This document shows, piece after piece, positions 1 to 64,000 of a stretch of DNA of 64,000 nucleotides. Source of the stretch: Yuukianura sp. NJ FZ-2021 (lineage: Eukaryota). The translations under genes and the position numbers were made by a program. The first letter of the stretch is position 1, and every line of letters begins with the position of its first letter. The notes under the pieces were generated by a model. It searched no databases, had not been told where the DNA came from, and worked only from the letters and a program-made list of their open reading frames with translations. Location of the stretch: assembly GCA_046563655.1 (NCBI GenBank), contig CM102288.1, positions 1,798,001-1,862,000 on the forward strand. The letters run 5' to 3'.

Positions 1-2934
1 TGTTAACTCGCCAGTTAATCATAATCATTTTTCTTACTTCCTCCGTCATATTTCCATACAAAAGCCATTCCAGTCTAACTTTCTGAAGAAACTCTTTCAA
101 AAACTTTGTCAGATCTTCCAGAGTGACACCTAGGAGGAAACGAATTTGCAATCACAATCCAATATTTTAGGTTACAAGACAAACCTTTGAGAGCTTCAAG
201 CATTTCTTCATGAGTCCAACGCTTCTCCCTCAGCAAATAACCCAAATACCAATTGGCATGTTTGCTTGGTTGTTCTTTTCTCCAGTTACTCAGTGCCCTT
301 GAGTATGCCTCCTTCATAACAACAAATCTTTCTGGGTCACAACAATAAGTGACCAAGCGTTCAACAACTTTCTGGAGTAGGACTCCCAGCTTGTGATCAT
401 AACCGGCAACATAAATCTACACAAACCAAAAAATATTACAATCAAACCAAATTATTAACCACCGATAGTAAAAGATAAAAACAGGAAGAAAAAAATCAGA
501 AATTGACAGATTACGTACCTCTAATCCATAAACAGATTCCAACAAATGGTATTTGAGTCCTGATACACTTGCGTTGTAGGTAACTTCAGTAAGCGAATCC
601 TCCACTAATCGTTTCAACAGTCCAACCAAAGTTTGATTCAATGGAGACATCTTTGGAAGTGGACTGCAAATGATAAAATTTTTGACGTTGATACAAAAAC
701 CGTATCCAGTAAAATTTTACCTTGAGATCTCCACTCGAACAACAGCCTTTGGTAAAAGGAATTCATTATCTTGCAAAAAGAAAGCTCGGCTCAATGGACC
801 ATTCGATATTTTTCGTGGAATAATTCCCTAGAAGTAAAAAAAATTACTTAATCTTAATTACTTAATTACTCGTATTAATTCATGAATTGAATTGGTAACT
901 CAAAAATATGGAACAAAAATTACCGTATTATCTCTTGGTTTCAATTCAAAAACGGATGGAATAAATTCGTTCTTTAGTGGAAGGTGTAGCTCTGCATTTA
1001 GACCACAGTTTTTCCACTTCTGAATCAGTTCAGCGTCAATTTTTTCCACAGCATACTGGATTCCGTAGTATTGTTCCACTTGATCCGCCTTAGACTCATT
1101 TTCCTTCGCAAAAACGGTGATCCTGCCAAAATCAAATGGGCAATTTGATCACTATTTTAACCTCAAACTCTAACATTACTCATCACATTAGAATTAAAAA
1201 CAAAAAACTGATCAATACCTGCACTTTTCTGGAACTAAATTCGTCATTAGCATTACAATTTCCTCAGGATTGTATTCCGTTATGAGGTAGTCCGCGCTCA
1301 GTACATCCTCCAATGGATACGACTAATTAAACAATTGAAATACAGTATAGAGCAACACATAAAGTGAAAGGAATCAGATGAGTTTCTTACAAGCATTTTT
1401 GGAGTCAGATCACATACTGTGTCTTCTGGACACTTTTGATCCAGAAATCTGAAATTCATGGCTTCCACATCACGAAGTTCTTCCCAAACCCATTGCTGTG
1501 GTCCACTTTGACGAATCATTTCTAAATACTGAATGAAATAAAAAAATTTTATTAACCATATTGCAAGCAACATGGAAGTTAAAGTGATTCAAAGAGGAGT
1601 ATTAATTTAATTTGAGATTTACCTGAAATAGAATTTCGGCAATTTCATCAACATGTTGAAGTCCGCTTTTCGATAGCTCCATTTCGATTGAAGCCATTCC
1701 GAATCCGCGGGCTTCCGTGGCAATATCCGCTGAAAGTTCGTTGACCCAGCCTTTCTTTTTCAAAAGTGACAGCAGTGACCCCGAACTTTCATGGCCCAGC
1801 AAGTGAGTGAGATAGTGAGTCGACTGTAAAACATTCAGATTAACTTATAATCTTCTCAGGAGAGTGAAACGTTGATAAACTTACCCCTGCTTTGTATCTG
1901 TCGGTGGTATCCGGAAACGGAAAGACGACACTCATCTGGCGAAGGTCTTTGACTGGAACGACGTAGACCTTTATTCCAACATGGTCAGCATCAAATGGAC
2001 TCTCAGGCCAGACTTCCATCTCAGCATCCGAGTTTTTGACAAGCGAGAAAAGTGGAGTCGCCATGTTTTCCAGTTCATCCAGACTTTCTCGGCCCAACAC
2101 AGCCAACGCCATTATGTTGGACGAGTAGAACTTCGCATGATATTCTTTCAACGCTGCAATAATGTCGATCCCATTTGCCTTCGGGTTGGTCCACAGAGTT
2201 TCCAAGTTTCCAGTCCCGAACTTGGAGTAACTATGACGTGGGTTAGAAGTACATTGCTGAATTGCGTTTGATCGCCAGTCATCGTCCGTGATGTTTTTGT
2301 CGTGTTCGGATGCAACCGCTTGTATTTCTCGCTCCGTCGAATTTTCATTGAACAAAGGACTGATGAAAAATTGAGCGAACCTTGAAAGACAGTGATAAGG
2401 TTAGAACCTGCTACAAAGTTTCTTGAAAGTGGCAAGGATTAGAAAGCGGCATTACCGATCTAAACTCGCGACGAGCTTATCAGGAGAGATGTCGAAGTGA
2501 TAGTTCGTATGGTCATGTTCCGTGAAAGCATTCGAGCCGCCGCCGTGGTCACTGAGGAACTTATCGAACTCATTCTCGACAGGATACTTTTCAGTTCCGA
2601 GAAAGCACATGTGCTCTGCAAAGTGGAATAAACCTGGAAGCTCTTCCGGATCCGACATACTCCCTGTGCAAAGAAAAAAGATAGACAGAATGCCTGCTGG
2701 TGTTTTAATAAGATAATAAGGATTATGGTTACCTCCTCCCACAGTAATTGACGCTGCTGCCTTCTCAGCTTTCGAATCACTTATGAGCATCACCTTGAGC
2801 TTGTTATCTAAAACGTATGCTCGATAAAGGCGGTGATCGGAGGCTGACTTTGTCACAATGATTTCTTCCTTCATTTTCTTCTGCTGCAACTGCAGGCTAG
2901 ACACACCAGGAGCAGTGCCAGCATCCATCCCCAT
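1..2934 (-). CDS. IDE: Insulin-degrading enzyme (peptidase M16A), multi-exon, 3' end runs off the window; first in-frame AUG at 2934
   Basis: Exons encode LDNKLKVMLISD..KAAASI, GSMSDPEELPGLFHFAEHMCFLGTEKYP (inverted HxxEH zinc motif), GGGSNAFT, KFGTGNLETL, FYSSNIMALAVLG and LGHESSGSLLSLLKKKGW; GT-AG introns throughout. Confidence 0.95.
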
Positions 2935-3771
2935 AATTCCGACTCCGAGTGATTTCTAGAAATCAAAATCAAGAAAGTGTCATAAAAATATTGAATGACC
3001 CACCTTGCCCTGGGATAGGTGTGTCATATATTCATTGACCAAGAAATTGTGATGGCAATGCTCCAAACTTACCCCCTTTAGTACACTTGACAACTGGCGA
3101 ACCGGTAACTGTGATGGTAACCTGGAACTGGAAATTACCCGGGACGAAAAGTAGCGAAGACAACCTACCCGAAGTGCGTAAACAAATTTTGCCAGCGCAA
3201 ACAGTGACCACTTCCAACGTCGTATGTTTTGTTGAGCCTCCTCAGTATAACAGTACAAAAGACAACTAGCTGATGACGACAGCAAGTCTAATTATTAATC
3301 GGAGACCGGATTTGTTTGTGCAGTAGTCCAGTGTCCGGCCGAGGGCGAGGGCCGACAACTTTAAATTTTTCGCTTATCTACCGCAAACTCGCGAAGGGTT
3401 CTATGGGAGAGATAGGAAATTGCACTTTCACCCAGAGCACCAGATGTGGGCATCCCAGTTCTCCCTATCTCATACATGGGGGCACAATTTAGTTAAAGTT
3501 AGGTTAGGTTAAGTTAGGGTAGTGACCGCCCAAAACTAATTACAGATTCGTAATCAGCGTAAAAAACTGAGTTAATTGAGATTTTTATCTCAATTAAACG
3601 AGCTTCGCGAGTTTTCGGCAGGAGTTCCAAATTTTTTGACACCAACAGCAGCTGATGGGGGGGAGGGGGAGGGTGCAAAACAGGTGGAAGAAAAAAAGAA
3701 GATCATTTTCGCATTTCGCGGGCTTCAAAGAATTAGCATTTTCACTAACATTCTTTATCAGCTTCCTTTAT

Positions 3772-5699
3772 TTAGAAAAAGTTTTTAAAAAATCGTATTA
3801 CTAAATGAACCCACAGTGGAACACGACGATCACTCTGCATCCACACCGATTCCTCAAAAGGATTGGAATGCGCATAGAGTCGTTCCTGTTCCGATTCTAA
3901 AGCTAGCCGCAAGGACTCATTCTTGGACACAATGAACAGTTGTGTTTCCAAATCACGGTATACAGAGCGATATCCTGTTTAAAAACAATTTCAATTAAAA
4001 TTGTGATTGAATAGTGCCAATTTTCTGTAATGATACCAAAGTTCGGTGAACCAATGAGCGTTACAAATGGTAACTGTTCTCCCGGTGGGTAAAACCAAAG
4101 TCCTTTTCCATGAAATGTCCACCCTTGTCTAAAATACTCTTTCATTTCTATTCGTTGATCTTGCGAAGCAGCGACAGCCTCCCGCCAAAATCGTTTAGCT
4201 AAAAGCGTATAAGCAGCTGGAATCCCTCCAGCAGGAAACTTTGCTCCGAAAAAACCATTTGCCTAAAAACGACAAGAAAACGTTGGAATTTGAAATGTTT
4301 GTTAAGATATTCTCACCTTCGGATGGGCCATCAGGATTTGAAACTGTGCTGCGGGATTGGAAATAATAGCGTCGATGTAGTCGGGTGTAAGATTGAAGTA
4401 TCCTGTGGCAAGTTTGACTCTGGAATTCGGTGACAATTGATTGAAAACATGCAGCGTAGCTGCTGTATCGTTGAAGATTCCAAATGGGCCCATTTGAATT
4501 AAAGGAAAGATCCATGTGTCTGAATCCGATTCTGAAGTGGCATGATTTTCAGTTAAACAGACACGATGTCGTGAATTGCTGCTTTCAATACAACGGTCGT
4601 AGTAGCCCATAATGTGATGTTTCGCAGCAGCGATGAATTTTTTGGAATCTCCGGTTACAGGATCTAATGTCCAATTGGGGTGGAGATGGATGTTATTCTT
4701 TGAATCCAGTCGAAAAGAAAACTCTGACACGCCAGAGATGAGACCATCATAAAAATCAGCTAACTCCTCGCAATCGTCAATGATAATGTACCGATCTTGC
4801 CGATTTGTAAAGTAGTCATTTGATAAATTAGCACTACAGAAGAGTCAGAATTAGGCTAGGTCACGCAAATTAATTTAGAAAAAAAAACAGTTGCGTTACC
4901 CGGATATCATGACAGAGTTGTCGAAAATGTAAACTTTCATGTGCTGAAGTCCCACTAATTCATTCCACCGCTGCGGCAGTATTTTCTTCCGAGCTCCTCG
5001 AAGCGTCGGAGTATGATATAGAAAAACATTACACGAAGGATATTGCAACAAGGGTTCTAGCATTGTCCTTGAACTGACTTTTCCTCGTGTTCCCCGAGCA
5101 TAATCCAGAAGTATTGTCACTTTCAGATTGGTCACGTTCTCTAACCGCTGCCTTAAGGTCGACACCTAAACGTTCAGAATTAAGAAATTTACGTAATTCG
5201 AAAATTATTTAAGTTCAAGTTCAATTACCAGCTCCTGTTCCATAGTTCCCGTTCCAAGGTACAACGAAGCCAGTGTGATTCGTCGTGTGGCCGTTTTCGA
5301 CTTTTCAATCAACGTTTTGTAGTACTCATCTGGTGTTAAAAGTACCCTGACATTTGAGCCCTTAGTTACATAACCCGGTGCGTAGTCAGCCAACCACCGC
5401 CATGACTCCAGGTTTCCATCCAGTAATTTTTCAGTATCTTTATGTTCATCCCATCGTTTGGTCCTTGACTTTAAATTCCGGAGACTTGGTGGATCGTTTC
5501 CATCAACTTGTACCTCGACTTGTGAGAATTGAGTAGTGCCTGTGGAATTTGTATTAGTGACATTTGGTGAAGGAACATTGAATGGCCGCTGATACCCGGT
5601 TCCCGTTGCAGAGGCATTACTGGAAAATGATCTCAGTGACCTGACCTTGACCACCACGTTCTGTAGTTGAAACTTACGGAGAGCAGCAATACACTGCAT
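3772..5699 (-). CDS. PGS1: Mitochondrial CDP-diacylglycerol--glycerol-3-phosphate 3-phosphatidyltransferase (PLD superfamily), multi-exon
   Basis: Motifs RRITLASLYLGTG, ILLDYARGTRG, LYHTP, RWNELVGLQHMKVYIFDNSVMISG, LATGYFN, GWTFHGKGLW and TLIGSPNFGYRS; C-terminus DRRVPLWVHLVIRFFKNFF*; basic N-terminus resembling a presequence. Confidence 0.95.
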
Positions 5700-6233
5700 C
5701 AATGCCAATCTGTAGTCAGTAGTTGGTACCGAATTAATTCATTAAGTTAATCAGATCACAATCAACTGCCAAGTTATGTAAACACAAACACATGATTTTC
5801 TAGACAACCTGAACAAAAACACACCACACAACTTTGCTGCACCCGTCTGTCTCTAATACCACAAGTGGGCAAAAAACTGAATTCCACAAAAATATTACTC
5901 ACTGTTTCCTTTTCGGGCAACTGATATTAGAGTTAAACAGATAATAGCTTCATACAATATACAAATTATTAGTAGTTATTAATTAACTAAATTAATTAAT
6001 TAATATGCATGAGTTAATGCATTAACTACTATTTACAAAACAAAAACTATAAACTAAAAATGCACAACTATGTTGACACTATTGTGATTAGGGTAATGTG
6101 TGATAGTTTTTGTCTTTCCATTTTGTTTTGATTTTGCAAAATAAGAAAATTCTGTAATTTTTTTTTACGTTTTTAACGCTTCTTATTAATCGAAATTTAA
6201 TTGTCACTGCTAAAAGTCGATTTCGCGACGACG

Positions 6234-8863
6234 ATGGACAACGACAGAAGCGATATGAAGAGAAATCGCGACCCTTGGGATCCCTTTGAAGTTCCGCAAC
6301 TCCCTTCATTCAAACGTAAAAGAGACTCGTCCGGTTCGGAAAACGTACGAAACGTATGCCAATATGGTGTCAACTGCTATCGTCGAAGTCCTTCACATTT
6401 TAAGGAATTCAAGCATGTTGATTGTAAGATAAATTGTTCAACTATTATGCTAATGTACTGAGTCTGAATACTGAATAGATTCGACATATTTTGATTTGCA
6501 GTGGAAGCTTTGTTCATGAACATTATTGCCAATGGCGTACCGGTGAGTGCCGCAGAAGTGACCGATGCATTTCCAGACTCCGCTATTGCCAGAGCTCAAC
6601 TAAACATATTGCTGGATAGCGGTATGGAGCAAATTATTAAGTCTGAAGGCGAGGCCACAACAAGCAGTACTCCGCAAATAAGCTCTGCCCCCACGACTAC
6701 TGCGGACAATTTACCTACTACTCCACAGCATGCCTTGGAAGAAGGCATAACAACAAGTGTCGTATCTAAACCAAGTAGCTCAAATTCAACAAATTCCGAT
6801 CTTTCTGCCAATGAACGACAAATTGAGGAACCTGGAAGTATCAGCAGTACTTCCAGTCTGGGGAACGTTTCTACTGTGCCAAGGACATACAAGACAGGAA
6901 CTCCTTTAGAGAAATGGGAAACTAGCAGTCCATATAACTTTTTTCTTACTGCAATTCCTGGAGAGCGTAGGAACACTCACTATTCCTTGTCCTTTCAAGG
7001 TGCGTCAGAGTAACAAGTTCGTCTTTAGTTTCAAGCATTGCAATAAGTTCAGTATTTGATTTCCGGTTATTCGCAGAACTGTTCCACCCGTCTTTTGGAG
7101 ATATTGAGAAACTGTGTCACTTCAATTTCATGGTTGAAGTAGACTGGTACTTGGACGAAATTCAGAGTGCATCAGTGGAGTAAAACTTATTTTTTGACGT
7201 TATAAATAATCTTAACCATGAAATGAATTTACATGTATTGTATTGCAGGGGAAAGGAGACAAATATCGTGTTTGGAGTAGAATCACCGGAACTGGAAGAA
7301 GCTTCTCGTGCATTCCCGTGGCTGACGGTGTGTCTTGTTAAGTCTCCGTTTCCATTTGGCCACCATCACACGTAAGTTGTTTATTATCCATGACGCAGTA
7401 TAATGCTGACGATACTCAATTACAATTTGTTATCTCTTTGAAGCAAAATGTCGTTCATTCAGTATTCTGACGGGTCCATGCGTTTTATCGTTTACACTGC
7501 CAACCTAATCGAATCGGACTGGGATAATCGAACTCAGGGGTAAACAAGCATCATCTCCAGAAAAAGTGAAATGTTAACGAAAGTTAGGAACCTTGTACTT
7601 TTTCTTCAAACAGGATATGGATGAGTCCTAGATGTCCGAAAATGGTGGAAGGAGGTAACTCCAATATCAGTGTTACTGGTAGCTTATTCAAGTCCCACTT
7701 AATTGAATACCTCAACTCGTATCCATCCAAATGTGGCCTATCTTCATGGATTAGTGCGATTCGCAAAATTGACACTACAGAAATCAAGTGAGTTTGAACG
7801 CAAAATTGTTCCAAGGATAATTTCAGAAAAAAATTTTGTGCTGAACAGAGTACTGTTTGTTGGATCTGCCCCTGTAACTGCTCAATCTTCACAGAATGGA
7901 TTTCAGTGGGGCCAGAAGAAGGTGGAATCAATGCTGAAACGCTTCAAACCTCCTTCAGAGATGGACTCCAATTGGCCACTCCACATCCAATGTTCATCAA
8001 TCGGTAAACTTAGATTTACGAACCAAGAAGGAAGTACTAAAACTTACATCTAGAGTTTTTTTCAAGGTTCTCTCGGTCCAACTGATGAGTGGCTGCGGAC
8101 AGAATTTGGACGTCAACTGGGGCCTGGTGCTTGGTCACCTTCCACTCCTGTCAAAGTGGTAAGTATTTCTCATGTATTTAAAATTACTTATAAAAGTTAA
8201 AAACATTGATGACTTTGTGATTGGATTGGCCATTTAGGTGTATCCATCGGACCAAAATGTTCGTCGAAGTGTTGATGGAATCCTTGGCGGAAGTTGTTTG
8301 CCGTACTCAAGATCAACACACTCCAGACAAACGTGGCTCAAGAAACTCTTGCAGTAAGAATTATATTTTGACGTTATACTAAAAATAATATCGAAATTGA
8401 AATTATTAGTTCGTTTTCTTTTTTTCTAGCCAATGGAAAAGCGATTTGGTCGGAAGAAGTCGGAATATGCCACACATCAAGACATACGGCAGAGTTTCTC
8501 CAGATGGAACTAAACTGGCTTGGTTTGTTCTAACTTCTGCAAATCTTAGCAAGGCAGCATGGGGTAAATTGAACAAGAACCAAGACAGACTGACAGTCAT
8601 GTCATGGGAAGCCGGTGTTCTCTTCATTCCGCAGCATTTTGTAAGCAGAACTTAAACTAAATAATAAAACTATTTTTATAATCAATGAGTTCAATTAAGA
8701 TTGAGTCTTTGTCTTTCCATAGGGTTCCTCTGAAGCTTTCCGAATTTCAACCTCCAGAGATCCAGAAGAGAACACGTTCCGTCTTCCATACGACATCCCT
8801 CTTACCAAATACGAACCAAGTGACGAACCATGGAATATCGAAACGTTAAGGGATGCCCAGTAA
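6234..8863 (+). CDS. TDP1: Tyrosyl-DNA phosphodiesterase 1 (glaikit-like) with N-terminal PBZ zinc finger, multi-exon
   Basis: PBZ motif [20 protein letters not shown]; catalytic PFGHHHTKM and [53 protein letters not shown] and [14 protein letters not shown]. Confidence 0.95.
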
Positions 8864-9430
8864 TCAATCCAGTATCAGGATTCCTGTGTACTTTAAAAAT
8901 CATAACATCATGAACGCGAGCCGTTGTAAAACCAGAAGTAATATAATCTCGATAACTTAAGTTTGTTAGAACTTTTGTATCGTAAAGCGAAGGTAAGGCG
9001 CCGATTAAAAATTAAATGGCATAGACTCTGCTTTCTTAGTGGTACACAGATCTGCATGAGGAAGACTTCTTCGATTACACTTCTATCTAATACAAAAAAA
9101 AATGGTATAAAAATGGTGAACGAAAGTAATCTCAATTTCAATTTCCTTAAGAAAGTATTAGGAATTCATGGAAATCGTCAACAAAAAACCACCATCCAGT
9201 CTGTCGTCACCACCAAAAGTATCTCCAAATCATCAGCATGGTAAAAGATTAGCTAAAAATAAGAAAATTGAGCTGTGGTTTCCACTAATTAACGCGTTTT
9301 TCCTCTTTTAGATAAAGTTTACGTAAAGTGTTAATTATGGAATCCACAATTCCAGGATTCTGGTGCACTCGTGCATCAGTTGTAGCAGTTTAGAGGAACA
9401 TGGAAAGACCAACGACATAAAAACGACAAT

Positions 9431-12400
9431 ATGGCTACTATTGTTCTTTACGTTTTCGTATTTTGTATTTTGGCGCCTGGAGAAGTAGTTGAAGGAGTGT
9501 CGACCAATCACATCATCCTGATCACGCAGCCTACCCAATCACAGGATTCATGGTTTGCCTACTCCCATTTATTCCTTCCAGCTGCGGAATTTTCTACGCC
9601 ATCGTAAGTAAAATTACGTCAAAAAAAATATGAAAACAAAAAGTTTTTTTTTTTTCAAAATTTTCTAGGATTGTTGTGAGTGCTCCCAATGGAAATCAGT
9701 ATGAACACAACGAAATTAGGCCTGGAGTGGTCTGGAAGTGTTTCCTCGGACCAAAATCAGCCAACGAAACATGTCAACAGCTAGCCCTTCCAGGACCCCA
9801 AGTATTACCAGGTAAGTTTTTCAAAATTCAAAATTTTGAAATTCAAAAACTGAAATTTAAAAAAAAATTCTGAATTTACCACTAGATGATCCATGTTACG
9901 AAAAACAGTGCGAGTGGAACGACAACGGCTTGCTTGGAATGACGCTTGCCAGCGATGGACGACATCGCTGGTTGGCTTGTGCTCCAAAATGGCAACGAAC
10001 CCTTATAGGCGTTAACCCAAGGCTAAATGGGTTGTGTCACTTTACCAGCGACGTGGAACCGTCAAAACGAGTTGCGCCTTTGACCGATCCAAGTCTCCAA
10101 CTTATCAACCGATTTCCAGTTTACTCGTGGGCACAAGCTGGCTTTTCAGCGACATTCGATGGACCGCAACTCGTCCTTGGAGCGCCAGGATTCAACGGCT
10201 GGAATGGTAAATTTCTCTCAACTGAAAATCTGCCAGGAATTTTCAAAAACGAAAAAAAAAAACGAAATTTCAAAAAAGTTACCTTTTCAAAATTTCAGGA
10301 ACAGTGATACAGTATGGACCGGATGCTGCTGGAAAAGATACTTTCCATGTCTTGGATTTGAAAATTCTCCAGCACATGTTTCAAATTGAGTATCTCGGCT
10401 ACGCTGTAACGAACGGACGATATTTTGAAGATGGCGTATCGCTGATCGCTGCTGGAGCTCCGCGTGGCTCTGGTCTTCGTGGACTCGTTTTTGTGTTTGA
10501 GTTTCCAGGCACTGATGATGATGACATTTGGTTACCAGAGACAAGCATGGAAGGAGACACTCTCGGAGGCTACTTTGGATCTGTCATGGCTTCAGGCGAT
10601 GTCAACGGAGATGGCACTGATGAACTCATTGTAGGAGCTCCACTTCGGCCTAGAATTGACGCCTCCGGTGACATTTTTGCCGCCGGAACTTCCGGGTTTA
10701 AAACGGGAACGGGAGAGGAAGGATGCATTTTCGTCTTCACAAGCAAAGAAGTACTGTAAACTTTCATAATTTTAAGTTTTAAAAAGTATTACAAATTGTT
10801 GATGAAAAGTGATTTTTTTTTGTGATATAAGGTTGCAAGAGCATTTGGAAAACCAGAGATCATTTGCGGATCACGATACAGAGGAGCTCGATTTGGACAA
10901 GCAATAGCCGTCCTTGGAGATATCAACGATGATGGATTCCAAGGTTCAAAATTTTTGAAAATTGTGAAAGTTTTGTAAAATTTTTACGTTTTTTTTTCTA
11001 AGATTTGGGTATTGGAGCGCCGTTTGAAGACGACGAGGGAGCGTTGTACATTTACCATGGAGAGGCTAATTTTGGACTAAATCGGAACTTAAATCCAAGA
11101 CTGGCGTCTCAAACGATTCGACCTTCAGCGGATGCTGGATTGGTCCTTAAGGGCTTCGGATCGTCTGTTTTCGGCGGAGTAGATTTGGATAGCAATGGAA
11201 CTCCAGGTTTTAAGCAAAAATTCAAAAAAAAAATTCAAATTTTATAAAAATTTGATAGTGTGTAATTTGCATTAGATATTGGAATTGGAGCGTTCAAGTC
11301 AGAAGCATTGATGATTCTTAGAACACGTAAAAACTTACCAGTGGAAAACACGATTCAATTGATCGTCAATGGATCAATTGTGAACGCCTTGGAAGAAGGA
11401 ACTAGTGAATTCGTTTGTAAAATTTGTACAACAATTGGACTCGGAGAGGACATCCAAGCGTTGAAAACAGAGCTGGGTAAAACAAAAAAAATCAATGAGG
11501 TGCTAAATTGAAAAAAAAACTGTAAATTTTTTTGAATTTTGTTACTTCAAGGTTATTATCAAGTCGACGTAGAAGTGACCTTTGACCCGAATCGCAAACG
11601 TTACGAAGTGATGGGCGCTCTTCTGAAGGACAATATTTACTCGTATCGAATCTCCGACTATGGAACGATTCTGATACTGGCTCTTCGCATGGACCTCAAC
11701 CATACCGAACCACTCTGTACTGTTTGGAACATTCAGAAAAAATTGCTTGACGAGGTGCACCTAAAAGAATACTTCCAAATTATTAACTTTTCAAAATTTT
11801 GATGATTTCTTAACTTAGAATGATGAACCTTTTCCTGGAGATGACTTTACGGAGGTAAATCTTGCATGGGAAGCAAGTTATGCTTCGTCTGATGCTTACG
11901 ACGAGGTTGGTACTCGCAAGTATGTACTGACAGGAAACAAATTTCACGTTGACGGAGAAGGTAAGGCAAAGCAGTTTCAAATTTTGAAAAAAAAACACGA
12001 AAAAAAAAACAACGTTTTTTATTAAATAATACTCAGATTTTGATGCCTTCTGTGCCTTGTGTCCCGAAGACACGCCGAGTAAAGGAGTTTTGACGTTTCC
12101 TATCAACCCGTCGTGTCACGATTCTTGTCAAGCAAACTTTGACCTCCAAATTTCGTTTCAACATCAAAACACGCCAAATGACAGCAAAAGGTTGAACAAC
12201 TCACAAAATCATTCAGCTAACAAGTTAAAAAAATTAACTAAGGTAGTGCCTTGATTTATAATTTCAGTTGGAATGTTGGATCTACACCGCTGGAACTTGT
12301 TCTAAAAATTATAAATTTTGGACAAATCGCTGGAACTCCAACGGTTGAAGTTAGGTGGATACCACATTCACTTTCGTTTTCACACTTTGAGCCTTTCTGT

Positions 12401-14002
12401 ACACTAAACTCAACGGCTGGAAAAACTATTCAGTGTTCCACTGGTGCTCTGTCTAGAAAACAATCCGTAAGTTCACAATATTTTACGTCATGAATCATCA
12501 TGACTCATGATTCATGAAAAGTTTCAGCATTTCGAGTCATGATTCATGAATCATGATTCATGTAAGCTTTGTGTCAAATGTCAAAGTCAAACTGAATTTT
12601 CATTTAGGAATCAATTCGGTTGACCCTGGAACCATTTTACCCCAGAGCCAAGGTCACGCTGCTTCAAATCTCCGCTGTTCTTTCCACCCCAAGTCAAAAC
12701 GTTTCAGAGGAATCTGAAAACGTAAAATTTTCAGACGGGCCTGAAACGGCTGAAATTTCACTCATTTCTGAAGCAGCCTTGGGGTACTTCAAGGCCTCTA
12801 CGAACACTATATTCCTCAATGGACGCCAATCAAAATCAGAATTTAGACAAACATTCAAAGTAAGAAAAAATTTCAAAAATTTCTCTTTTTCTTTATCTCA
12901 AAGATAAATCGAAACGTCAGCGATTCAGCAGCGTAGTCGCTGAAATGAAAAAATTGAGTTGACTATGAGCCAAGTCGTGCTTAAAAACACTTTGATTAAT
13001 TCCAGATGCAACTTTCGGGTGCCAGCGGAGCAGAAGTGGACTACAGCTTCTGGTTTCCAGCGTCTTTTCGGAATCACATTCTCACCAGTCTCTATCCACC
13101 AATTGTAAATTAACATTTCGAAATTTCAAAAAATTCTAAAATTCTAAAACTGACTTTTGACCTTTGACTTTTTTGTAGGGCAAAGGATGTGAGGTCAAGA
13201 ACCATGGACATGTACTTCCATATGAAGAGAGTACCGATGCAGAAGCGATGCCCAACGTAGTGACCTGCTCTACCCCAGAGGTCACGTGTCTCAAGGTCAA
13301 TTGTTTCGGCAGACGACTTAATGCTGGCAAATTAGATGAATTCACATTTCGATTTTCGTTGGACAGTCGGACTATTCGTAAAAATTTACAATTTCTGTCT
13401 AAAGTTAAATGAGAAGTTCAAAATTATTCCATTTTTTAAAATTTTAGGAAAGTTGATGAACGAAAGTAAAGCTGGATTTTTCGAGATTCAGTCCAAAGCG
13501 GAGATGACGATGTTCGGAGTTGTGCATGAAGCTGTGGCGACAACGACATTTCAAGATCCAGAATCCGCAGTGTTGGTTGCCGGGTACAGAAGAATCCCGC
13601 GATTCCGTTTTTGGATTCTACATTTCATTGCGGGTGTCGTGTGTGGAGTTGCAGCAGTCGCTGTAGTGACTTACGTTCTCAAGAAGGTACGATCATCTTA
13701 ACTTTTAATTATACTAATTAAGTTTTATGAAAATGTAAATTTTGAATTTCTAGAAAGGATTCTTCGAACGGAAGCACAAAAAGAAATTGAAACTGTTGAA
13801 AGATCAAATTGCAGAGAGAGATTGGCATTACTCTCCGCTGTACCATGGTTCCAGACCAGGATCGGACGATGAAAGTGAACCGCTGAAAGCCGATCCGGTC
13901 ATACCCGAGCCCAAGAAAGTCGGAATTCAGCTCGTCGCTAAAGAAAAACCGCCAATACACACCCACATTCGAATTTTGAGTTACGAGGAATCACAAAAGT
14001 AA
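9431..14002 (+). CDS. Integrin alpha subunit, multi-exon
   Basis: Signal peptide MATIVLYVFVFCILAPG; FG-GAP repeats ([85 protein letters not shown]); TM segment followed by KKGFFER (GFFKR-like). Confidence 0.92.
12488..12562. repeat. Palindromic TCATGA-based microsatellite in an integrin intron
   Basis: tcatgaatcatcatgactcatgattcatg...gagtcatgattcatgaatcatgattcatg; a short related tract lies at ~22467-22485. Confidence 0.7.
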
Positions 14003-14217
14003 AAAGAAATGAAAACGTTTTTTTGGAAAAAAAAACGTTTTGGATAGTGGGGAAAACGTTTGCAAAACCAACTAAAACGAAGCCGAACTGCAGGGGCAAA
14101 ATGAAACAAAATTATTGTAAGTTATTAAATTGATTAGATGGAGGTATTCAGAAAACTGGAGATTAAAATTTTCAAAATTTTGTGAATTGTGAAAATGGAA
14201 CCTAAAATTTTGAATGT

Positions 14218-16843
14218 TTATTCAAATTCTTCATCTAGCCTTTCAAGGGAATTGCCTATTTCAGAAGAAGCTGAAGAGGGGGGAAAGTAGGTTGTGGGTG
14301 TCGCTGGGCGATTAAGGCGCCGAATCGGAGTTCCCTGGAAGAATTCAATTGCTTCGGCTCGAGCCAAGGGGGCCCTTAGAGCCTGATACCTTCTGGCCAT
14401 AAGATAGGACTCCCTCGTTTGACATGCGCAGTCCCTCACAAACTGCATCGGCACAAGCATTGAACTCACAGGGGGGCCCTTGACTTCTGGTGGTGGTACA
14501 TCGGCATGTTCCGGTTTTCTATAAAGGGCGACTTGAAGGCTCCCTCTGGGCACTGAGGGGATGTCAGAGGCCCTTCGACTTAAAAATTTTCGTTGTTGAT
14601 TCAGTTGAAGAGTGGGGAGGGGCGGAGGTGATGAGGGGGCGGGGGCTGAAGGGGGTGGAGTTATTGTATCTTCATATACTGGATGTGCTGGAGGGATGCT
14701 GGATGTGCTGGGTGGATCCACCACCCACCCGGCAGGGGGGTGTTGACGTTTTGTACTTTCAGGGGGTGGCGGAGTTTGTCTCAAGGGTTTGTGAATTACC
14801 GTGTCACGACTTTCAGTTGACGACTGCTCTTCAATTGTTGAGTGGAGACTTGGGCGGGACGATGGTGGGGCAGCATTTTGGTGGTTGTGCTGGTGGTGGA
14901 TCAGTTCGGACGGACAGTTGCTTTTTTGGCTCTGCACTTCCGACCCCATTTCGGACTCTCTTGATTTCCTATGCAGAGCCCTCAGAGCCTGCAGTTCTTG
15001 ACGATCTTGTTTCAGTTTTCTAAAAATGTTCAAAAACATTCCAGTGCACATTCCTACTACAAGCAGAGCTCCCATGAAAGCTATAATGAAAATATCAGCT
15101 TTGAGTCCACCGGGTTTGAGGTCGGGACAATTCTCTTCGTCCACTTTGAGTTGACAATTGGATCGATTGTTACATTTGAGTTCAAGCGGAATACAAGTAT
15201 CATCGGAACAGTTGAATTCATCGTCGTTACATTGCGTAACATTGGCCGGACGAGTCCGAATTATGGTATAGTTGGCTCTAAACTGACTCAGTTTCTTCAT
15301 CTCTGAGTCGTCTAGTGTCTTTGCTCCGACTTTTGTCATGAGTCGAATGGCAATGACATGGTCCTCTGATTTGGTCACTTCTTTCAACTGACTTCCACAG
15401 AATCGGTCAATGGGCTTGTTTGTATTTCCAGCGAGTTTGGCAAAAGAGTCATAGACTTCTAGGAAGTTGTAGTGGCAATCGTTAGGTTGTTCGAGTGAGT
15501 AGTAGTAAATTCGGAGCAGGATTTGACGGTCCACTGGAGCCTGGATGACCCAAGTACAGTCAATTGCATCGCCCTTCAGCCTGGCATAGTTCAGGTAGTC
15601 CTTGGATATTTCATCTTTGCTTTCAATGTCACCCTAAAGTGAAAAAAATAATGTTAGGTCAAGCAATGTTCCCAGTTTCAGTCAAATTTCGGTCGTCCGT
15701 CCGAAATTCACATTTGGATTTCTCGGACCGACACTTTTTTAGTCGACGGTTCCATGCCATTGGTTCAACTAAATTGGTTCAAAACAAAATAGTTCACAAA
15801 ATTGCTTTACATTCAACCCAATCTTGTTGAACTATTTAAGGTCTTGAACTAATTTAATTTTGAACTAAATGGCGTACGTGAAATGGCGGAAACTTTTATT
15901 AACATTTGTAGGAAGTGCAGCAAATTTGAAAATGTTGGGGGCGTGGCTAAGGTTCGTTTACGTATTTTGGAAGGATATTTCGGTATTTTCACTCGTTTCG
16001 GACATTTCTAGACCAAAATTTGAAAAAGTGGCCGAAACTGGGAATTCCGGTTAGTGAGATGTGTCTTTTTTTAAACTCTTACTTGAACTTGGTCAATTTC
16101 GAATAGACATGTCTTGTTAATCTCCGGTTTGGGTTCAGTGTCCGGAAGGAACTTAATTGCTGCTCGGAATCCTCTGTGGTTGACGGTAGAATCCGAATGG
16201 AATCGAAGCCACAAGTATCGTCCAGTACTTTTTGTCAAGGTCGGTGGTTGTTTTCCACATGTTTTGCCTTGTACTGGCGAGTAACCGAATTTTCCTATTC
16301 GAATTTCTAGGTAATCGTAAGGACAGTTCGTACTTCCATCCAGTGGAGCTTCAATATGGAAAAAATCGTGAAACTGTCAAAAAAAAAATGAAAAACGCAT
16401 ATTTAGTCAAAATCATGAAATACGACAACTTTGAAATGATTTCAAAATTTTAAGAATTTTACCTGTACATGGACAACTTGGCCTTCCGGTGCTTCGATAA
16501 TTTTGATACAATCGATATTATTTGGATAGTTTTTGGGATAATTTGGACTTGTAAATTCATACATTGAACTTCCGTTGGTAAATGCTGCACATTCTATACT
16601 GGAGTTGAACATTAGTTGACTAGGATGAAGAACAGAGACGTTAACTTTTTGTGCTCCTTCCAGAAGATGAGAAGTACTCGGTGGCTGTGCTAATGCTTTT
16701 GGTCCACCAATTTCAACTTGTCCAGTAGTACTGGAATTCCCCGGAGCTGGACTTCCATAGGTCAAATGACTTGCATCTAGAATCTTCCCTGCTAAAAACA
16801 CCAGTAGCCGGAACAGGAGCCACCGGCATTCCAGCCCCACCAT
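14218..16843 (-). CDS. Neto: Neuropilin-and-tolloid-like receptor (signal peptide, CUB, CUB, LDLa, TM, Pro-rich tail); exons ~16843-16463, ~16373-16083, ~15633-14218
   Basis: CUB1 FTSPNYPKNYPNNIDC..CPYDYLEIRIGKFGYSP..TGRYLWLRFHSD; CUB2 DCTWVIQAP..CHYNFLEVYD; LDLa CNDDEFNCSDDTCIPLELKCNNRSNC..DEENC; TM IFIIAFMGALLVVGMCTGMFL. Confidence 0.85.
15669..16044. mobile_element. Degenerate MITE-like insertion in a Neto intron
   Basis: Terminal inverted repeats ttcccagtttcagtca / tggccgaaactgggaa, with additional inverted subterminal similarity; no ORF. Confidence 0.5.
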
Positions 16844-18137
16844 GTTCCACCAAAATCACCTCCTGTCCCACCTGAAACTTAAGAAATTCTTCAGAAGTGA
16901 CTCTGAAATCTTCTGAGTAATCCTACGCGATGATCCCAAGAGATTTCGGAGTGAGTAATTACAAATCCCGTTGTTTAGAAAAATTCCTTTGTTTGGAACA
17001 CGAGCCGTCGTTCTTTCGAAAGCCATAAAATGGGCCAGAATTGAGTTATTGGCTATAGAAATTGGCCACTTACCAGAAGATGAACAAGATCTTGGGCTGA
17101 ACAGGACGAGCACTGAGCAACATGCGGTTCATTCTCCTCTGCGGATCGAAAACTGTTGTGTCGGATAGTCCTTGTTGAAGAATCGAGGTAAAAGTGTGGA
17201 TCTTAATCCGAATAACTCAAGATTCGCTTAGGTTGAATTAGGTTTTGGATGAGAGTACCCGTACCTGGCCAGGGTACAACTGGAATGATACTTCCTAGGA
17301 GATCTGTAGCAACTGCTGAGTAAGAAGCCCAGTAGAGGTGAGACACGCTGTTTGAGATTTTGAGTTTGTAGAAGATGAGGTGACTAAAAATAGATGAGCA
17401 GTGCTCATACTAGACATACTCTTAGAAATGCTTGTTTGAACAGCGACAGTCTGAATGAAGAGTTTGGATGGGATTAGGCTCCGCCTCCTCCTTAAAACCC
17501 GCTTCCTCATCTTCATTCTTGATCTGTGCCTTCTTTGGCACTTTTAATCATCTTTGCCAAGGACCCTTGTCACACGGACCATCAATTCCCTGTCCTACGG
17601 CAGAAGACTTATGGTCTCATCCTATCGTAAATCTAAAACGACTCAAAAGTAGGTCAAAGGTCACCGGAATTCTCTAAAGTCCTAAATAAATATTTTATCA
17701 ATGGTATTTCCACTTTAGCACCGTTTGAAATTTTGGTTTCGCACGGGTCAGAACTTTACTTAATAAATGTAGGTGTATAACAGTCGTGGAGTCCTAATAA
17801 TTGAAATAAAAGTATGTATGTTATTTAAATTAAGATATAAATGTATTAATTAATTAGATTAACAGTAATTAAAAGTAATTAATTCGAGAAAGTGGACCTG
17901 AACTTTTTTATTAATGTGAAAAGTTAGATTTGTCTTCGTGTTCATAAGAAAGTAACGCGGCGTCCTTTGGAAAGGCGGGAAGAATTTGATTCAAAAAATT
18001 GCAAACCGTACTTTATAATTTTTATTCTTATGTTTATTTTACTTTGTTACTTTTAAAATTAGAACCAATCAATTAATTTGGTAAGGTTAAATTTAATCTA
18101 CCAGTGAGACTGCTGTAGTGAGGCGACACATGCAAAA

Positions 18138-20133
18138 ATGGGTATCCTGGACAAAATCGCTGAGATTGAGCGAGAAATTGCAAGGACGCAGAAGAATAAG
18201 GGTAACTTAAATTCCGAACAGATTAGTTTTAGAAATGTCAAAAAATGTTCCTTGAACGTTCACAGATTCGGCTTCCTTAAGATCATTATTGGGAGAAGGG
18301 AAAAATGGAAAAGAATTTTTTTTTTTAAATTGAAAATTCAATAATGTTTTTATTTTTAGCTACGGAATATCATTTGGGCCTTCTGAAAGCCAAGTTAGCG
18401 AAGTACAGATCGCAGTTGTTGGAGCCAACGAAAAAGTCAGGTTCGTTCGAGATATGATTTTAAAACGGTGAATTTCAAGTTTCTTATTTAGCAGAATTAA
18501 ATTTTAACCTTACTTGGTATTTTTAGGTGAAAAGGGCGAAGGGTTTGATGTTTTGAAGAGCGGAGATGCCAGAGTAGCTCTAATTGGATTTCCATCTGTG
18601 GGAAAGGTATTACAATTAAGAACCGATTTTTTAGAATAACTGCAAGTGCAAGAGAACACTTTGTTTATGGTTCATTTTTATTTTAGTCCACCCTGCTGAG
18701 CACAGTGACGAAAACGGAAAGTGAATGTGCTTCTTATGAATTCACAACTTTGACATGCAGTAAGTAACTTTACAAATAAATCCATCACCGTCAGCCTTTC
18801 CATCTTTACTCAATGATTATTTGTTTCAGTTCCCGGAGTAATTGAATACAAGGGTGCTAACATTCAGCTACTGGATCTGCCCGGAATCATTGAAGGCGCT
18901 GCTCAAGGAAAAGGTGGGGTTCATCTACCCAATTACCTTCCGTTATGAATCGTTAATATTTTCTGTTTTTTAGGAAGAGGAAGGCAAGTTATTGCTGTAG
19001 CTCGTACTGCTGATGTCGTCCTGATGATGTTAGATGCAACGAAGGGTGAAAAGCAACGGGAGTTGCTCGAAGCTGAGTTGGAATCTGTAGGGATTCGACT
19101 CAACAAAAAGAAGCCCAATATTTACTTCAAAGTGAGTGGTGTAACGACGTTTTAACTTCGTCGTTAAACAGTTGTAAAACATACTGTTTTTTTTTATGCC
19201 AGATCAAGAAAGCTGGCGGAATTTCGTTCAACTCAACGTGTAATTTGACCCGAGTTGATGAGAAGCTTGTTCAACTGATCCTACACGAATACAAAATATT
19301 TAATGCCGAAGTTCTTTTCCGGGAGGATCTTGGAGCAGACGAATTGATTGACGGTATTAGAACTACTTTCAGTTGAACTTGTCTTATGATGATTTGAGTA
19401 ACTATTTCATATTTTTTTCAGTGATAAACGATAACCGGATGTACATGCCCTGTCTCTACGTGTATAATAAGATTGATCAGGTTTGTTCCTGCTCAAAAAC
19501 TTCTCAGTGCTAAGAAAATCAAAATTTTGTGTTCTTTTGACACAGATTTCAATTGAAGAAGTGGACAGACTAGCAAGACAGCCAAATTCCGTTGTAGTCA
19601 GGTAAGTCAGTTACACTTTAACAATTTCAAACTGTGCGTGTTTTCAGTTTTTTTTTTTAACTTTTGTGTTTTATTTGTAGCTGTAACATGAAACTGAACT
19701 TGGACTATTTACTGGCAACGCTTTGGGAATACCTCGCCTTGATTCGAGTGTACACCAAAAGGCCCGGACAACCTCCAGATTTTTCAGATCCGATTATTCT
19801 TAGGAAAGGTGTAACTGTAGAACACGTTTGTCACTCCATTCACAGAACAATTGCTTCCCACTTCAAATATGCTCTGGTTTGGGTAAGCCGCATACCACTA
19901 ACCACTACTTCTGAGTTTGATATTTGTTGTGTCAACTTCATTTATTTCTGTTTTCAGGGTACAAGCACAAAATATTCTCCGCAGAGGGTTGGAATTTCAC
20001 ATGTTATGAATGATGGTAAGACCTTGATCGATTGTCAATTCAAATATTTTGTGTAAGTTGTTGCGAATTTATAATCATTTCATATTGTTTGTGTTTAATT
20101 TCAGAGGATGTCATTCGAATCGTCAAGAAATAA
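18138..20133 (+). CDS. DRG2: Developmentally regulated GTP-binding protein 2, multi-exon
   Basis: [39 protein letters not shown]-loop [43 protein letters not shown] domain [27 protein letters not shown]; ends IRIVKK*. Confidence 0.97.
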
Positions 20134-20403
20134 GTTGTGGATTAATTGTCTCTTCCCTTTGGTTTTCGGCAGAATGGTAATCATCGGTTTGATTTTTTTT
20201 TCTAAAAACAGATTAAGGTTTTTCGGAAATAAATTGTGGAATTGAACGCTATTGTGACAAACAGACGTTTTGTGTTATGTTAATTTCGTTGCGTGTTATG
20301 TGTAGAGCGGAATGGCGGTAGTCAGCTGATTCAGCAACCTGACAGCTAATGATACTTTTAGTTTTACATCAAAAAATTAGAAATTGTTAAGAAACGTTCA
20401 ATT

Positions 20404-21823
20404 ATGAGCGTATTTCGTCATTATAAAACGATACCTCAGTTTCTGCGAGTAGTCGGTCAACAGGCAGGTTACGGTCCAAACCGGTGTCCCATTGGGAATT
20501 TCAGGTGAATGGTATTTTTCAATCAATCAAACCAATTTATGTCTAATTAAACCTAATAGACTTAGTAAATTGACTTAACTTTTCATTTCAGTACTTCTTC
20601 TTCCCCTTGGAATAAACATCTTCACAGTGGTACTTTGTCGTTATCGTTCGCCGAGTACAACGAATGTGGAGACAAAGCTGGATCTCCCTCGCCAGTGCTT
20701 ATGACGCATGGTTTGCTAGGATCGAAGCAAAACTGGACGTCAATTGCCAAGGCAGTTTCAAGAGCGACTGGACGAAAGGTGACGTTGTTAAATCGATTTA
20801 ATGGATTCAGATTTAACGAGTCGTTGATAGAATTTTTATCTTTGGATGATTTTCGTATAAGGTAGTGACGTTTGATGCGCGAAATCATGGGGATAGTCCA
20901 GATTCAGAAGACATGAATTATAAAGTTATGGTACAAGATGTCATTGGGTTAGCGGATCAATTACAAATAGACAAGTTCGTTTTCCTAGGGGTAAGCACTA
21001 CTAAACATTGGAAAACATACGAATGCAAAAACGTTTTTTAAACGTTGCAAACCTAGTACATTTTGTATAATTAAGAACTTGTGTCAATAACTTTTCAGCA
21101 TTCAATGGGAGGTAGAACGGCAGCAGCGACAGCACTTAAATATCCAGATAGACTTTCTGGAGTCGTCGTCGTTGACATTAGTCCGCTCAACCCGGGTGGA
21201 GTGTTTGCTGAAATAAAACGTACGTTTTCTCACATTTTTGATGTGATAGCATACTGGATGTGTTGTTAATACTTGACTTTGATTCCATTTGAACTTGCAG
21301 GATTCATCGAGTCAATGATGGCAATCACTTTCACTTCCAAGATGACATTGTCTGAAGCTAGAAGAGAAGCGGATTCCAGACTCCGGTCAGTTGCCCCAGT
21401 AAGGCATATACTTTTTCTACACGACAAATTAGAAATGAACGATTTGATAAAAACTGGACCACAGTTAAGCATTTTGTTTCACAGGACGCGGGCGTTCGTG
21501 CATTTCTGTTGACAAACTTAGCGAAAGGACCAAATCCAAACGACGAAATTTTTTGGAAAGCAAATCTACCAGTTTTACTCCACAAGTTGAACGAAATCAA
21601 GCAATTCCCGCATAATCTCTTGGGCCATAGCGCTTCAATGCCAACTCTGTTCATCCGAGGACAGAATTCCGTTTATGTTCCAGACTCAGAATTTGACGGA
21701 ATTCGAAAATTGTTTCCAAAAACTGAATTTGCAACAATTCCAAACTCAGGTCATTGGCCACATGCAGATAACCCGACAGAGTTTGTTCCCACGCTAGTGA
21801 ATTTTCTTAAACAACATCACTAG
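20404..21823 (+). CDS. ABHD11: Alpha/beta hydrolase domain protein 11-like (mitochondrial), multi-exon
   Basis: HGLLGSKQNW, FDARNHGDSP, nucleophile GHSMGG split by an intron, VVVDISP, PTLFIRG and SGHWPHADNP. Confidence 0.92.
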
Positions 21824-22486
21824 TCCATGCAGACAGTAAAAATTAACGTACATTTAGTCATAATTTAACGTAACTTCTTAAATCAAACTCAATTCAATTA
21901 AACACTTTTTATTGCTTGATTTCTCGTTTTTGAAACTTTGAAGCTCAACTTAGTTCATAAATATTTCATAATTTTAAAATGTATGTTTTAAACATTCTCG
22001 AGTTAAATTCAACAATAACTTAATTTGAAAGTTAAGTTAGGGACATATTTTTAGTAGTTAACTTTAATTTTTTTAGTACAAGTTGAGCTCAGAAGGCCAT
22101 ATTTAATTTATGACATAATTTTTTCCTTCGTCTTCAAAAACTTTTGAGCTGCTTTTCTAAAATTGTGGACGTCAATGGTTCTAAAAAATTGAGTTCCAGA
22201 AGGCACCAGGATTTTCAATTTCTGCGTAAGTCCGTTGACTCTCCACAAATTCAAATATTTTCTAAAAACTTGTTCTAATTTTTAAAAATTTAAAATCATA
22301 ACTGAGCCTTCTTCTTCTCTTTTCTAAACAGAGAAACCTGAGCATTCTAAAATCACAGAAGCGTTTTTAAGCAGACTCAACCAAACAGCGTTTAAACTAC
22401 AATTTGTAGTAAGTCGGGGGATGGAATTAGAAGGACAGTGCGCAAGAACATGGACTTCTTTGGGCCATGACTCATGACTCATGAGG

Positions 22487-23010
22487 TCAGACGCGATGAG
22501 TCTCCACGGTCACCGCTGCCTCCGCCGCCGCGGTGTTTGGTGAAGGCGGACAAAGTTTTTCATAGAAGATTCTGTCTCCCATGTCCGTGTCATCGTCACC
22601 ACCAAATTCCACGTTCAATTCCTTGATGAAGCGTGACAAAATGACAAGGCCGGTGGATCTGAAGGCTATTTCGGCAATGAGCAAGATTATCCCAATGTAG
22701 TCGGACTTGAAATGTCCAAAGACCAGGACAGCTATCAGTTGAATCACCAGTAGAACCACCAGCAAGCAAGTACTCACCATCCAAATTTTACAATTTCGTA
22801 TCGTTTTCCGTCCATCTCTCTAACAAAGAAAAGACCAAGCAGTTCAAAATTATGACAACTTTTTTGAAACTTTTTTAGGTTAAGAGATCTTCCTGGATAA
22901 AGTGGAGTCGTTTACCTCATAAGTTCCACCTAGCGTCCCGCCAGCTACGAGTAGTTGAAGAATACAGACAGCAAAGAGGCCCATCCAAACCAAAACGGCT
23001 AACGTTTCTC
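22487..23010 (-). CDS. 3' exons of an uncharacterised multi-pass membrane protein (LAPTM/DUF4728-like topology); 5' exons unresolved, probably within 23.3-25.4 kb
   Basis: Two spliced exons give three hydrophobic helices: LAVLVWMGLFAVCILQLLVAGG, IWMVSTCLLVVLLVIQLIAVLVFG and IGIILLIAEIAF..LVILSRF. Confidence 0.65.
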
Positions 23011-25257
23011 CTGAAAAAAAAAAGTTTGGGTTGGAGTAAACATGAATTGCATGTATTGTAAGTTACAATTTGTAACCACGCAGCATGTCTACCAACGACG
23101 GCATATTTGTATCCATAAATATGTAACCAAAGATTACGTTTTTTTAAGTCAAAAACAGCTGTTGCATTGTAACCACCAAGTGTATCTACAACGTGGTTAC
23201 AGTAGGATGGTTACAACAGGGTGGCTACAATATGGGGTGGCTACAACAGAGTTATAGCCGTTTGGTTGCAACAGTATCATTGCGTCGGTGCTTACACTGT
23301 GAGGTTACAATGGATTCAATTTAAGCTTTGTTCAACCAAATTTTAAAAAAGAATTTTTTTTAAATAATCTCTTCCTGAGTCCATAACTTTAACAATGCTG
23401 ATGAATAAAAATGGAGAAAGATGAAAAAAAGAAAGTCAAAAGCTGCATTCTATCCACTCAACTCCCAAGTTTTCGGTATGATTTTAAAAAAGTTTTGACA
23501 AATGCTTTCACTTTGACTAAAAGCAAACCGTAATCCATATTCTTTTTGTTACTCCCAAGGATAACCCGAAAATGTCGATCCCAAAAAGTATTCCCAGTGG
23601 AGTAAGACGCACAAGGAGGAAATGGCAGACAAGAAATGAAGATGTAATTTTTCTTACGTTGTTTTTTCGTGAGCGTTGACGTAGTGCTGGTGCTGGATTC
23701 TGATGATGATCCCAGCAGCGATTCTTTGTTTCTCAGCGTCGAGCTGGAACTGCTGCTTCCTGCGACAGAAGATGAAGAGTCTGAGTAAGTTCTTGAGCCT
23801 TCATCATGCTTTGTACTACTTTGATGAGCGGAACCGGAAACTAGAGAAATTAAGTACGCCACCAGCAGAAACGTCGAAAAAATCTACAACAACAATCATC
23901 ATCATTAGAAAGCGAAGACTAGAAGCTAATTTCCACAAAACAAATGCAGATGATGATGCAGGAGCTGCTCAGGAAATGTAACTTTTCCAGCCTTTCGAAA
24001 AAGAACGCTTCAACGACTTGGAAGTTTTTTCTCAAAAACGAAAAGTTTCAACCGAATTTTTCTCTCGACAAAGCTAATCCTGAAATCGCTGATTTCTGGG
24101 CTTCAGAGCTTCATCTCAGCCCAAAAGTTTCAGGTTAGCAAAACTAAAATGTCTAAAATTCCGAATTTTTTGTTCCAAATTCTGAATTCTTTGCTTCAAA
24201 TTTTGAACTTTTTGTGTTGCAGACTTACAATATCCATGGTGACAACAAGGCGGGCGCTTCTTCTGTAGGTCAAATCGTCTTGGACGGGGTCATTTGCTGT
24301 GACCCCTGAGAAAATATTGAGCGTAAACTTTTCCCCACTTGCTCCAGATCTGGCTGAGTGATGCGTAGAGTGACTACTGGACTCCTTAGGTTCTCTCCTG
24401 GCTCCACCAAGTTTAATCTGTGTCTGTGTTTTGTACATTGCTTTTTGTAGGAATTTCCGGTGAGTCCACCACCGTCTGTGGGATCCTTAAGTGGATCAAC
24501 TTAACAGGTCACTTCTGGACAGGAGCAGCGTGTTACAAGTTTAAGCAGCAGCAGGAGCAGCGTGTTGGAAGTTTAGACCGCAGCAGCAGCGTGTCTTGTC
24601 GCAGCTTCTTCCCCCGAGATGACTGCGAAGAGTAGTGAAAGCAACACAACCGAAATCAAGTCTTCTAGGAACAAGTAAAGAGTGGATGGTGCATCGAAGG
24701 GAGATGGACTTTGGGCTGAGGGTTGATTTTGCGTCCCTTGGTCCAGACTTTGTGGAGCCGAAAACTGTCCAATGAATCCTAACTTTCACCAGCACAAGCT
24801 CCAGCAGCACAAGCAAGAGAAACGTGAGCTCTACTTTCTTTTATGGGAAGCAGGGATAGACTAATCCTCATATGCAGCCTTTCTCTTTCTCTCTTTCTCC
24901 AGAATTTGTCACTACTGCAGCGTCTGGAGCAGCATCTCAGGCAACACCACCAGCATCCTCCCTTCCCTTATTCATCAAATCTCCCAGCACAATCTCATCT
25001 TCATCTTCACTTTTGGAGAAGATAGAGCAAGAAAGGTTCAAGAAGGCTTTGAAGAACATAGGATCTCAAAGTCCTCCAACAAAAGAGAAATGGATCCTGA
25101 CGCAGCAAAGGGAAAAACACTTTGGCTGGAACATTAACATCACCAGCACCACCACCGCAAGCACTAATACTGCTTATGCTGGGCCCTCAATCTGATCAAG
25201 GACAAATCCTTAAGGGCACTTCCACTAAGGACTTTGTTTAATTCAAAAAAGCTGTTT

Positions 25258-25330
25258 CTGGAGGGATATGGGATGATGCTGGAGGGATATTGGATGATGC
25301 TGGGGAGATATTGAAAGGTGCTGGAAGGAA
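25258..25330. repeat. ~21-bp degenerate tandem repeat (about 3.5 copies)
   Basis: ctggagggatatgggatgatg / ctggagggatattggatgatg / ctggggagatattgaaaggtg. Confidence 0.7.
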
Positions 25331-26493
25331 TGTGCTGGTCACTTAATGGAATCAATCTGCCGGTCGAGTTTATTTCTCTCAGATGACTCGACTTTCAAGC
25401 ACTTCATTTTGGTCCATTTCTCACTTCCAGCGATTCCAGCGATTTCTTAATTTTGAAATTGGAAGGGTGCCGAAGAGACTTAATACTTGGATACTTGAAT
25501 ACTTTTGGAGAGAGTTTTCAAGTCTTTTGTTACATGCTTTTCTCCTTTTGTTCTTTCTCGATGCAAAATGCTGATGTAAGAAACTTTTTCTGTAAAAAGG
25601 AGAACGTCATCGTTTATCCAGACTCAAAAATCGTTAAAAGCAAAGAGTAATTCCAACGTATGTTTTTTTCCACTGAGAATTCATTTCTAGTTCAAGGTAT
25701 TTTATACCATTAGTTGTGATTAGATCAATTGAATTCACATTGCATTGCATGGAAATGTCTCCAGGTTCGCAGGTTCTTATTTATGATGCCTAACCTTTAC
25801 AGTATTATGCCAGGATCTCCGAATTGAAAAATGGCGTGACCTAACGCAAAAATTCCACAAAAGAATAAACAAATACACCCATTTTGACCTTTTCGCCTTT
25901 ATAATATGGATCTTGAACTTTACAGGTGTAAAATCGAAGTGTAATTAACGTAAATCAAATTTAGTAATGTTATTTTATGGATTACGTGCTTTTGTGTAAT
26001 AGAGAAGAAGGGTGTATGTTACGCTATCTCAGTGTACCGTAAAAGGGCGGGACAAATGAGGAATGCGAATAAGCTAGAGTAATGAGATTCCAATCTTCCA
26101 GGAAAACAGATGATTTTTTCTTGAGTTTACCGTACTACTGTAAGAGGTGTTTTTTCCTGGAACTTGGGATTACGAAGACAAGAAGTCTTGGATATCAGCA
26201 ATTAACGATCACTTGTGTTTTGGCTACTTCTACGTCTACTGGTCATCGATTTTCGGACGTTCTGGTTCCACAGACGGAAATACTAACGGTAAAAATCGCA
26301 CTTTACATAATGAGAACATCAAAAAACTAAAATTGAGCAATGTTCTTTGATTGTTGTTATTGCAGAACACGCACCTCGCACCACCATAGAACTGTTGTTG
26401 AAGAGTCATCGCTTTGATTCAATTCGGTCACGTCGCAACTACCTTGGCTGATACATCGATGTCCCCAACTTGACGCCTTTACTTCTGAACAAG

Positions 26494-27927
26494 ATGGCAT
26501 GCAGAATTGATTTGCGACATGACCAGTGCGGTTCCCTCACGAAGTCCGTTACGGCAGCAGGGTCTGGAGTATGGGTTTACGCACCTACGTGGGTCCAGGA
26601 AGCAATGGACATTCTAACAACCAAACTGAACGGACTCAAGTGCCAAGTACATTCCTACGAAAAGGAGGGAGCAATGTTATCATCAATTTGCGAAGTTTTC
26701 GAAATTAACGTCCAAGACTCTCCATTGACACTTCCGAAACTACAGATGATAGCCAGATGTGAACCGAGGAATGTTACGGGCGTTATCAATAAGATCCATT
26801 ATCCCTCGACTCTTGGAGATGATGTCATCTATGCAATCCGTGATTTAGTCCGTCAGTGTATTATTGTCGGTATGGACCAGACGACGCATTTTGGAGGTAC
26901 ATAAATCATTCCTTATCCCTTTTCAGCACGCAAAATTCTGATTTAATCATGTTTTTGCGTTACTTTTGTGTAAGGTTATCCCAGTGGAGAAAGAAACCCA
27001 CAAGAGGAGCCTGTCTATATCGTTGATCTGGCTGGCCTTCAGTTTCAACAGGCTTACAATTCTGGACGTTTGGTTCTGGCCAAAGATAAACTTCCTCGGG
27101 GATTACTGGATGAATTCATTTATGAAAATGTAGTTGGAGAAAAACGGAAATCCTTCCAGGAAATACAAGCTCAGAGTCGTCTTCCAGGATCACGGTACTG
27201 GAAGTACGTCTGTCCCCGATCTGGACACAACGTTGATGCATTTTTTGATATTTATGTGAGTCCAAAATCATCAATTCAGATGTTCGTCACGGTCTTCTGC
27301 TAAATACCTTTCTTGTTGTATTCAATAGGCTTATCGTCGCTTCGTAGCTTACGATGTCATTCTATCCGGAATAGCCGTAAATGACCTTGCGTCACAAAAT
27401 GGTCACCTCATCAATTTCAAATTCCTTAAGTATGGCACCGGCTACTTCGCAGGTAACATTTGGTCGAAAACGTTGTGTTGACAAAAAAGTCGAAAAGTGA
27501 AAATCATTTTGCTTTTTTGTGTAAAGGAACAATGAGAAGCCTCCTAGAAGAGCACATTCTTCCAGCAGTTCTTGACGGCATTGAACTTCTGTTCAAACAG
27601 TACAACCCCTCGGCAATCCGAAGTTTAGAATTTCCATTCTACCGGGTTGACAATACCAGCAAAGCGAGATTGGAAGAGTTGAAATCTACTTATGGCTTGA
27701 CCTATAAATTTTCGCATGATGATGCCCTGAAAAATACTACAGAGAAGGAGGGATACGTAACAGCAACAACTAATTGCGGAGATCCACATGCCGCCTGTGG
27801 AAATGAAATGGGATACTCGTCAGTTGATGGAGCTGTGGCCGAGAACTTGAAATCCAAAGGAAACATCTTCTGTCCATGTCTCAACAAAAACATTCAGTCC
27901 AAGTTTGTCACCTTGTCACCATCATGA
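26494..27927 (+). CDS. Uncharacterised 4-exon protein, possibly macrodomain/ADP-ribose-binding-like
   Basis: Frame is kept across three GT-AG introns (exons ~26494-26896, 26975-27255, ~27329-27452, ~27527-27927); motifs VYIVDLAGLQFQ, FLKYGTGYFAG and TTNCGDPHAACGNEMGYSSVDGAVAENL. The fold call is inference only. Confidence 0.7.
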
Positions 27928-28296
27928 GAACCACTGCGGAGGAAGTAAGAAAACACTTAAAAATGAAATAATTACACTTCATTAATCCAGCATCCAATAA
28001 TTAACTAAGATATTTGCACCTAATTTCATGGATGATTGAACTCTATTTTTAATCTAGTATCTGTAGGATTCAGAACATAAAAGTGAAAACGTTCCTGGAA
28101 CGTTGCCACATGTGATAGGTCCAACAAAGCTATAATTTATAGGTTATAATTCATTTAAAGCCTATAAATGAATGTTGCATTTACAGACCTTACATGAATA
28201 AAAGCTTTAAAAATTGTTTTTAATCGGTAAAATTTAAACTGCCGTGGTATTAATCGATTTAAACTCTCGCGGTATTAATCGATTACCCCAACGTCG

Positions 28297-31034
28297 TCAC
28301 GATGTGACTTCCTCGACATGGCGAATTTCTGTTCCGTCGTATTCAAAGATCTCCACTACTGTCCCCGGCTTAAGTTGAAAACCTTCATAAACGGGGTCAA
28401 TTACTACACTGCTGGAAGGAATTTCATCAAATTCAAGGTCAACAGTTGACATGTCAATTTCTTGAATTTTTCCTTGGAGCTCGGAACTATTATGATCCGT
28501 AGGCTGCTCAATGTTGTGTACTTTTTGTAAGTGTCTAAAAATACAGCATTGCTTAATTTGAGTGTCCAAAAATATTATTGACCTTGATATGTGACATGTA
28601 CCTCATCTGATGATTTCGCCTGTAGAAAACTCTGTTGCAATATTGACAAGGGAACTTGATTTTCTTCGTATGGGCAGCATTTTGATGTAGGCTCAAATCG
28701 TATTTGTTTTTGTACGTTTTGGGACAAAGGTCACAAAACAGTCGAGGTCGCACTTTTATAGGCTTTGGTTCCTTCTTGACTTTGGTCATCTCTTCTACCT
28801 CATCTTTGTCAATGTTGTGTACTCTCATCATGTGCCTGAGAATGAAGGTCAAAGGTCAAGTTTTAAAACAGGTGAAGTAATATTCAGCTTCAGCATGAAA
28901 ATTAAAAAGGTTTACCTTTTGAGATGCGTTCGCGTATCGAAAACTCTGGAGCACACGACGCACGGATACTGCTTGTCTTTTGAATGGCACGAGTTTATGT
29001 GAACTTTGAGTCCACCTTTGTGCTTGTAACTTCTATTGCACGGTTCACAACGATAACGTCTTTCTTCCGTATGACTGATTTGATGTGTCTTGAGATTTGA
29101 AATCGCGCTGAACCTGGATTCGCATTCTGGGTAGTTGCAGAGGAACGGCTTGTCCAGGTCATGCGCATGGTCGATATGGGATTTCAGGGCAAACTCGGTT
29201 GAGAATCCCTGGAAATTAAACAAATTGTTAAACAGATTGAAAAATACGTTGAGTAAAAATGTTTTATATCTTACCCTGCCACATTGGTCACAACTGAACA
29301 GAATGTCATGTGTGGTAAGATGATGTTTGAAATTGTTTCTCAAAACACAGGCTCCACATTGGTCACAAATCACTTTTTCCGCTGTTCGTGGACGCCGCTG
29401 CACAACTGCGAGAATTAAGAAAACATTAGAACAGTTTACCATTTTAACTGAAAATGGCATATTCTTCTGTACTTTTCTTTTTCTTCGGAATCGGTGGCGG
29501 TAGAAGCGATGCTAAAAACAGAAACAAATCCAAGAAAAGTTGAAGTTATCAAAAACGAAACACAAATGACGTGATCTTGATCTTACTGTCTTTCGGAATG
29601 TCGATGTTCGTGTCGCGGCACTTGTGAATTTGCAGCAAATGCCTGTTAGGGAAATACGCCATAGTAAATTAAGTTCATCACTCGCCACTTTCATCAATAA
29701 AAAAAATCAGTTTTGTTCGGTTTTGAAAGTGTTCGGTACCTTTTGACATGGGTTTTGGTGTAAAACCGTTTTTCACACAAAACACATCCGTAAATCCTGA
29801 AAAAGTTGTTTTTACGATTAGTAATCCCAGATTACGCTTCTACCAGTTAATCGTTTTATTTAACAGTTAAAACTTACCGAAGTTGCTTATGAACTAGCAT
29901 GTGGATTCCAAGTCCTCCTTTGTGTTTATAAGATCGACCGCATACTGTACAGGAATACTTCCGAGTAGACTGATGAACTCTGGAGTGAATGTTAAGCTGT
30001 GTTTTAAATTTAAACCCGACTTCACATCCTGGAACTTCGCACTTGAACGGCCGATTCTCCGTATGCATTTTTGTGTGGTAATTTCTTTTGAATTCTGTTG
30101 GGAACTTCTGTAAATGTACGAAATAATCGTTCATAATTACTCGATTTTCCTATATTGACTAGAGTTAAAATGAGAATTTTACCTTGTTACAAAACTCACA
30201 AGTAAATTTCCAGTACCGAGATGAAATAAGAGACTTCTGTCGACGAGAACTGGGATTACGGATTCCCGACTGACTGGATCCAGGAACATCGTTTTCCACT
30301 CGTTGCTCTTCTTCAAATTCAGAGCTAGAACTTTCATTATGCTCATCCGTTTCGGTTTCGTCAGAATCTTCCTCCACTTTCAACTTCGAATGTTCAAACT
30401 TTGGATTCGGTTTACTCAAACGTCCGGAACGAGTCTTCACGATGTCTCTTTTGCTTTCAACTAAACAAGAGAACAAGAAATAAATCGTTTGGTAATGATG
30501 AAAGTATTATGCAGTTCGAGCGTATGCACGATTGATGATGCCCTTACGATCTTCAGATTTAACAGGAAACGTCCCAGTCCCAGTTACTCTTACTGTACTT
30601 CGCTTCCTCAAGGCCTCCCGTGGTGTACTTTCTGCAAATAGCTTCATGTCCCTCGGAGTAAGGTTTCTTCTAGTGTTCATCTTCTTGATTGATTTTAAAC
30701 TTAGTTCGTCCTGTTCCAGCAGGTCTAGAATATTTTCTTTTTCGCCATTTCCTACTGCAGCAGTACCTATGCAAAGAAATAAACACAATCATTCTCATTT
30801 ACAAGTGGTGTGCAATTTGTATGCAAGTTGATCTTTGTACCTGTACTTACCGAAACGATCCAGCAATATACTTTCGATTGCTAGTATTCTCTTAGTAAAA
30901 TTAGCCTGATACTCATTTAGTTTATGTTTCAACGATTCCAACTGAATCTGTAGGGCATTACAGTTGCATGATTTTTGTTCAGGCGTTGAATTTACTATTA
31001 GAATCTCGTTAGTATCCACACCAGTTTCTTCCAT
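28297..31034 (-). CDS. Multi-C2H2 zinc-finger transcription factor, multi-exon
   Basis: Many CxxC-x12-HxxxH fingers, e.g. CEVPGCEVGFKFKTQLNIHSRVH, CTVCGRSYKHKGGLGIHMLVH, CEPCNRSYKHKGGLKVHINSCH and CDLCPKTYKNKYDLSLHQNAAH. Confidence 0.9.
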
Positions 31035-31256
31035 GGACACTTTCTTTTTACAGTGATAATTAATTGAAAACTTAATTAACCCGTCTTAAAACTTAAAAAA
31101 TAAACAAACAACATTCAAAAATGAAAAAATTCACATCCAAAATATTTTGACAAACTTTTTTTTGTGAAGTTCGCGCCCTTCTGGTTCAAAGTTTGTAGTC
31201 TCGAAGTTAGTAACGAAAATGCGCCAAATTCAAAATTCAATTTACGTACACAAAGC

Positions 31257-32345
31257 ACAATGACAGCGCCGGCACTTTTTGACCTGTGACCTTGACCCGT
31301 GGTATTCAATCAGTAAATTTTAACTACGTAATCGATGAAACAAATTAAAACATCCTTTTTTATGATCGTTTCAACCTCAAAAGAAAGTAATTGCAGTAAA
31401 ATTAAAAAACAGAACTAACTACTGCTGCTATCGCTTCTGTCTGGACCGTTGACAATCTTGTCAGCATCCGGAAAGTACGGTCGGGGCGTAATTTTGTCGT
31501 CCTCGTCTTGTCCAGCCGAAGGGGGAAGTCGGTCTGGCTCTTGCTCGCTGCTACTGCTGGCATAATCATCCGAATCTTCCGACCTAGCTTGTCCATGCTC
31601 CGATTCCATTGCTTCTTCATTCGACTCGAACTGGATCGGTACAGTTTCATTGGAAATGGTGGCAGGATCAACTGGAGGTTGATCATCATCGTCATCCCCT
31701 GAATCTTGACTGTTCGGTTCCACTTGGGGCATTTTGTTCCTCGTCATTTTGAACTGCTGTCAGCGACGGTCGCTCTGAGCGTCAATGACAATTAATTTCA
31801 GTTGAACCAGTTCCGCTGACTTTTCGTACTTGATTAATTCTTTGGATTGACTTTGACAGGCGAGTTCAAGGTCAAAATTCTTGCTCACAAGAGCTACCCA
31901 TGAGTTTTGAAGTCTTTGCAATTCTTCACCCACCAACGTTCCTGGATCTCGCGTCTAAAGTAATTAAATTAAGTAAAATAAGCTCGTGCATGTTGCAACC
32001 ACATTCGTAAAAGTGTATTGCTTACTTGAGGTTTTGATGTAGCGTTTGAGCCTGTTTAACCATTCGATTTAGGACGTTGAGGTAGGATTTCCAGCCGTCC
32101 GCCCCACAATCCAGCATCAGTTCCAGATTAGCAATTCTGGAATTGAAAATTACGAAAATCATCTTTCATTAGTAAAAGTTGTTACACAGAATTACGTAAG
32201 CTCAAAATAGCATCTCGTAGCTTGGTGTTCGAGTTGTGCATAAGAATTGTCGAGACATTCTGACCAAACTATATCCATAAGCTTTCCAGGAGGAGGTGGA
32301 GGCAATTCATAACGTTTCATGCTCAGAGTTTCCATCGGAATACCA
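31257..32345 (-). pseudogene. Partial, frameshifted tandem duplicate of the BCAS2/SPF27 gene at 35495-36928
   Basis: Highly similar to ~35350-36545 including introns and 3' flank; lacks the 5' exons; a net 28-nt deletion near 31935-31945 shifts the frame and gives a TAG soon after; further deletions lie in the acidic tail. Confidence 0.85.
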
Positions 32346-32919
32346 CCGTTAACTCGTAAAAGCAATGTGGAATGTTAATTGAATTATCATATTTTGTTCA
32401 CCTCTGGATCACCTATGAAACAAACACAAGTATAGAAACATCTTCAGATTCTGGACATTGTGGGCACTGCGAAGGGCATTGAGAGGTCGATGCCCTCGTA
32501 GGTCCATACCCACCTCGGATATTCTTAGAAAAACTTAAAAATACTGTTCTTAGAACAGAAAAAGGGTGATGGACTTTGGCATTTGGCTAATAAAAGAAAT
32601 AAGGGGAGGCTTCGTATGAAAGGCTTCGTTGGAGAATGCAAAGCGTCAGTCCTTTTCCGAACTTCAAGGTCAATACGAGTCAGTCGACTAGAACTGTCCA
32701 CTGACTGCTGCAACTGACTGCACTGCAAGTCCAATTTGCAACTAATTACACGTAAGGTAGAATCATGGATTGTATGAACATTCATTACAAAATTAGATTA
32801 GCGAACTCCTTTACCTTATAACTGGAACGTCCTTCCAGAAGGAAGACGGAGTAGTGAAAAACTAGTTGTACTGGAAAGTCGTAATAAAATTCATAATAAG
32901 AGAACCTAACATAACTAAA

Positions 32920-33275
32920 ATGTCGGCAACAGGTTCCGGAAAGTACGGAAACTTAGCTCTGGACGCGTTGGAAACCATGACGGAGTCACTGACGATCAAT
33001 GAGCCGCCACAGGTAAGGAATCACTTTTCGTCCTTGGCCCCACTCTGTTTTTCCTGACCTTGGCCCTAACAACTTTTTCTCCTCTGGAATGTCACATTTC
33101 CCAACGTTCATCAGGAATTTCTGTTTAATTGTAGGAAGGATGGGTTAAGATGGGGAAGGACCCAATCAGCGAGAAAATCGAGGCCCTTGGTAAGGATATT
33201 GACAAGCTGCCACAGGATGAGAAGCGGAAAAAGATTGCTGAAGCCAAGAAGATGTTGGAGAAACTCGAGCAATAA
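32920..33275 (+). CDS. Small orphan protein, 77 aa, two exons (32920-33012, 33135-33275)
   Basis: aaaaATG start, CAG|gtaagg donor, ttgtag acceptor, phase-0 join, TAA followed by AATAAA at ~33308; charged helical C-terminus EKIEALGKDIDKLPQDEKRKKIAEAKKMLEKLEQ. Confidence 0.65.
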
Positions 33276-33365
33276 GCAATGGTCTATGAATCTAAATTCT
33301 GAGTAAGAATAAATAAAGGTTAATTGCGATATATTAATTAACAAAGTTGAAGTTGTAGAAACGAT

Positions 33366-33522
33366 TTGGCTGGAGTCTAGTTTTGTAGTCTGTTTTTCTT
33401 TCAGTCCATGAGTTAGGTTATCAAATCAGGAAGTGCACGACGCACTGTGCACCTTCAACACCTAACCTAACCTAACTTAGGGACTAAAAGAAAAACAGAC
33501 TACAAAACTAGACTCCAACCAA
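33366..33522. mobile_element. MITE-like element with ~42-bp terminal inverted repeats and internal TTAGG/CCTAA tracts
   Basis: ttggctggagtctagttttgtagtctgtttttctttcagtcc pairs with ggactaaaagaaaaacagactacaaaactagactccaaccaa (2 mismatches). Confidence 0.75.
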
Positions 33523-34794
33523 CTATTTTCGTACCATTTTTGAATTGGGATTGAGTCTGAGTGTAAAGTAATCTCCGTCATGAAGTCGTATATGACATAG
33601 TTTTGGTTGACTCCTTCCGGTGTGAGGCCAATTTCAACCAAAGTGCCATTGGCAGCTACTACTCCTGGTACTGGCGCAACAATGCTGAATACAGTTGATC
33701 AGAACGTGGCCATTTAGCTCTGATAGCTCCTAAAAAACTAAAAGTTAATCAAAAGTTAACGTTGATTGGCATTGATTAATGAATAACCTCTTTACCTCTT
33801 CATAAACGTTTTGATAATTTTGGTACTGCGGGACATTGTGGAAGTGGAACTTGGAGTTGCCCATTAGGGGAAGTGGGACAAAGTTCAGAATTGGGGATAG
33901 GTCGAGTGAGCAATCCATCTTCATGATGGTCAGCCCTCACCATTTGAGGATTCCACAGGGACGAGAATACGAGCCAAGGTTGAACAGTTCAACTTGAACT
34001 TAGGAACAACAATCAATCAATTGTTAAAATCCAGTTAAACAATTGAATGTTTTAACATACGAATTTCATTACCTTCTTTAGTTGATGGTCTGGCTGTCCA
34101 TGAAAAACAAAATTAACTGTGATTCGATTAATTAATCAATTTAATTACATGAATTTGAAATTTAATCCATCGATTTTTGTGTTTTCGTTTTGGCATTGGT
34201 TTGTTTGTTAGGAGACCCAACCAAGTTTTTCGCTCACTCACTCTCACTCAAACTAGGTTGGGCCGGGTTCCCCCTCATTTTACCTTAACACAGAGGAGAT
34301 AGGAATCCGGCGGATTCCGCCAGGTTTGAGCAGGGGCTTCTGTTGCAAAACGCGAATTATGAATGATATTGATGAATGTTTTTTTTTGTACTAATCGTCG
34401 TGAAAAAAGCTTAAGAACGATTATTATTTAATAAAAAAGATTTGAATTAATTATTAAAATGCAATTAACTTCACTAAATTTTAAACAAAAACGCAACTAG
34501 TAAAAGCAAAGTAAAAATAATGAATAAGCATTTAATGTAAAGAAAAGTCGACAACACGAAATTAATTAAAATTCATTCAACAGCGTTTCAGCAACTTTTT
34601 GCTTATAAAGCATAAAAATCAAAAACAGCAAAAAAACTATTTACAGCAAAAAGCAAAGCATCGACTTTTAAAAAGCGCTTTTTACGTAGCATGAGGGAAA
34701 ACGCACCAAAACTTTGTGGTCATGTCATATGTCAAGGTGGACACGAAGGGCAACAAAATGGCCACCGGTCATAACGGAAACTCATTACCATAAC

Positions 34795-35005
34795 AGTAGA
34801 TGGTAGGGTAGGGCTTTCACGCAAAACAAACTTTCGACCCATAACCTTTTGCAACCACTGCCGTTAACTTCTTAATTAACACTTCCTCATACACACAACA
34901 CCTAATAATCCTTAATAATTAGTCTTAAGGATTTCACACCAGTGGTTTCCAAAGCTTATGGATCCAAAGATTGTTTGGCGTGAAAGTACTACCCTACCAT
35001 CTACT
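34795..35005. mobile_element. MITE-like element with ~66-bp imperfect terminal inverted repeats
   Basis: agtagatggtagggtagggctttcacgcaaaacaaa...caaccactg pairs with cagtggttt...tgtttggcgtgaaagtactaccctaccatctact. Confidence 0.75.
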
Positions 35006-35494
35006 ACCATTACCCTACGACAGTACCATTAAGGCGAATTGCGATGGTTCATGTGGGGGTGAGTTGGGAGGAAAAGTGAAGGGAACTCGGACGGAGTATT
35101 GGTTTGTTTTTTACTAAAGTTCATAACTTCTTGTTTCGCCAGAATTTTCAAATTCGTTCCCACACTTTTATCTCACGCTCAAGAATAGATTCTGTCTAAT
35201 CCTCAGATAAAACTGAAACTTCTGACACAATTACCTCAGGATGAGACAACCATTGCACTTTTCCGTGAGACAAAAGCGCAGGAAACCTTTCGAAAAATTC
35301 ATATGCCAATATACTAATGAAAACAAAAATCCTCGTATGTCGGAAAGCACAATGACATTGGTAAGTGCCAGGTACTTTTTGACATGTGACCTTGACCCTT
35401 GTATTGAATCAGTAAATTTTAACGAACCATAAAATATCCTATTTAATTGTGTCAGCTTCAAAAGGAAGTAATTACAGTAGATTAGAAAAAACAG

Positions 35495-36928
35495 CTATTT
35501 ACTGCTGCTGTCGCTTCTGTCTGGATCGTTGACAATCTTGTCATCATCTGGAAAGTACGGATGGGGCCCAATTTCGTCGTCCTCGTCTTGTCCAGCCGAA
35601 GGTGGAGGTCGATCCGGCTCTTCCTCGCTGCTACTGCTGGCATCATCATCCGAATCTTCTGACCTAGTTTGTCCATGCTCCGATTCCATTGCTTCTTCAT
35701 TCGGCTCGAACTGAATTGGTACAGTTTCTTTGGAAATGGTGGCTGGATCAACCGGAGGTTGATCATCATCGTCATCCCCTGAATCTGGACTGTTCGGTTC
35801 CACTTGGGGCATTTCCTCATCACGGTGGTTCTGTTGCTCGTCATTTTGAACTGGTGGTTCAGTATTGTTGTCAGCGACGGAGTCCTCTTCATTCGGCTTT
35901 TGAAGGAAGAAGCGACGAACACGACGTCGAATCCTAGATCCACTTCGGTCGCTCTGTGCGTCACTGACAATGAATTTCAGTTGAGCCAGCTCTGCTGATT
36001 TTTCGTACTTGATTAATTCCTTGGATTGACAGGCGAGTTCAAGTTCAAAGTTCTTGCTCACAAGAGCTACCCACGAGTTTTGAAGTCTTTGTAATTCTTC
36101 GCCCGCTTTCAGTTGACCATTCTTTCGACTCCAATTCAGTTCTTGGATGTCGCGTCTAAAACAAAAGAACTACGAATCAGCTTCCGTATCTGGTAATTAC
36201 GTTTATTTAAGTAATATCGCTTACTTGAGATTTTGATGTAGCGCTTGAGCCTGTTTAACCATTCGATTCAGCACGTTGAGGTAGGACTTCCAGCCCTCCA
36301 CTCCACAATCTAGCATCAGTTCCAGATTAGCAATTCTGTAATTGAAAATTACGAAAATCATAACTTTCATGAGTAAAAGTTGTACTCAGAATTACGTAGG
36401 CTCGAAATAGCACCTTGTAGCTTGGTGTTCCAGTTGTGCATAAGAATTGTCGAGACATTCTGTCCAAGCAGTGATGTCCATAAGCTTTCCAGGCGGCGGC
36501 GGAGGTAACTCGTAACGTTTCATGCTCAGAGTTTCCATTGGAATACGCTGCCCAATTCGTTCATACTCGTTCTTCATTATTTCCGTCTAAACAAAAGGTC
36601 ATAAGGTTTACAGTTAATCAAACACAGATAAAAACGTTAAGCTTCACACTTACTTCGAACCGATGAAGCTCCAAAGGCGGAAGATGTTCCAAGTAATTCT
36701 TAATTGGTCTATATCTCCGTTTCTCTTCTTCGATCATCTCTGTCACCTACAAATCATTCATCGTTAAGTAAAATATCACATGTACTACATGAAGTATCGA
36801 TTCCTTACCATTTCCTTCATGCCGGGTTCATCGTATTCGCTGTCAATGTATGGCAAGGCATCAACAAGCACTGGCTCCCTATCTCTCGCAGTCTTTCTCG
36901 ATTCAGGACCTTCTGTAAGACTCAACAT
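35495..36928 (-). CDS. BCAS2: Pre-mRNA splicing factor SPF27/BCAS2 with long acidic C-terminal extension, multi-exon
   Basis: [81 protein letters not shown] and [15 protein letters not shown]. Confidence 0.93.
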
Positions 36929-37690
36929 TGTACTTTTTAATTAATTTATTCAATTAGTCCAACAATTTACAAAAAATCAGAATTCCAATTTATTCCAAAG
37001 AATTTTAGACACAAAACAAAATTCGCCAAATACCCGCGCCCACGCGCGTAAGATTTTTTTTCGCTTTCACTTCTCTCTTCTTGTTTTTTGAAAAAAAAAA
37101 CTTTCACCTTCAAGAAGTTTGACGGTAGATGCCACTGCATGTCTATGTTAAAAGCCTTACCCACGCTTCCGTTCCTTTTTAATGCTAAAAGTTAATTAAA
37201 TGTTAATTACAGTCGATATTATAATCAATTTATCGTAATTAAGTAATTATTGTTGTCACATGCCATGTTGGGTGACCTTTTATAAGCTACACTGGAACTG
37301 CGCATCACAATAGAAGATTGAAGCTTCATAAATCATAACAAGTTCCAAGTATTTTCATTGCGTGGAAAATAATTAACATTTTAAAACTAAAATTCATTCA
37401 TGTCTGGCAAATGTAAATAGAAAATGACTTTCAAAAATACAAATGGCAAAACTTGATTTAAAATTGAAATGATTTTGAAATCGATTTGATTCAAACTTTG
37501 TCGTTTTTATTCTTCGTATATTTTTTATTGTAAATCTTACGCGTGATCTCTTCATGTCAAACTCATGTTTACACAAACTGTGCATTTGTTTTTGACTTGC
37601 GTCATATTCATAAATTTTCAATTTTAAAATTTCAAAATTTTAAAATATTTTCACCGATGTGTCAACTACATAAAACTACAATTCTGTGGT

Positions 37691-37989
37691 AAAAGCTAAG
37701 CTAAAATAACTTACAGCGGGCTGGGAGACGATGATTATCACAGCAAACACAGACATTGGGGGAAACAAACAGAAAAATTACACAAATGAAGGGGAGAAAG
37801 TCTAAGCATTATCACAAAAAGCAAACCTAAGTTAAAGTTAAAGTTAAGATTAAGTTATTCTAAGATTGTACTTCACACTTTCAGAAAACATCGAAGAGGA
37901 AAAGCTTGAAAAATTTCGTTTTACATTTGATTGTCTAAAACAAGAAGTTTTTAAACAGAGAGTAAAATGGATTGACACTTTTTAAAGCT
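37691..37989 (-). promoter_or_regulatory. K boxes and Brd box in the 3' UTR of the E(spl) gene at 38166-38930
   Basis: Minus-strand CTGTGATA (37736-37743), TGTGATA (37810-37816), AGCTTTA (37983-37989) and an extra AGCTTT core at ~37692. Confidence 0.8.
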
Positions 37990-38165
37990 TACAGATTTTT
38001 AAGAAAAAAGTGTTTTTACAACAGCGAATTTTTAAAAATCCATTTTTTTCTGAAAGACAATTGGAAGTATAAGGGCCCTTAAGGTACTCAAGGCCTCTGA
38101 AGTCTTTAAGTTTACAAAGGTTAGGAAAAAGACTAACATAAAGTTTACTTTAACACTTTTGAATT

Positions 38166-38930
38166 TTACCACGGTCTCCACGGTGCCTTGTCCATGTCAC
38201 GGTCACCGTGCTGAAATGTGCTGTAGTTGTAAATGATTGATTCTTGTGGTGACGATGGTGGCGTGTACGGTCGGTAGCCAGAATCAACGGATCCAGAAGG
38301 TGACACACTGGAGTGCTGAATTGTCATGGCGGATGGTGATGATGGTGACGATGGTGATCGGTTGCCACAAGATGACATTTGGTTCAATGCAGTTCCAAGG
38401 TGAATCATCATGGAAGTGCCCACTTGAATGTCAATTGCTGGTGATTGGGCTGCCAGTGCTCGTGATACTTCTTGAGCACATTTTTCATATCCAGCTCTGA
38501 ACCGTTCGTCGTCTCCGATTGGTCGAGAGGCTTTGGCTTGTGCTTCCAGCTCGGCAGCATTTTGTTGTGACTGGAGTTTATGGAGATGTCGGACAGTGAG
38601 TTCCAAAATGTCGGCTTTTTCTAGTCTGGCGACATTTTCACCTTCCGCTTGTAGCCCGTTGATCAAAATGTCTTTGAGTTCATCCAGGCAGCGATTGATT
38701 CGAGCACGACGTTGTCGCTCTAGTAAAGGTTTGGTGACCTACAAACAAAAAAATTGCGACACTTAGACATTTTGTACTAAAATTTTTAGTTGAACTGTCC
38801 CTTTGGTATCTGAGTATGAAATTTTGAAATTTTTTGAAAAATTTACCTTTCTGTACTGCATTGTTCGTGAAATTGGTTCCGGACTTTGCTGCTGTCCGAA
38901 AGCTCTGGAGATATCGGTCAATGGAGCCAT
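38166..38930 (-). CDS. E(spl): Enhancer of split bHLH-Orange-WRPW repressor (bHLH2-like), 218 aa; exons 38930-38847 and 38738-38166
   Basis: [48 protein letters not shown]; Orange domain RFRAGYEKCAQEVSR; terminal WRPW*. Confidence 0.95.
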
Positions 38931-39207
38931 GACTTTTCTGGATACTGGAGACTTTTTGCTAAATGCTGGATACTGGATGCTGGATGCTGTTCAACACAAA
39001 GTTGATTTTTAGTAAAAGCACGTTGTGTACTTGGTTTAGTTTGAGTTAGCTGTGGATGTTGCTTGTTCGGAAGCTGGATTTGGATTGAAGTTGTGTTGGA
39101 GGGAGTTGGTGTTTTTAAGGGCGCGGGGCTCGTTCGGCGGGCGACTGACTTGAGGTTGTGAGTTGGAATCCTACTCGTGGTTTTTTGGTTGTGCGTGTGC
39201 GATGCCC

Positions 39208-39266
39208 AGGGCCCTTGGAGGAGTGCAGAGGGGGGCCCTTGGAGGAGTGCAGAGGGGCCCTTGGAG
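39208..39266. repeat. ~24-bp tandem repeat (2.5 copies) in the E(spl) promoter
   Basis: (g)ggcccttggaggagtgcagag units. Confidence 0.8.
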
Positions 39267-39315
39267 TGTGGATTCCTTTTGAAGGGTGCCAGGTGTTGAG
39301 CAGGGAAGGAAAAAC

Positions 39316-39359
39316 CGTGAGAACGAAACTGATTTTGTTAGCGGTGCACCGTTCCCACG
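39316..39359. promoter_or_regulatory. Head-to-head Su(H)/CSL site pair (28-bp spacer) upstream of the E(spl) gene
   Basis: CGTGAGAA-N28-TTCCCACG. Confidence 0.75.
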
Positions 39360-41602
39360 GTCCCTTCCGAAATCCGAAGAAAGCAGCAAGCCCACATGCT
39401 CCCTTGGATTCCAACGCATCAAAAAATAAGGCACCAGCAGAAGGACTGGAAAAGAAGAAAAAAATTATGAAAAGAAAAGATGAAAAAAGTTTCTGGAAAT
39501 TCAGGCAGAGACACACGCAGTCACACGGCCCAACATCCGACACTTTATGACCAAAAACATTCAATAAACAACGAAAAAAGTCATCAAATGTAAAATTGAT
39601 TAAGAAAATTGATAATTTAAGTTAATTTAAATTGATGATTGAAAAATGATAAGAAAATTTTAAAAGTGTGGTGAGGGTGAGACATTTCGCAAATGAAAAG
39701 AAAATTATTACAAAAGTAAGTTTTGTTTAGCAAAGTTTCAAACTTTTTGAAAAAAAAATATAAAGAAAATAGAAATTTTTCAGAGTGTTGTGAAAGGTAC
39801 GTGTGTGGTTTTGTTAACTTTAGAAACATTAGGAAGAAAGTCATTCGTTTTGAAAATTTTGGATTTCTGGTTTCTGGATTTCTCAATCTTTGTTAACTTC
39901 TTTTGAGTTTTGATTGTTTTTGAAAATCTCGTCGAATTTTTTTTTCAATTTTTTTCTTTCAAAATTTTGGACTTCGGCATATCTTTTCGGGAAGTTTTTT
40001 TGACAAAGTACAAAACAAGTGGAGGAACAGGTTTAAAGGTTGGAGTTCTGTTTTTGTCATTTGAATTTACATCTTACTGCGGAAGATTGGAACAACCCAA
40101 GTGAGTGTTAAAACAAGTTTTGTTTTGATTTTAAACAATTTTGGAAATTGAATTTGAACAAGGGCCAGATTAGGTTTAGGAGGCCCTTAAGGCCTCTTTG
40201 AATTCTCACGAAAACACGTTTTGTCCATTTCCAGTTCCAATTTAAACTGAGACGACAGTGGAAATGGGACCATTACTTTAATTAACAAAAATTACTCAAG
40301 TGACCAACTGAACAAAATGGACCAGCACACAAAACATCATCATCATCCTTAACTCTAACTTTTCAAAAAACAGATTTTTCGAAAGATTAAAATCACAATT
40401 TACAATTAACTTTTACTGCTAAATCTTATGGTCCTCCATTTTGAGAGTTTTATCTCCAGTATTTTCAAAAACATAATTTTTAATTTTTGAAGAAAATGTA
40501 ATGAATTCTTCCAAAAACTTCACTTTTTCTCTGGAATGCGCCATGGTAGGCAGATTGTGAATAAAATTCCAATACGAATCGAATCGGTCCTGCTTCACAG
40601 ATGCAGTTTTTCATAAAAAGAACAAAAGAAAATTTTGAAATCCATTGACTACTTCCAATAATTTGAATTTCGATGGGGGAAGATCAATTGCTTCCGGCAC
40701 AAGCAAACTCTCACTCTCCATCTTCCAGGAATTTCGTACATCCCGCATGTCCAGAAAAATTCCAATCCACACTAAGTAAAAAAATGTATAGGAATTCATT
40801 AACTTCAATATTTAAATTAATGCGTACTGTAAAAAATCATTTATTAAAATAAAATTATGAATTATAATAAACTAGAGAAAGTATCAAATCAACTATTCTC
40901 GTCTTTCACCTTAATTCAACTGAGTGATTACGGAGTATGAAAATGCAGAAAACTTTTTCCAACTTTTTTCCGATATGAAATCCAACACAATCCAAAATTT
41001 AAAAAAAAATCTCGTCATTTTTGAAATTTCATTTCCGTACGAAATTTTGTGAAAAACATTTTCTACTATCAATTACTTAGTTTTACAGTTTCGAGTTCAT
41101 GCTGGTTTCTATTAATCCATAGGCATGGATTAATTTTTTAATGGCTGCAGCTAATTATAAATAACTTTTAAATTTTCAAAAACAACAAAATAAAATTATT
41201 ATTATAATTATTATAATAATAAAACAGTAGAAACCTTTTAAAGTGAAATACATAATAATTTACTTATTGAAGATTGAGAAAGAATTTAAAAACTAAAACA
41301 GAAGATAAAAAAATTTTTTTTTGCTACAACAACAAAAAGAAATTACTACTAATTCCAATTTTTTCAAAATTTGTTTTAATTAAAGTTATTTGTGGTGTTT
41401 GGAGTGGCATAACAAATCAAACTAGTTTTTTAAACAAAAATTTTTTATAACTGGTTTTTTTGTGTCTAAAGTTGTGGCGGGTAGCTGAACGGAAGGTTTA
41501 GAGGTCAAAGGTCCCGGAATGCTGGAGCCTTTGGCTGGTGGTTAATTTTTTGTGTACTTTTTGAAATCCTGAACCGTGGACCGTGTGTTCGTCGTGTGTT
41601 TG

Positions 41603-41671
41603 GCAGGTGGAGAGTCGTACGTTTTGGGAAAAGGAAGCCGTGGGAACGAAGTCAACTTGAGCGTTCCCACG
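41603..41671. promoter_or_regulatory. SPS+A-type Notch/proneural enhancer
   Basis: Proneural E-box GCAGGTG (41603-41609) followed by CGTGGGAA-N17-TTCCCACG (41639-41671). Confidence 0.85.
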
Positions 41672-43079
41672 GTTCCAAAGTCCTCTTTTCTAAGGGTACC
41701 AGAGGACCCTTAATTTGGAAACCGAGGGAAAACATGTGGCTGCCTCACTCCGTCTTCATCTCTTCTTTTATGTTCAAACACAAGATTATTCAGAACAAGA
41801 AAAGATCCAAAGAAACCATCAATCGTATCTTAACACTCCATCTCTAGGAACAAAATTTTAAAGGAAAAAATCAAATAAGCAGAAAATCTTCAAATTCTAA
41901 AGATTTTATGTCAAGAAAAACGAAAAAAACGAAATCTGGTTTCATCCCCCAACTTTGCTCAAACTCAAACTTTAGTCAGCATCAAATTCAAAATCACAAA
42001 ATTTCACACACAAAATCCAATTTTTTTTTGAAATGATGAGAAAATTGTATGTTGAAGACGTTAGATAGTGTTAGGTACTTAGCATTAGAGATGATGATCT
42101 TGTGACGGTGGTTGCGTCAGCATCAAAAGTGTGGGATAGAATGTTAGTGAGGTCATACGGTGACCTCTGACCTCCGTCAGCATCCGTCCCACGCTTCTTC
42201 CTTCTTTTGAAGCGTCTTAAAATCGCCGCCATAGTTTAACTTTTTAGTTAGAGTATTATTGACAGTTGTAAATAAATGGTGGTGTGAGCAGTGCTGATTC
42301 AGGATGCTTCCCAGTGTTTCTCAAACAACGTTACGCATTTTACAGATCTCATCACTTTTAATGTTATGGTGTGACGGTGGTGTTAGTTGGTTAATTGCCA
42401 CGTTCTCACGCTCCAGCTTCTGTTAACTTTACTTTCAAAACGCCTTCTGCATCTCAATTTCAAATGTTTTTGGTAGTACTTAAAAGTCACTTGATTTTGT
42501 CGATGAGAGATCGACTGCCAGAAGATAAGTTCAAATTGAAAGATGCCAAATAAGACCCATGATCAATTTCAAAAGATAAGCTTGATTGATATTTCTGCAA
42601 TTTCGAAATTATTTTTTTCAAAGTGGGTTTTTTTTGAAAAGTCGCCGAACAAGAAAACCAAATTTTATGACTTTCTACAATGTCTTAAGTCTTTGGCGGT
42701 CCTCAAAAAAATGTAAGCACACGGTAAAAGATGTGCGCTGTATAAATATTTTTGAAAGCAAAACTTGAGTCCCTTGACTTGCAAATCTAGTTAGTTATGT
42801 AGAATTTAGGTGAACTAGCGAATTACGAAATTCGGAAACAGGTTTTTCATACTTTTTGAAAATTCATTGGTTTATGAAAACGATTTTTTTTTGAAAATGT
42901 GTCGAAATTTGACTTCCATTACGCCAAAATGGTTTGATGGATTTTTCTCTTTGAGGATTTCGAGTTTCACTTTTCCTTTCTCCGTGATTGATTCAACTTT
43001 GATTTGATTTGGAAATGGAAATTTTATTTTTTGGAAAAGCGAAAGTACCCTTAAGGGACAAATATTTCATATGCAGCAA

Positions 43080-43090
43080 GGCACGTGCTA
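43080..43090. promoter_or_regulatory. ESE-box-like E(spl) bHLH binding site
   Basis: GGCACGTGCTA, 11/12 match to TGGCACGTGYYA. Confidence 0.5.
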
Positions 43091-46000
43091 CTGCACTTGA
43101 CAAAGTCACTGCAGCTACCACGGTGCTTGCACACGCAGAACCGCTTTCAAAATGATACGCACAGACCATGCACCCTTGACACTCAAGGGACGCCTTAATT
43201 TAATTCACTCCACTCGACATAGCCTATTTTTTGTTTGTTCAAAATCCAACATGCTGCTGGGTTCAATTTTTCAAAAATTCAATTCCAATGATGCATTTCG
43301 GTCATCAATTGATTCTGATCCTGCCACACTTCCAGTCCATAAATTTTTTTTCAGAATTTTGGAAATTTGAGTGACTACCTTAACAGTTGCCCTGAACCCA
43401 CAAGTAGGATTCAGCAGACGAACATGAGAAAATTTTTCCTTATAGTTTCATAATTTTTTTCCAGAATTGATGAAAACGAAAACCATGAGATTCCAATTGA
43501 TTTTCGAAATTTCGAAAGGACGACAATCAAATTCTGAAATTGTTTGAAAAAAGGCGAATCCAAGTTTGGAAATTTTTGAAAAGCGACTCGAATTTGGAAA
43601 TTTTTGAAAGAGGCGACTCAAATTTCGTAGCCATAACTTGGTTAAGCGCTTGTTAGAACTGTGAAGGAACGGAAATTACAAACACTTTAAGAACAGAATC
43701 GATTTGAACCGCGCCGCCGTGTTAGCTTGCCTCCTTGAAACGATTTGAAATGTATCAGAAAATGGGCTTCTTCTGGATTGTGTCTCAAAGAAAAGATTTT
43801 GTTAGATTGCAAAATAGGATAAGGCTGTTCCATTGTTGTGCTCGGCCAAGGGCCCCCCTCCGCCAGCCCCCCACTTCTTTAGTCCGTGGCCAAACTTTTG
43901 GCCACTTGTTGGCCGTGGAGGGTCTCAGGAACAATAGGGGGCCCTTCGACCCCAAAATTCCTCAAGTTTCCACTCATGTTTAGGTTAGGTACTTCCTAAG
44001 GGCCTCGACGCTAAGGCTCTTCAATTACTCAACCCCCTAACCTAAGTGTACTTCTTTTCACTTACTCAAACGAAGGGCCCTTTACACGTGTCCTCAAATA
44101 AGTTGACACTTTGACTCTCAAAATTTTCAAAATTCGAGGCAAACAAAGAGAGAAATGAAAAGGAGGCCAACTTCCGCCTCTTTCTGCCACAGCAGACTGC
44201 CTTTTCAGGTCAAAGGTCACGCCGCCCTTAAAGTCCTCCCCCAAGGGGTCACTTTGGCCTACCACAAAAAAAATGAGTTTCAAAACTAAACTTTTCTTTG
44301 CTTGTCACTTTTGAAATTCTTACAGCAAAATTTTGAAATTTCTGATTATTTTCAAAAATTTTGATTCCGGTTAAAAAATTTATGATTTGAACTACCGAAG
44401 TTTTGCCGTTTTAATTAGTTAATGCTTTGCGAGCTTCGGAGTTATAAGATCCTGTTATGAAAATTCATAAAAAGTTTCGTTCAAAAACCTAAAATTTTGA
44501 AAAAGTCTAGCTTTTCTTTTTGAAAATGTTGTTCAAACAGAAGTGTTTTGAATGTGTATCGTGTTTGGGACAGTTTGGAAGTGATTATTAAGGTATTTGG
44601 TTGTTAGCTTGCTGCTTAAGGTCAAAGGGCCCCCTTCCCTGCTCCTCTTCCCGGTAGGTTTAGTTAGGCTAACGTTAGGTTTGTTAGGCTAAGGCTAGGT
44701 TGCTTAGGCTAAGGTTAGGTTGATGGTCTCTTAATTTCAGTCTTCTTGCTGGATAACATTGTTCATTGTGCCCAGTGAGTGAAGGAATAAGCTGTGAAGG
44801 TAATTGTTATTGGAGGAACAATTACTCGTCTCTTTCAGTAAATACTCAGATTGAATGTCTAAGCCTTAGCCTTAAGGGAGAGCTTAAGGGCCTCCATGTA
44901 CCCTTACAATCTTCCCGCGTCTTTTCTTATGGACCAACCTTGTTTAAAAATCATTTTAAACTCGGAGAACGCACAGAACAGAGCACATTATTGTGTCCAG
45001 GGCCTTCGTTTTCTATTCAAAGTCCCTTAGAAATCCACTCCATGTCAAAGGCAATTGAAGGGACCTCGTTTCTCTTTTCAAAGGGGCCACTTTTTCAAAA
45101 TTTTATTTTATTCATCATTACATACAAACCAAAAATTTGAAAAGAAACTGAGAAAAACGTTTCTTGAAAGCCAAGAAGTGTAGCAAAGGCTGTACTTTCT
45201 TTGTCCTCTCTTTTACGGCATCTTCGGTTAGGTTAAGTGAAGATGATGGGGACCCTTAAGGGAGCCTGGAAAATGGACCCTTTACTGACGCTATCCGCCC
45301 ACTTCCTCCTTCCAGGACAAAAAAGTTTTACAACAGTTCAAAACCAAATTTTGAAATTTTCTTTTTAGAAAATGAGCTTTCGTCCACTGAAGCGTAAATT
45401 TGAAGAAATAAGCGTATCTAATTCTCTAATCTGCCCCATTTCTTATAGTCAGCAGCACGGCCGTTTTCTCATGCTTAAAATGAAAAAAAAGTTGAAAAAA
45501 AGTTTGGAATTGAATGAGTTTTTGTGAACAATGAAATCACGACACCACCACCGAAAAGAAAAAACAGCCTTAAAATACGCCCAAACTTAACAATGAAGGA
45601 CTTGATAAAATTGGTTTTCATAATTTTTCACAAATAAAATTTCAAAAAAAAAAACGAACTTCGGTTTTAGCCAAAAATCAAAAAAAGCTGGCGGGGTTAC
45701 GCTTGACCTCAGTTGACCTTTGACCTCTTCCGCTAAATTGCTGAATTCCATAGTACTTGAACAGTAACTAGAATTGGATTTTATTGTAATTATGGGTTTG
45801 TAAAATTTCAAAATTTTGGCATATAATTTATTGCCGTTTCAAAAAAAAAATTATTTCGTGAAAAATTTCATAAGTGTCGAAGACAGTTTGGAACAAATGA
45901 AACCGTTTAATTTTGACTCCTTAGTTTTTAAAAATAAAGCAAAATTTAAATTTTGAAAAAATCAATTTTGATCTTTCACAAAATGTTGCAATTTGCGTTT

Positions 46001-46370
46001 AAAAAAAAAGTAAAGTTAAAAGTTTTTTTTTGAGTAAATAACGCTTTAGTAATAACGAAATCCAAAACACCCGAAGAAAAAACCAGTTTGAAATTCCAAT
46101 GTTCAGTTCATAAAGAAATCTGTTTGAGATCTTTTTAATTTATTCACAATTTTGAATTTTCATTGTTGTTTTTGTTGAGTTTTTTTTAACAAAGGTATTT
46201 GATGAGTATCCCATCTGTTGTCTTTGCATTCCTCTGCGCCCCTAATGTTAAACACATAGCATAACAATTACTGTGCCTCTCTCAGAGTTAAATCTTACTT
46301 TTTAACATTTTGAGATTTGTTGTAAAAATATTTTCTAAAATCAACTTAAAAGTTTAAACTTAACAAAAAT

Positions 46371-46378
46371 TATCACAG
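46371..46378 (-). promoter_or_regulatory. K box in the 3' UTR of the Bearded-like gene
   Basis: Minus-strand CTGTGATA, ~135 nt after the stop codon. Confidence 0.7.
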
Positions 46379-46512
46379 GTTTCAGATGAAAGAGATGATT
46401 GAACAAAAACTTAAATTTAACATAAGTGAACCTAGGATTGAACGGTGCAGTGATTTGTGGTTTAAAAACAAAATCAAAATTTTGAAAAATTTTGAGGAAA
46501 GAGATTTTTTCT

Positions 46513-47260
46513 TTAGAAAAGTGAGTCGTTTGAACTCCCATAGGAAGATGAGTAGTAAGAGGAAGATGAGAACGTGGGAGATGCTGTTGTGTAGCGAAGT
46601 GATCTCTTTGCAATTCTGATTCTGCGCATGGGTGGTGGTGGAGATGGGGTGACCGTGTCATGGTGGAAGGACAGCAGTGGACCACGTCCATCAATGTCAC
46701 TTTCCCAATGGTTCGTCAACAGTCCACGACCGTAGTCAGATGAGGTCGATGACATACGACATCGCTGTTCCAGAAGTTCGTTGATTCGGTTTTGCTCAAG
46801 TTCGGCAGCAAAAGTGACTTCAATGTCGTCAGTGTTGTCGGTTGAACCGGTTCGGGTGTTGAGTTTGCTCAGAAGTGACCAGTAGCGGTTCAAGTTGATT
46901 CGTGCCGTTTTGGCAATTCGTCGAAACGGATTCACTCGAAATCCCTGAGAAAAAATTTCAAAAAATTTATAAATTTTTTGTTTTCGAAAATTTCAGTTTT
47001 GTAAAAATTTTGAATGTAAAAGAACTCGTGCCTGACGCTTCTGCACCAGCACCAGCGTCATTTTGTCTCAAATTGCCAAAATGTTGCTGATTTTGAATCA
47101 AAGTTCGAAAATTCCTCAAATTTTGAAAGTGTCAGAACAAAATGTTAATTTTTTTTTGAAAACTTACAGATTTTGAGGATTGTTGAGCAGTTTGTTGAGA
47201 CTGGGACTTGACGTCCATGATGGCCACTGAGGTTGCGTATTGCTTGACGTTATGGCACAT
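46513..47260 (-). CDS. Divergent Bearded-family / E(spl)m-alpha-like protein, 174 aa; exons 47260-47168 and 46944-46513
   Basis: caaaATG start, phase-0 gtaagt...ctcag intron, basic amphipathic segment NPFRRIAKTARINLNRYWSLLSKL, N-motif EQNRINELLE, K box in the 3' UTR, located between two E(spl) bHLH genes. Confidence 0.72.
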
Positions 47261-49255
47261 TTTGAAGCGTTAGTGTTCAAAATCCTTTACTGTTTCTAGT
47301 AACTGGAAATTTCAGTTTTTTGAATATACTGCGGAGGTTGCAAGTACTTTGGAGCTTAGAAGTTGCTTGTTTGGAAGCTGTGGTTGGAATGCTGGGCAGA
47401 GGGGACTCGGAACGACTTTTAAGAGGGCCATGAATTTGGGGGCCTAGCGAACGTGTCAGGTGGTGTGCCGAGCACACGATGAGGAAGAAGGGGGCCCTTC
47501 GCAGGGCCTCCAAGGCCTCGCTCCAAGGGACCTACCCTGTCCCTTCCCTTACACGTTTCTGGTTAAGTCCCCGGGGAGTTCAGGAACTAACTGAATCTGA
47601 GTGTGGTCGTTAACAGTAGACTTTAGCTTAATCTTTCAAAATTTCGAATCATTTTCAAAATTTTCAAATCAATTTTTAAAATGTCCAAAATCCTAACTGG
47701 AATCAAGGCGACCTGTAAGCTTCCGTGACAATAAAATACTTGGCAAATAACTTCTTAAAATCTTCTCAATGGAATTAAACTTTGACATACACTATTCCCA
47801 TCAATCGATATTCGACTTTCACTTAATTCATGAAAGGTTCCCGTTAATCGAAGTTTGTCTTAACTAATTAACTTAACTCATTGAACTTTTAAACTTCAAT
47901 TTCAAAAATGAAACGTATTTTAGGAACTCGGGTCATGTCACGCCATGTTTTTTCCCGCCAAAACGGCGTGGTTTTTCCTACAGGTTGAAACACGTTTTTG
48001 GGAAGAAGGGACCCTTTAAGGGCTCTGCTTGAAATCGTTGGGAAAACGACTTAGGGATTGTATTTTTTGTTAACAAAAGATGCAGAGGAAGATCGTAATC
48101 TGTTTTGTAGAGACGTTTTTAAGGGAGTAGTGAAGGCCTCATGCTCACCTGCCTCCAATCTCACAAGAATCCCTCCTAAGTGGACCACTTTATGCAGCCA
48201 GACACCTAAGAAATACCTTAACAACCTATGTCGTAGTCCCACCAAAGTCCCACCTTCTTCTATGTCTAAGGTGGGGCATGGTGGCTTTCTAGCATCCAAT
48301 GTTGAAATTTGGCTTGATTTTTATAGTTTTTTTGAAGATTTGAGTAAAGTGAAAGTGATTCGGCGGGTGAAAGTCAAGTTAAAATTTGCGTGGATTGGCT
48401 TTGAGGTGGACCACGACAAGGGTGGATAAAAGCCTGGGAAAATTTTTGGTGCGGGAGGTTTGCTTTTGTTAAATCCGGATTCTGGTTCTGGTTGTTCTGT
48501 TGTGCTCATTGTTTTGTTTGAAATGGAAATGAAGGTTCATCATGCAATCTGATCCTAAACCAGAGATGAACATGATGAAATTTATCCTACTGTTCTCTCA
48601 AGTTGTAAATTCTAACTACATCTACTAATTGAAATTTCAAATAGACAGAAAAGAGAAAGACGAGCATAATTTCCCACAAGAAAAAATGTTTTCCAAAAAC
48701 ATTTTTTGGAAAACAGGAGAAAAATATCTAGACACTATAACTTTTTAATTCAAGATTGTTGTGAACTGTGACACGCTGGATGGAATTAGAATTTATTTTG
48801 AATTTACATTGCATTTGCAAATCCGTCACTTTTCCAGAATGCAAAAACCGTTTTTCAAGTTCGCATAAATTTTCGTAATTTTGAGGCGCGTAAACACTCC
48901 GTTTTACGTAATGTTTACTTTCATACGAAAAAGATCCGCTACATTCATTTTTTTTAAAAAGTCATTCCAGAAAATTGACGTCAAATTTTAGCTTTAAGTT
49001 TTGACGAGACGAAAGAAAGTTTTTTAAACCGAACCAGTTTCTCTACTACGTTGTGTTTTCCTTGACCTTGACCCGGGGGTCAACTATTTGTGGAAAGAAC
49101 TTGAAACTAGTTAGACTAGTGTTAATTAGTTGTGTGCTTCTGTTGACCCCTTGGGCGGGGGAGAGGGTACTTTGGGGGGTACTTGGTGTAAGGGGGGAGG
49201 CGGAAGGGGAAGGGCTGCGTCTGTCTGTGTAGTTGGATCTTTCAATTGTTAGGAT

Positions 49256-49287
49256 CGTGGGAAAGGGCTTCTCTTTGGTCTCCCACA
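49256..49287. promoter_or_regulatory. Paired Su(H) site (16-bp spacer, one cryptic half-site)
   Basis: CGTGGGAA-N16-CTCCCACA; additional CATGGGAA (~49445) and TTCCCACG (49522-49529) nearby. Confidence 0.7.
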
Positions 49288-51710
49288 CTTCTCCCGCATC
49301 TTCAAATCTTGTTGTGCACAAAGGACTCAACACACGTCCCTACCCAAATAACTTACAGATGAATACTGGGACTGGTTCCTTGGAAGAAGAAGAAGCTCGT
49401 GCCAAGGCAACCAACTGCCTAGCATCTTCCCCCTCCGCATCTTCATGGGAACTCATCTGCACTCTCTTCAAAAGATCCCATTTCAGCCGAATTCCACAAC
49501 TCAAAAGCAATTAACTACCCGTTCCCACGCTTCTGATCTCCCAACCATCCACACTCTGTCACTCAACAACACACGTCCTATGCTCTTAATACACAAAGGA
49601 CAGACGCTCTGACACAATTTGGCACAAAAACATAACTGAAAAATGACTTGGTAAACTTTACCATGTTTCCAAATTTTGACATTTTGAAGATCGAAAACGA
49701 AAAAAAAATTGACCAAAAACATTAAGACACGATGACAAAATTGAACAAACTGAAAAATTAGAAAACAAAGTTTTGGTAAAGCTAGATTTTTTTTAATCAA
49801 ACGCCTTCGTTTCTATACACAATTTCGAAAAAAATTTCGTTCACTTTTTCAAATTTTTGTTTCTAAGGTCAGAGGTCATCACAGTTCCAGTTTTAATGAG
49901 CGCTTGACTCCGATTAGTTTAAACTGCAGTTGGAATTGATGAACTTTAAAGTGTGAAATGTCAATGCTAGACATTGGAACTGTCAAGGTCACTTTTAGCG
50001 GTTCATGCTAGTTTGGTTAAATTTCAAAGATTTTTGTCAAAAAATGCAAACTAAAGCAGTTTTTCTACCCAAAAAGGCCATAAAAGTATAGAAGCTGTGA
50101 AAAGTGATCTAAGGACGACATTAGTTAAAACAGTTGTGAAATATACGTCAATCCACAGTGGTTTTGCACAAGTGCAACTAAAAATTTAGTCTAAAACTGC
50201 TACTATATGTAATCGAATGTGTCATGTTCATATGAGGTTCATACTTACTACCTCACTTCATGTGGCTTCACCATGTTTCAAAAGTGTTTATTATTTATGC
50301 GAATCTTGATTAATGATTAAGGTTAAAACACGAGCTACAATTTCGCAAGCATCAAGCACTGCACTTTTTAGCCAAAAAGTAGCCTAGGAACTGGACACGC
50401 GCTTAAAAGCACTATTCAAAAAAATGACGTTCGTTCTAATCATCAAAAAATACAAAGTCACAATACGTGACGCTGGCGCAGCAAAGGTCAGAAGGCCAGG
50501 CGTCGCGTCAAATTTCTCAGAATTGGTCATTTTTCTAAGAAAATTGTCTAAGCTTCTAACTTTTTTGAAATCCTGTTCAGAACAAAGCATCGAGTGTTCC
50601 ACTTTTTTCAAAATTCTAAAAAAGAAATTAGAGTTGACAGGCATGACGGAGAAAAGGACGCTACCGGTCACTTTGGTCCTAATCCAAGTTTTAGAAATTG
50701 TAAAGTTTTAAGGGCCCTTAATTTGAAGTACCTTCTCAGAATTTTTTGAAAAAAAGGGCGGGGCTGTTTCAAATTTTGAACAGGTCAGGTGAAAAACAAG
50801 GCGGAGTACTTTGAAGGGCTCTGCTGCAGTCGAGGATAAGACATCGTGAGGTCTTTGGCGTCACTATCTGTTCATAGCTGGAGGTTCCATGACAAAGTGA
50901 TGAGTCTTCGGTGACAGGTTGAGGTCAAAGGTCACTGTCATAGTGATAGAACTTACTGATGACATTAAAGTAAAGCACGAAGCAACAAAGTTGACCTGAC
51001 ACATTAAGGCTGCTGGCTGGACGCTGATCCAGAACTTTTCAACTGAAACTTATCATTGCGTAACTTTTCTAGAAGGAACGACGAGTGACTAAAGCAGTGA
51101 TAAAGTTCTCTAGAGAACACGCCTAACCTAGTTGCAAATTGCAATCCGGATGTAGCTACACGAACTGTTGCAAATTTGTTCAAAATTTAAATTTCAATTT
51201 ATTTTTTCCAAAATTTTGAAGAAAAAGTTCTGAAATAGCATGTAACTCTATCTTTGTTTTGATTCCGCTATTTTTGATTATGTTTTGATCTTTTAGAGTA
51301 AAAAAAAAATAATTTTGTTTTTCATTTGCGAGAAATAATTTTTTTTATGGTCGGCGTTGAAGTAATGAGAGTAAAATTGCTATATAGAACTCGAATTTTG
51401 GAAAAAATTTCGTTGTTTTTGAAAATTTTGATTTTTTTTTTAATTGTCAATTTTTGTTCGGTTCTGCTATTTTTGGTGTAAATTACACTACTCGCAGTAC
51501 GGGATTAACTTGAATTAAAATTGTTTTTTTTTTAAATTAGTGCTTATTTCTTTTATTTATGACCGGCGTGAAACTCATGGAAGCCGAATTTTTTGAAATT
51601 CATTTTAGTTTCAAAATTTCAGTTTTTCTTTTCAAAATCTTGTCTTTCTTGTGTTTCCTTAATGTTAGGTGCGTGAGTCATTTTTTGTGCCGTAAGTGTT
51701 GATTGAGTGA

Positions 51711-51771
51711 GCAGCTGGAAGGTGGTTCGTTTGGGCTTTTAAGAAGCGTGGGAAGCTCCTTCGTTCCCACG
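51711..51771. promoter_or_regulatory. Proneural E-box plus short-spacer Su(H) palindrome upstream of the second E(spl) gene
   Basis: GCAGCTG (51711-51717); CGTGGGAA-N9-TTCCCACG (51747-51771). Confidence 0.75.
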
Positions 51772-52131
51772 CTTCTGAACAACAACAAGCTTCCGAAAAA
51801 AAATAACATACCTGAAGCCATCCACACTCCAGGAACAAAAAAAAATTCGAAAAAAACCCACCCACCAGTTCCGACTAAAACCTGAAAAAAAATCTGAAGA
51901 TGCGAAAGAGACGCCCGTTCGAATCCACCCGCCCCCAAAAACACTTAAATCTTGTTCAAACTGGCCCTAAATTAGCTTCCTAGTTAAACTTAAATAACAG
52001 TATTTCAAAAACATTTTAAAATTTTAACTTCAGAAGAACATCCTAGTGGTAACGTCAATGTGTTGCTGATTTTCATAAGGACGGTAATTACGAGCGTCAC
52101 TTCTGGGTTCATTTTGAATGCAAATTAGTCA

Positions 52132-52330
52132 AGTTCACACTTTGCTCAATTACTTTTTCCAAAATTTTAAGTACTCTGCTAAGTTCTACTTCAAAATTTT
52201 AACATTTTGCATATTTCTTTTTCCAAATTTTAACACTGGTCACCATTTTCAAAATTTTACCACTCTGCTCAAATTGCTTTCAAAGTTTAAACAGCTGCTC
52301 TGTTTCACGTGGTTTCAAAATTTTAACACT
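52132..52330. repeat. Degenerate ~30-bp tandem repeat
   Basis: Recurrent ttcaaaattttaacactctgctc-like units. Confidence 0.55.
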
Positions 52331-52960
52331 TTACAGAATTACTTTTTTTTTCAAAATTTCTGGATTGTGGGGTCCTCCGGAAATCACAATTTGGAAGTTG
52401 CAAGCATTATGCACAGTAGCGGCTGTCTGACGACTGCTCACACGGTGCCAGCGACATTTCAGCAAGGCGTAGAAATTTTCAAGGAATCTTATTTTTGGAT
52501 TTTGAAAAAACGAAAAAACAAACATTTTTTTTTGCTGTGTTTGTGGCGTAGCCGCCTTCTACAGTAGCAGATTTTTTTGCTTACGGAGATAATTTTTTCC
52601 GGGAGGAACTTTCCCCCGGATTTAGTGTAATAATAATTGTTTAGAGCTACTGTGCTAGGAAACCACGCCCCCTTTTATGCCGGTACAGCAGTAAGTTAGG
52701 ACTAAGTTAGTGTTAAGCCTAACCTTATTCTCCTTATGCACTTAACATTGGTAGTGGTGAGCACAGGCAACCTGAAGAGAGGTTTAAGGCCGAGACTCCC
52801 GCAGTTTGTGGCTCATTCAATCCACAGACGCCGTGAGAGATTGAGTTAAGGAATTTCATCTTCTAGGGGAACAAGTAGTGCAAGTGCATCTGAAAATTAA
52901 GCGAAAGCTAGAGTAACCTTTGACCTTCTTGTGTCTTGCGACTGACAATCATAGCCAATC

Positions 52961-53979
52961 ATGGCATCTTCAGTTATCACTCAAGAGGAACAACCAATCT
53001 CAAGAACTTACCAATACAGAAAGGTAAACTACAAATTTCAAGTTTTCAAAAAAAAAATCCAATTTCGTTTCAAAATTTCCATTTTCGTAAAAACCACGTA
53101 GTAGAACTTACGCAATGGAACTACTATGTTTGGCTTGATTGCACAATTCCACTGAAAAAAAAACGAGAATTGACAATTTCTGAAGAAAAAATTGTGAAAG
53201 TAGAAAGAATTGGTGAAAGTCGGAGAAAATACAGAGAGTTTTTTTTTGTGAAAACAAAAATACCGGGTTTTCTTTTCTACTTTTTCGGACTTTCTGTTTT
53301 CGTTTCTTTTTTTTCTAAATTTTGAACTTTTTTTTGACTTTAGGTTATGAAACCTATGTTGGAGCGGAAGCGTCGTGCTCGAATCAACCGATGTCTGGAC
53401 GAACTGAAAGAGTTGCTCGTCGGTGCACTTCAAGCCGAAGGTGAAAGTGTTTCCCGCTTAGAGAAAGCAGACGTTCTGGAGCTCACTGTGCGCCATCTAC
53501 ACAAACTACGCAGGTCACATCAACTTTCAGAAAATGTCGCCGCAGATCGATTCCGAGCCGGATTTTCACACTGTGCCAATGAAGTAGCCAAGTACGTGTC
53601 AACAGTTCCCTCTGCCATGGACGTCACAATCTCCGCTAGACTGCTGAACCACCTCGATGGCTGTCTTCGTCCCACCAATCAAGTTCAAGTAGTTGACCCA
53701 CCAAATGGTGGCTTCAGTCCCACCCAAAATCATGGTCCGCACCCACAACGCTCATCGCCACGCCTTGTCATCACGAACTACAACACGCCACCGTCGTCAC
53801 CCCAAGGTTCGTCCGTTATGTCACCAGTTGGGTACAACAAACCGAGTCCTGCGCATGCTCAAGCAGCTTTCTGGCCAATGACCTACGCCCATCCAAAACA
53901 CGAGGTCAATGACCTTGAGATGATGCACAGCGAAGAGCCGTTTGACCTCTCCAGCGGATCTGTCTGGCGACCATGGTGA
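52961..53979 (+). CDS. E(spl): Enhancer of split bHLH-Orange-WRPW repressor (m-beta/bHLH1-like), 232 aa; exons 52961-53023 and 53344-53979
   Basis: [51 protein letters not shown]; Orange domain [17 protein letters not shown]; terminal VWRPW*; K-box core TGTGAT at 54518-54523. Confidence 0.96.
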
Positions 53980-56572
53980 CTTCCAGCGATTATGTTCAGC
54001 GATCAGCGATTTTCAGTGACAAAGAAACAGCAACCAGCCTAATCATGCCCAGCCATTAATCAATTAATTAACTAATTTAATTAGTTAATTTATTTAAAAA
54101 GGTCCATCCAAACTTCGAGTGTCTTTCAAGAACAACTTTCACTGTGTAAACTTTTTTCCTTGGAGAAAGTCAAGTGCCTTGTCAAATCACTTCCAAGTTA
54201 AAAGTTTTTAGACAATGCAGGAAATTTTATTTTAAAAATTTAACTTTTAAGGTTAATTATTCTTAGTTTATTTTTAAGTTTAGTTATTTTTTCATTTATG
54301 AAAACAAGAAAGCGTTAATTGACAATCATGTCTTAAGTTTAAGGAAACTTTAAGTTGAAGAGCCATTCAGCTTTTGTTTTTACTTTTAAGTTTTACAATT
54401 AAGTTTTTAATTTTAATTTACATTAATTTTTAGTTAGTTAAACAGTCAACTTCAGTTTGAATCAAGAAATGCGTGTGCTGACAATCAAATCATTTTAGGA
54501 AAAGAATCAGTTGTAATTGTGATTTCTTTAACTTTTAACGGGGAAAAGTTTTTTGAAACTTAAAAAACGTAAATTGCTAAAAAAGTCGAAATTATGACCA
54601 ACATTTTCTAAAGAAAATTTTTTGTACAAAGTTCCTCTGAAGTTAGTTTTTACAAAAGCCAACTTCCATGTAATCAGTAACTACAATTGAAATTGTTAGT
54701 AACTTAAATACGTCAATTATTTAAGTTTTATTAAAACTTTTCTGTAAGAAAAACTTTACTTCCGACTTTCTCCGGATTTTTTACTTTCATCAACAAAAGT
54801 TTTGCGAAGAATTTTTAAACAATTTCGAAAAAGATTTTCGAAAAATTTCTGATTCCACATTGTAGCAAATCGTACGAAGAATTCCGTCGTTAGGTAGAAT
54901 TTTTTTTTTTTTTTTCGCAGTTGTTGTTTTTTTTTCTCGCAAATTTAGAATTTGCGTAGTGTTTTCCTTTTCCGCAGCTTTTTTTTTCAGAGAGAACGAC
55001 AACTACGTCGTTATTCAATTCAACACGGGAAAGTTTTTTAAAATTTCCTTCCATATTTTTTCAACGCGTCACTAGAAATAGACGTCTGTCGTATTCCGAC
55101 AGTTATTTTCATCACTTCGTCTTGCCGTAATGGTTTGCGTTATACATGGTGGAGCTGAGCCACCATGGTGGGGCTGCATCTCTGTGCATACGTCAGGTCA
55201 CCTTGAAATCAGTATGGATTATGTCATCTTATGAAATGTCGGGTCATAAGTCAGTGTTTCAGCCCCACCCTGGCACAAATTGTCGCCAAGTATCAATTTC
55301 CTCGGATTTTGGCATTCGCTAAAAACCATAAGTCCGGTGATCTGATGCAAAATTGGAAAAGTTATACAAATTTCTGCGGAACTTGTTTTTGAAAAATTTC
55401 CAGAGGCGACGCCTAGTTTTAGGTTAACTTTGGCTGATTACTGGGCATGACGATTGTTATGGCTCAATTCTGCGGAACGCGGGTCCTCAATGACTTCGCT
55501 GGCTATGTGCTGGTTCTGCAGAACTTCATTGTGGAAAGCCTGCTGCTTTACAAGTGACGACAATGTGGTTCAATCCATTATCTTGTACATTTTTTGTGTC
55601 ATAATCTAGACCACTTGTGCCATGGACACTCGTCCTGGATTGCTGCTGTGGATTACATTTGTATTTGGATATGAAATGTACCTCATGCCTTCCAGTTCCA
55701 TCAAACAATTGGTTATTATTCCAATTACACTGGGCAAAATGATAAACCTCATCCAGAACCACACTCCAGCTTCCCACCACCAATTCTATGCACTCCAATT
55801 CCCCCGCACCCGAACTCTATTTGTTCTAAAACACTCAATTTATAAATTCAAAGAAGTTTTTAGAAAAATATTTCAAACAAAAAACTTCCGAAAAAGTGTT
55901 GGAAAAAATATGAATTTCTCAGATCGAGATTCCAGATGCTGAACAGAACAAAAGAGAATTTTCACTCAATAAAAATTATGCATAAGTTGGACGCCAATCA
56001 AAAAAATTCCTACTTTCACCTACAAAAATTTTTTGGGTGAAAGTTTTTCTGGGTCTTTCTACCCCAATTATTGAAGCTTGGAAGTTGAAACTTCCTTTTT
56101 GAAGTTCATGGTGAGTTGCATTTCGAGGAAAGCATTGTTTTGTTTTAAAAATGTTTAGAAAAAGTAGTTTTAAACCGAATTTGAACTGAAAAAAAATGAA
56201 AGGAAGAATTGGTTATTGGACTGTTGATTGATTTGACCGGTCAGAAGCACCTTGATCTGGTCTTAGGAAGATCCGCATGTGGGAGATCTCTGAGCAAAAA
56301 TCGCAGAAAGTTGTTATTCTCCTATACTTTATGAATCCTAATTACTCACGTGCTCCTCCCATCTTCAGCAGAGATCATCTTGAGGAGGATGCTGATGCAG
56401 GGAAGAAGACAGGTGAGTTAATTGGAAGGTTGAGGCTATTTTTTGTGTCTCTCTTGTGGCAGTGGAGTCTCTCGCCTGCCTGAGTCATAGAGATTAGGTT
56501 AGGCTGAAGTGGTTTCGTAAACAAGGACCGACTAACTGCTTCCCTTCTTCCTTTGAAGATCATTCCAACGTC

Positions 56573-56604
56573 TGTGGGAATGGAAACGAAGACGCGTTCC
56601 CACG
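56573..56604. promoter_or_regulatory. Canonical paired Su(H) site downstream of the complex
   Basis: TGTGGGAA-N16-TTCCCACG. Confidence 0.8.
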
Positions 56605-56784
56605 CTCCTTCACTAAGAGCCCAAGGCATCTTAACATCCCATGGCACTCTGCCCATTGTCTCCTTTAACAATCACACCCCACCCCCCTCCGTCAAGACCC
56701 CCCTTCACATCCATTAACCAAAATAATCCTCACCCACTTGCTCCTGGACCTACGTTCAGCCCACCTCACGACCGTAGCAGTGGT

Positions 56785-57094
56785 CATAACAGCCAAATCA
56801 AAAACAGTCGATACCAAAAAAGCCAATTTCCAAAACAGTTGGTGTCATAAGAGCCAATTCCAAAATAGCCAATTGATAAAACATCGCACAACAAGACTTT
56901 AGTACTTTAACTTTAACTTCCTTAAATTGGGTTAGGTAAGTTTAGCACTTGTAAATTCAGTTTTCAAAACGACTTGTTTGTAGGTTTCTTGATTTATTTT
57001 AACAATTGGCGCTTTTGGATTTGTCGTTTATGGCCTCGTTTTCTTAAGGAAATTGGCTGTTTTGGCATTGGCTCTGTTTGATTTGGCTGTTATG
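56785..57094. mobile_element. MITE/foldback-like element with ~90-bp imperfect inverted arms made of ~15-bp subrepeats
   Basis: cataacagccaaatcaaa...gccaattg pairs with caattggc...tttgatttggctgttatg. Confidence 0.7.
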
Positions 57095-58530
57095 GCATGG
57101 AACTCCACACAACTTCCTAAACCTTAAAATCTAAGCTTTTGAGGCTTAGCCTAACGTTAGCCTAACCGACTGAGTTGGCGCATGAACCTCAAAGGAACAA
57201 TTGATGCACCTCATTCATACTTGAGTACTGGTGATAACTACTCATTTTCCAAACCACTTCCCAAAAGTACCTCTGAGATGCTGAGCAGCATGATGCTGCC
57301 CAGGAATTCCTTTCGGAAGACACACGACGAACGACACACCCTTTGTTAGTTGAGCAAATGAACTGACTCACTTAAGTTATACGTTAGGCGATTAGGTTAT
57401 TATGAAAAAACAACGCTTAAGTTATGTTTTGGACCACAAGACAAGAGGAATGTAGTTGATCTAATTGCTTTTAAGAACGCCAATTCATAATCATAAGTTA
57501 AGAATTTGTGCGAAATTTTGAAATAGGAGTGACTTCGATGGCGGTTTCTCTCTGCTTGAGTGAGCAAAGGATGCGACAGGAAGTGGGATGATTTTGAAAA
57601 ATTATGATTTTATGGGTTGAAATTTTTCAAAAAGTTGTGGAGCAAGTCTTGTATTGCCAATTTGGTTTTGTTTTAGGGACCAATTAAAGGCTGATCTGAT
57701 TCACCGGAAGGCTTTGACTTGAGGAGACCAAAATTGGTCAAGCAATAAATTTTTGATGGTGCTTGTGTTATTGCAATTCGGTCAAGTTAAATGGTCTCAA
57801 TTTCAGAAAATTAAAGAGTAACAGGCGTGAAATTGTAATTAATTGTAGTGCAAAGGAAGGTAACATACAGTTTTGATAAAGAAATCAAAATTGATCAGCC
57901 TCATCTTGCTTTTGCTTCTGTACTTCTCGTAACTTCATCTTGAGAAATAACGGAAGCAGGTCACTACTGCGCAAACTGAACTCTGGGTGAATCAAGATGA
58001 TTGTCTTTCTTTTAAAAAGGCAGTTTCTATTTCAAAATTATGTATAAATTGGAAATGATTGAAATGAACTTGCAAAAAACAACAAGAAAAATAACAGCAT
58101 CCGAATTCCGAAGACTCGACTCGTAAATTTTTGTGTGAGACTTTATACTGGGTTATATTTAATTTGGAATCATTTTTATTAAAAATTATAAATTCTAAAA
58201 TTACGTTTTCGAGATTTTTTCAATTTTATATATTTAGGGATTTGATTGGGTTTAGAGTGGCCGACGCTTTGAGCTGGCTCTGCAATCTAGTGGCGTTGAT
58301 TCACAACAATTGCGGAATTTTTGGAAAGCAGAGAGTGAAAGTTGTATGTTTTGTTTGTGGAAAAGTGTAAAGAAAAATAGGCTATGGACGACACAGTAAC
58401 TACGTCTCACCGCATAAGTTAGAATTTTTCAGTCATAGGAAAACACCTGCGACGTAAGGTAAAATTATATTATTTCTGCATGCAATTACTATTGGCTGAA
58501 TTGGGGTGAACCGAATTCGTATATCCAAAA

Positions 58531-58855
58531 TTCAACTGCTTTGGTTTTTAAATTTTACATGAACGCCTCAACGGAACCCACCAAAACATTATCCTACCAT
58601 TATTGATGGGAACATTTTGGTGTAAGCCCTAGGCGGCAGGAGCTCTTGGGATAAAATTTCGAGAGTAGGATTTTAAATGTCGGAAAAATCAAAATTTGTG
58701 CATTTCAACTTCAACCGCTTCGGTTTATAAATTTCACATGAACGCCCCAATGAAACCCACCGAAACGTGATCCCACCATTGCATTCGTGGCAACATTTTG
58801 GTGTAAGCCCAAGACGGCAGTAACTCTTGGGAAAAAAAAATTCGAGAGTATGAAT
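58531..58855. repeat. Diverged direct repeat with ~180-bp period (2 copies plus a fragment near 58944)
   Basis: acatgaacgcc..acccacc..aacattttggtgtaagccc..ctcttggga..ttcgagagta is present twice. Confidence 0.8.
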
Positions 58856-61708
58856 TGTCGGCAAAAGTGAAAAAGTCATGTCTTTCCATTTTGGAATTTC
58901 AAACAAATGCCCAAAATGTGGTGTTCCAAAATGGAACGTTAAACCATTCGTGGCAACATGTTGTTGATTGTCTATAAAGCCCACATAAGTCATGAAAAAA
59001 AAATCGTATTTCGAATTTTTGTGCAGTCTCGAAGAGAGAATGAACCAAAAGGTTGAGCATAAACTAATCTAGGATGACTAAAACAGATCTTGGGCGAAGC
59101 CCCAGCTGACATTCTCAGCATGCTTTGTAATATGTATGGTGGGAAGCGTAGTTGCTGGGTGGGTTTGTTATGGTAAACATAGCGTGGTTTTTCCTTTCCT
59201 CTTTGCAATGTCTTGTTGTTGCAGAGGGCTTGAGGGGAGACTGCGTGGTAAAGTCCACGACACAAATCCATTTCCCAACAAAACAACAAACACACACTCC
59301 TAGCCACATCTCTTCTTCCTAACATCATACAGCATCAGTAATCAATAACAATCAATTACTAAACGGTAAAGGCATCGATAACTTCATAATCAAGCACTGA
59401 ACGAGACTGAGGACACACTTCAAACCAAGCACATCACAATTTACTCAAGGTAAGATATCCAACTCTTATATTCAGTAAGATACCAATCGTTAAGTTTAGT
59501 ATCTCTGTTTATGTGTGTGTGAACGTGAAGCAGGCATGCAAATTCAAGGTTCGAACCGACCTAACGGTAAAGTTCAACTTACTCGCTCGAATCAGTTATG
59601 TTTATGTATCACACAGTAGGTATAGGTTTATTTCTTGAATTTGATTTGGGAGAAATTAGTCATGTCCAAAAGTATACGAAAAGTATTAAGATTACTTACT
59701 ACAAAAGAATGACGAATACAGTTGATGATGCATAGTTAATCCATTTTTTTCTGGTGCAGGTAATGGGCAGTATACACTCGTTCGTCATTTCTACGTTATT
59801 GTTGGATACCATTTCCACTTTGAAACGTTGAGCCAAAAACGTTAGCGTTGCATAATCCATCTCGAATTTTCCAGAACGCCGAGTTGCCATGTTGTGATCA
59901 TGACATGACGTCATAATGGTGTTCCACGTTTTCGTTTTTTACAGTACCGATTTTCGCATAAATTCAAATTTGAAGTTAAAATTCATTTACTAATGGAAAA
60001 TATTTATAATTTTTTCCAAAAAAAAAAAAAAGTCAACTCATTATGTTTCCAATTTTCCATTCGTAAATATTTATATCAAAATTTTGTGTGTAAAATGCAA
60101 CGTTAACGTTACTTGTAGCAAGAATTACTGAAACGAAAGGGCATATGCCTGCATCGCGTGTAGAATCTTAATCTTTCGGGCATGAATTTAAGAGCTTTGG
60201 AGAAAATCGAAGTGGTATCATCTTCCAATCCTAATCTTAGGCTCGCGTTTTCTCCATCACATTTTTTATGTTCCTAATAACACTATTTTGAATGAATATG
60301 GCTGGCCAGATTTAGGAGAATATCCTAGTGAGTCGTTAGGCAACACAACTTTGACGCTAAATTGCTTTCTTAGGAGATGACAAGGGCAAGGCGGTCATTC
60401 AATTTTAGTAAATGGGTTCATGTTCATAGTCTCCTCTTCTGAATTCAGAGCATCCCAAAATCTCCCGGGTATTCTGCAGACGAAGGAACCCAGACATCAG
60501 ACATAGGCAAAGATACAAGCAGGCAAAAGTTAGATCTGTGAAAAGCAAACTTTCTCTTAGCTTTACTAGGATGCTGGGAAAGTATTGTGTTGTTCGAGAG
60601 TTTAGGCCTAGGTTTTTTACTATGGGGGGACAACATAGGCAGTATGCTGCTGTAAGCATAGGATTTGTGAGGTGACCTTGGATCAACAGCACCTCACGAA
60701 TTCGGGGAAAGCAACAGGATGATTTCAGGGAAAAAACCTAAACTGAATTTGCTCAAACCCGGCCGACTTTCACTCCTTTCCTGGAGCTTTTTCATCTAAA
60801 AGCTTTTTCCAAACTTATGTCTATGTTAGAGTATCCAGAAAAGTTGTTCTTTCTTGAACTTTGGTGGGTCGATGGTTGCTTCGCTACAAAGTTCAATATT
60901 CGTGGTGAACTGACTAGAAACTATGCTTGTGACGTGGCATAGCAAACGAAACTGTTCGATCAAAGTGGATATGGAGTGACACATGTGGGATTGGCATTAG
61001 GTTTCGGAAAAGAGACAATTTAGTTATGACTAAATTGGCCCAATTCAATTCAATTGATTTTTGGAAACAATTCAATTTTTTTTTTATTTTTTTTTATGTG
61101 CCAAAAAAGACAATAAGGTTTGAATTTTAAGTTTGAGCTAATCTGGAATTTTGCAATAATTTTTTTGTGAACAACGGAAATACCTACGGTTTGAACCATT
61201 GTAGTGCCCAATTGACCAATCACGAATTGTTGTGCATATAACATGTTGTTTTTACTTTTTTTTTTGTTTTTGTTCATACGTATGTGTATCAGGCATAAAA
61301 ATTGTATTTTGCAATTGTTGATTACACAAGAAGTGGTTGAGATTATCGTAGTAGAAAGCTGCTGTTATCTTGTGCCATTTTTTAATTATAGGCTTACAAG
61401 GTTCTGGCTTTTTGGTTCCCCTCATAACAGAAGCGCGTGTCTAAATTAGACACACGTCCTCTTGCTTAAAAGGTTGTGCAAAAACAGCAAGTTCAACTTT
61501 GTTTAAAACTTTGAGTCCAGGCAGGATGCAGGGGAATTGGCAAAGTTTGTGTATACATATGAACATTTTGGAAATGGATTTTTATGTTGTGTATTATGTT
61601 GGCTCTGACCCTGAATTCCCATTTTGTCTGTTTACATTTGAGAGTTTGGTGCGCGTGTTGTGCGGTTATACATGTCTAGAAGAAATTAAGTATAACACAA
61701 CCATGGCA

Positions 61709-62306
61709 AAAGGATATGGCCCAAAGTCCATAAGAAAGTTGTCCCGGTGGTATTCGAATGAAATTTTTACCAGTTGTTAGGGTCAATACTGGGATTATAT
61801 TTGCAAATTTTCAGACTCCTAGAAACGATAGGTCACGGGTAATGGGGGGTCAAAGGTCACCATGTCATCCTATGACGACCCCATGCAAGTAGCATATCGT
61901 TGGAACGGGCTTGACCTCCTGATTCAGGATATGTATATATGTCGTTATCTACGACGTAAGACAACAAAGTTACTGCGATTTTAATTTTAAAGCCCATATC
62001 GCAATTGATCTCCAATTTCCGACTGCGATATATTATATGGAGTAACTTTGTTGTCTTACGTCGTAGATAACGACATATATACATATCCTGAATCAGGAGG
62101 ACAAGCCCGTTCCAACGATATGCGACTTGCATGGGGTCGTCATAGGATGACATGGTGACCTTTGACCCCCCATTACCCGTGACCTATCGTTTCTAAGAGT
62201 CTGAAAATTTGCAAATATGATCCCAGTATTGAACCTAACAACTGGTAAAAATTTCATTCGAATACCACCGGGACAACTTTCTTATGGACTTTGGGCCATC
62301 TCCTTT
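61709..62306. mobile_element. Foldback/MITE element: two 266-bp inverted arms with a 66-bp spacer
   Basis: 61709-61974 is the reverse complement of 62041-62306, with about 6 mismatches counted by eye. Confidence 0.92.
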
Positions 62307-63782
62307 ACTAACTAGGAGGAGGTATTGTGCATGCCTGGTTGATAAAATTTTCCTTTTGTTCTGTGTTTTATGTAATAGTCTTACCTAACTAATACTTCCA
62401 AGTATTATACTTGAAAGTGGATTTATGGAACAGAGTTTGTCCTTAAGCTTCTCCTAACCTACGTAGCATATTTTAGAATAGAGTGACTAGAAGGTTTAGT
62501 TAGGTTTAGTTTTTGTTAGGTTGAGGCTATAACATTGCTAATGTTGTTGGGGAAGTGTGTATCCATGTTTATACTTTGGCAAAAGTCGACCTTGATTTTT
62601 TTTTTTGCTAAACTAAATGCTTCTCTCTAGTGCGACTGTTTGTGTTTTGTGTAGTCAGTTTCTATGTGCTAAAAAGCACTTGACGACTATATTCAGTCAG
62701 TAGAGAGAGAAGGGCACGGGCACTAAAAAGTTTTTTTTTGGAAGAGTTATACCATAGTTTAGTAAAAGAGTCTAAAAAGTAGGATTCTATCATTGATTGA
62801 ACTGTAGGGAAAGCAAAGTTGTTGGGCTGCTTAAAAGTAGTATAGGTTAGGTTTTATGTGCAAGAGTGTTTACTGGGGAAGGAGGTGGGTGCTTTAGAAG
62901 GTTGTTCATTTAAGCTTGTTGCTTCTGCTCTTCCAGTTCCTTTGGACATCCAGTGGAGACCGGTGATTCGGAAATTTAAGTGTAATTCATCTCTGAAGCC
63001 GACGAGAGGATTTGATCAAATAGCGCTGGAAGGAGCAGCAGCGCTGGAACTGGAACAAATCTTCTCGCCTTACTTTTTTTTTTCTCTGAGTAGTTGGTGT
63101 CGTTCTTTGTACTTTTGGTTAAGGTCGTGGTCTTTTCCATCTCCTCCAGTTTCACTTTGGCCAAAGTTGTTCTTGTCCTTGTGGTTTTTTGTTATCGACC
63201 TTGTTTTGACCGTGTCTCACAACGTCAGCAACGAACCAGCGTTTCAATTGATTCCACGTATGTGGAACTAATCTTGGTGGGATAGAGCAGGAACGCTGAA
63301 AACGCTTGAGAGAGGCAACGAATTTGAAAATTTCAAAGTGAAATTGAGAAGATTGAATTTTAGAAGAAATTTTAAAAAACGATTGTTGAAGATGCTGATG
63401 AAATATAAAAGGTTTAAGCAGGAAACGAGCAGCGGGTTGGAAGGGAAAGTAAGTTCAAATTCAAAATGGGTTTCAAATTTTTTGATTTTTTTTTTGAAAA
63501 ACGAGAAATGAGAATCAATGGCAGGGTCACATACGTTATGCGTGTAGACGTTAAGCTAGTTTGACCTTGGAGAGTATGAAATTCGAAAACAAGGTCAAGA
63601 GTAGCGTTGTTTTCGTCAACACTCCAGAAGAGATTGAGGATCGATTTTGTTTTGTCTGATGGGAGAAATTAAATTTTACGTTAGAAAATGGTATAATGGA
63701 CTCCACGTTTTTGTTTAATTTGGATAGACTCTTTATTGGCACTAATTTACTAATGAAATTTTAATTACTTTGTGAATTATAG

Positions 63783-64000
63783 ATGGCATCAATGGGAATG
63801 TCGAGTGTGGAACACGATGCTCTAGCACTTCTGGCACTCAAATCAGCTCCAATGACAAGTGAAATGCCTAGAAGAATGAGTTGGTCTTCAGATCATCTGA
63901 TGAACACGAAATCACCAATTGCTCGACTAGAAACACGGGATTTTGAGTATTTGATCCGAAGTCGCAGAATTGTCGTCGGAAGAAACTCGTCAAGTGGAAC
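63783..64000 (+). CDS. FoxK: Forkhead box K protein, N-terminus and start of the FHA domain (runs off the window)
   Basis: MASMGMSSVEHDALALLALKSAP (FoxK N-terminal ALLAL-SAP motif) and IARLETRDFEYLIRSRRIVVGRNSSSG (FHA). Confidence 0.88.
   Translation, partial: MASMGMSSVEHDALALLALKSAPMTSEMPRRMSWSSDHLMNTKSPIARLETRDFEYLIRSRRIVVGRNSSSG

Follow-up and report, generated by a model that had tools for sequence, protein, structure and literature searches.

A presequence-like leader without an AUG upstream of an IDE-type gene of Yuukianura sp., possibly translated from a near-cognate codon

In mammalian IDE, initiation at Met1 gives the mitochondrial form and initiation at Met42 the predominant form (Leissring et al. 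2004, via PMC7830943), and the passage of PMC7830943 that deals with the two starts ascribes the better context to the second AUG. Yeast Ste23, an IDE homologue, is described in the relevant section of PMC5391191 as having a cleavable N-terminal presequence and as taking part in the degradation of presequence peptides in the matrix. Mitochondrial N-terminal extensions started from non-AUG codons are documented in the yeast MT-NTE screen, where AUA was taken as a usable codon, according to the part of that work cited here (PMC6582344). The efficient near-cognate codons named in the cited part of PMC5666671 are CUG, GUG, ACG and AUU, a list from which AUA is absent although it can initiate with Met-tRNAi in vitro. 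For Drosophila, the excerpted text of PMC4528330 gives 27 genes annotated with non-AUG starts in FlyBase, 11 of them CUG, and describes the y1 allele, an AUG>CUG change, as null. Both ingredients of the arrangement considered below, an IDE with two starts and mitochondrial extensions with non-AUG starts, are known already; our literature search found no report of a non-AUG IDE isoform, the titles and abstracts that it covered being free of the term ‘non-AUG’.

The window analysed is a stretch of 64,000 nucleotides from Yuukianura sp. NJ FZ-2021 (assembly GCA_046563655.1, contig CM102288.1, positions 1,798,001 to 1,862,000 of the forward strand), and all coordinates count from its first letter. 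An M16A peptidase gene occupies 1-3300 on the minus strand with its 5′ three quarters; it exits the window at base 1 with its 3′ quarter outside, and its domains were followed up to M16_C. Stop-to-stop frames of the gene match Pfam Peptidase_M16 (PF00675) with E = 6.6e-21 and Peptidase_M16_C (PF05193) with E = 7.8e-14. A search of 5.8 billion proteins yielded 1259 candidates for this gene, 102 of which match at E ≤ 1e-10, and the best named relatives are all IDE (ostracod, 55% identity; copepod, 50%). When four orthologues were placed by tblastn, their residues from ~4-55 to ~666-725 fell between 2952 and 156. Judged from its sequence, the gene is an IDE-type M16A peptidase, and the identification as IDE made in the initial annotation is borne out by the Pfam M16 domains, the HFAEH motif and the named best matches, with the choice of nearest family (IDE as against nardilysin, PreP or MPP) following those named matches rather than a tree. 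The features at the 5′ end of the gene are as follows.

2611-2625, minus strand: HFAEH zinc-binding motif (HxxEH) in exon 3, from translation and Pfam
2733-2955, minus strand: exon 2, opening with seven leader codons (2955-2935) and continuing from ATG 2934 as the N-terminal part of the cytosolic form, from translation and tblastn with IDE orthologues
2956-3072, minus strand: putative 117-nt phase-0 intron, GTAAGT...TTTCTAG, from splice signals read from the sequence
3036-3452, minus strand: stretch free of ATG in all frames, from an ATG scan
3073-3291, minus strand: 73 open codons of the putative upstream exon, in frame with ATG 2934, from stop-free translation
3193-3195, minus strand: in-frame CTG, alternative near-cognate start, with G at -3, G at +4 and 0/4 in MAAM scoring
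3223-3225, minus strand: ATA, proposed start, preceded by CAAAAC, context AAAC-ATA-C, from sequence and MAAM scoring
3292-3294, minus strand: in-frame TAA closing the leader frame at its upstream end, from translation

The first ATG of the IDE gene is at 2934-2932 on the minus strand. Upstream of it, the 3′ end of the putative leader exon reads ...CTA AAG GGG at 3073, followed by gtaagt, and the acceptor reads ...gattttgatttctag, with AAA beginning at 2955 in phase 0. Donor and acceptor resemble those of the gene's ten other introns that were read, and 117 nt is within their length range; within the putative intron, ATG occurs at three positions (3035, 3027, 2983), and TAG 2958-2956 is in frame. 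The initial annotation had joined 3073 to 2955 in phase 0, in frame with AUG 2934, and all coordinates of this predicted junction check; its translation of the 58 residues read from the ATA is identical to ours, and the stretch that it called Arg/Ser/Leu-rich and acid-free counts 7 R, 4 K, 10 S, 9 L and 0 D/E. It was also right that no ATG lies between 3300 and 3073, and the ATG-free run is in fact wider, the nearest minus-strand ATGs being at 3453 and then 3035: from 3452 to 3036 that strand is free of ATG in every frame, so that no in-frame AUG precedes AUG 2934 in that span. This 418-nt gap ranks third longest on the minus strand of the window. In shuffles of 3452-3073, P(0 ATG) is 0.012, and for the open exon part alone it is an unremarkable 0.23. 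No Pfam family was matched by the open frame of the leader exon.

Two further splicing features were observed. A second phase-0 donor-like site, CGG/gtaatt, is found inside the leader exon at 3138 (minus strand), and its splicing to 2955 would give a shorter in-frame extension of 29+7 (36) residues. Intron 2 of the gene (2664-2732, minus strand) is only 69 nt long and open in frame, the frame 2452-2955 being stop-free across it, and its retention would add 23 residues directly before the exon with the zinc motif.

The space upstream of the leader is bounded by a second gene on the same strand, with the following features.

3361-3477, minus strand: acidic ATG-started ORF of 38 codons, with ATG 3477, a second ATG at 3453 and TAA at 3363-3361, from translation
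3767-3774, minus strand: PGS1 stop TAA (3774-3772), overlapped by AATAAA, from sequence
3775-5699, minus strand: PGS1, mitochondrial phosphatidylglycerophosphate synthase, with an AUG-started presequence (ATG 5699), from a homologue search

The best named matches of PGS1 are springtails and Artemia, at 47-50% identity, which marks the host as a pancrustacean that lacks near relatives in the databases. Since its stop and AATAAA lie at 3774-3767, ~480 nt remain between PGS1 and the leader frame for the promoter and first exon of IDE. The 38-codon ORF shares the frame of the leader and would be a uORF only with a transcription start upstream of 3477. PGS1 and IDE, each with a role in mitochondria, form a close tandem. 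A short interstitial array of the TTAGG type ((TTAGG)x5, 85% matches, 3498-3522, plus strand) lies ~275 nt upstream of the ATA, in what is presumably the promoter of IDE, the pentamer being that of arthropod telomeres; a 13-mer of the repeat has 4 matches in the window versus 0.06 expected, including 33463-33475 (minus strand) and 45223-45235 (plus strand). The array and three upstream ATGs are flanked by a 19-nt inverted repeat (3378-3396/3603-3621, 89% complementary, arms 206 nt apart), which could mark the termini of a small inserted element or form a palindrome in the promoter. An Rfam scan of the whole window found 0 families and no SL RNA. Elsewhere the window holds two hairy/E(spl)-type genes (38169-38738, minus strand, and 53344-53976, plus strand; HLH and Hairy_orange by Pfam, frames ending in WRPW), an integrin-alpha-like gene with an FG-GAP repeat (Pfam; 9861-12900, plus strand), a CUB and LDL-receptor-A protein with a long Pro-rich tail (Pfam; 14221-15633, minus strand) and a TGS-domain frame (Pfam; 19661-20053, plus strand) that is DRG-GTPase-like by eye.

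Over the first 40 residues, the composition of the leader is close to that of AUG-started presequences. Counts of K+R/D+E/S+T are 8/0/7 for the leader, 6/0/7 for the AUG-started presequence of neighbouring PGS1, 5/1/10 for Plectus IDE, 6/0/5 for Biomphalaria IDE and 8/2/7 for Oryzias IDE; the window protein read from AUG 2934 has 6/4/6. The pattern R-x-[FYL]/[SA], which we take to be the MPP ‘R-3’ type cleavage motif, matches twice in the leader, at residues 24 and 43. Its hydrophobic moment has no discriminating power, as 33.6% of 912 null open windows reach it. A signal-peptide reading was set aside by eye, each hydrophobic run being broken by Lys or Arg.

The position of the leader is that at which fish, snail and nematode IDEs have an AUG-started presequence before a second Met. 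After the 6 of 102 IDE matches without an initial M had been set aside, in 26 of the remaining 96 an internal Met is preceded by 20-70 residues that are basic and poor in acidic side chains, that Met being required to lie 50-90 residues upstream of HxxEH; 24 of these are ray-finned fish entries, and the other two come from Plectus sambesii, a nematode, and Biomphalaria pfeifferi, a snail. Neither of the two named arthropod orthologues (ostracod Notodromas, copepod Lepeophtheirus) has a presequence. A metagenome scan with IDE exon 4 gave 431 matching stretches and 318 relatives, and 80 loci were kept, mostly bacterial, fungal or protist-like intronless genes; the best identity to exon 4 is 57%, in a partial match (L045, query residues 1-97), and a tblastn re-run on these loci gave ≤50.8% identity over matches longer than 100 residues. 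Some fungus-like loci among them share the layout of a presequence followed by a second Met. Searches with the leader itself found little: a word-indexed protein search with the 103-aa open frame gave no candidate relative at ‘near’ lengths, and tblastn of the leader peptide against the 80 metagenome loci gave 7 matches, all with E 4.3-8.2. Searching 1.84 billion representatives with the 73-aa frame by phmmer returned two matches (P0223, P0224), which were ruled out as spurious, both being translated tandem repeats that align in 12 and 16 weak stretches.

How often such a stretch arises by chance was estimated in two ways. With its clearly coding portions set aside, the window yields 99,953 null windows of 58 codons, of which 6,406 are open. 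D/E are absent from 300 of the open ones, and K/R number 11 or more in 54 of these 300, at 6 distinct loci, which makes the full combination 5.4e-4 of all 99,953. In 20,000 shuffles of 3225-3073 that keep the dinucleotide composition of the exon, an open frame arises in 13.1%, a frame both open and acid-free in 5.5%, and one with at least 9 K/R besides in 0.81%. Part of the leader's signal is therefore a matter of composition. Frame 2 of the leader exon is likewise open, over its last 56 codons.

Codon use was scored with a model trained on 2,714 codons from the coding frames of the window, with the PGS1 presequence left out. The total score of the 51 codons from the ATA is -0.16 per codon; none of 43 coding chunks is as low (minimum -0.082), and the value is typical of 374 other open frames, partly because of the amino-acid composition of the leader. 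On a synonymous-only score, which has weak power over 51 codons, the leader has -0.063, compared with 0.035 +/- 0.048 for coding chunks and -0.032 +/- 0.047 for other open frames, and so lies ~2 sd below coding chunks and inside the non-coding range. The AUG-started PGS1 presequence, as a control, has a synonymous-only score of +0.034. By our own estimate, codon use gives a likelihood of ~6:1 against the leader being coding; little codon bias might also be seen in a weakly translated minor isoform.

Given the predicted 3073/2955 splice, near-cognate codons are present upstream of the AUG with no stop between. Besides ATA 3225 and CTG 3195, the in-frame near-cognates include TTG 3285, CTG 3282, TTG 3258, AAG 3213 and CTG 3204, with more further down, and six in-frame near-cognate codons other than ATA 3225 fall within 90 nt. 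ATA 3225 immediately follows the frame's last acidic residues (...TEEAQQN), and the acid-free part begins there. Contexts were scored against the Drosophila start consensus MAAM, as given in the cited portion of PMC6655844 (citing Cavener 1987). The ATA scores 4/4 and is the only in-frame near-cognate with the full score, the consensus being that of Drosophila and possibly different here; any 4-mer matches 4/4 at a frequency of 0.044. Of the two ATGs confirmed in the window, that of IDE (2934) scores 2/4 and that of PGS1 (5699) 1/4, so that MAAM cannot be taken as the consensus of the host species. The ‘ideal arthropod context’ that the ATA had been credited with therefore stands as a full Drosophila match but not as an arthropod-wide rule, its basis being Drosophila only and the window's own ATGs departing from it. 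No stabilising hairpin was found after the ATA: the downstream sequence has an MFE of -20.1, with shuffles at -25.7 +/- 3.5 (z = +1.61), and a fold as stable or more stable was obtained in 195 of 200 shuffles.

We consider it probable that the leader is, or very recently was, presequence-coding, on account of its composition, its position relative to the orthologues' presequences and its start-like context. That it is translated from a near-cognate codon, with AUA 3225 as first choice and CUG 3195 as second, is our tentative reading, possible on the sequence rather than established. In the course of events we infer, the upstream exon would be transcribed and spliced so that, together with the first 21 nt of exon 2, it would encode a mitochondrial presequence in frame with IDE, corresponding to the stretch from Met1 to Met42 in the mammalian enzyme. 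If the TSS lies downstream of 3453, as presumed, the leader would contain no AUG, and most scanning ribosomes would for that reason traverse it and initiate at AUG 2934, with the cytosolic enzyme as product. A small fraction might start at a near-cognate in the leader, most likely AUA 3225 because of its context and its place at the head of the acid-free stretch, with CUG 3195 as the main alternative. This minor start would yield a precursor with ~48-58 additional basic, acid-free residues, which could then be imported into mitochondria and cleaved.

A leader that is not translated at all, either a basic 5′UTR exon that happens to be open or a relic in which ATG has become ATA, would leave only the cytosolic enzyme, and this we hold to be somewhat doubtful. 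Its codon use is like that of non-coding open frames, 13% of own-composition shuffles are open and 5.5% open and acid-free, and a second exon frame is open over 56 codons; the full combination is nevertheless rare, both window-wide (5.4e-4) and given the composition (0.8%), and it coincides with the position of the orthologues' presequence. ATG depletion is equally expected of any 5′UTR and so speaks for an untranslated leader too, but the intact MAAM at the ATA, which fits a present or very recent start site, tells against it. Loss of the presequence appears to be tolerated in the group, given that both named arthropod IDEs lack one, and a change from AUG to a near-cognate can abolish function, as the y1 allele does in the account of PMC4528330. 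A relic, however, would have to be very young to hold 58 codons free of stops and frameshifts, and it is on this ground that a near-cognate start in use seems more probable than a relic, a weighing that draws on general rates and not on measurement. It is improbable, in our view, that codon 3225-3223 is ATG in the true genome or in the common allele, with the ATA due to an error of assembly or base calling or to start loss in the allele of the sequenced individual; the gene would then have the usual layout with two AUGs, as in vertebrates, a snail and a nematode. ATA is one transition from ATG, it has the full context at the head of the presequence-like stretch, and a reading of M-R-R-W-K-W... 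would look like other IDE presequences; yet a single-base error or rare allele would need to strike precisely that codon, which has a low prior and favours the near-cognate start, and the site bears no sign of low quality (no N, no homopolymer).

The exon structure and the TSS are themselves predictions, and a different gene model could apply in any of four forms, which even taken jointly we regard as unlikely: an AUG supplied by an exon further upstream, a TSS within or downstream of the leader exon, use of the phase-0 donor CGG/gtaatt at 3138 with a 36-residue extension, or a trans-splice site at the 2955 acceptor with the DNA upstream absent from the mRNA. SL trans-splicing occurs in some crustaceans. 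The end of PGS1 on the same strand ~480 nt upstream is compatible with co-transcription, and the second donor-like site at 3138 is a further point in favour of another model. The strong GTAAGT donor 117 nt upstream of the acceptor, in contrast, points to cis-splicing, and the window has no SL RNA or other Rfam family. An additional AUG exon was judged unlikely by eye: the PGS1 stop and AATAAA leave it only ~480 nt, the sole ATGs there (3477, 3473, 3453) open an acidic 38-codon ORF that ends at TAA 3363-3361, and the single in-frame GT...AG pairing found combines the poor donor GTAGAT with GAG as acceptor. None of the four inverted-repeat pairs detected within 2700-3760 spans 3223-3225, and editing of the AUA to AUG (A-to-I) is highly improbable.

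If the leader is translated, from AUA 3225 or another near-cognate, this arthropod would keep the mitochondrial IDE isoform of mammals and yeast with a start that is invisible to standard annotation. It would add an animal case of the AUA type to the mitochondrial proteoforms with non-AUG starts, and dual targeting of IDE would be more widely conserved than annotated proteins suggest; the interest would be greater still if the leader proved to be conserved across arthropods. If the leader is a relic or the ATA an error, what remains is an ordinary IDE gene with a 5′UTR intron. A bolder version, which we think improbable, is that the AUG-less presequence is both functional and old, mitochondrial IDE being made in this lineage (pancrustacean, perhaps arthropods more widely) only through near-cognate initiation of the AUA type. 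In that event an ancient dual-targeting switch would have been kept while its start drifted from AUG to a very weak near-cognate, lowering the mitochondrial share, and the cytosol-only annotations of arthropod IDEs such as those of the ostracod and the copepod would be an artefact of AUG-only gene calling.

Among the systems described, the MT-NTE proteoforms of yeast share with this locus an in-frame near-cognate upstream of the AUG, the absence of a stop between the two and the character of a presequence, whereas the leader described here is a prediction from sequence; within the non-AUG class, AUA is a rarely documented start. Ste23 is likewise an IDE homologue with a presequence that is dispensable for catalysis, and it supplies a likely role for a mitochondrial form, the clearing of cleaved presequences, but its presequence is part of an annotated, AUG-started ORF and involves no non-AUG start. 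The closest parallel in layout is mammalian IDE, a member of the same enzyme family in which a basic, acid-poor extension of ~40-60 residues precedes the main Met and in which, as would be the case here, a minor upstream start yields the mitochondrial form. Unlike in mammals, the upstream start here would be non-AUG, and a putative intron splits the extension from the main Met, 21 nt upstream of it. The balance between the two starts would also be set differently: in mammals the downstream AUG has the better context, whereas here the better context, by a Drosophila-type consensus, is that of the ATA (4/4 versus 2/4 MAAM), and it is the codon itself that is weaker.

Follow-up and report, generated by a model that had tools for sequence, protein, structure and literature searches.

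A small NxxN protein encoded in an E(spl) complex, its unnamed pancrustacean family and a candidate role as competitor for Neuralized

A two-exon gene between two E(spl) bHLH genes

In the window (the whole stretch of 64,000 nucleotides from Yuukianura sp. NJ FZ-2021 analysed here), a small gene was found between two E(spl) bHLH-Orange-WRPW genes, A and B (Table 1). Reading of open reading frames and splice sites gave a gene of two exons on the minus strand, encoding 174 amino acids from an ATG at position 47260. In a genome-wide comparison with gene A, A and B came first, followed by two hairy/deadpan-type genes on C3. Gene B is probably of the her type, judging from unlabelled rows in the PMC4575448 supplement. 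In the available parts of the literature, a bHLH gene head-to-head with m-alpha is the reported ancestral core of the complex (PMC1310631), and the beetle complex is described as her, m-alpha and bHLH2 (PMC4575448). The linkage between a gene of this kind and E(spl) genes is known from this genome alone. The two hairy/deadpan-type bHLH-WRPW genes on C3 (C3:14901000-14912200; L006 and L007) also stand head-to-head, about 9 kb apart. This pair was used as a control and had none of the family motifs described below between its two genes.

Table 1 Features of the locus, with positions counted from the first nucleotide of the window
Feature	Position	Strand	Comment
Gene B, E(spl) bHLH-Orange-WRPW	38166..38930	-	intron 38846-38739; 3' flank with K box and Brd box
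K box 8-mer	46371..46378	-	135 nt after the stop
Exon 2 (P0001)	46513..46944	-	143 codons and stop; frame kept relative to L002
Terminal Asp-Ser-hydrophobic motif of the springtail-type group	46516..46533	-	Ser invariant in 20/20 alignment rows
C-terminus first described as novel	46590..46735	-	also in P0003 and L002; frame intact
In-frame loss of net 30 nt compared with L002	46730..46770	-	second NxxN of springtail-type relatives missing
Acidic NxxN motif, candidate Neuralized-binding site	46768..46803	-	both Asn conserved
Family block (basic stretch and RINLNxxW helix)	46858..46944	-	less diverged relatives resemble the basic region and helix 1 of E(spl) here; model helix 18-32
Intron	46945..47167	-	GT-AG, phase 0, 223 nt; aligned codon is that of the basic-region intron in E(spl) and hairy-type genes
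Exon 1	47168..47260	-	31 codons, starts Met-Cys; counterpart first exons in L002, L004 and L005
TATA-like box and initiator-like motif	47386..47423	-	about 31 nt apart; in 3/4 loci, absent in L005
18-nt promoter-proximal element with E-box core	47452..47469	-	190 nt upstream of the ATG
Proneural-type E-box	48146..48152	-	
Five high-affinity Su(H) sites	48671..51771		in the 5.7-kb upstream region common to the window gene and gene A; paired site 49256-49287
Gene A, E(spl) bHLH-Orange-WRPW	52961..53979	+	head-to-head with the window gene; intron 53024-53343

No further Bearded-like gene was found in the window, and the DNA pattern of the Bearded G motif, run genome-wide, matched three T-rich repeats only. 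Searches with P0001 or P0006 found no second family member in the genome, a count to be taken as a lower bound. Elsewhere in the window, positions 31400-32350 and 35480-36550 form a tandem duplication about 4.1-4.2 kb apart and about 90% identical, one copy of which matches Pfam BCAS2 and then runs into an acidic tail. A near-perfect inverted repeat lies at 61709-62306 (266-nt arms, 98% complementary, 66-nt spacer), with smaller ones at 33358-33530 and 34795-35005.

The intron proposed in the initial annotation was borne out, since its donor and acceptor positions and its phase were identical in 3/3 related loci containing exon 1 (L002, L004 and L005); L003, which comes without upstream DNA, stood outside this comparison. 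The GC content was 0.29 in the intron against 0.46 and 0.49 in the exons. A frameshift had been suspected near position 46700. The alignment of positions 46735-46630 with L002 was gap-free, with differences at 5/35, 6/35 and 17/36 of codon positions 1, 2 and 3, and this third-position excess extended across the whole of exon 2, the disputed stretch included. The splice site, the promoter element, the K box and the frame were all conserved in relatives, so that a frameshift could be ruled out; the gap-free alignment and the third-position excess together imply that the C-terminus is real. Nor is that C-terminus peculiar to the window gene, as first thought, for two close relatives, P0003 and L002, have it too. 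On this sequence evidence, the gene is real.

The window protein has one single NxxN motif, at exon-2 residues 52-55, which was present as described at the outset and has an acidic flank. A second NxxN occurs in 24/24 springtail-type proteins; the window gene is 30 nt shorter than L002 at this place, and the alignment indicates that the window protein has lost a motif that its springtail-type relatives keep. The proline/basic stretch and the Ser/Tyr tail noted earlier were also found. The AlphaFold2 model contained two helices (residues 18-32 and 38-68) with a short loop between them, the remainder being disordered (pTM 0.28). The basic amphipathic helix of the initial annotation was weakly supported: residues 5-15 are basic and have the top hydrophobic moment of the window protein (0.88, net charge +4), but the best moment of residues 7-28 was equalled by 35% of shuffles of that stretch, and the first modelled helix begins only at residue 18. 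Searches of solved structures, by sequence and by fold, returned no significant match, and the ESM Atlas no usable one. The window protein stops one residue before most relatives, which alters the spacing of the terminal Ser-hydrophobic motif (46516-46533, minus strand), a motif that may be a PDZ ligand. The Asp-Ser-hydrophobic terminus was absent from crustacean and insect members of the family.

Several regulatory elements accompany the gene and its relatives. The K box 8-mer lay 115-280 nt past the stop in 5/5 loci, with about 0.005 expected at each, and its only other occurrence in the window was 3' of gene B; over the first 400 nt past the stop, Brd and GY boxes were found in 0/5 loci. 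A cluster on C3 (C3:8016258-8017431, L020) encodes four miR-2 hairpins whose 8-mer is complementary to the K box, and according to the available text of PMC1309705, miR-2 targets the K boxes of E(spl) and Bearded genes. The 18-nt element with the E-box core was identical in 4/4 loci with upstream DNA (the window, L002, L004 and L005) and occurs as a single copy in the genome. The TATA-like and initiator-like labels follow consensus sequences and are presumptive. An E-box near Su(H) sites was also seen upstream in L004 and L005. Positions 38001-57000, a region chosen after the Su(H) sites had been seen and scanned with patterns as in PMC3261227, contained 13 Su(H) sites against 3.0 in shuffles (13 reached in 0/200); it also had three paired sites, whereas 200 shuffles gave none. 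Over the whole window there were 18 sites against 10.45 in shuffles (18 reached in 1/100). A paired site with 17-nt spacing and an E-box lies at 41603-41671, upstream of gene B at a distance of 2.7 kb. Another pair, spaced by 16 nt, lies at 56573-56604, downstream of gene A at a distance of 2.6 kb; no neighbouring coding gene was found. At 51747-51771, the two sites of an inverted high-affinity pair are only 9 nt apart, compared with 15-17 nt in known paired sites.

An unnamed pancrustacean family

A search with exon 2 recovered three relatives; a profile of these gave 31 proteins (E up to 10). Four loci came from a metagenome scan. A profile of 21 sequences then retrieved 147 representatives at E up to 0.001. 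The 182 retrieved proteins include some redundancy and eight accepted at E above 0.01 on motif order. A RINLNxxW-type core, the most conserved block of the family, was present in 160/182, and 70/160 of the family proteins start with Met-Cys. Downstream of the core, NxxN followed by an acidic residue occurred in 125/160 (mean 17 and maximum 27 in shuffles), acidic residues also preceding the motif. The 35/160 relatives without NxxN[ED] within 110 residues include 6 incomplete sequences.

The family covers springtails (XP_021950314 from Folsomia, ODM94094 and CAL8095337 from Orchesella, CAG7824858 from Allacma), a copepod (XP_059084861, Tigriopus), a decapod (KAK3858922, Petrolisthes) and four insect orders, represented by a cockroach (XP_069705797, Periplaneta), a thrips (XP_026294352, Frankliniella), a leafhopper (KAG8293025, Homalodisca) and a beetle (KAJ3646038, Zophobas). 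The four insects were identified by looking up ten further members, the other six being without an organism name. The gene is thus not lineage-specific, as it had been called. Database members share with the window protein the same two conserved blocks in the same order, with tails that differ by lineage, and all are annotated as hypothetical, unnamed or uncharacterised. In a tree built from 58 of 120 eligible rows and 79 columns, the window protein nested with the Folsomia, Orchesella and Allacma proteins (100/100), on a branch of 0.41 against 0.013 for its sister P0003; this placement points to a springtail as the probable source. A third protein search with a wide alignment added further unnamed proteins only. 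A literature search, mostly at the level of titles and abstracts, found no description of such a family or of a bHLH origin for Bearded genes, and earlier surveys may list members; the PMC4575448 supplements had no match to the family motifs or the G motif.

Comparison with Bearded and E(spl) proteins

The window protein was compared, by motif definitions and a Pfam profile, with the Bearded family as represented by Drosophila E(spl)m-alpha, m4, Tom, Ocho and Brd, Bombyx Em4 and Pfam PF15952 (ESM4). Similarly to Bearded proteins, it is small and has a basic N-terminal stretch followed by an acidic NxxN motif; its gene is part of an E(spl) complex, where it faces a bHLH gene head-to-head, and is accompanied by Su(H) sites, an E-box and a K box. 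Unlike them, it has no motif 3 (G), no terminal D motif and no ESM4 match, and neither a Brd nor a GY box occurs in the first 400 nt after the stop of its gene. It has instead the RINLNxxW block, which the available parts of the Bearded literature do not describe, and a Ser-rich tail with a terminal motif of its own. The G motif (motif 3) and the terminal D motif were defined after PMC2760746, and the numbering of Bearded motifs follows the available text of bioRxiv 2025.09.29.679213.

The initial annotation was right that the G motif and a DRWxQA-type D terminus are absent: neither was found in any frame of the window, and 0/160 family proteins have a G or D motif. Its expectation that homology searches would probably miss the gene held for Pfam ESM4, which gave no match in the 12, 4, 21 and 134 proteins scanned. 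With these two absences, descent from Bearded is only a possibility. The label Bearded-like is supported for the role, by context (place in the E(spl) complex, conserved NxxN, K box and Su(H) sites); for a diverged canonical Bearded protein it stays conjectural, profile searches having reached no protein with a G or D motif. Judged by this context, the protein most likely works like Bearded. Brd itself is not known to have a G motif. We moderately favour the combined reading that the gene is a member of an unnamed pancrustacean family, one separate from canonical m-alpha/m4/Tom, and that its product competes for Neuralized.

The resemblance to E(spl) bHLH proteins lies in the less diverged relatives. 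When relatives were aligned locally with gene A residues 13-80, 79/160 scored above the 99th percentile of shuffles; the same test gave 49/160 for gene B and 8/160 for a hairy-type protein, and the window protein's own score was at background (26). None of 613 real 68-residue control windows reached the family median of 43 (top control 35; family maximum, reached once, 70). With gaps placed by us, the best relative matched spliced gene A at 18/25 positions, the median over 137 being 11/25 and the window protein matching at 8. When 2,129 segments were ranked by a family profile, spliced gene A came second, with a score reached by 0/2,891 scored shuffles and an E value of 0.033, followed by a chance segment at 0.05; the score of gene B was reached by 11/2,826 shuffles. 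A springtail-only profile had neither gene among its top eight, and hhalign of the family against HES proteins gave a probability of only 1.4-4.5%.

The gene structures also agree. A phase-0 intron precedes the aligned codon in 4/4 HES genes read and in 4/4 family loci with both exons, a correspondence that depends on aligning the first nine codons of exon 2 without gaps. Read-through of an acceptor usually gives Gln, and Gln stands at the intron offset in 25/135 predicted proteins, against 0-6 at other offsets, although some of these Gln are genuine residues. The family's invariant Asn, Trp and Leu align to the Asn-x-x-Leu-x-x-Leu pattern of helix 1. Beyond helix 1, the NxxN window matched E(spl) helix 2 only loosely (rank 1-19 of 206-289 windows; scores -11.7 to 0.4). 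Through its relatives, then, it is likely that the N-terminal block of the family derives from the basic region and helix 1 of an E(spl) bHLH protein; a weak hint points to helix 2 as the source of the NxxN motif. The family also has the intron codon, the cluster and the regulation in common with E(spl)/HES bHLH-Orange-WRPW genes. The family differs in four extra basic-region residues and in having no convincing helix 2, and the window protein has no Orange domain, WRPW or HLH Pfam match; its sequence marks the window gene as not a bHLH-Orange protein.

These data bear on two other explanations. The protein could be a relic bHLH that acts as a nuclear dominant-negative partner in the manner of Emc/Id, without Orange or WRPW, its helices binding E(spl), proneural or Daughterless proteins. 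The helix-1 pattern, the two modelled helices with their short loop and the loose helix-2 likeness of the NxxN window fit this, but the scores for helix 2 lie around or below zero, the position of a core Leu in helix 2 is taken by Asn, HLH Pfam gave no match in the 21 and 134 proteins scanned, and the model has a low pTM. We regard it as unlikely. A bHLH-partner role nevertheless keeps some probability, because RINLNxxW, the best-conserved block, is not explained by competition for Neuralized.

The gene could also be a true m-alpha orthologue that has lost motifs 3 and 4, with the E(spl) likeness reflecting convergence of a short basic helix. It does occupy the m-alpha position, with no other Bearded-like gene in the window and none revealed by the genome-wide G-motif pattern; the low hhalign probability and the background score of the window protein would agree with convergence. 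The graded similarity to gene A, gene B and the hairy-type protein and the shared intron codon would be unexpected from convergence. Moreover, the family is also present in Frankliniella and Homalodisca, where the available text of PMC4575448 reports, by BLAST/HMMER, a four-gene complex with m-alpha. This co-occurrence suggests two gene classes, although the family genes could be identical to the m-alpha genes reported. On balance, orthology to m-alpha seems improbable to us.

A more far-reaching reading is that the family is an intermediate, a duplicated E(spl) bHLH gene ancestral to the canonical Bearded genes. Such a gene would have retained its exons, its regulation and helix 1 while DNA binding, Orange and WRPW disappeared, and it would have acquired a Neuralized-binding NxxN, for which helix 2 may have been the source. 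We put this forward only as a tentative possibility.

A candidate competitor for Neuralized

The moderately favoured reading is of a small and mostly disordered competitor for the E3 ligase Neuralized, induced by Notch and damped by miR-2. Su(H) and proneural factors, whose sites are present, would switch the gene on in signal-receiving cells, and microRNAs of the miR-2 family, whose genes are present together with the K box, would damp its mRNA. The acidic NxxN motif would then occupy the NHR domain of Neuralized and keep it off the NxxN in the tail of Delta, so lowering Delta signalling from that cell. In the available parts of PMC12678834 and PMC5412571, NxxN is the Neuralized-binding consensus in Delta and Bearded proteins, and it is by means of such motifs that, in Drosophila, Bearded proteins compete with Delta for the NHR domain. 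Binding here is extrapolated from Drosophila, and all three motifs or domains are present in this genome: a gene with two NHR domains and a RING-like domain lies on C8, its first NHR domain spread over three exons, and a DSL gene on C4 has NxxN just past the transmembrane stretch. Against competition stand the brevity of NxxN, which is only a four-residue pattern, the 35/160 relatives without NxxN[ED], the lost second NxxN of the window protein, the missing G and D motifs and ESM4 match, the conserved RINLNxxW block, linkage to E(spl) genes in this genome only, and the sharing of the Su(H) sites with gene A in a region selected after these had been seen.

Instead of being a pure competitor, the protein might be a Neuralized substrate or adaptor, as is Stardust, or a link to a partner through its terminal motif. 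NxxN marks substrates too (available text of PMC5412571), canonical Bearded proteins bind a second partner through motif 3 (available text of bioRxiv 2025.09.29.679213), and the terminal motif is conserved among springtail-type proteins. It is missing, though, in crustacean and insect members, and the regulatory signature fits Bearded and E(spl) genes, which leaves this explanation with a small chance. That the gene is a pseudogene, or that an assembly frameshift masks a canonical C-terminus, is extremely improbable: the long branch and the lost second NxxN would suit decay, but the splice sites, promoter element and K box are intact, the third-position excess runs throughout exon 2, and the other frames hold no G or D motif.

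The E(spl) complex is described, in the available text of PMC4575448, as two completely different protein classes brought together by association and not by duplication; the same source reports that no m-alpha was found in the copepod Eurytemora and calls such genes hard to find. In the complex of the springtail Holacanthella, no bearded-class gene was found (PMC5644144). The gene described here supplies a searchable signature for a second class missed by canonical queries, together with insect candidates. If its first block is derived from a bHLH protein, a Notch antagonist would have arisen from a Notch effector, a hint at the origin of the E(spl) complex. Were the family indeed an intermediate, the complex would owe its origin to duplication, not to unrelated genes becoming associated, and this class would have been overlooked in lineages for which an absence of Bearded genes is reported (a springtail and a copepod).

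A subgroup of the family (P0127, P0136, P0140, P0157-P0159, P0161, P0162, P0165, P0169, P0172 and P0173) keeps the first block without NxxN; from their sequences, these are possibly members that do not bind Neuralized.
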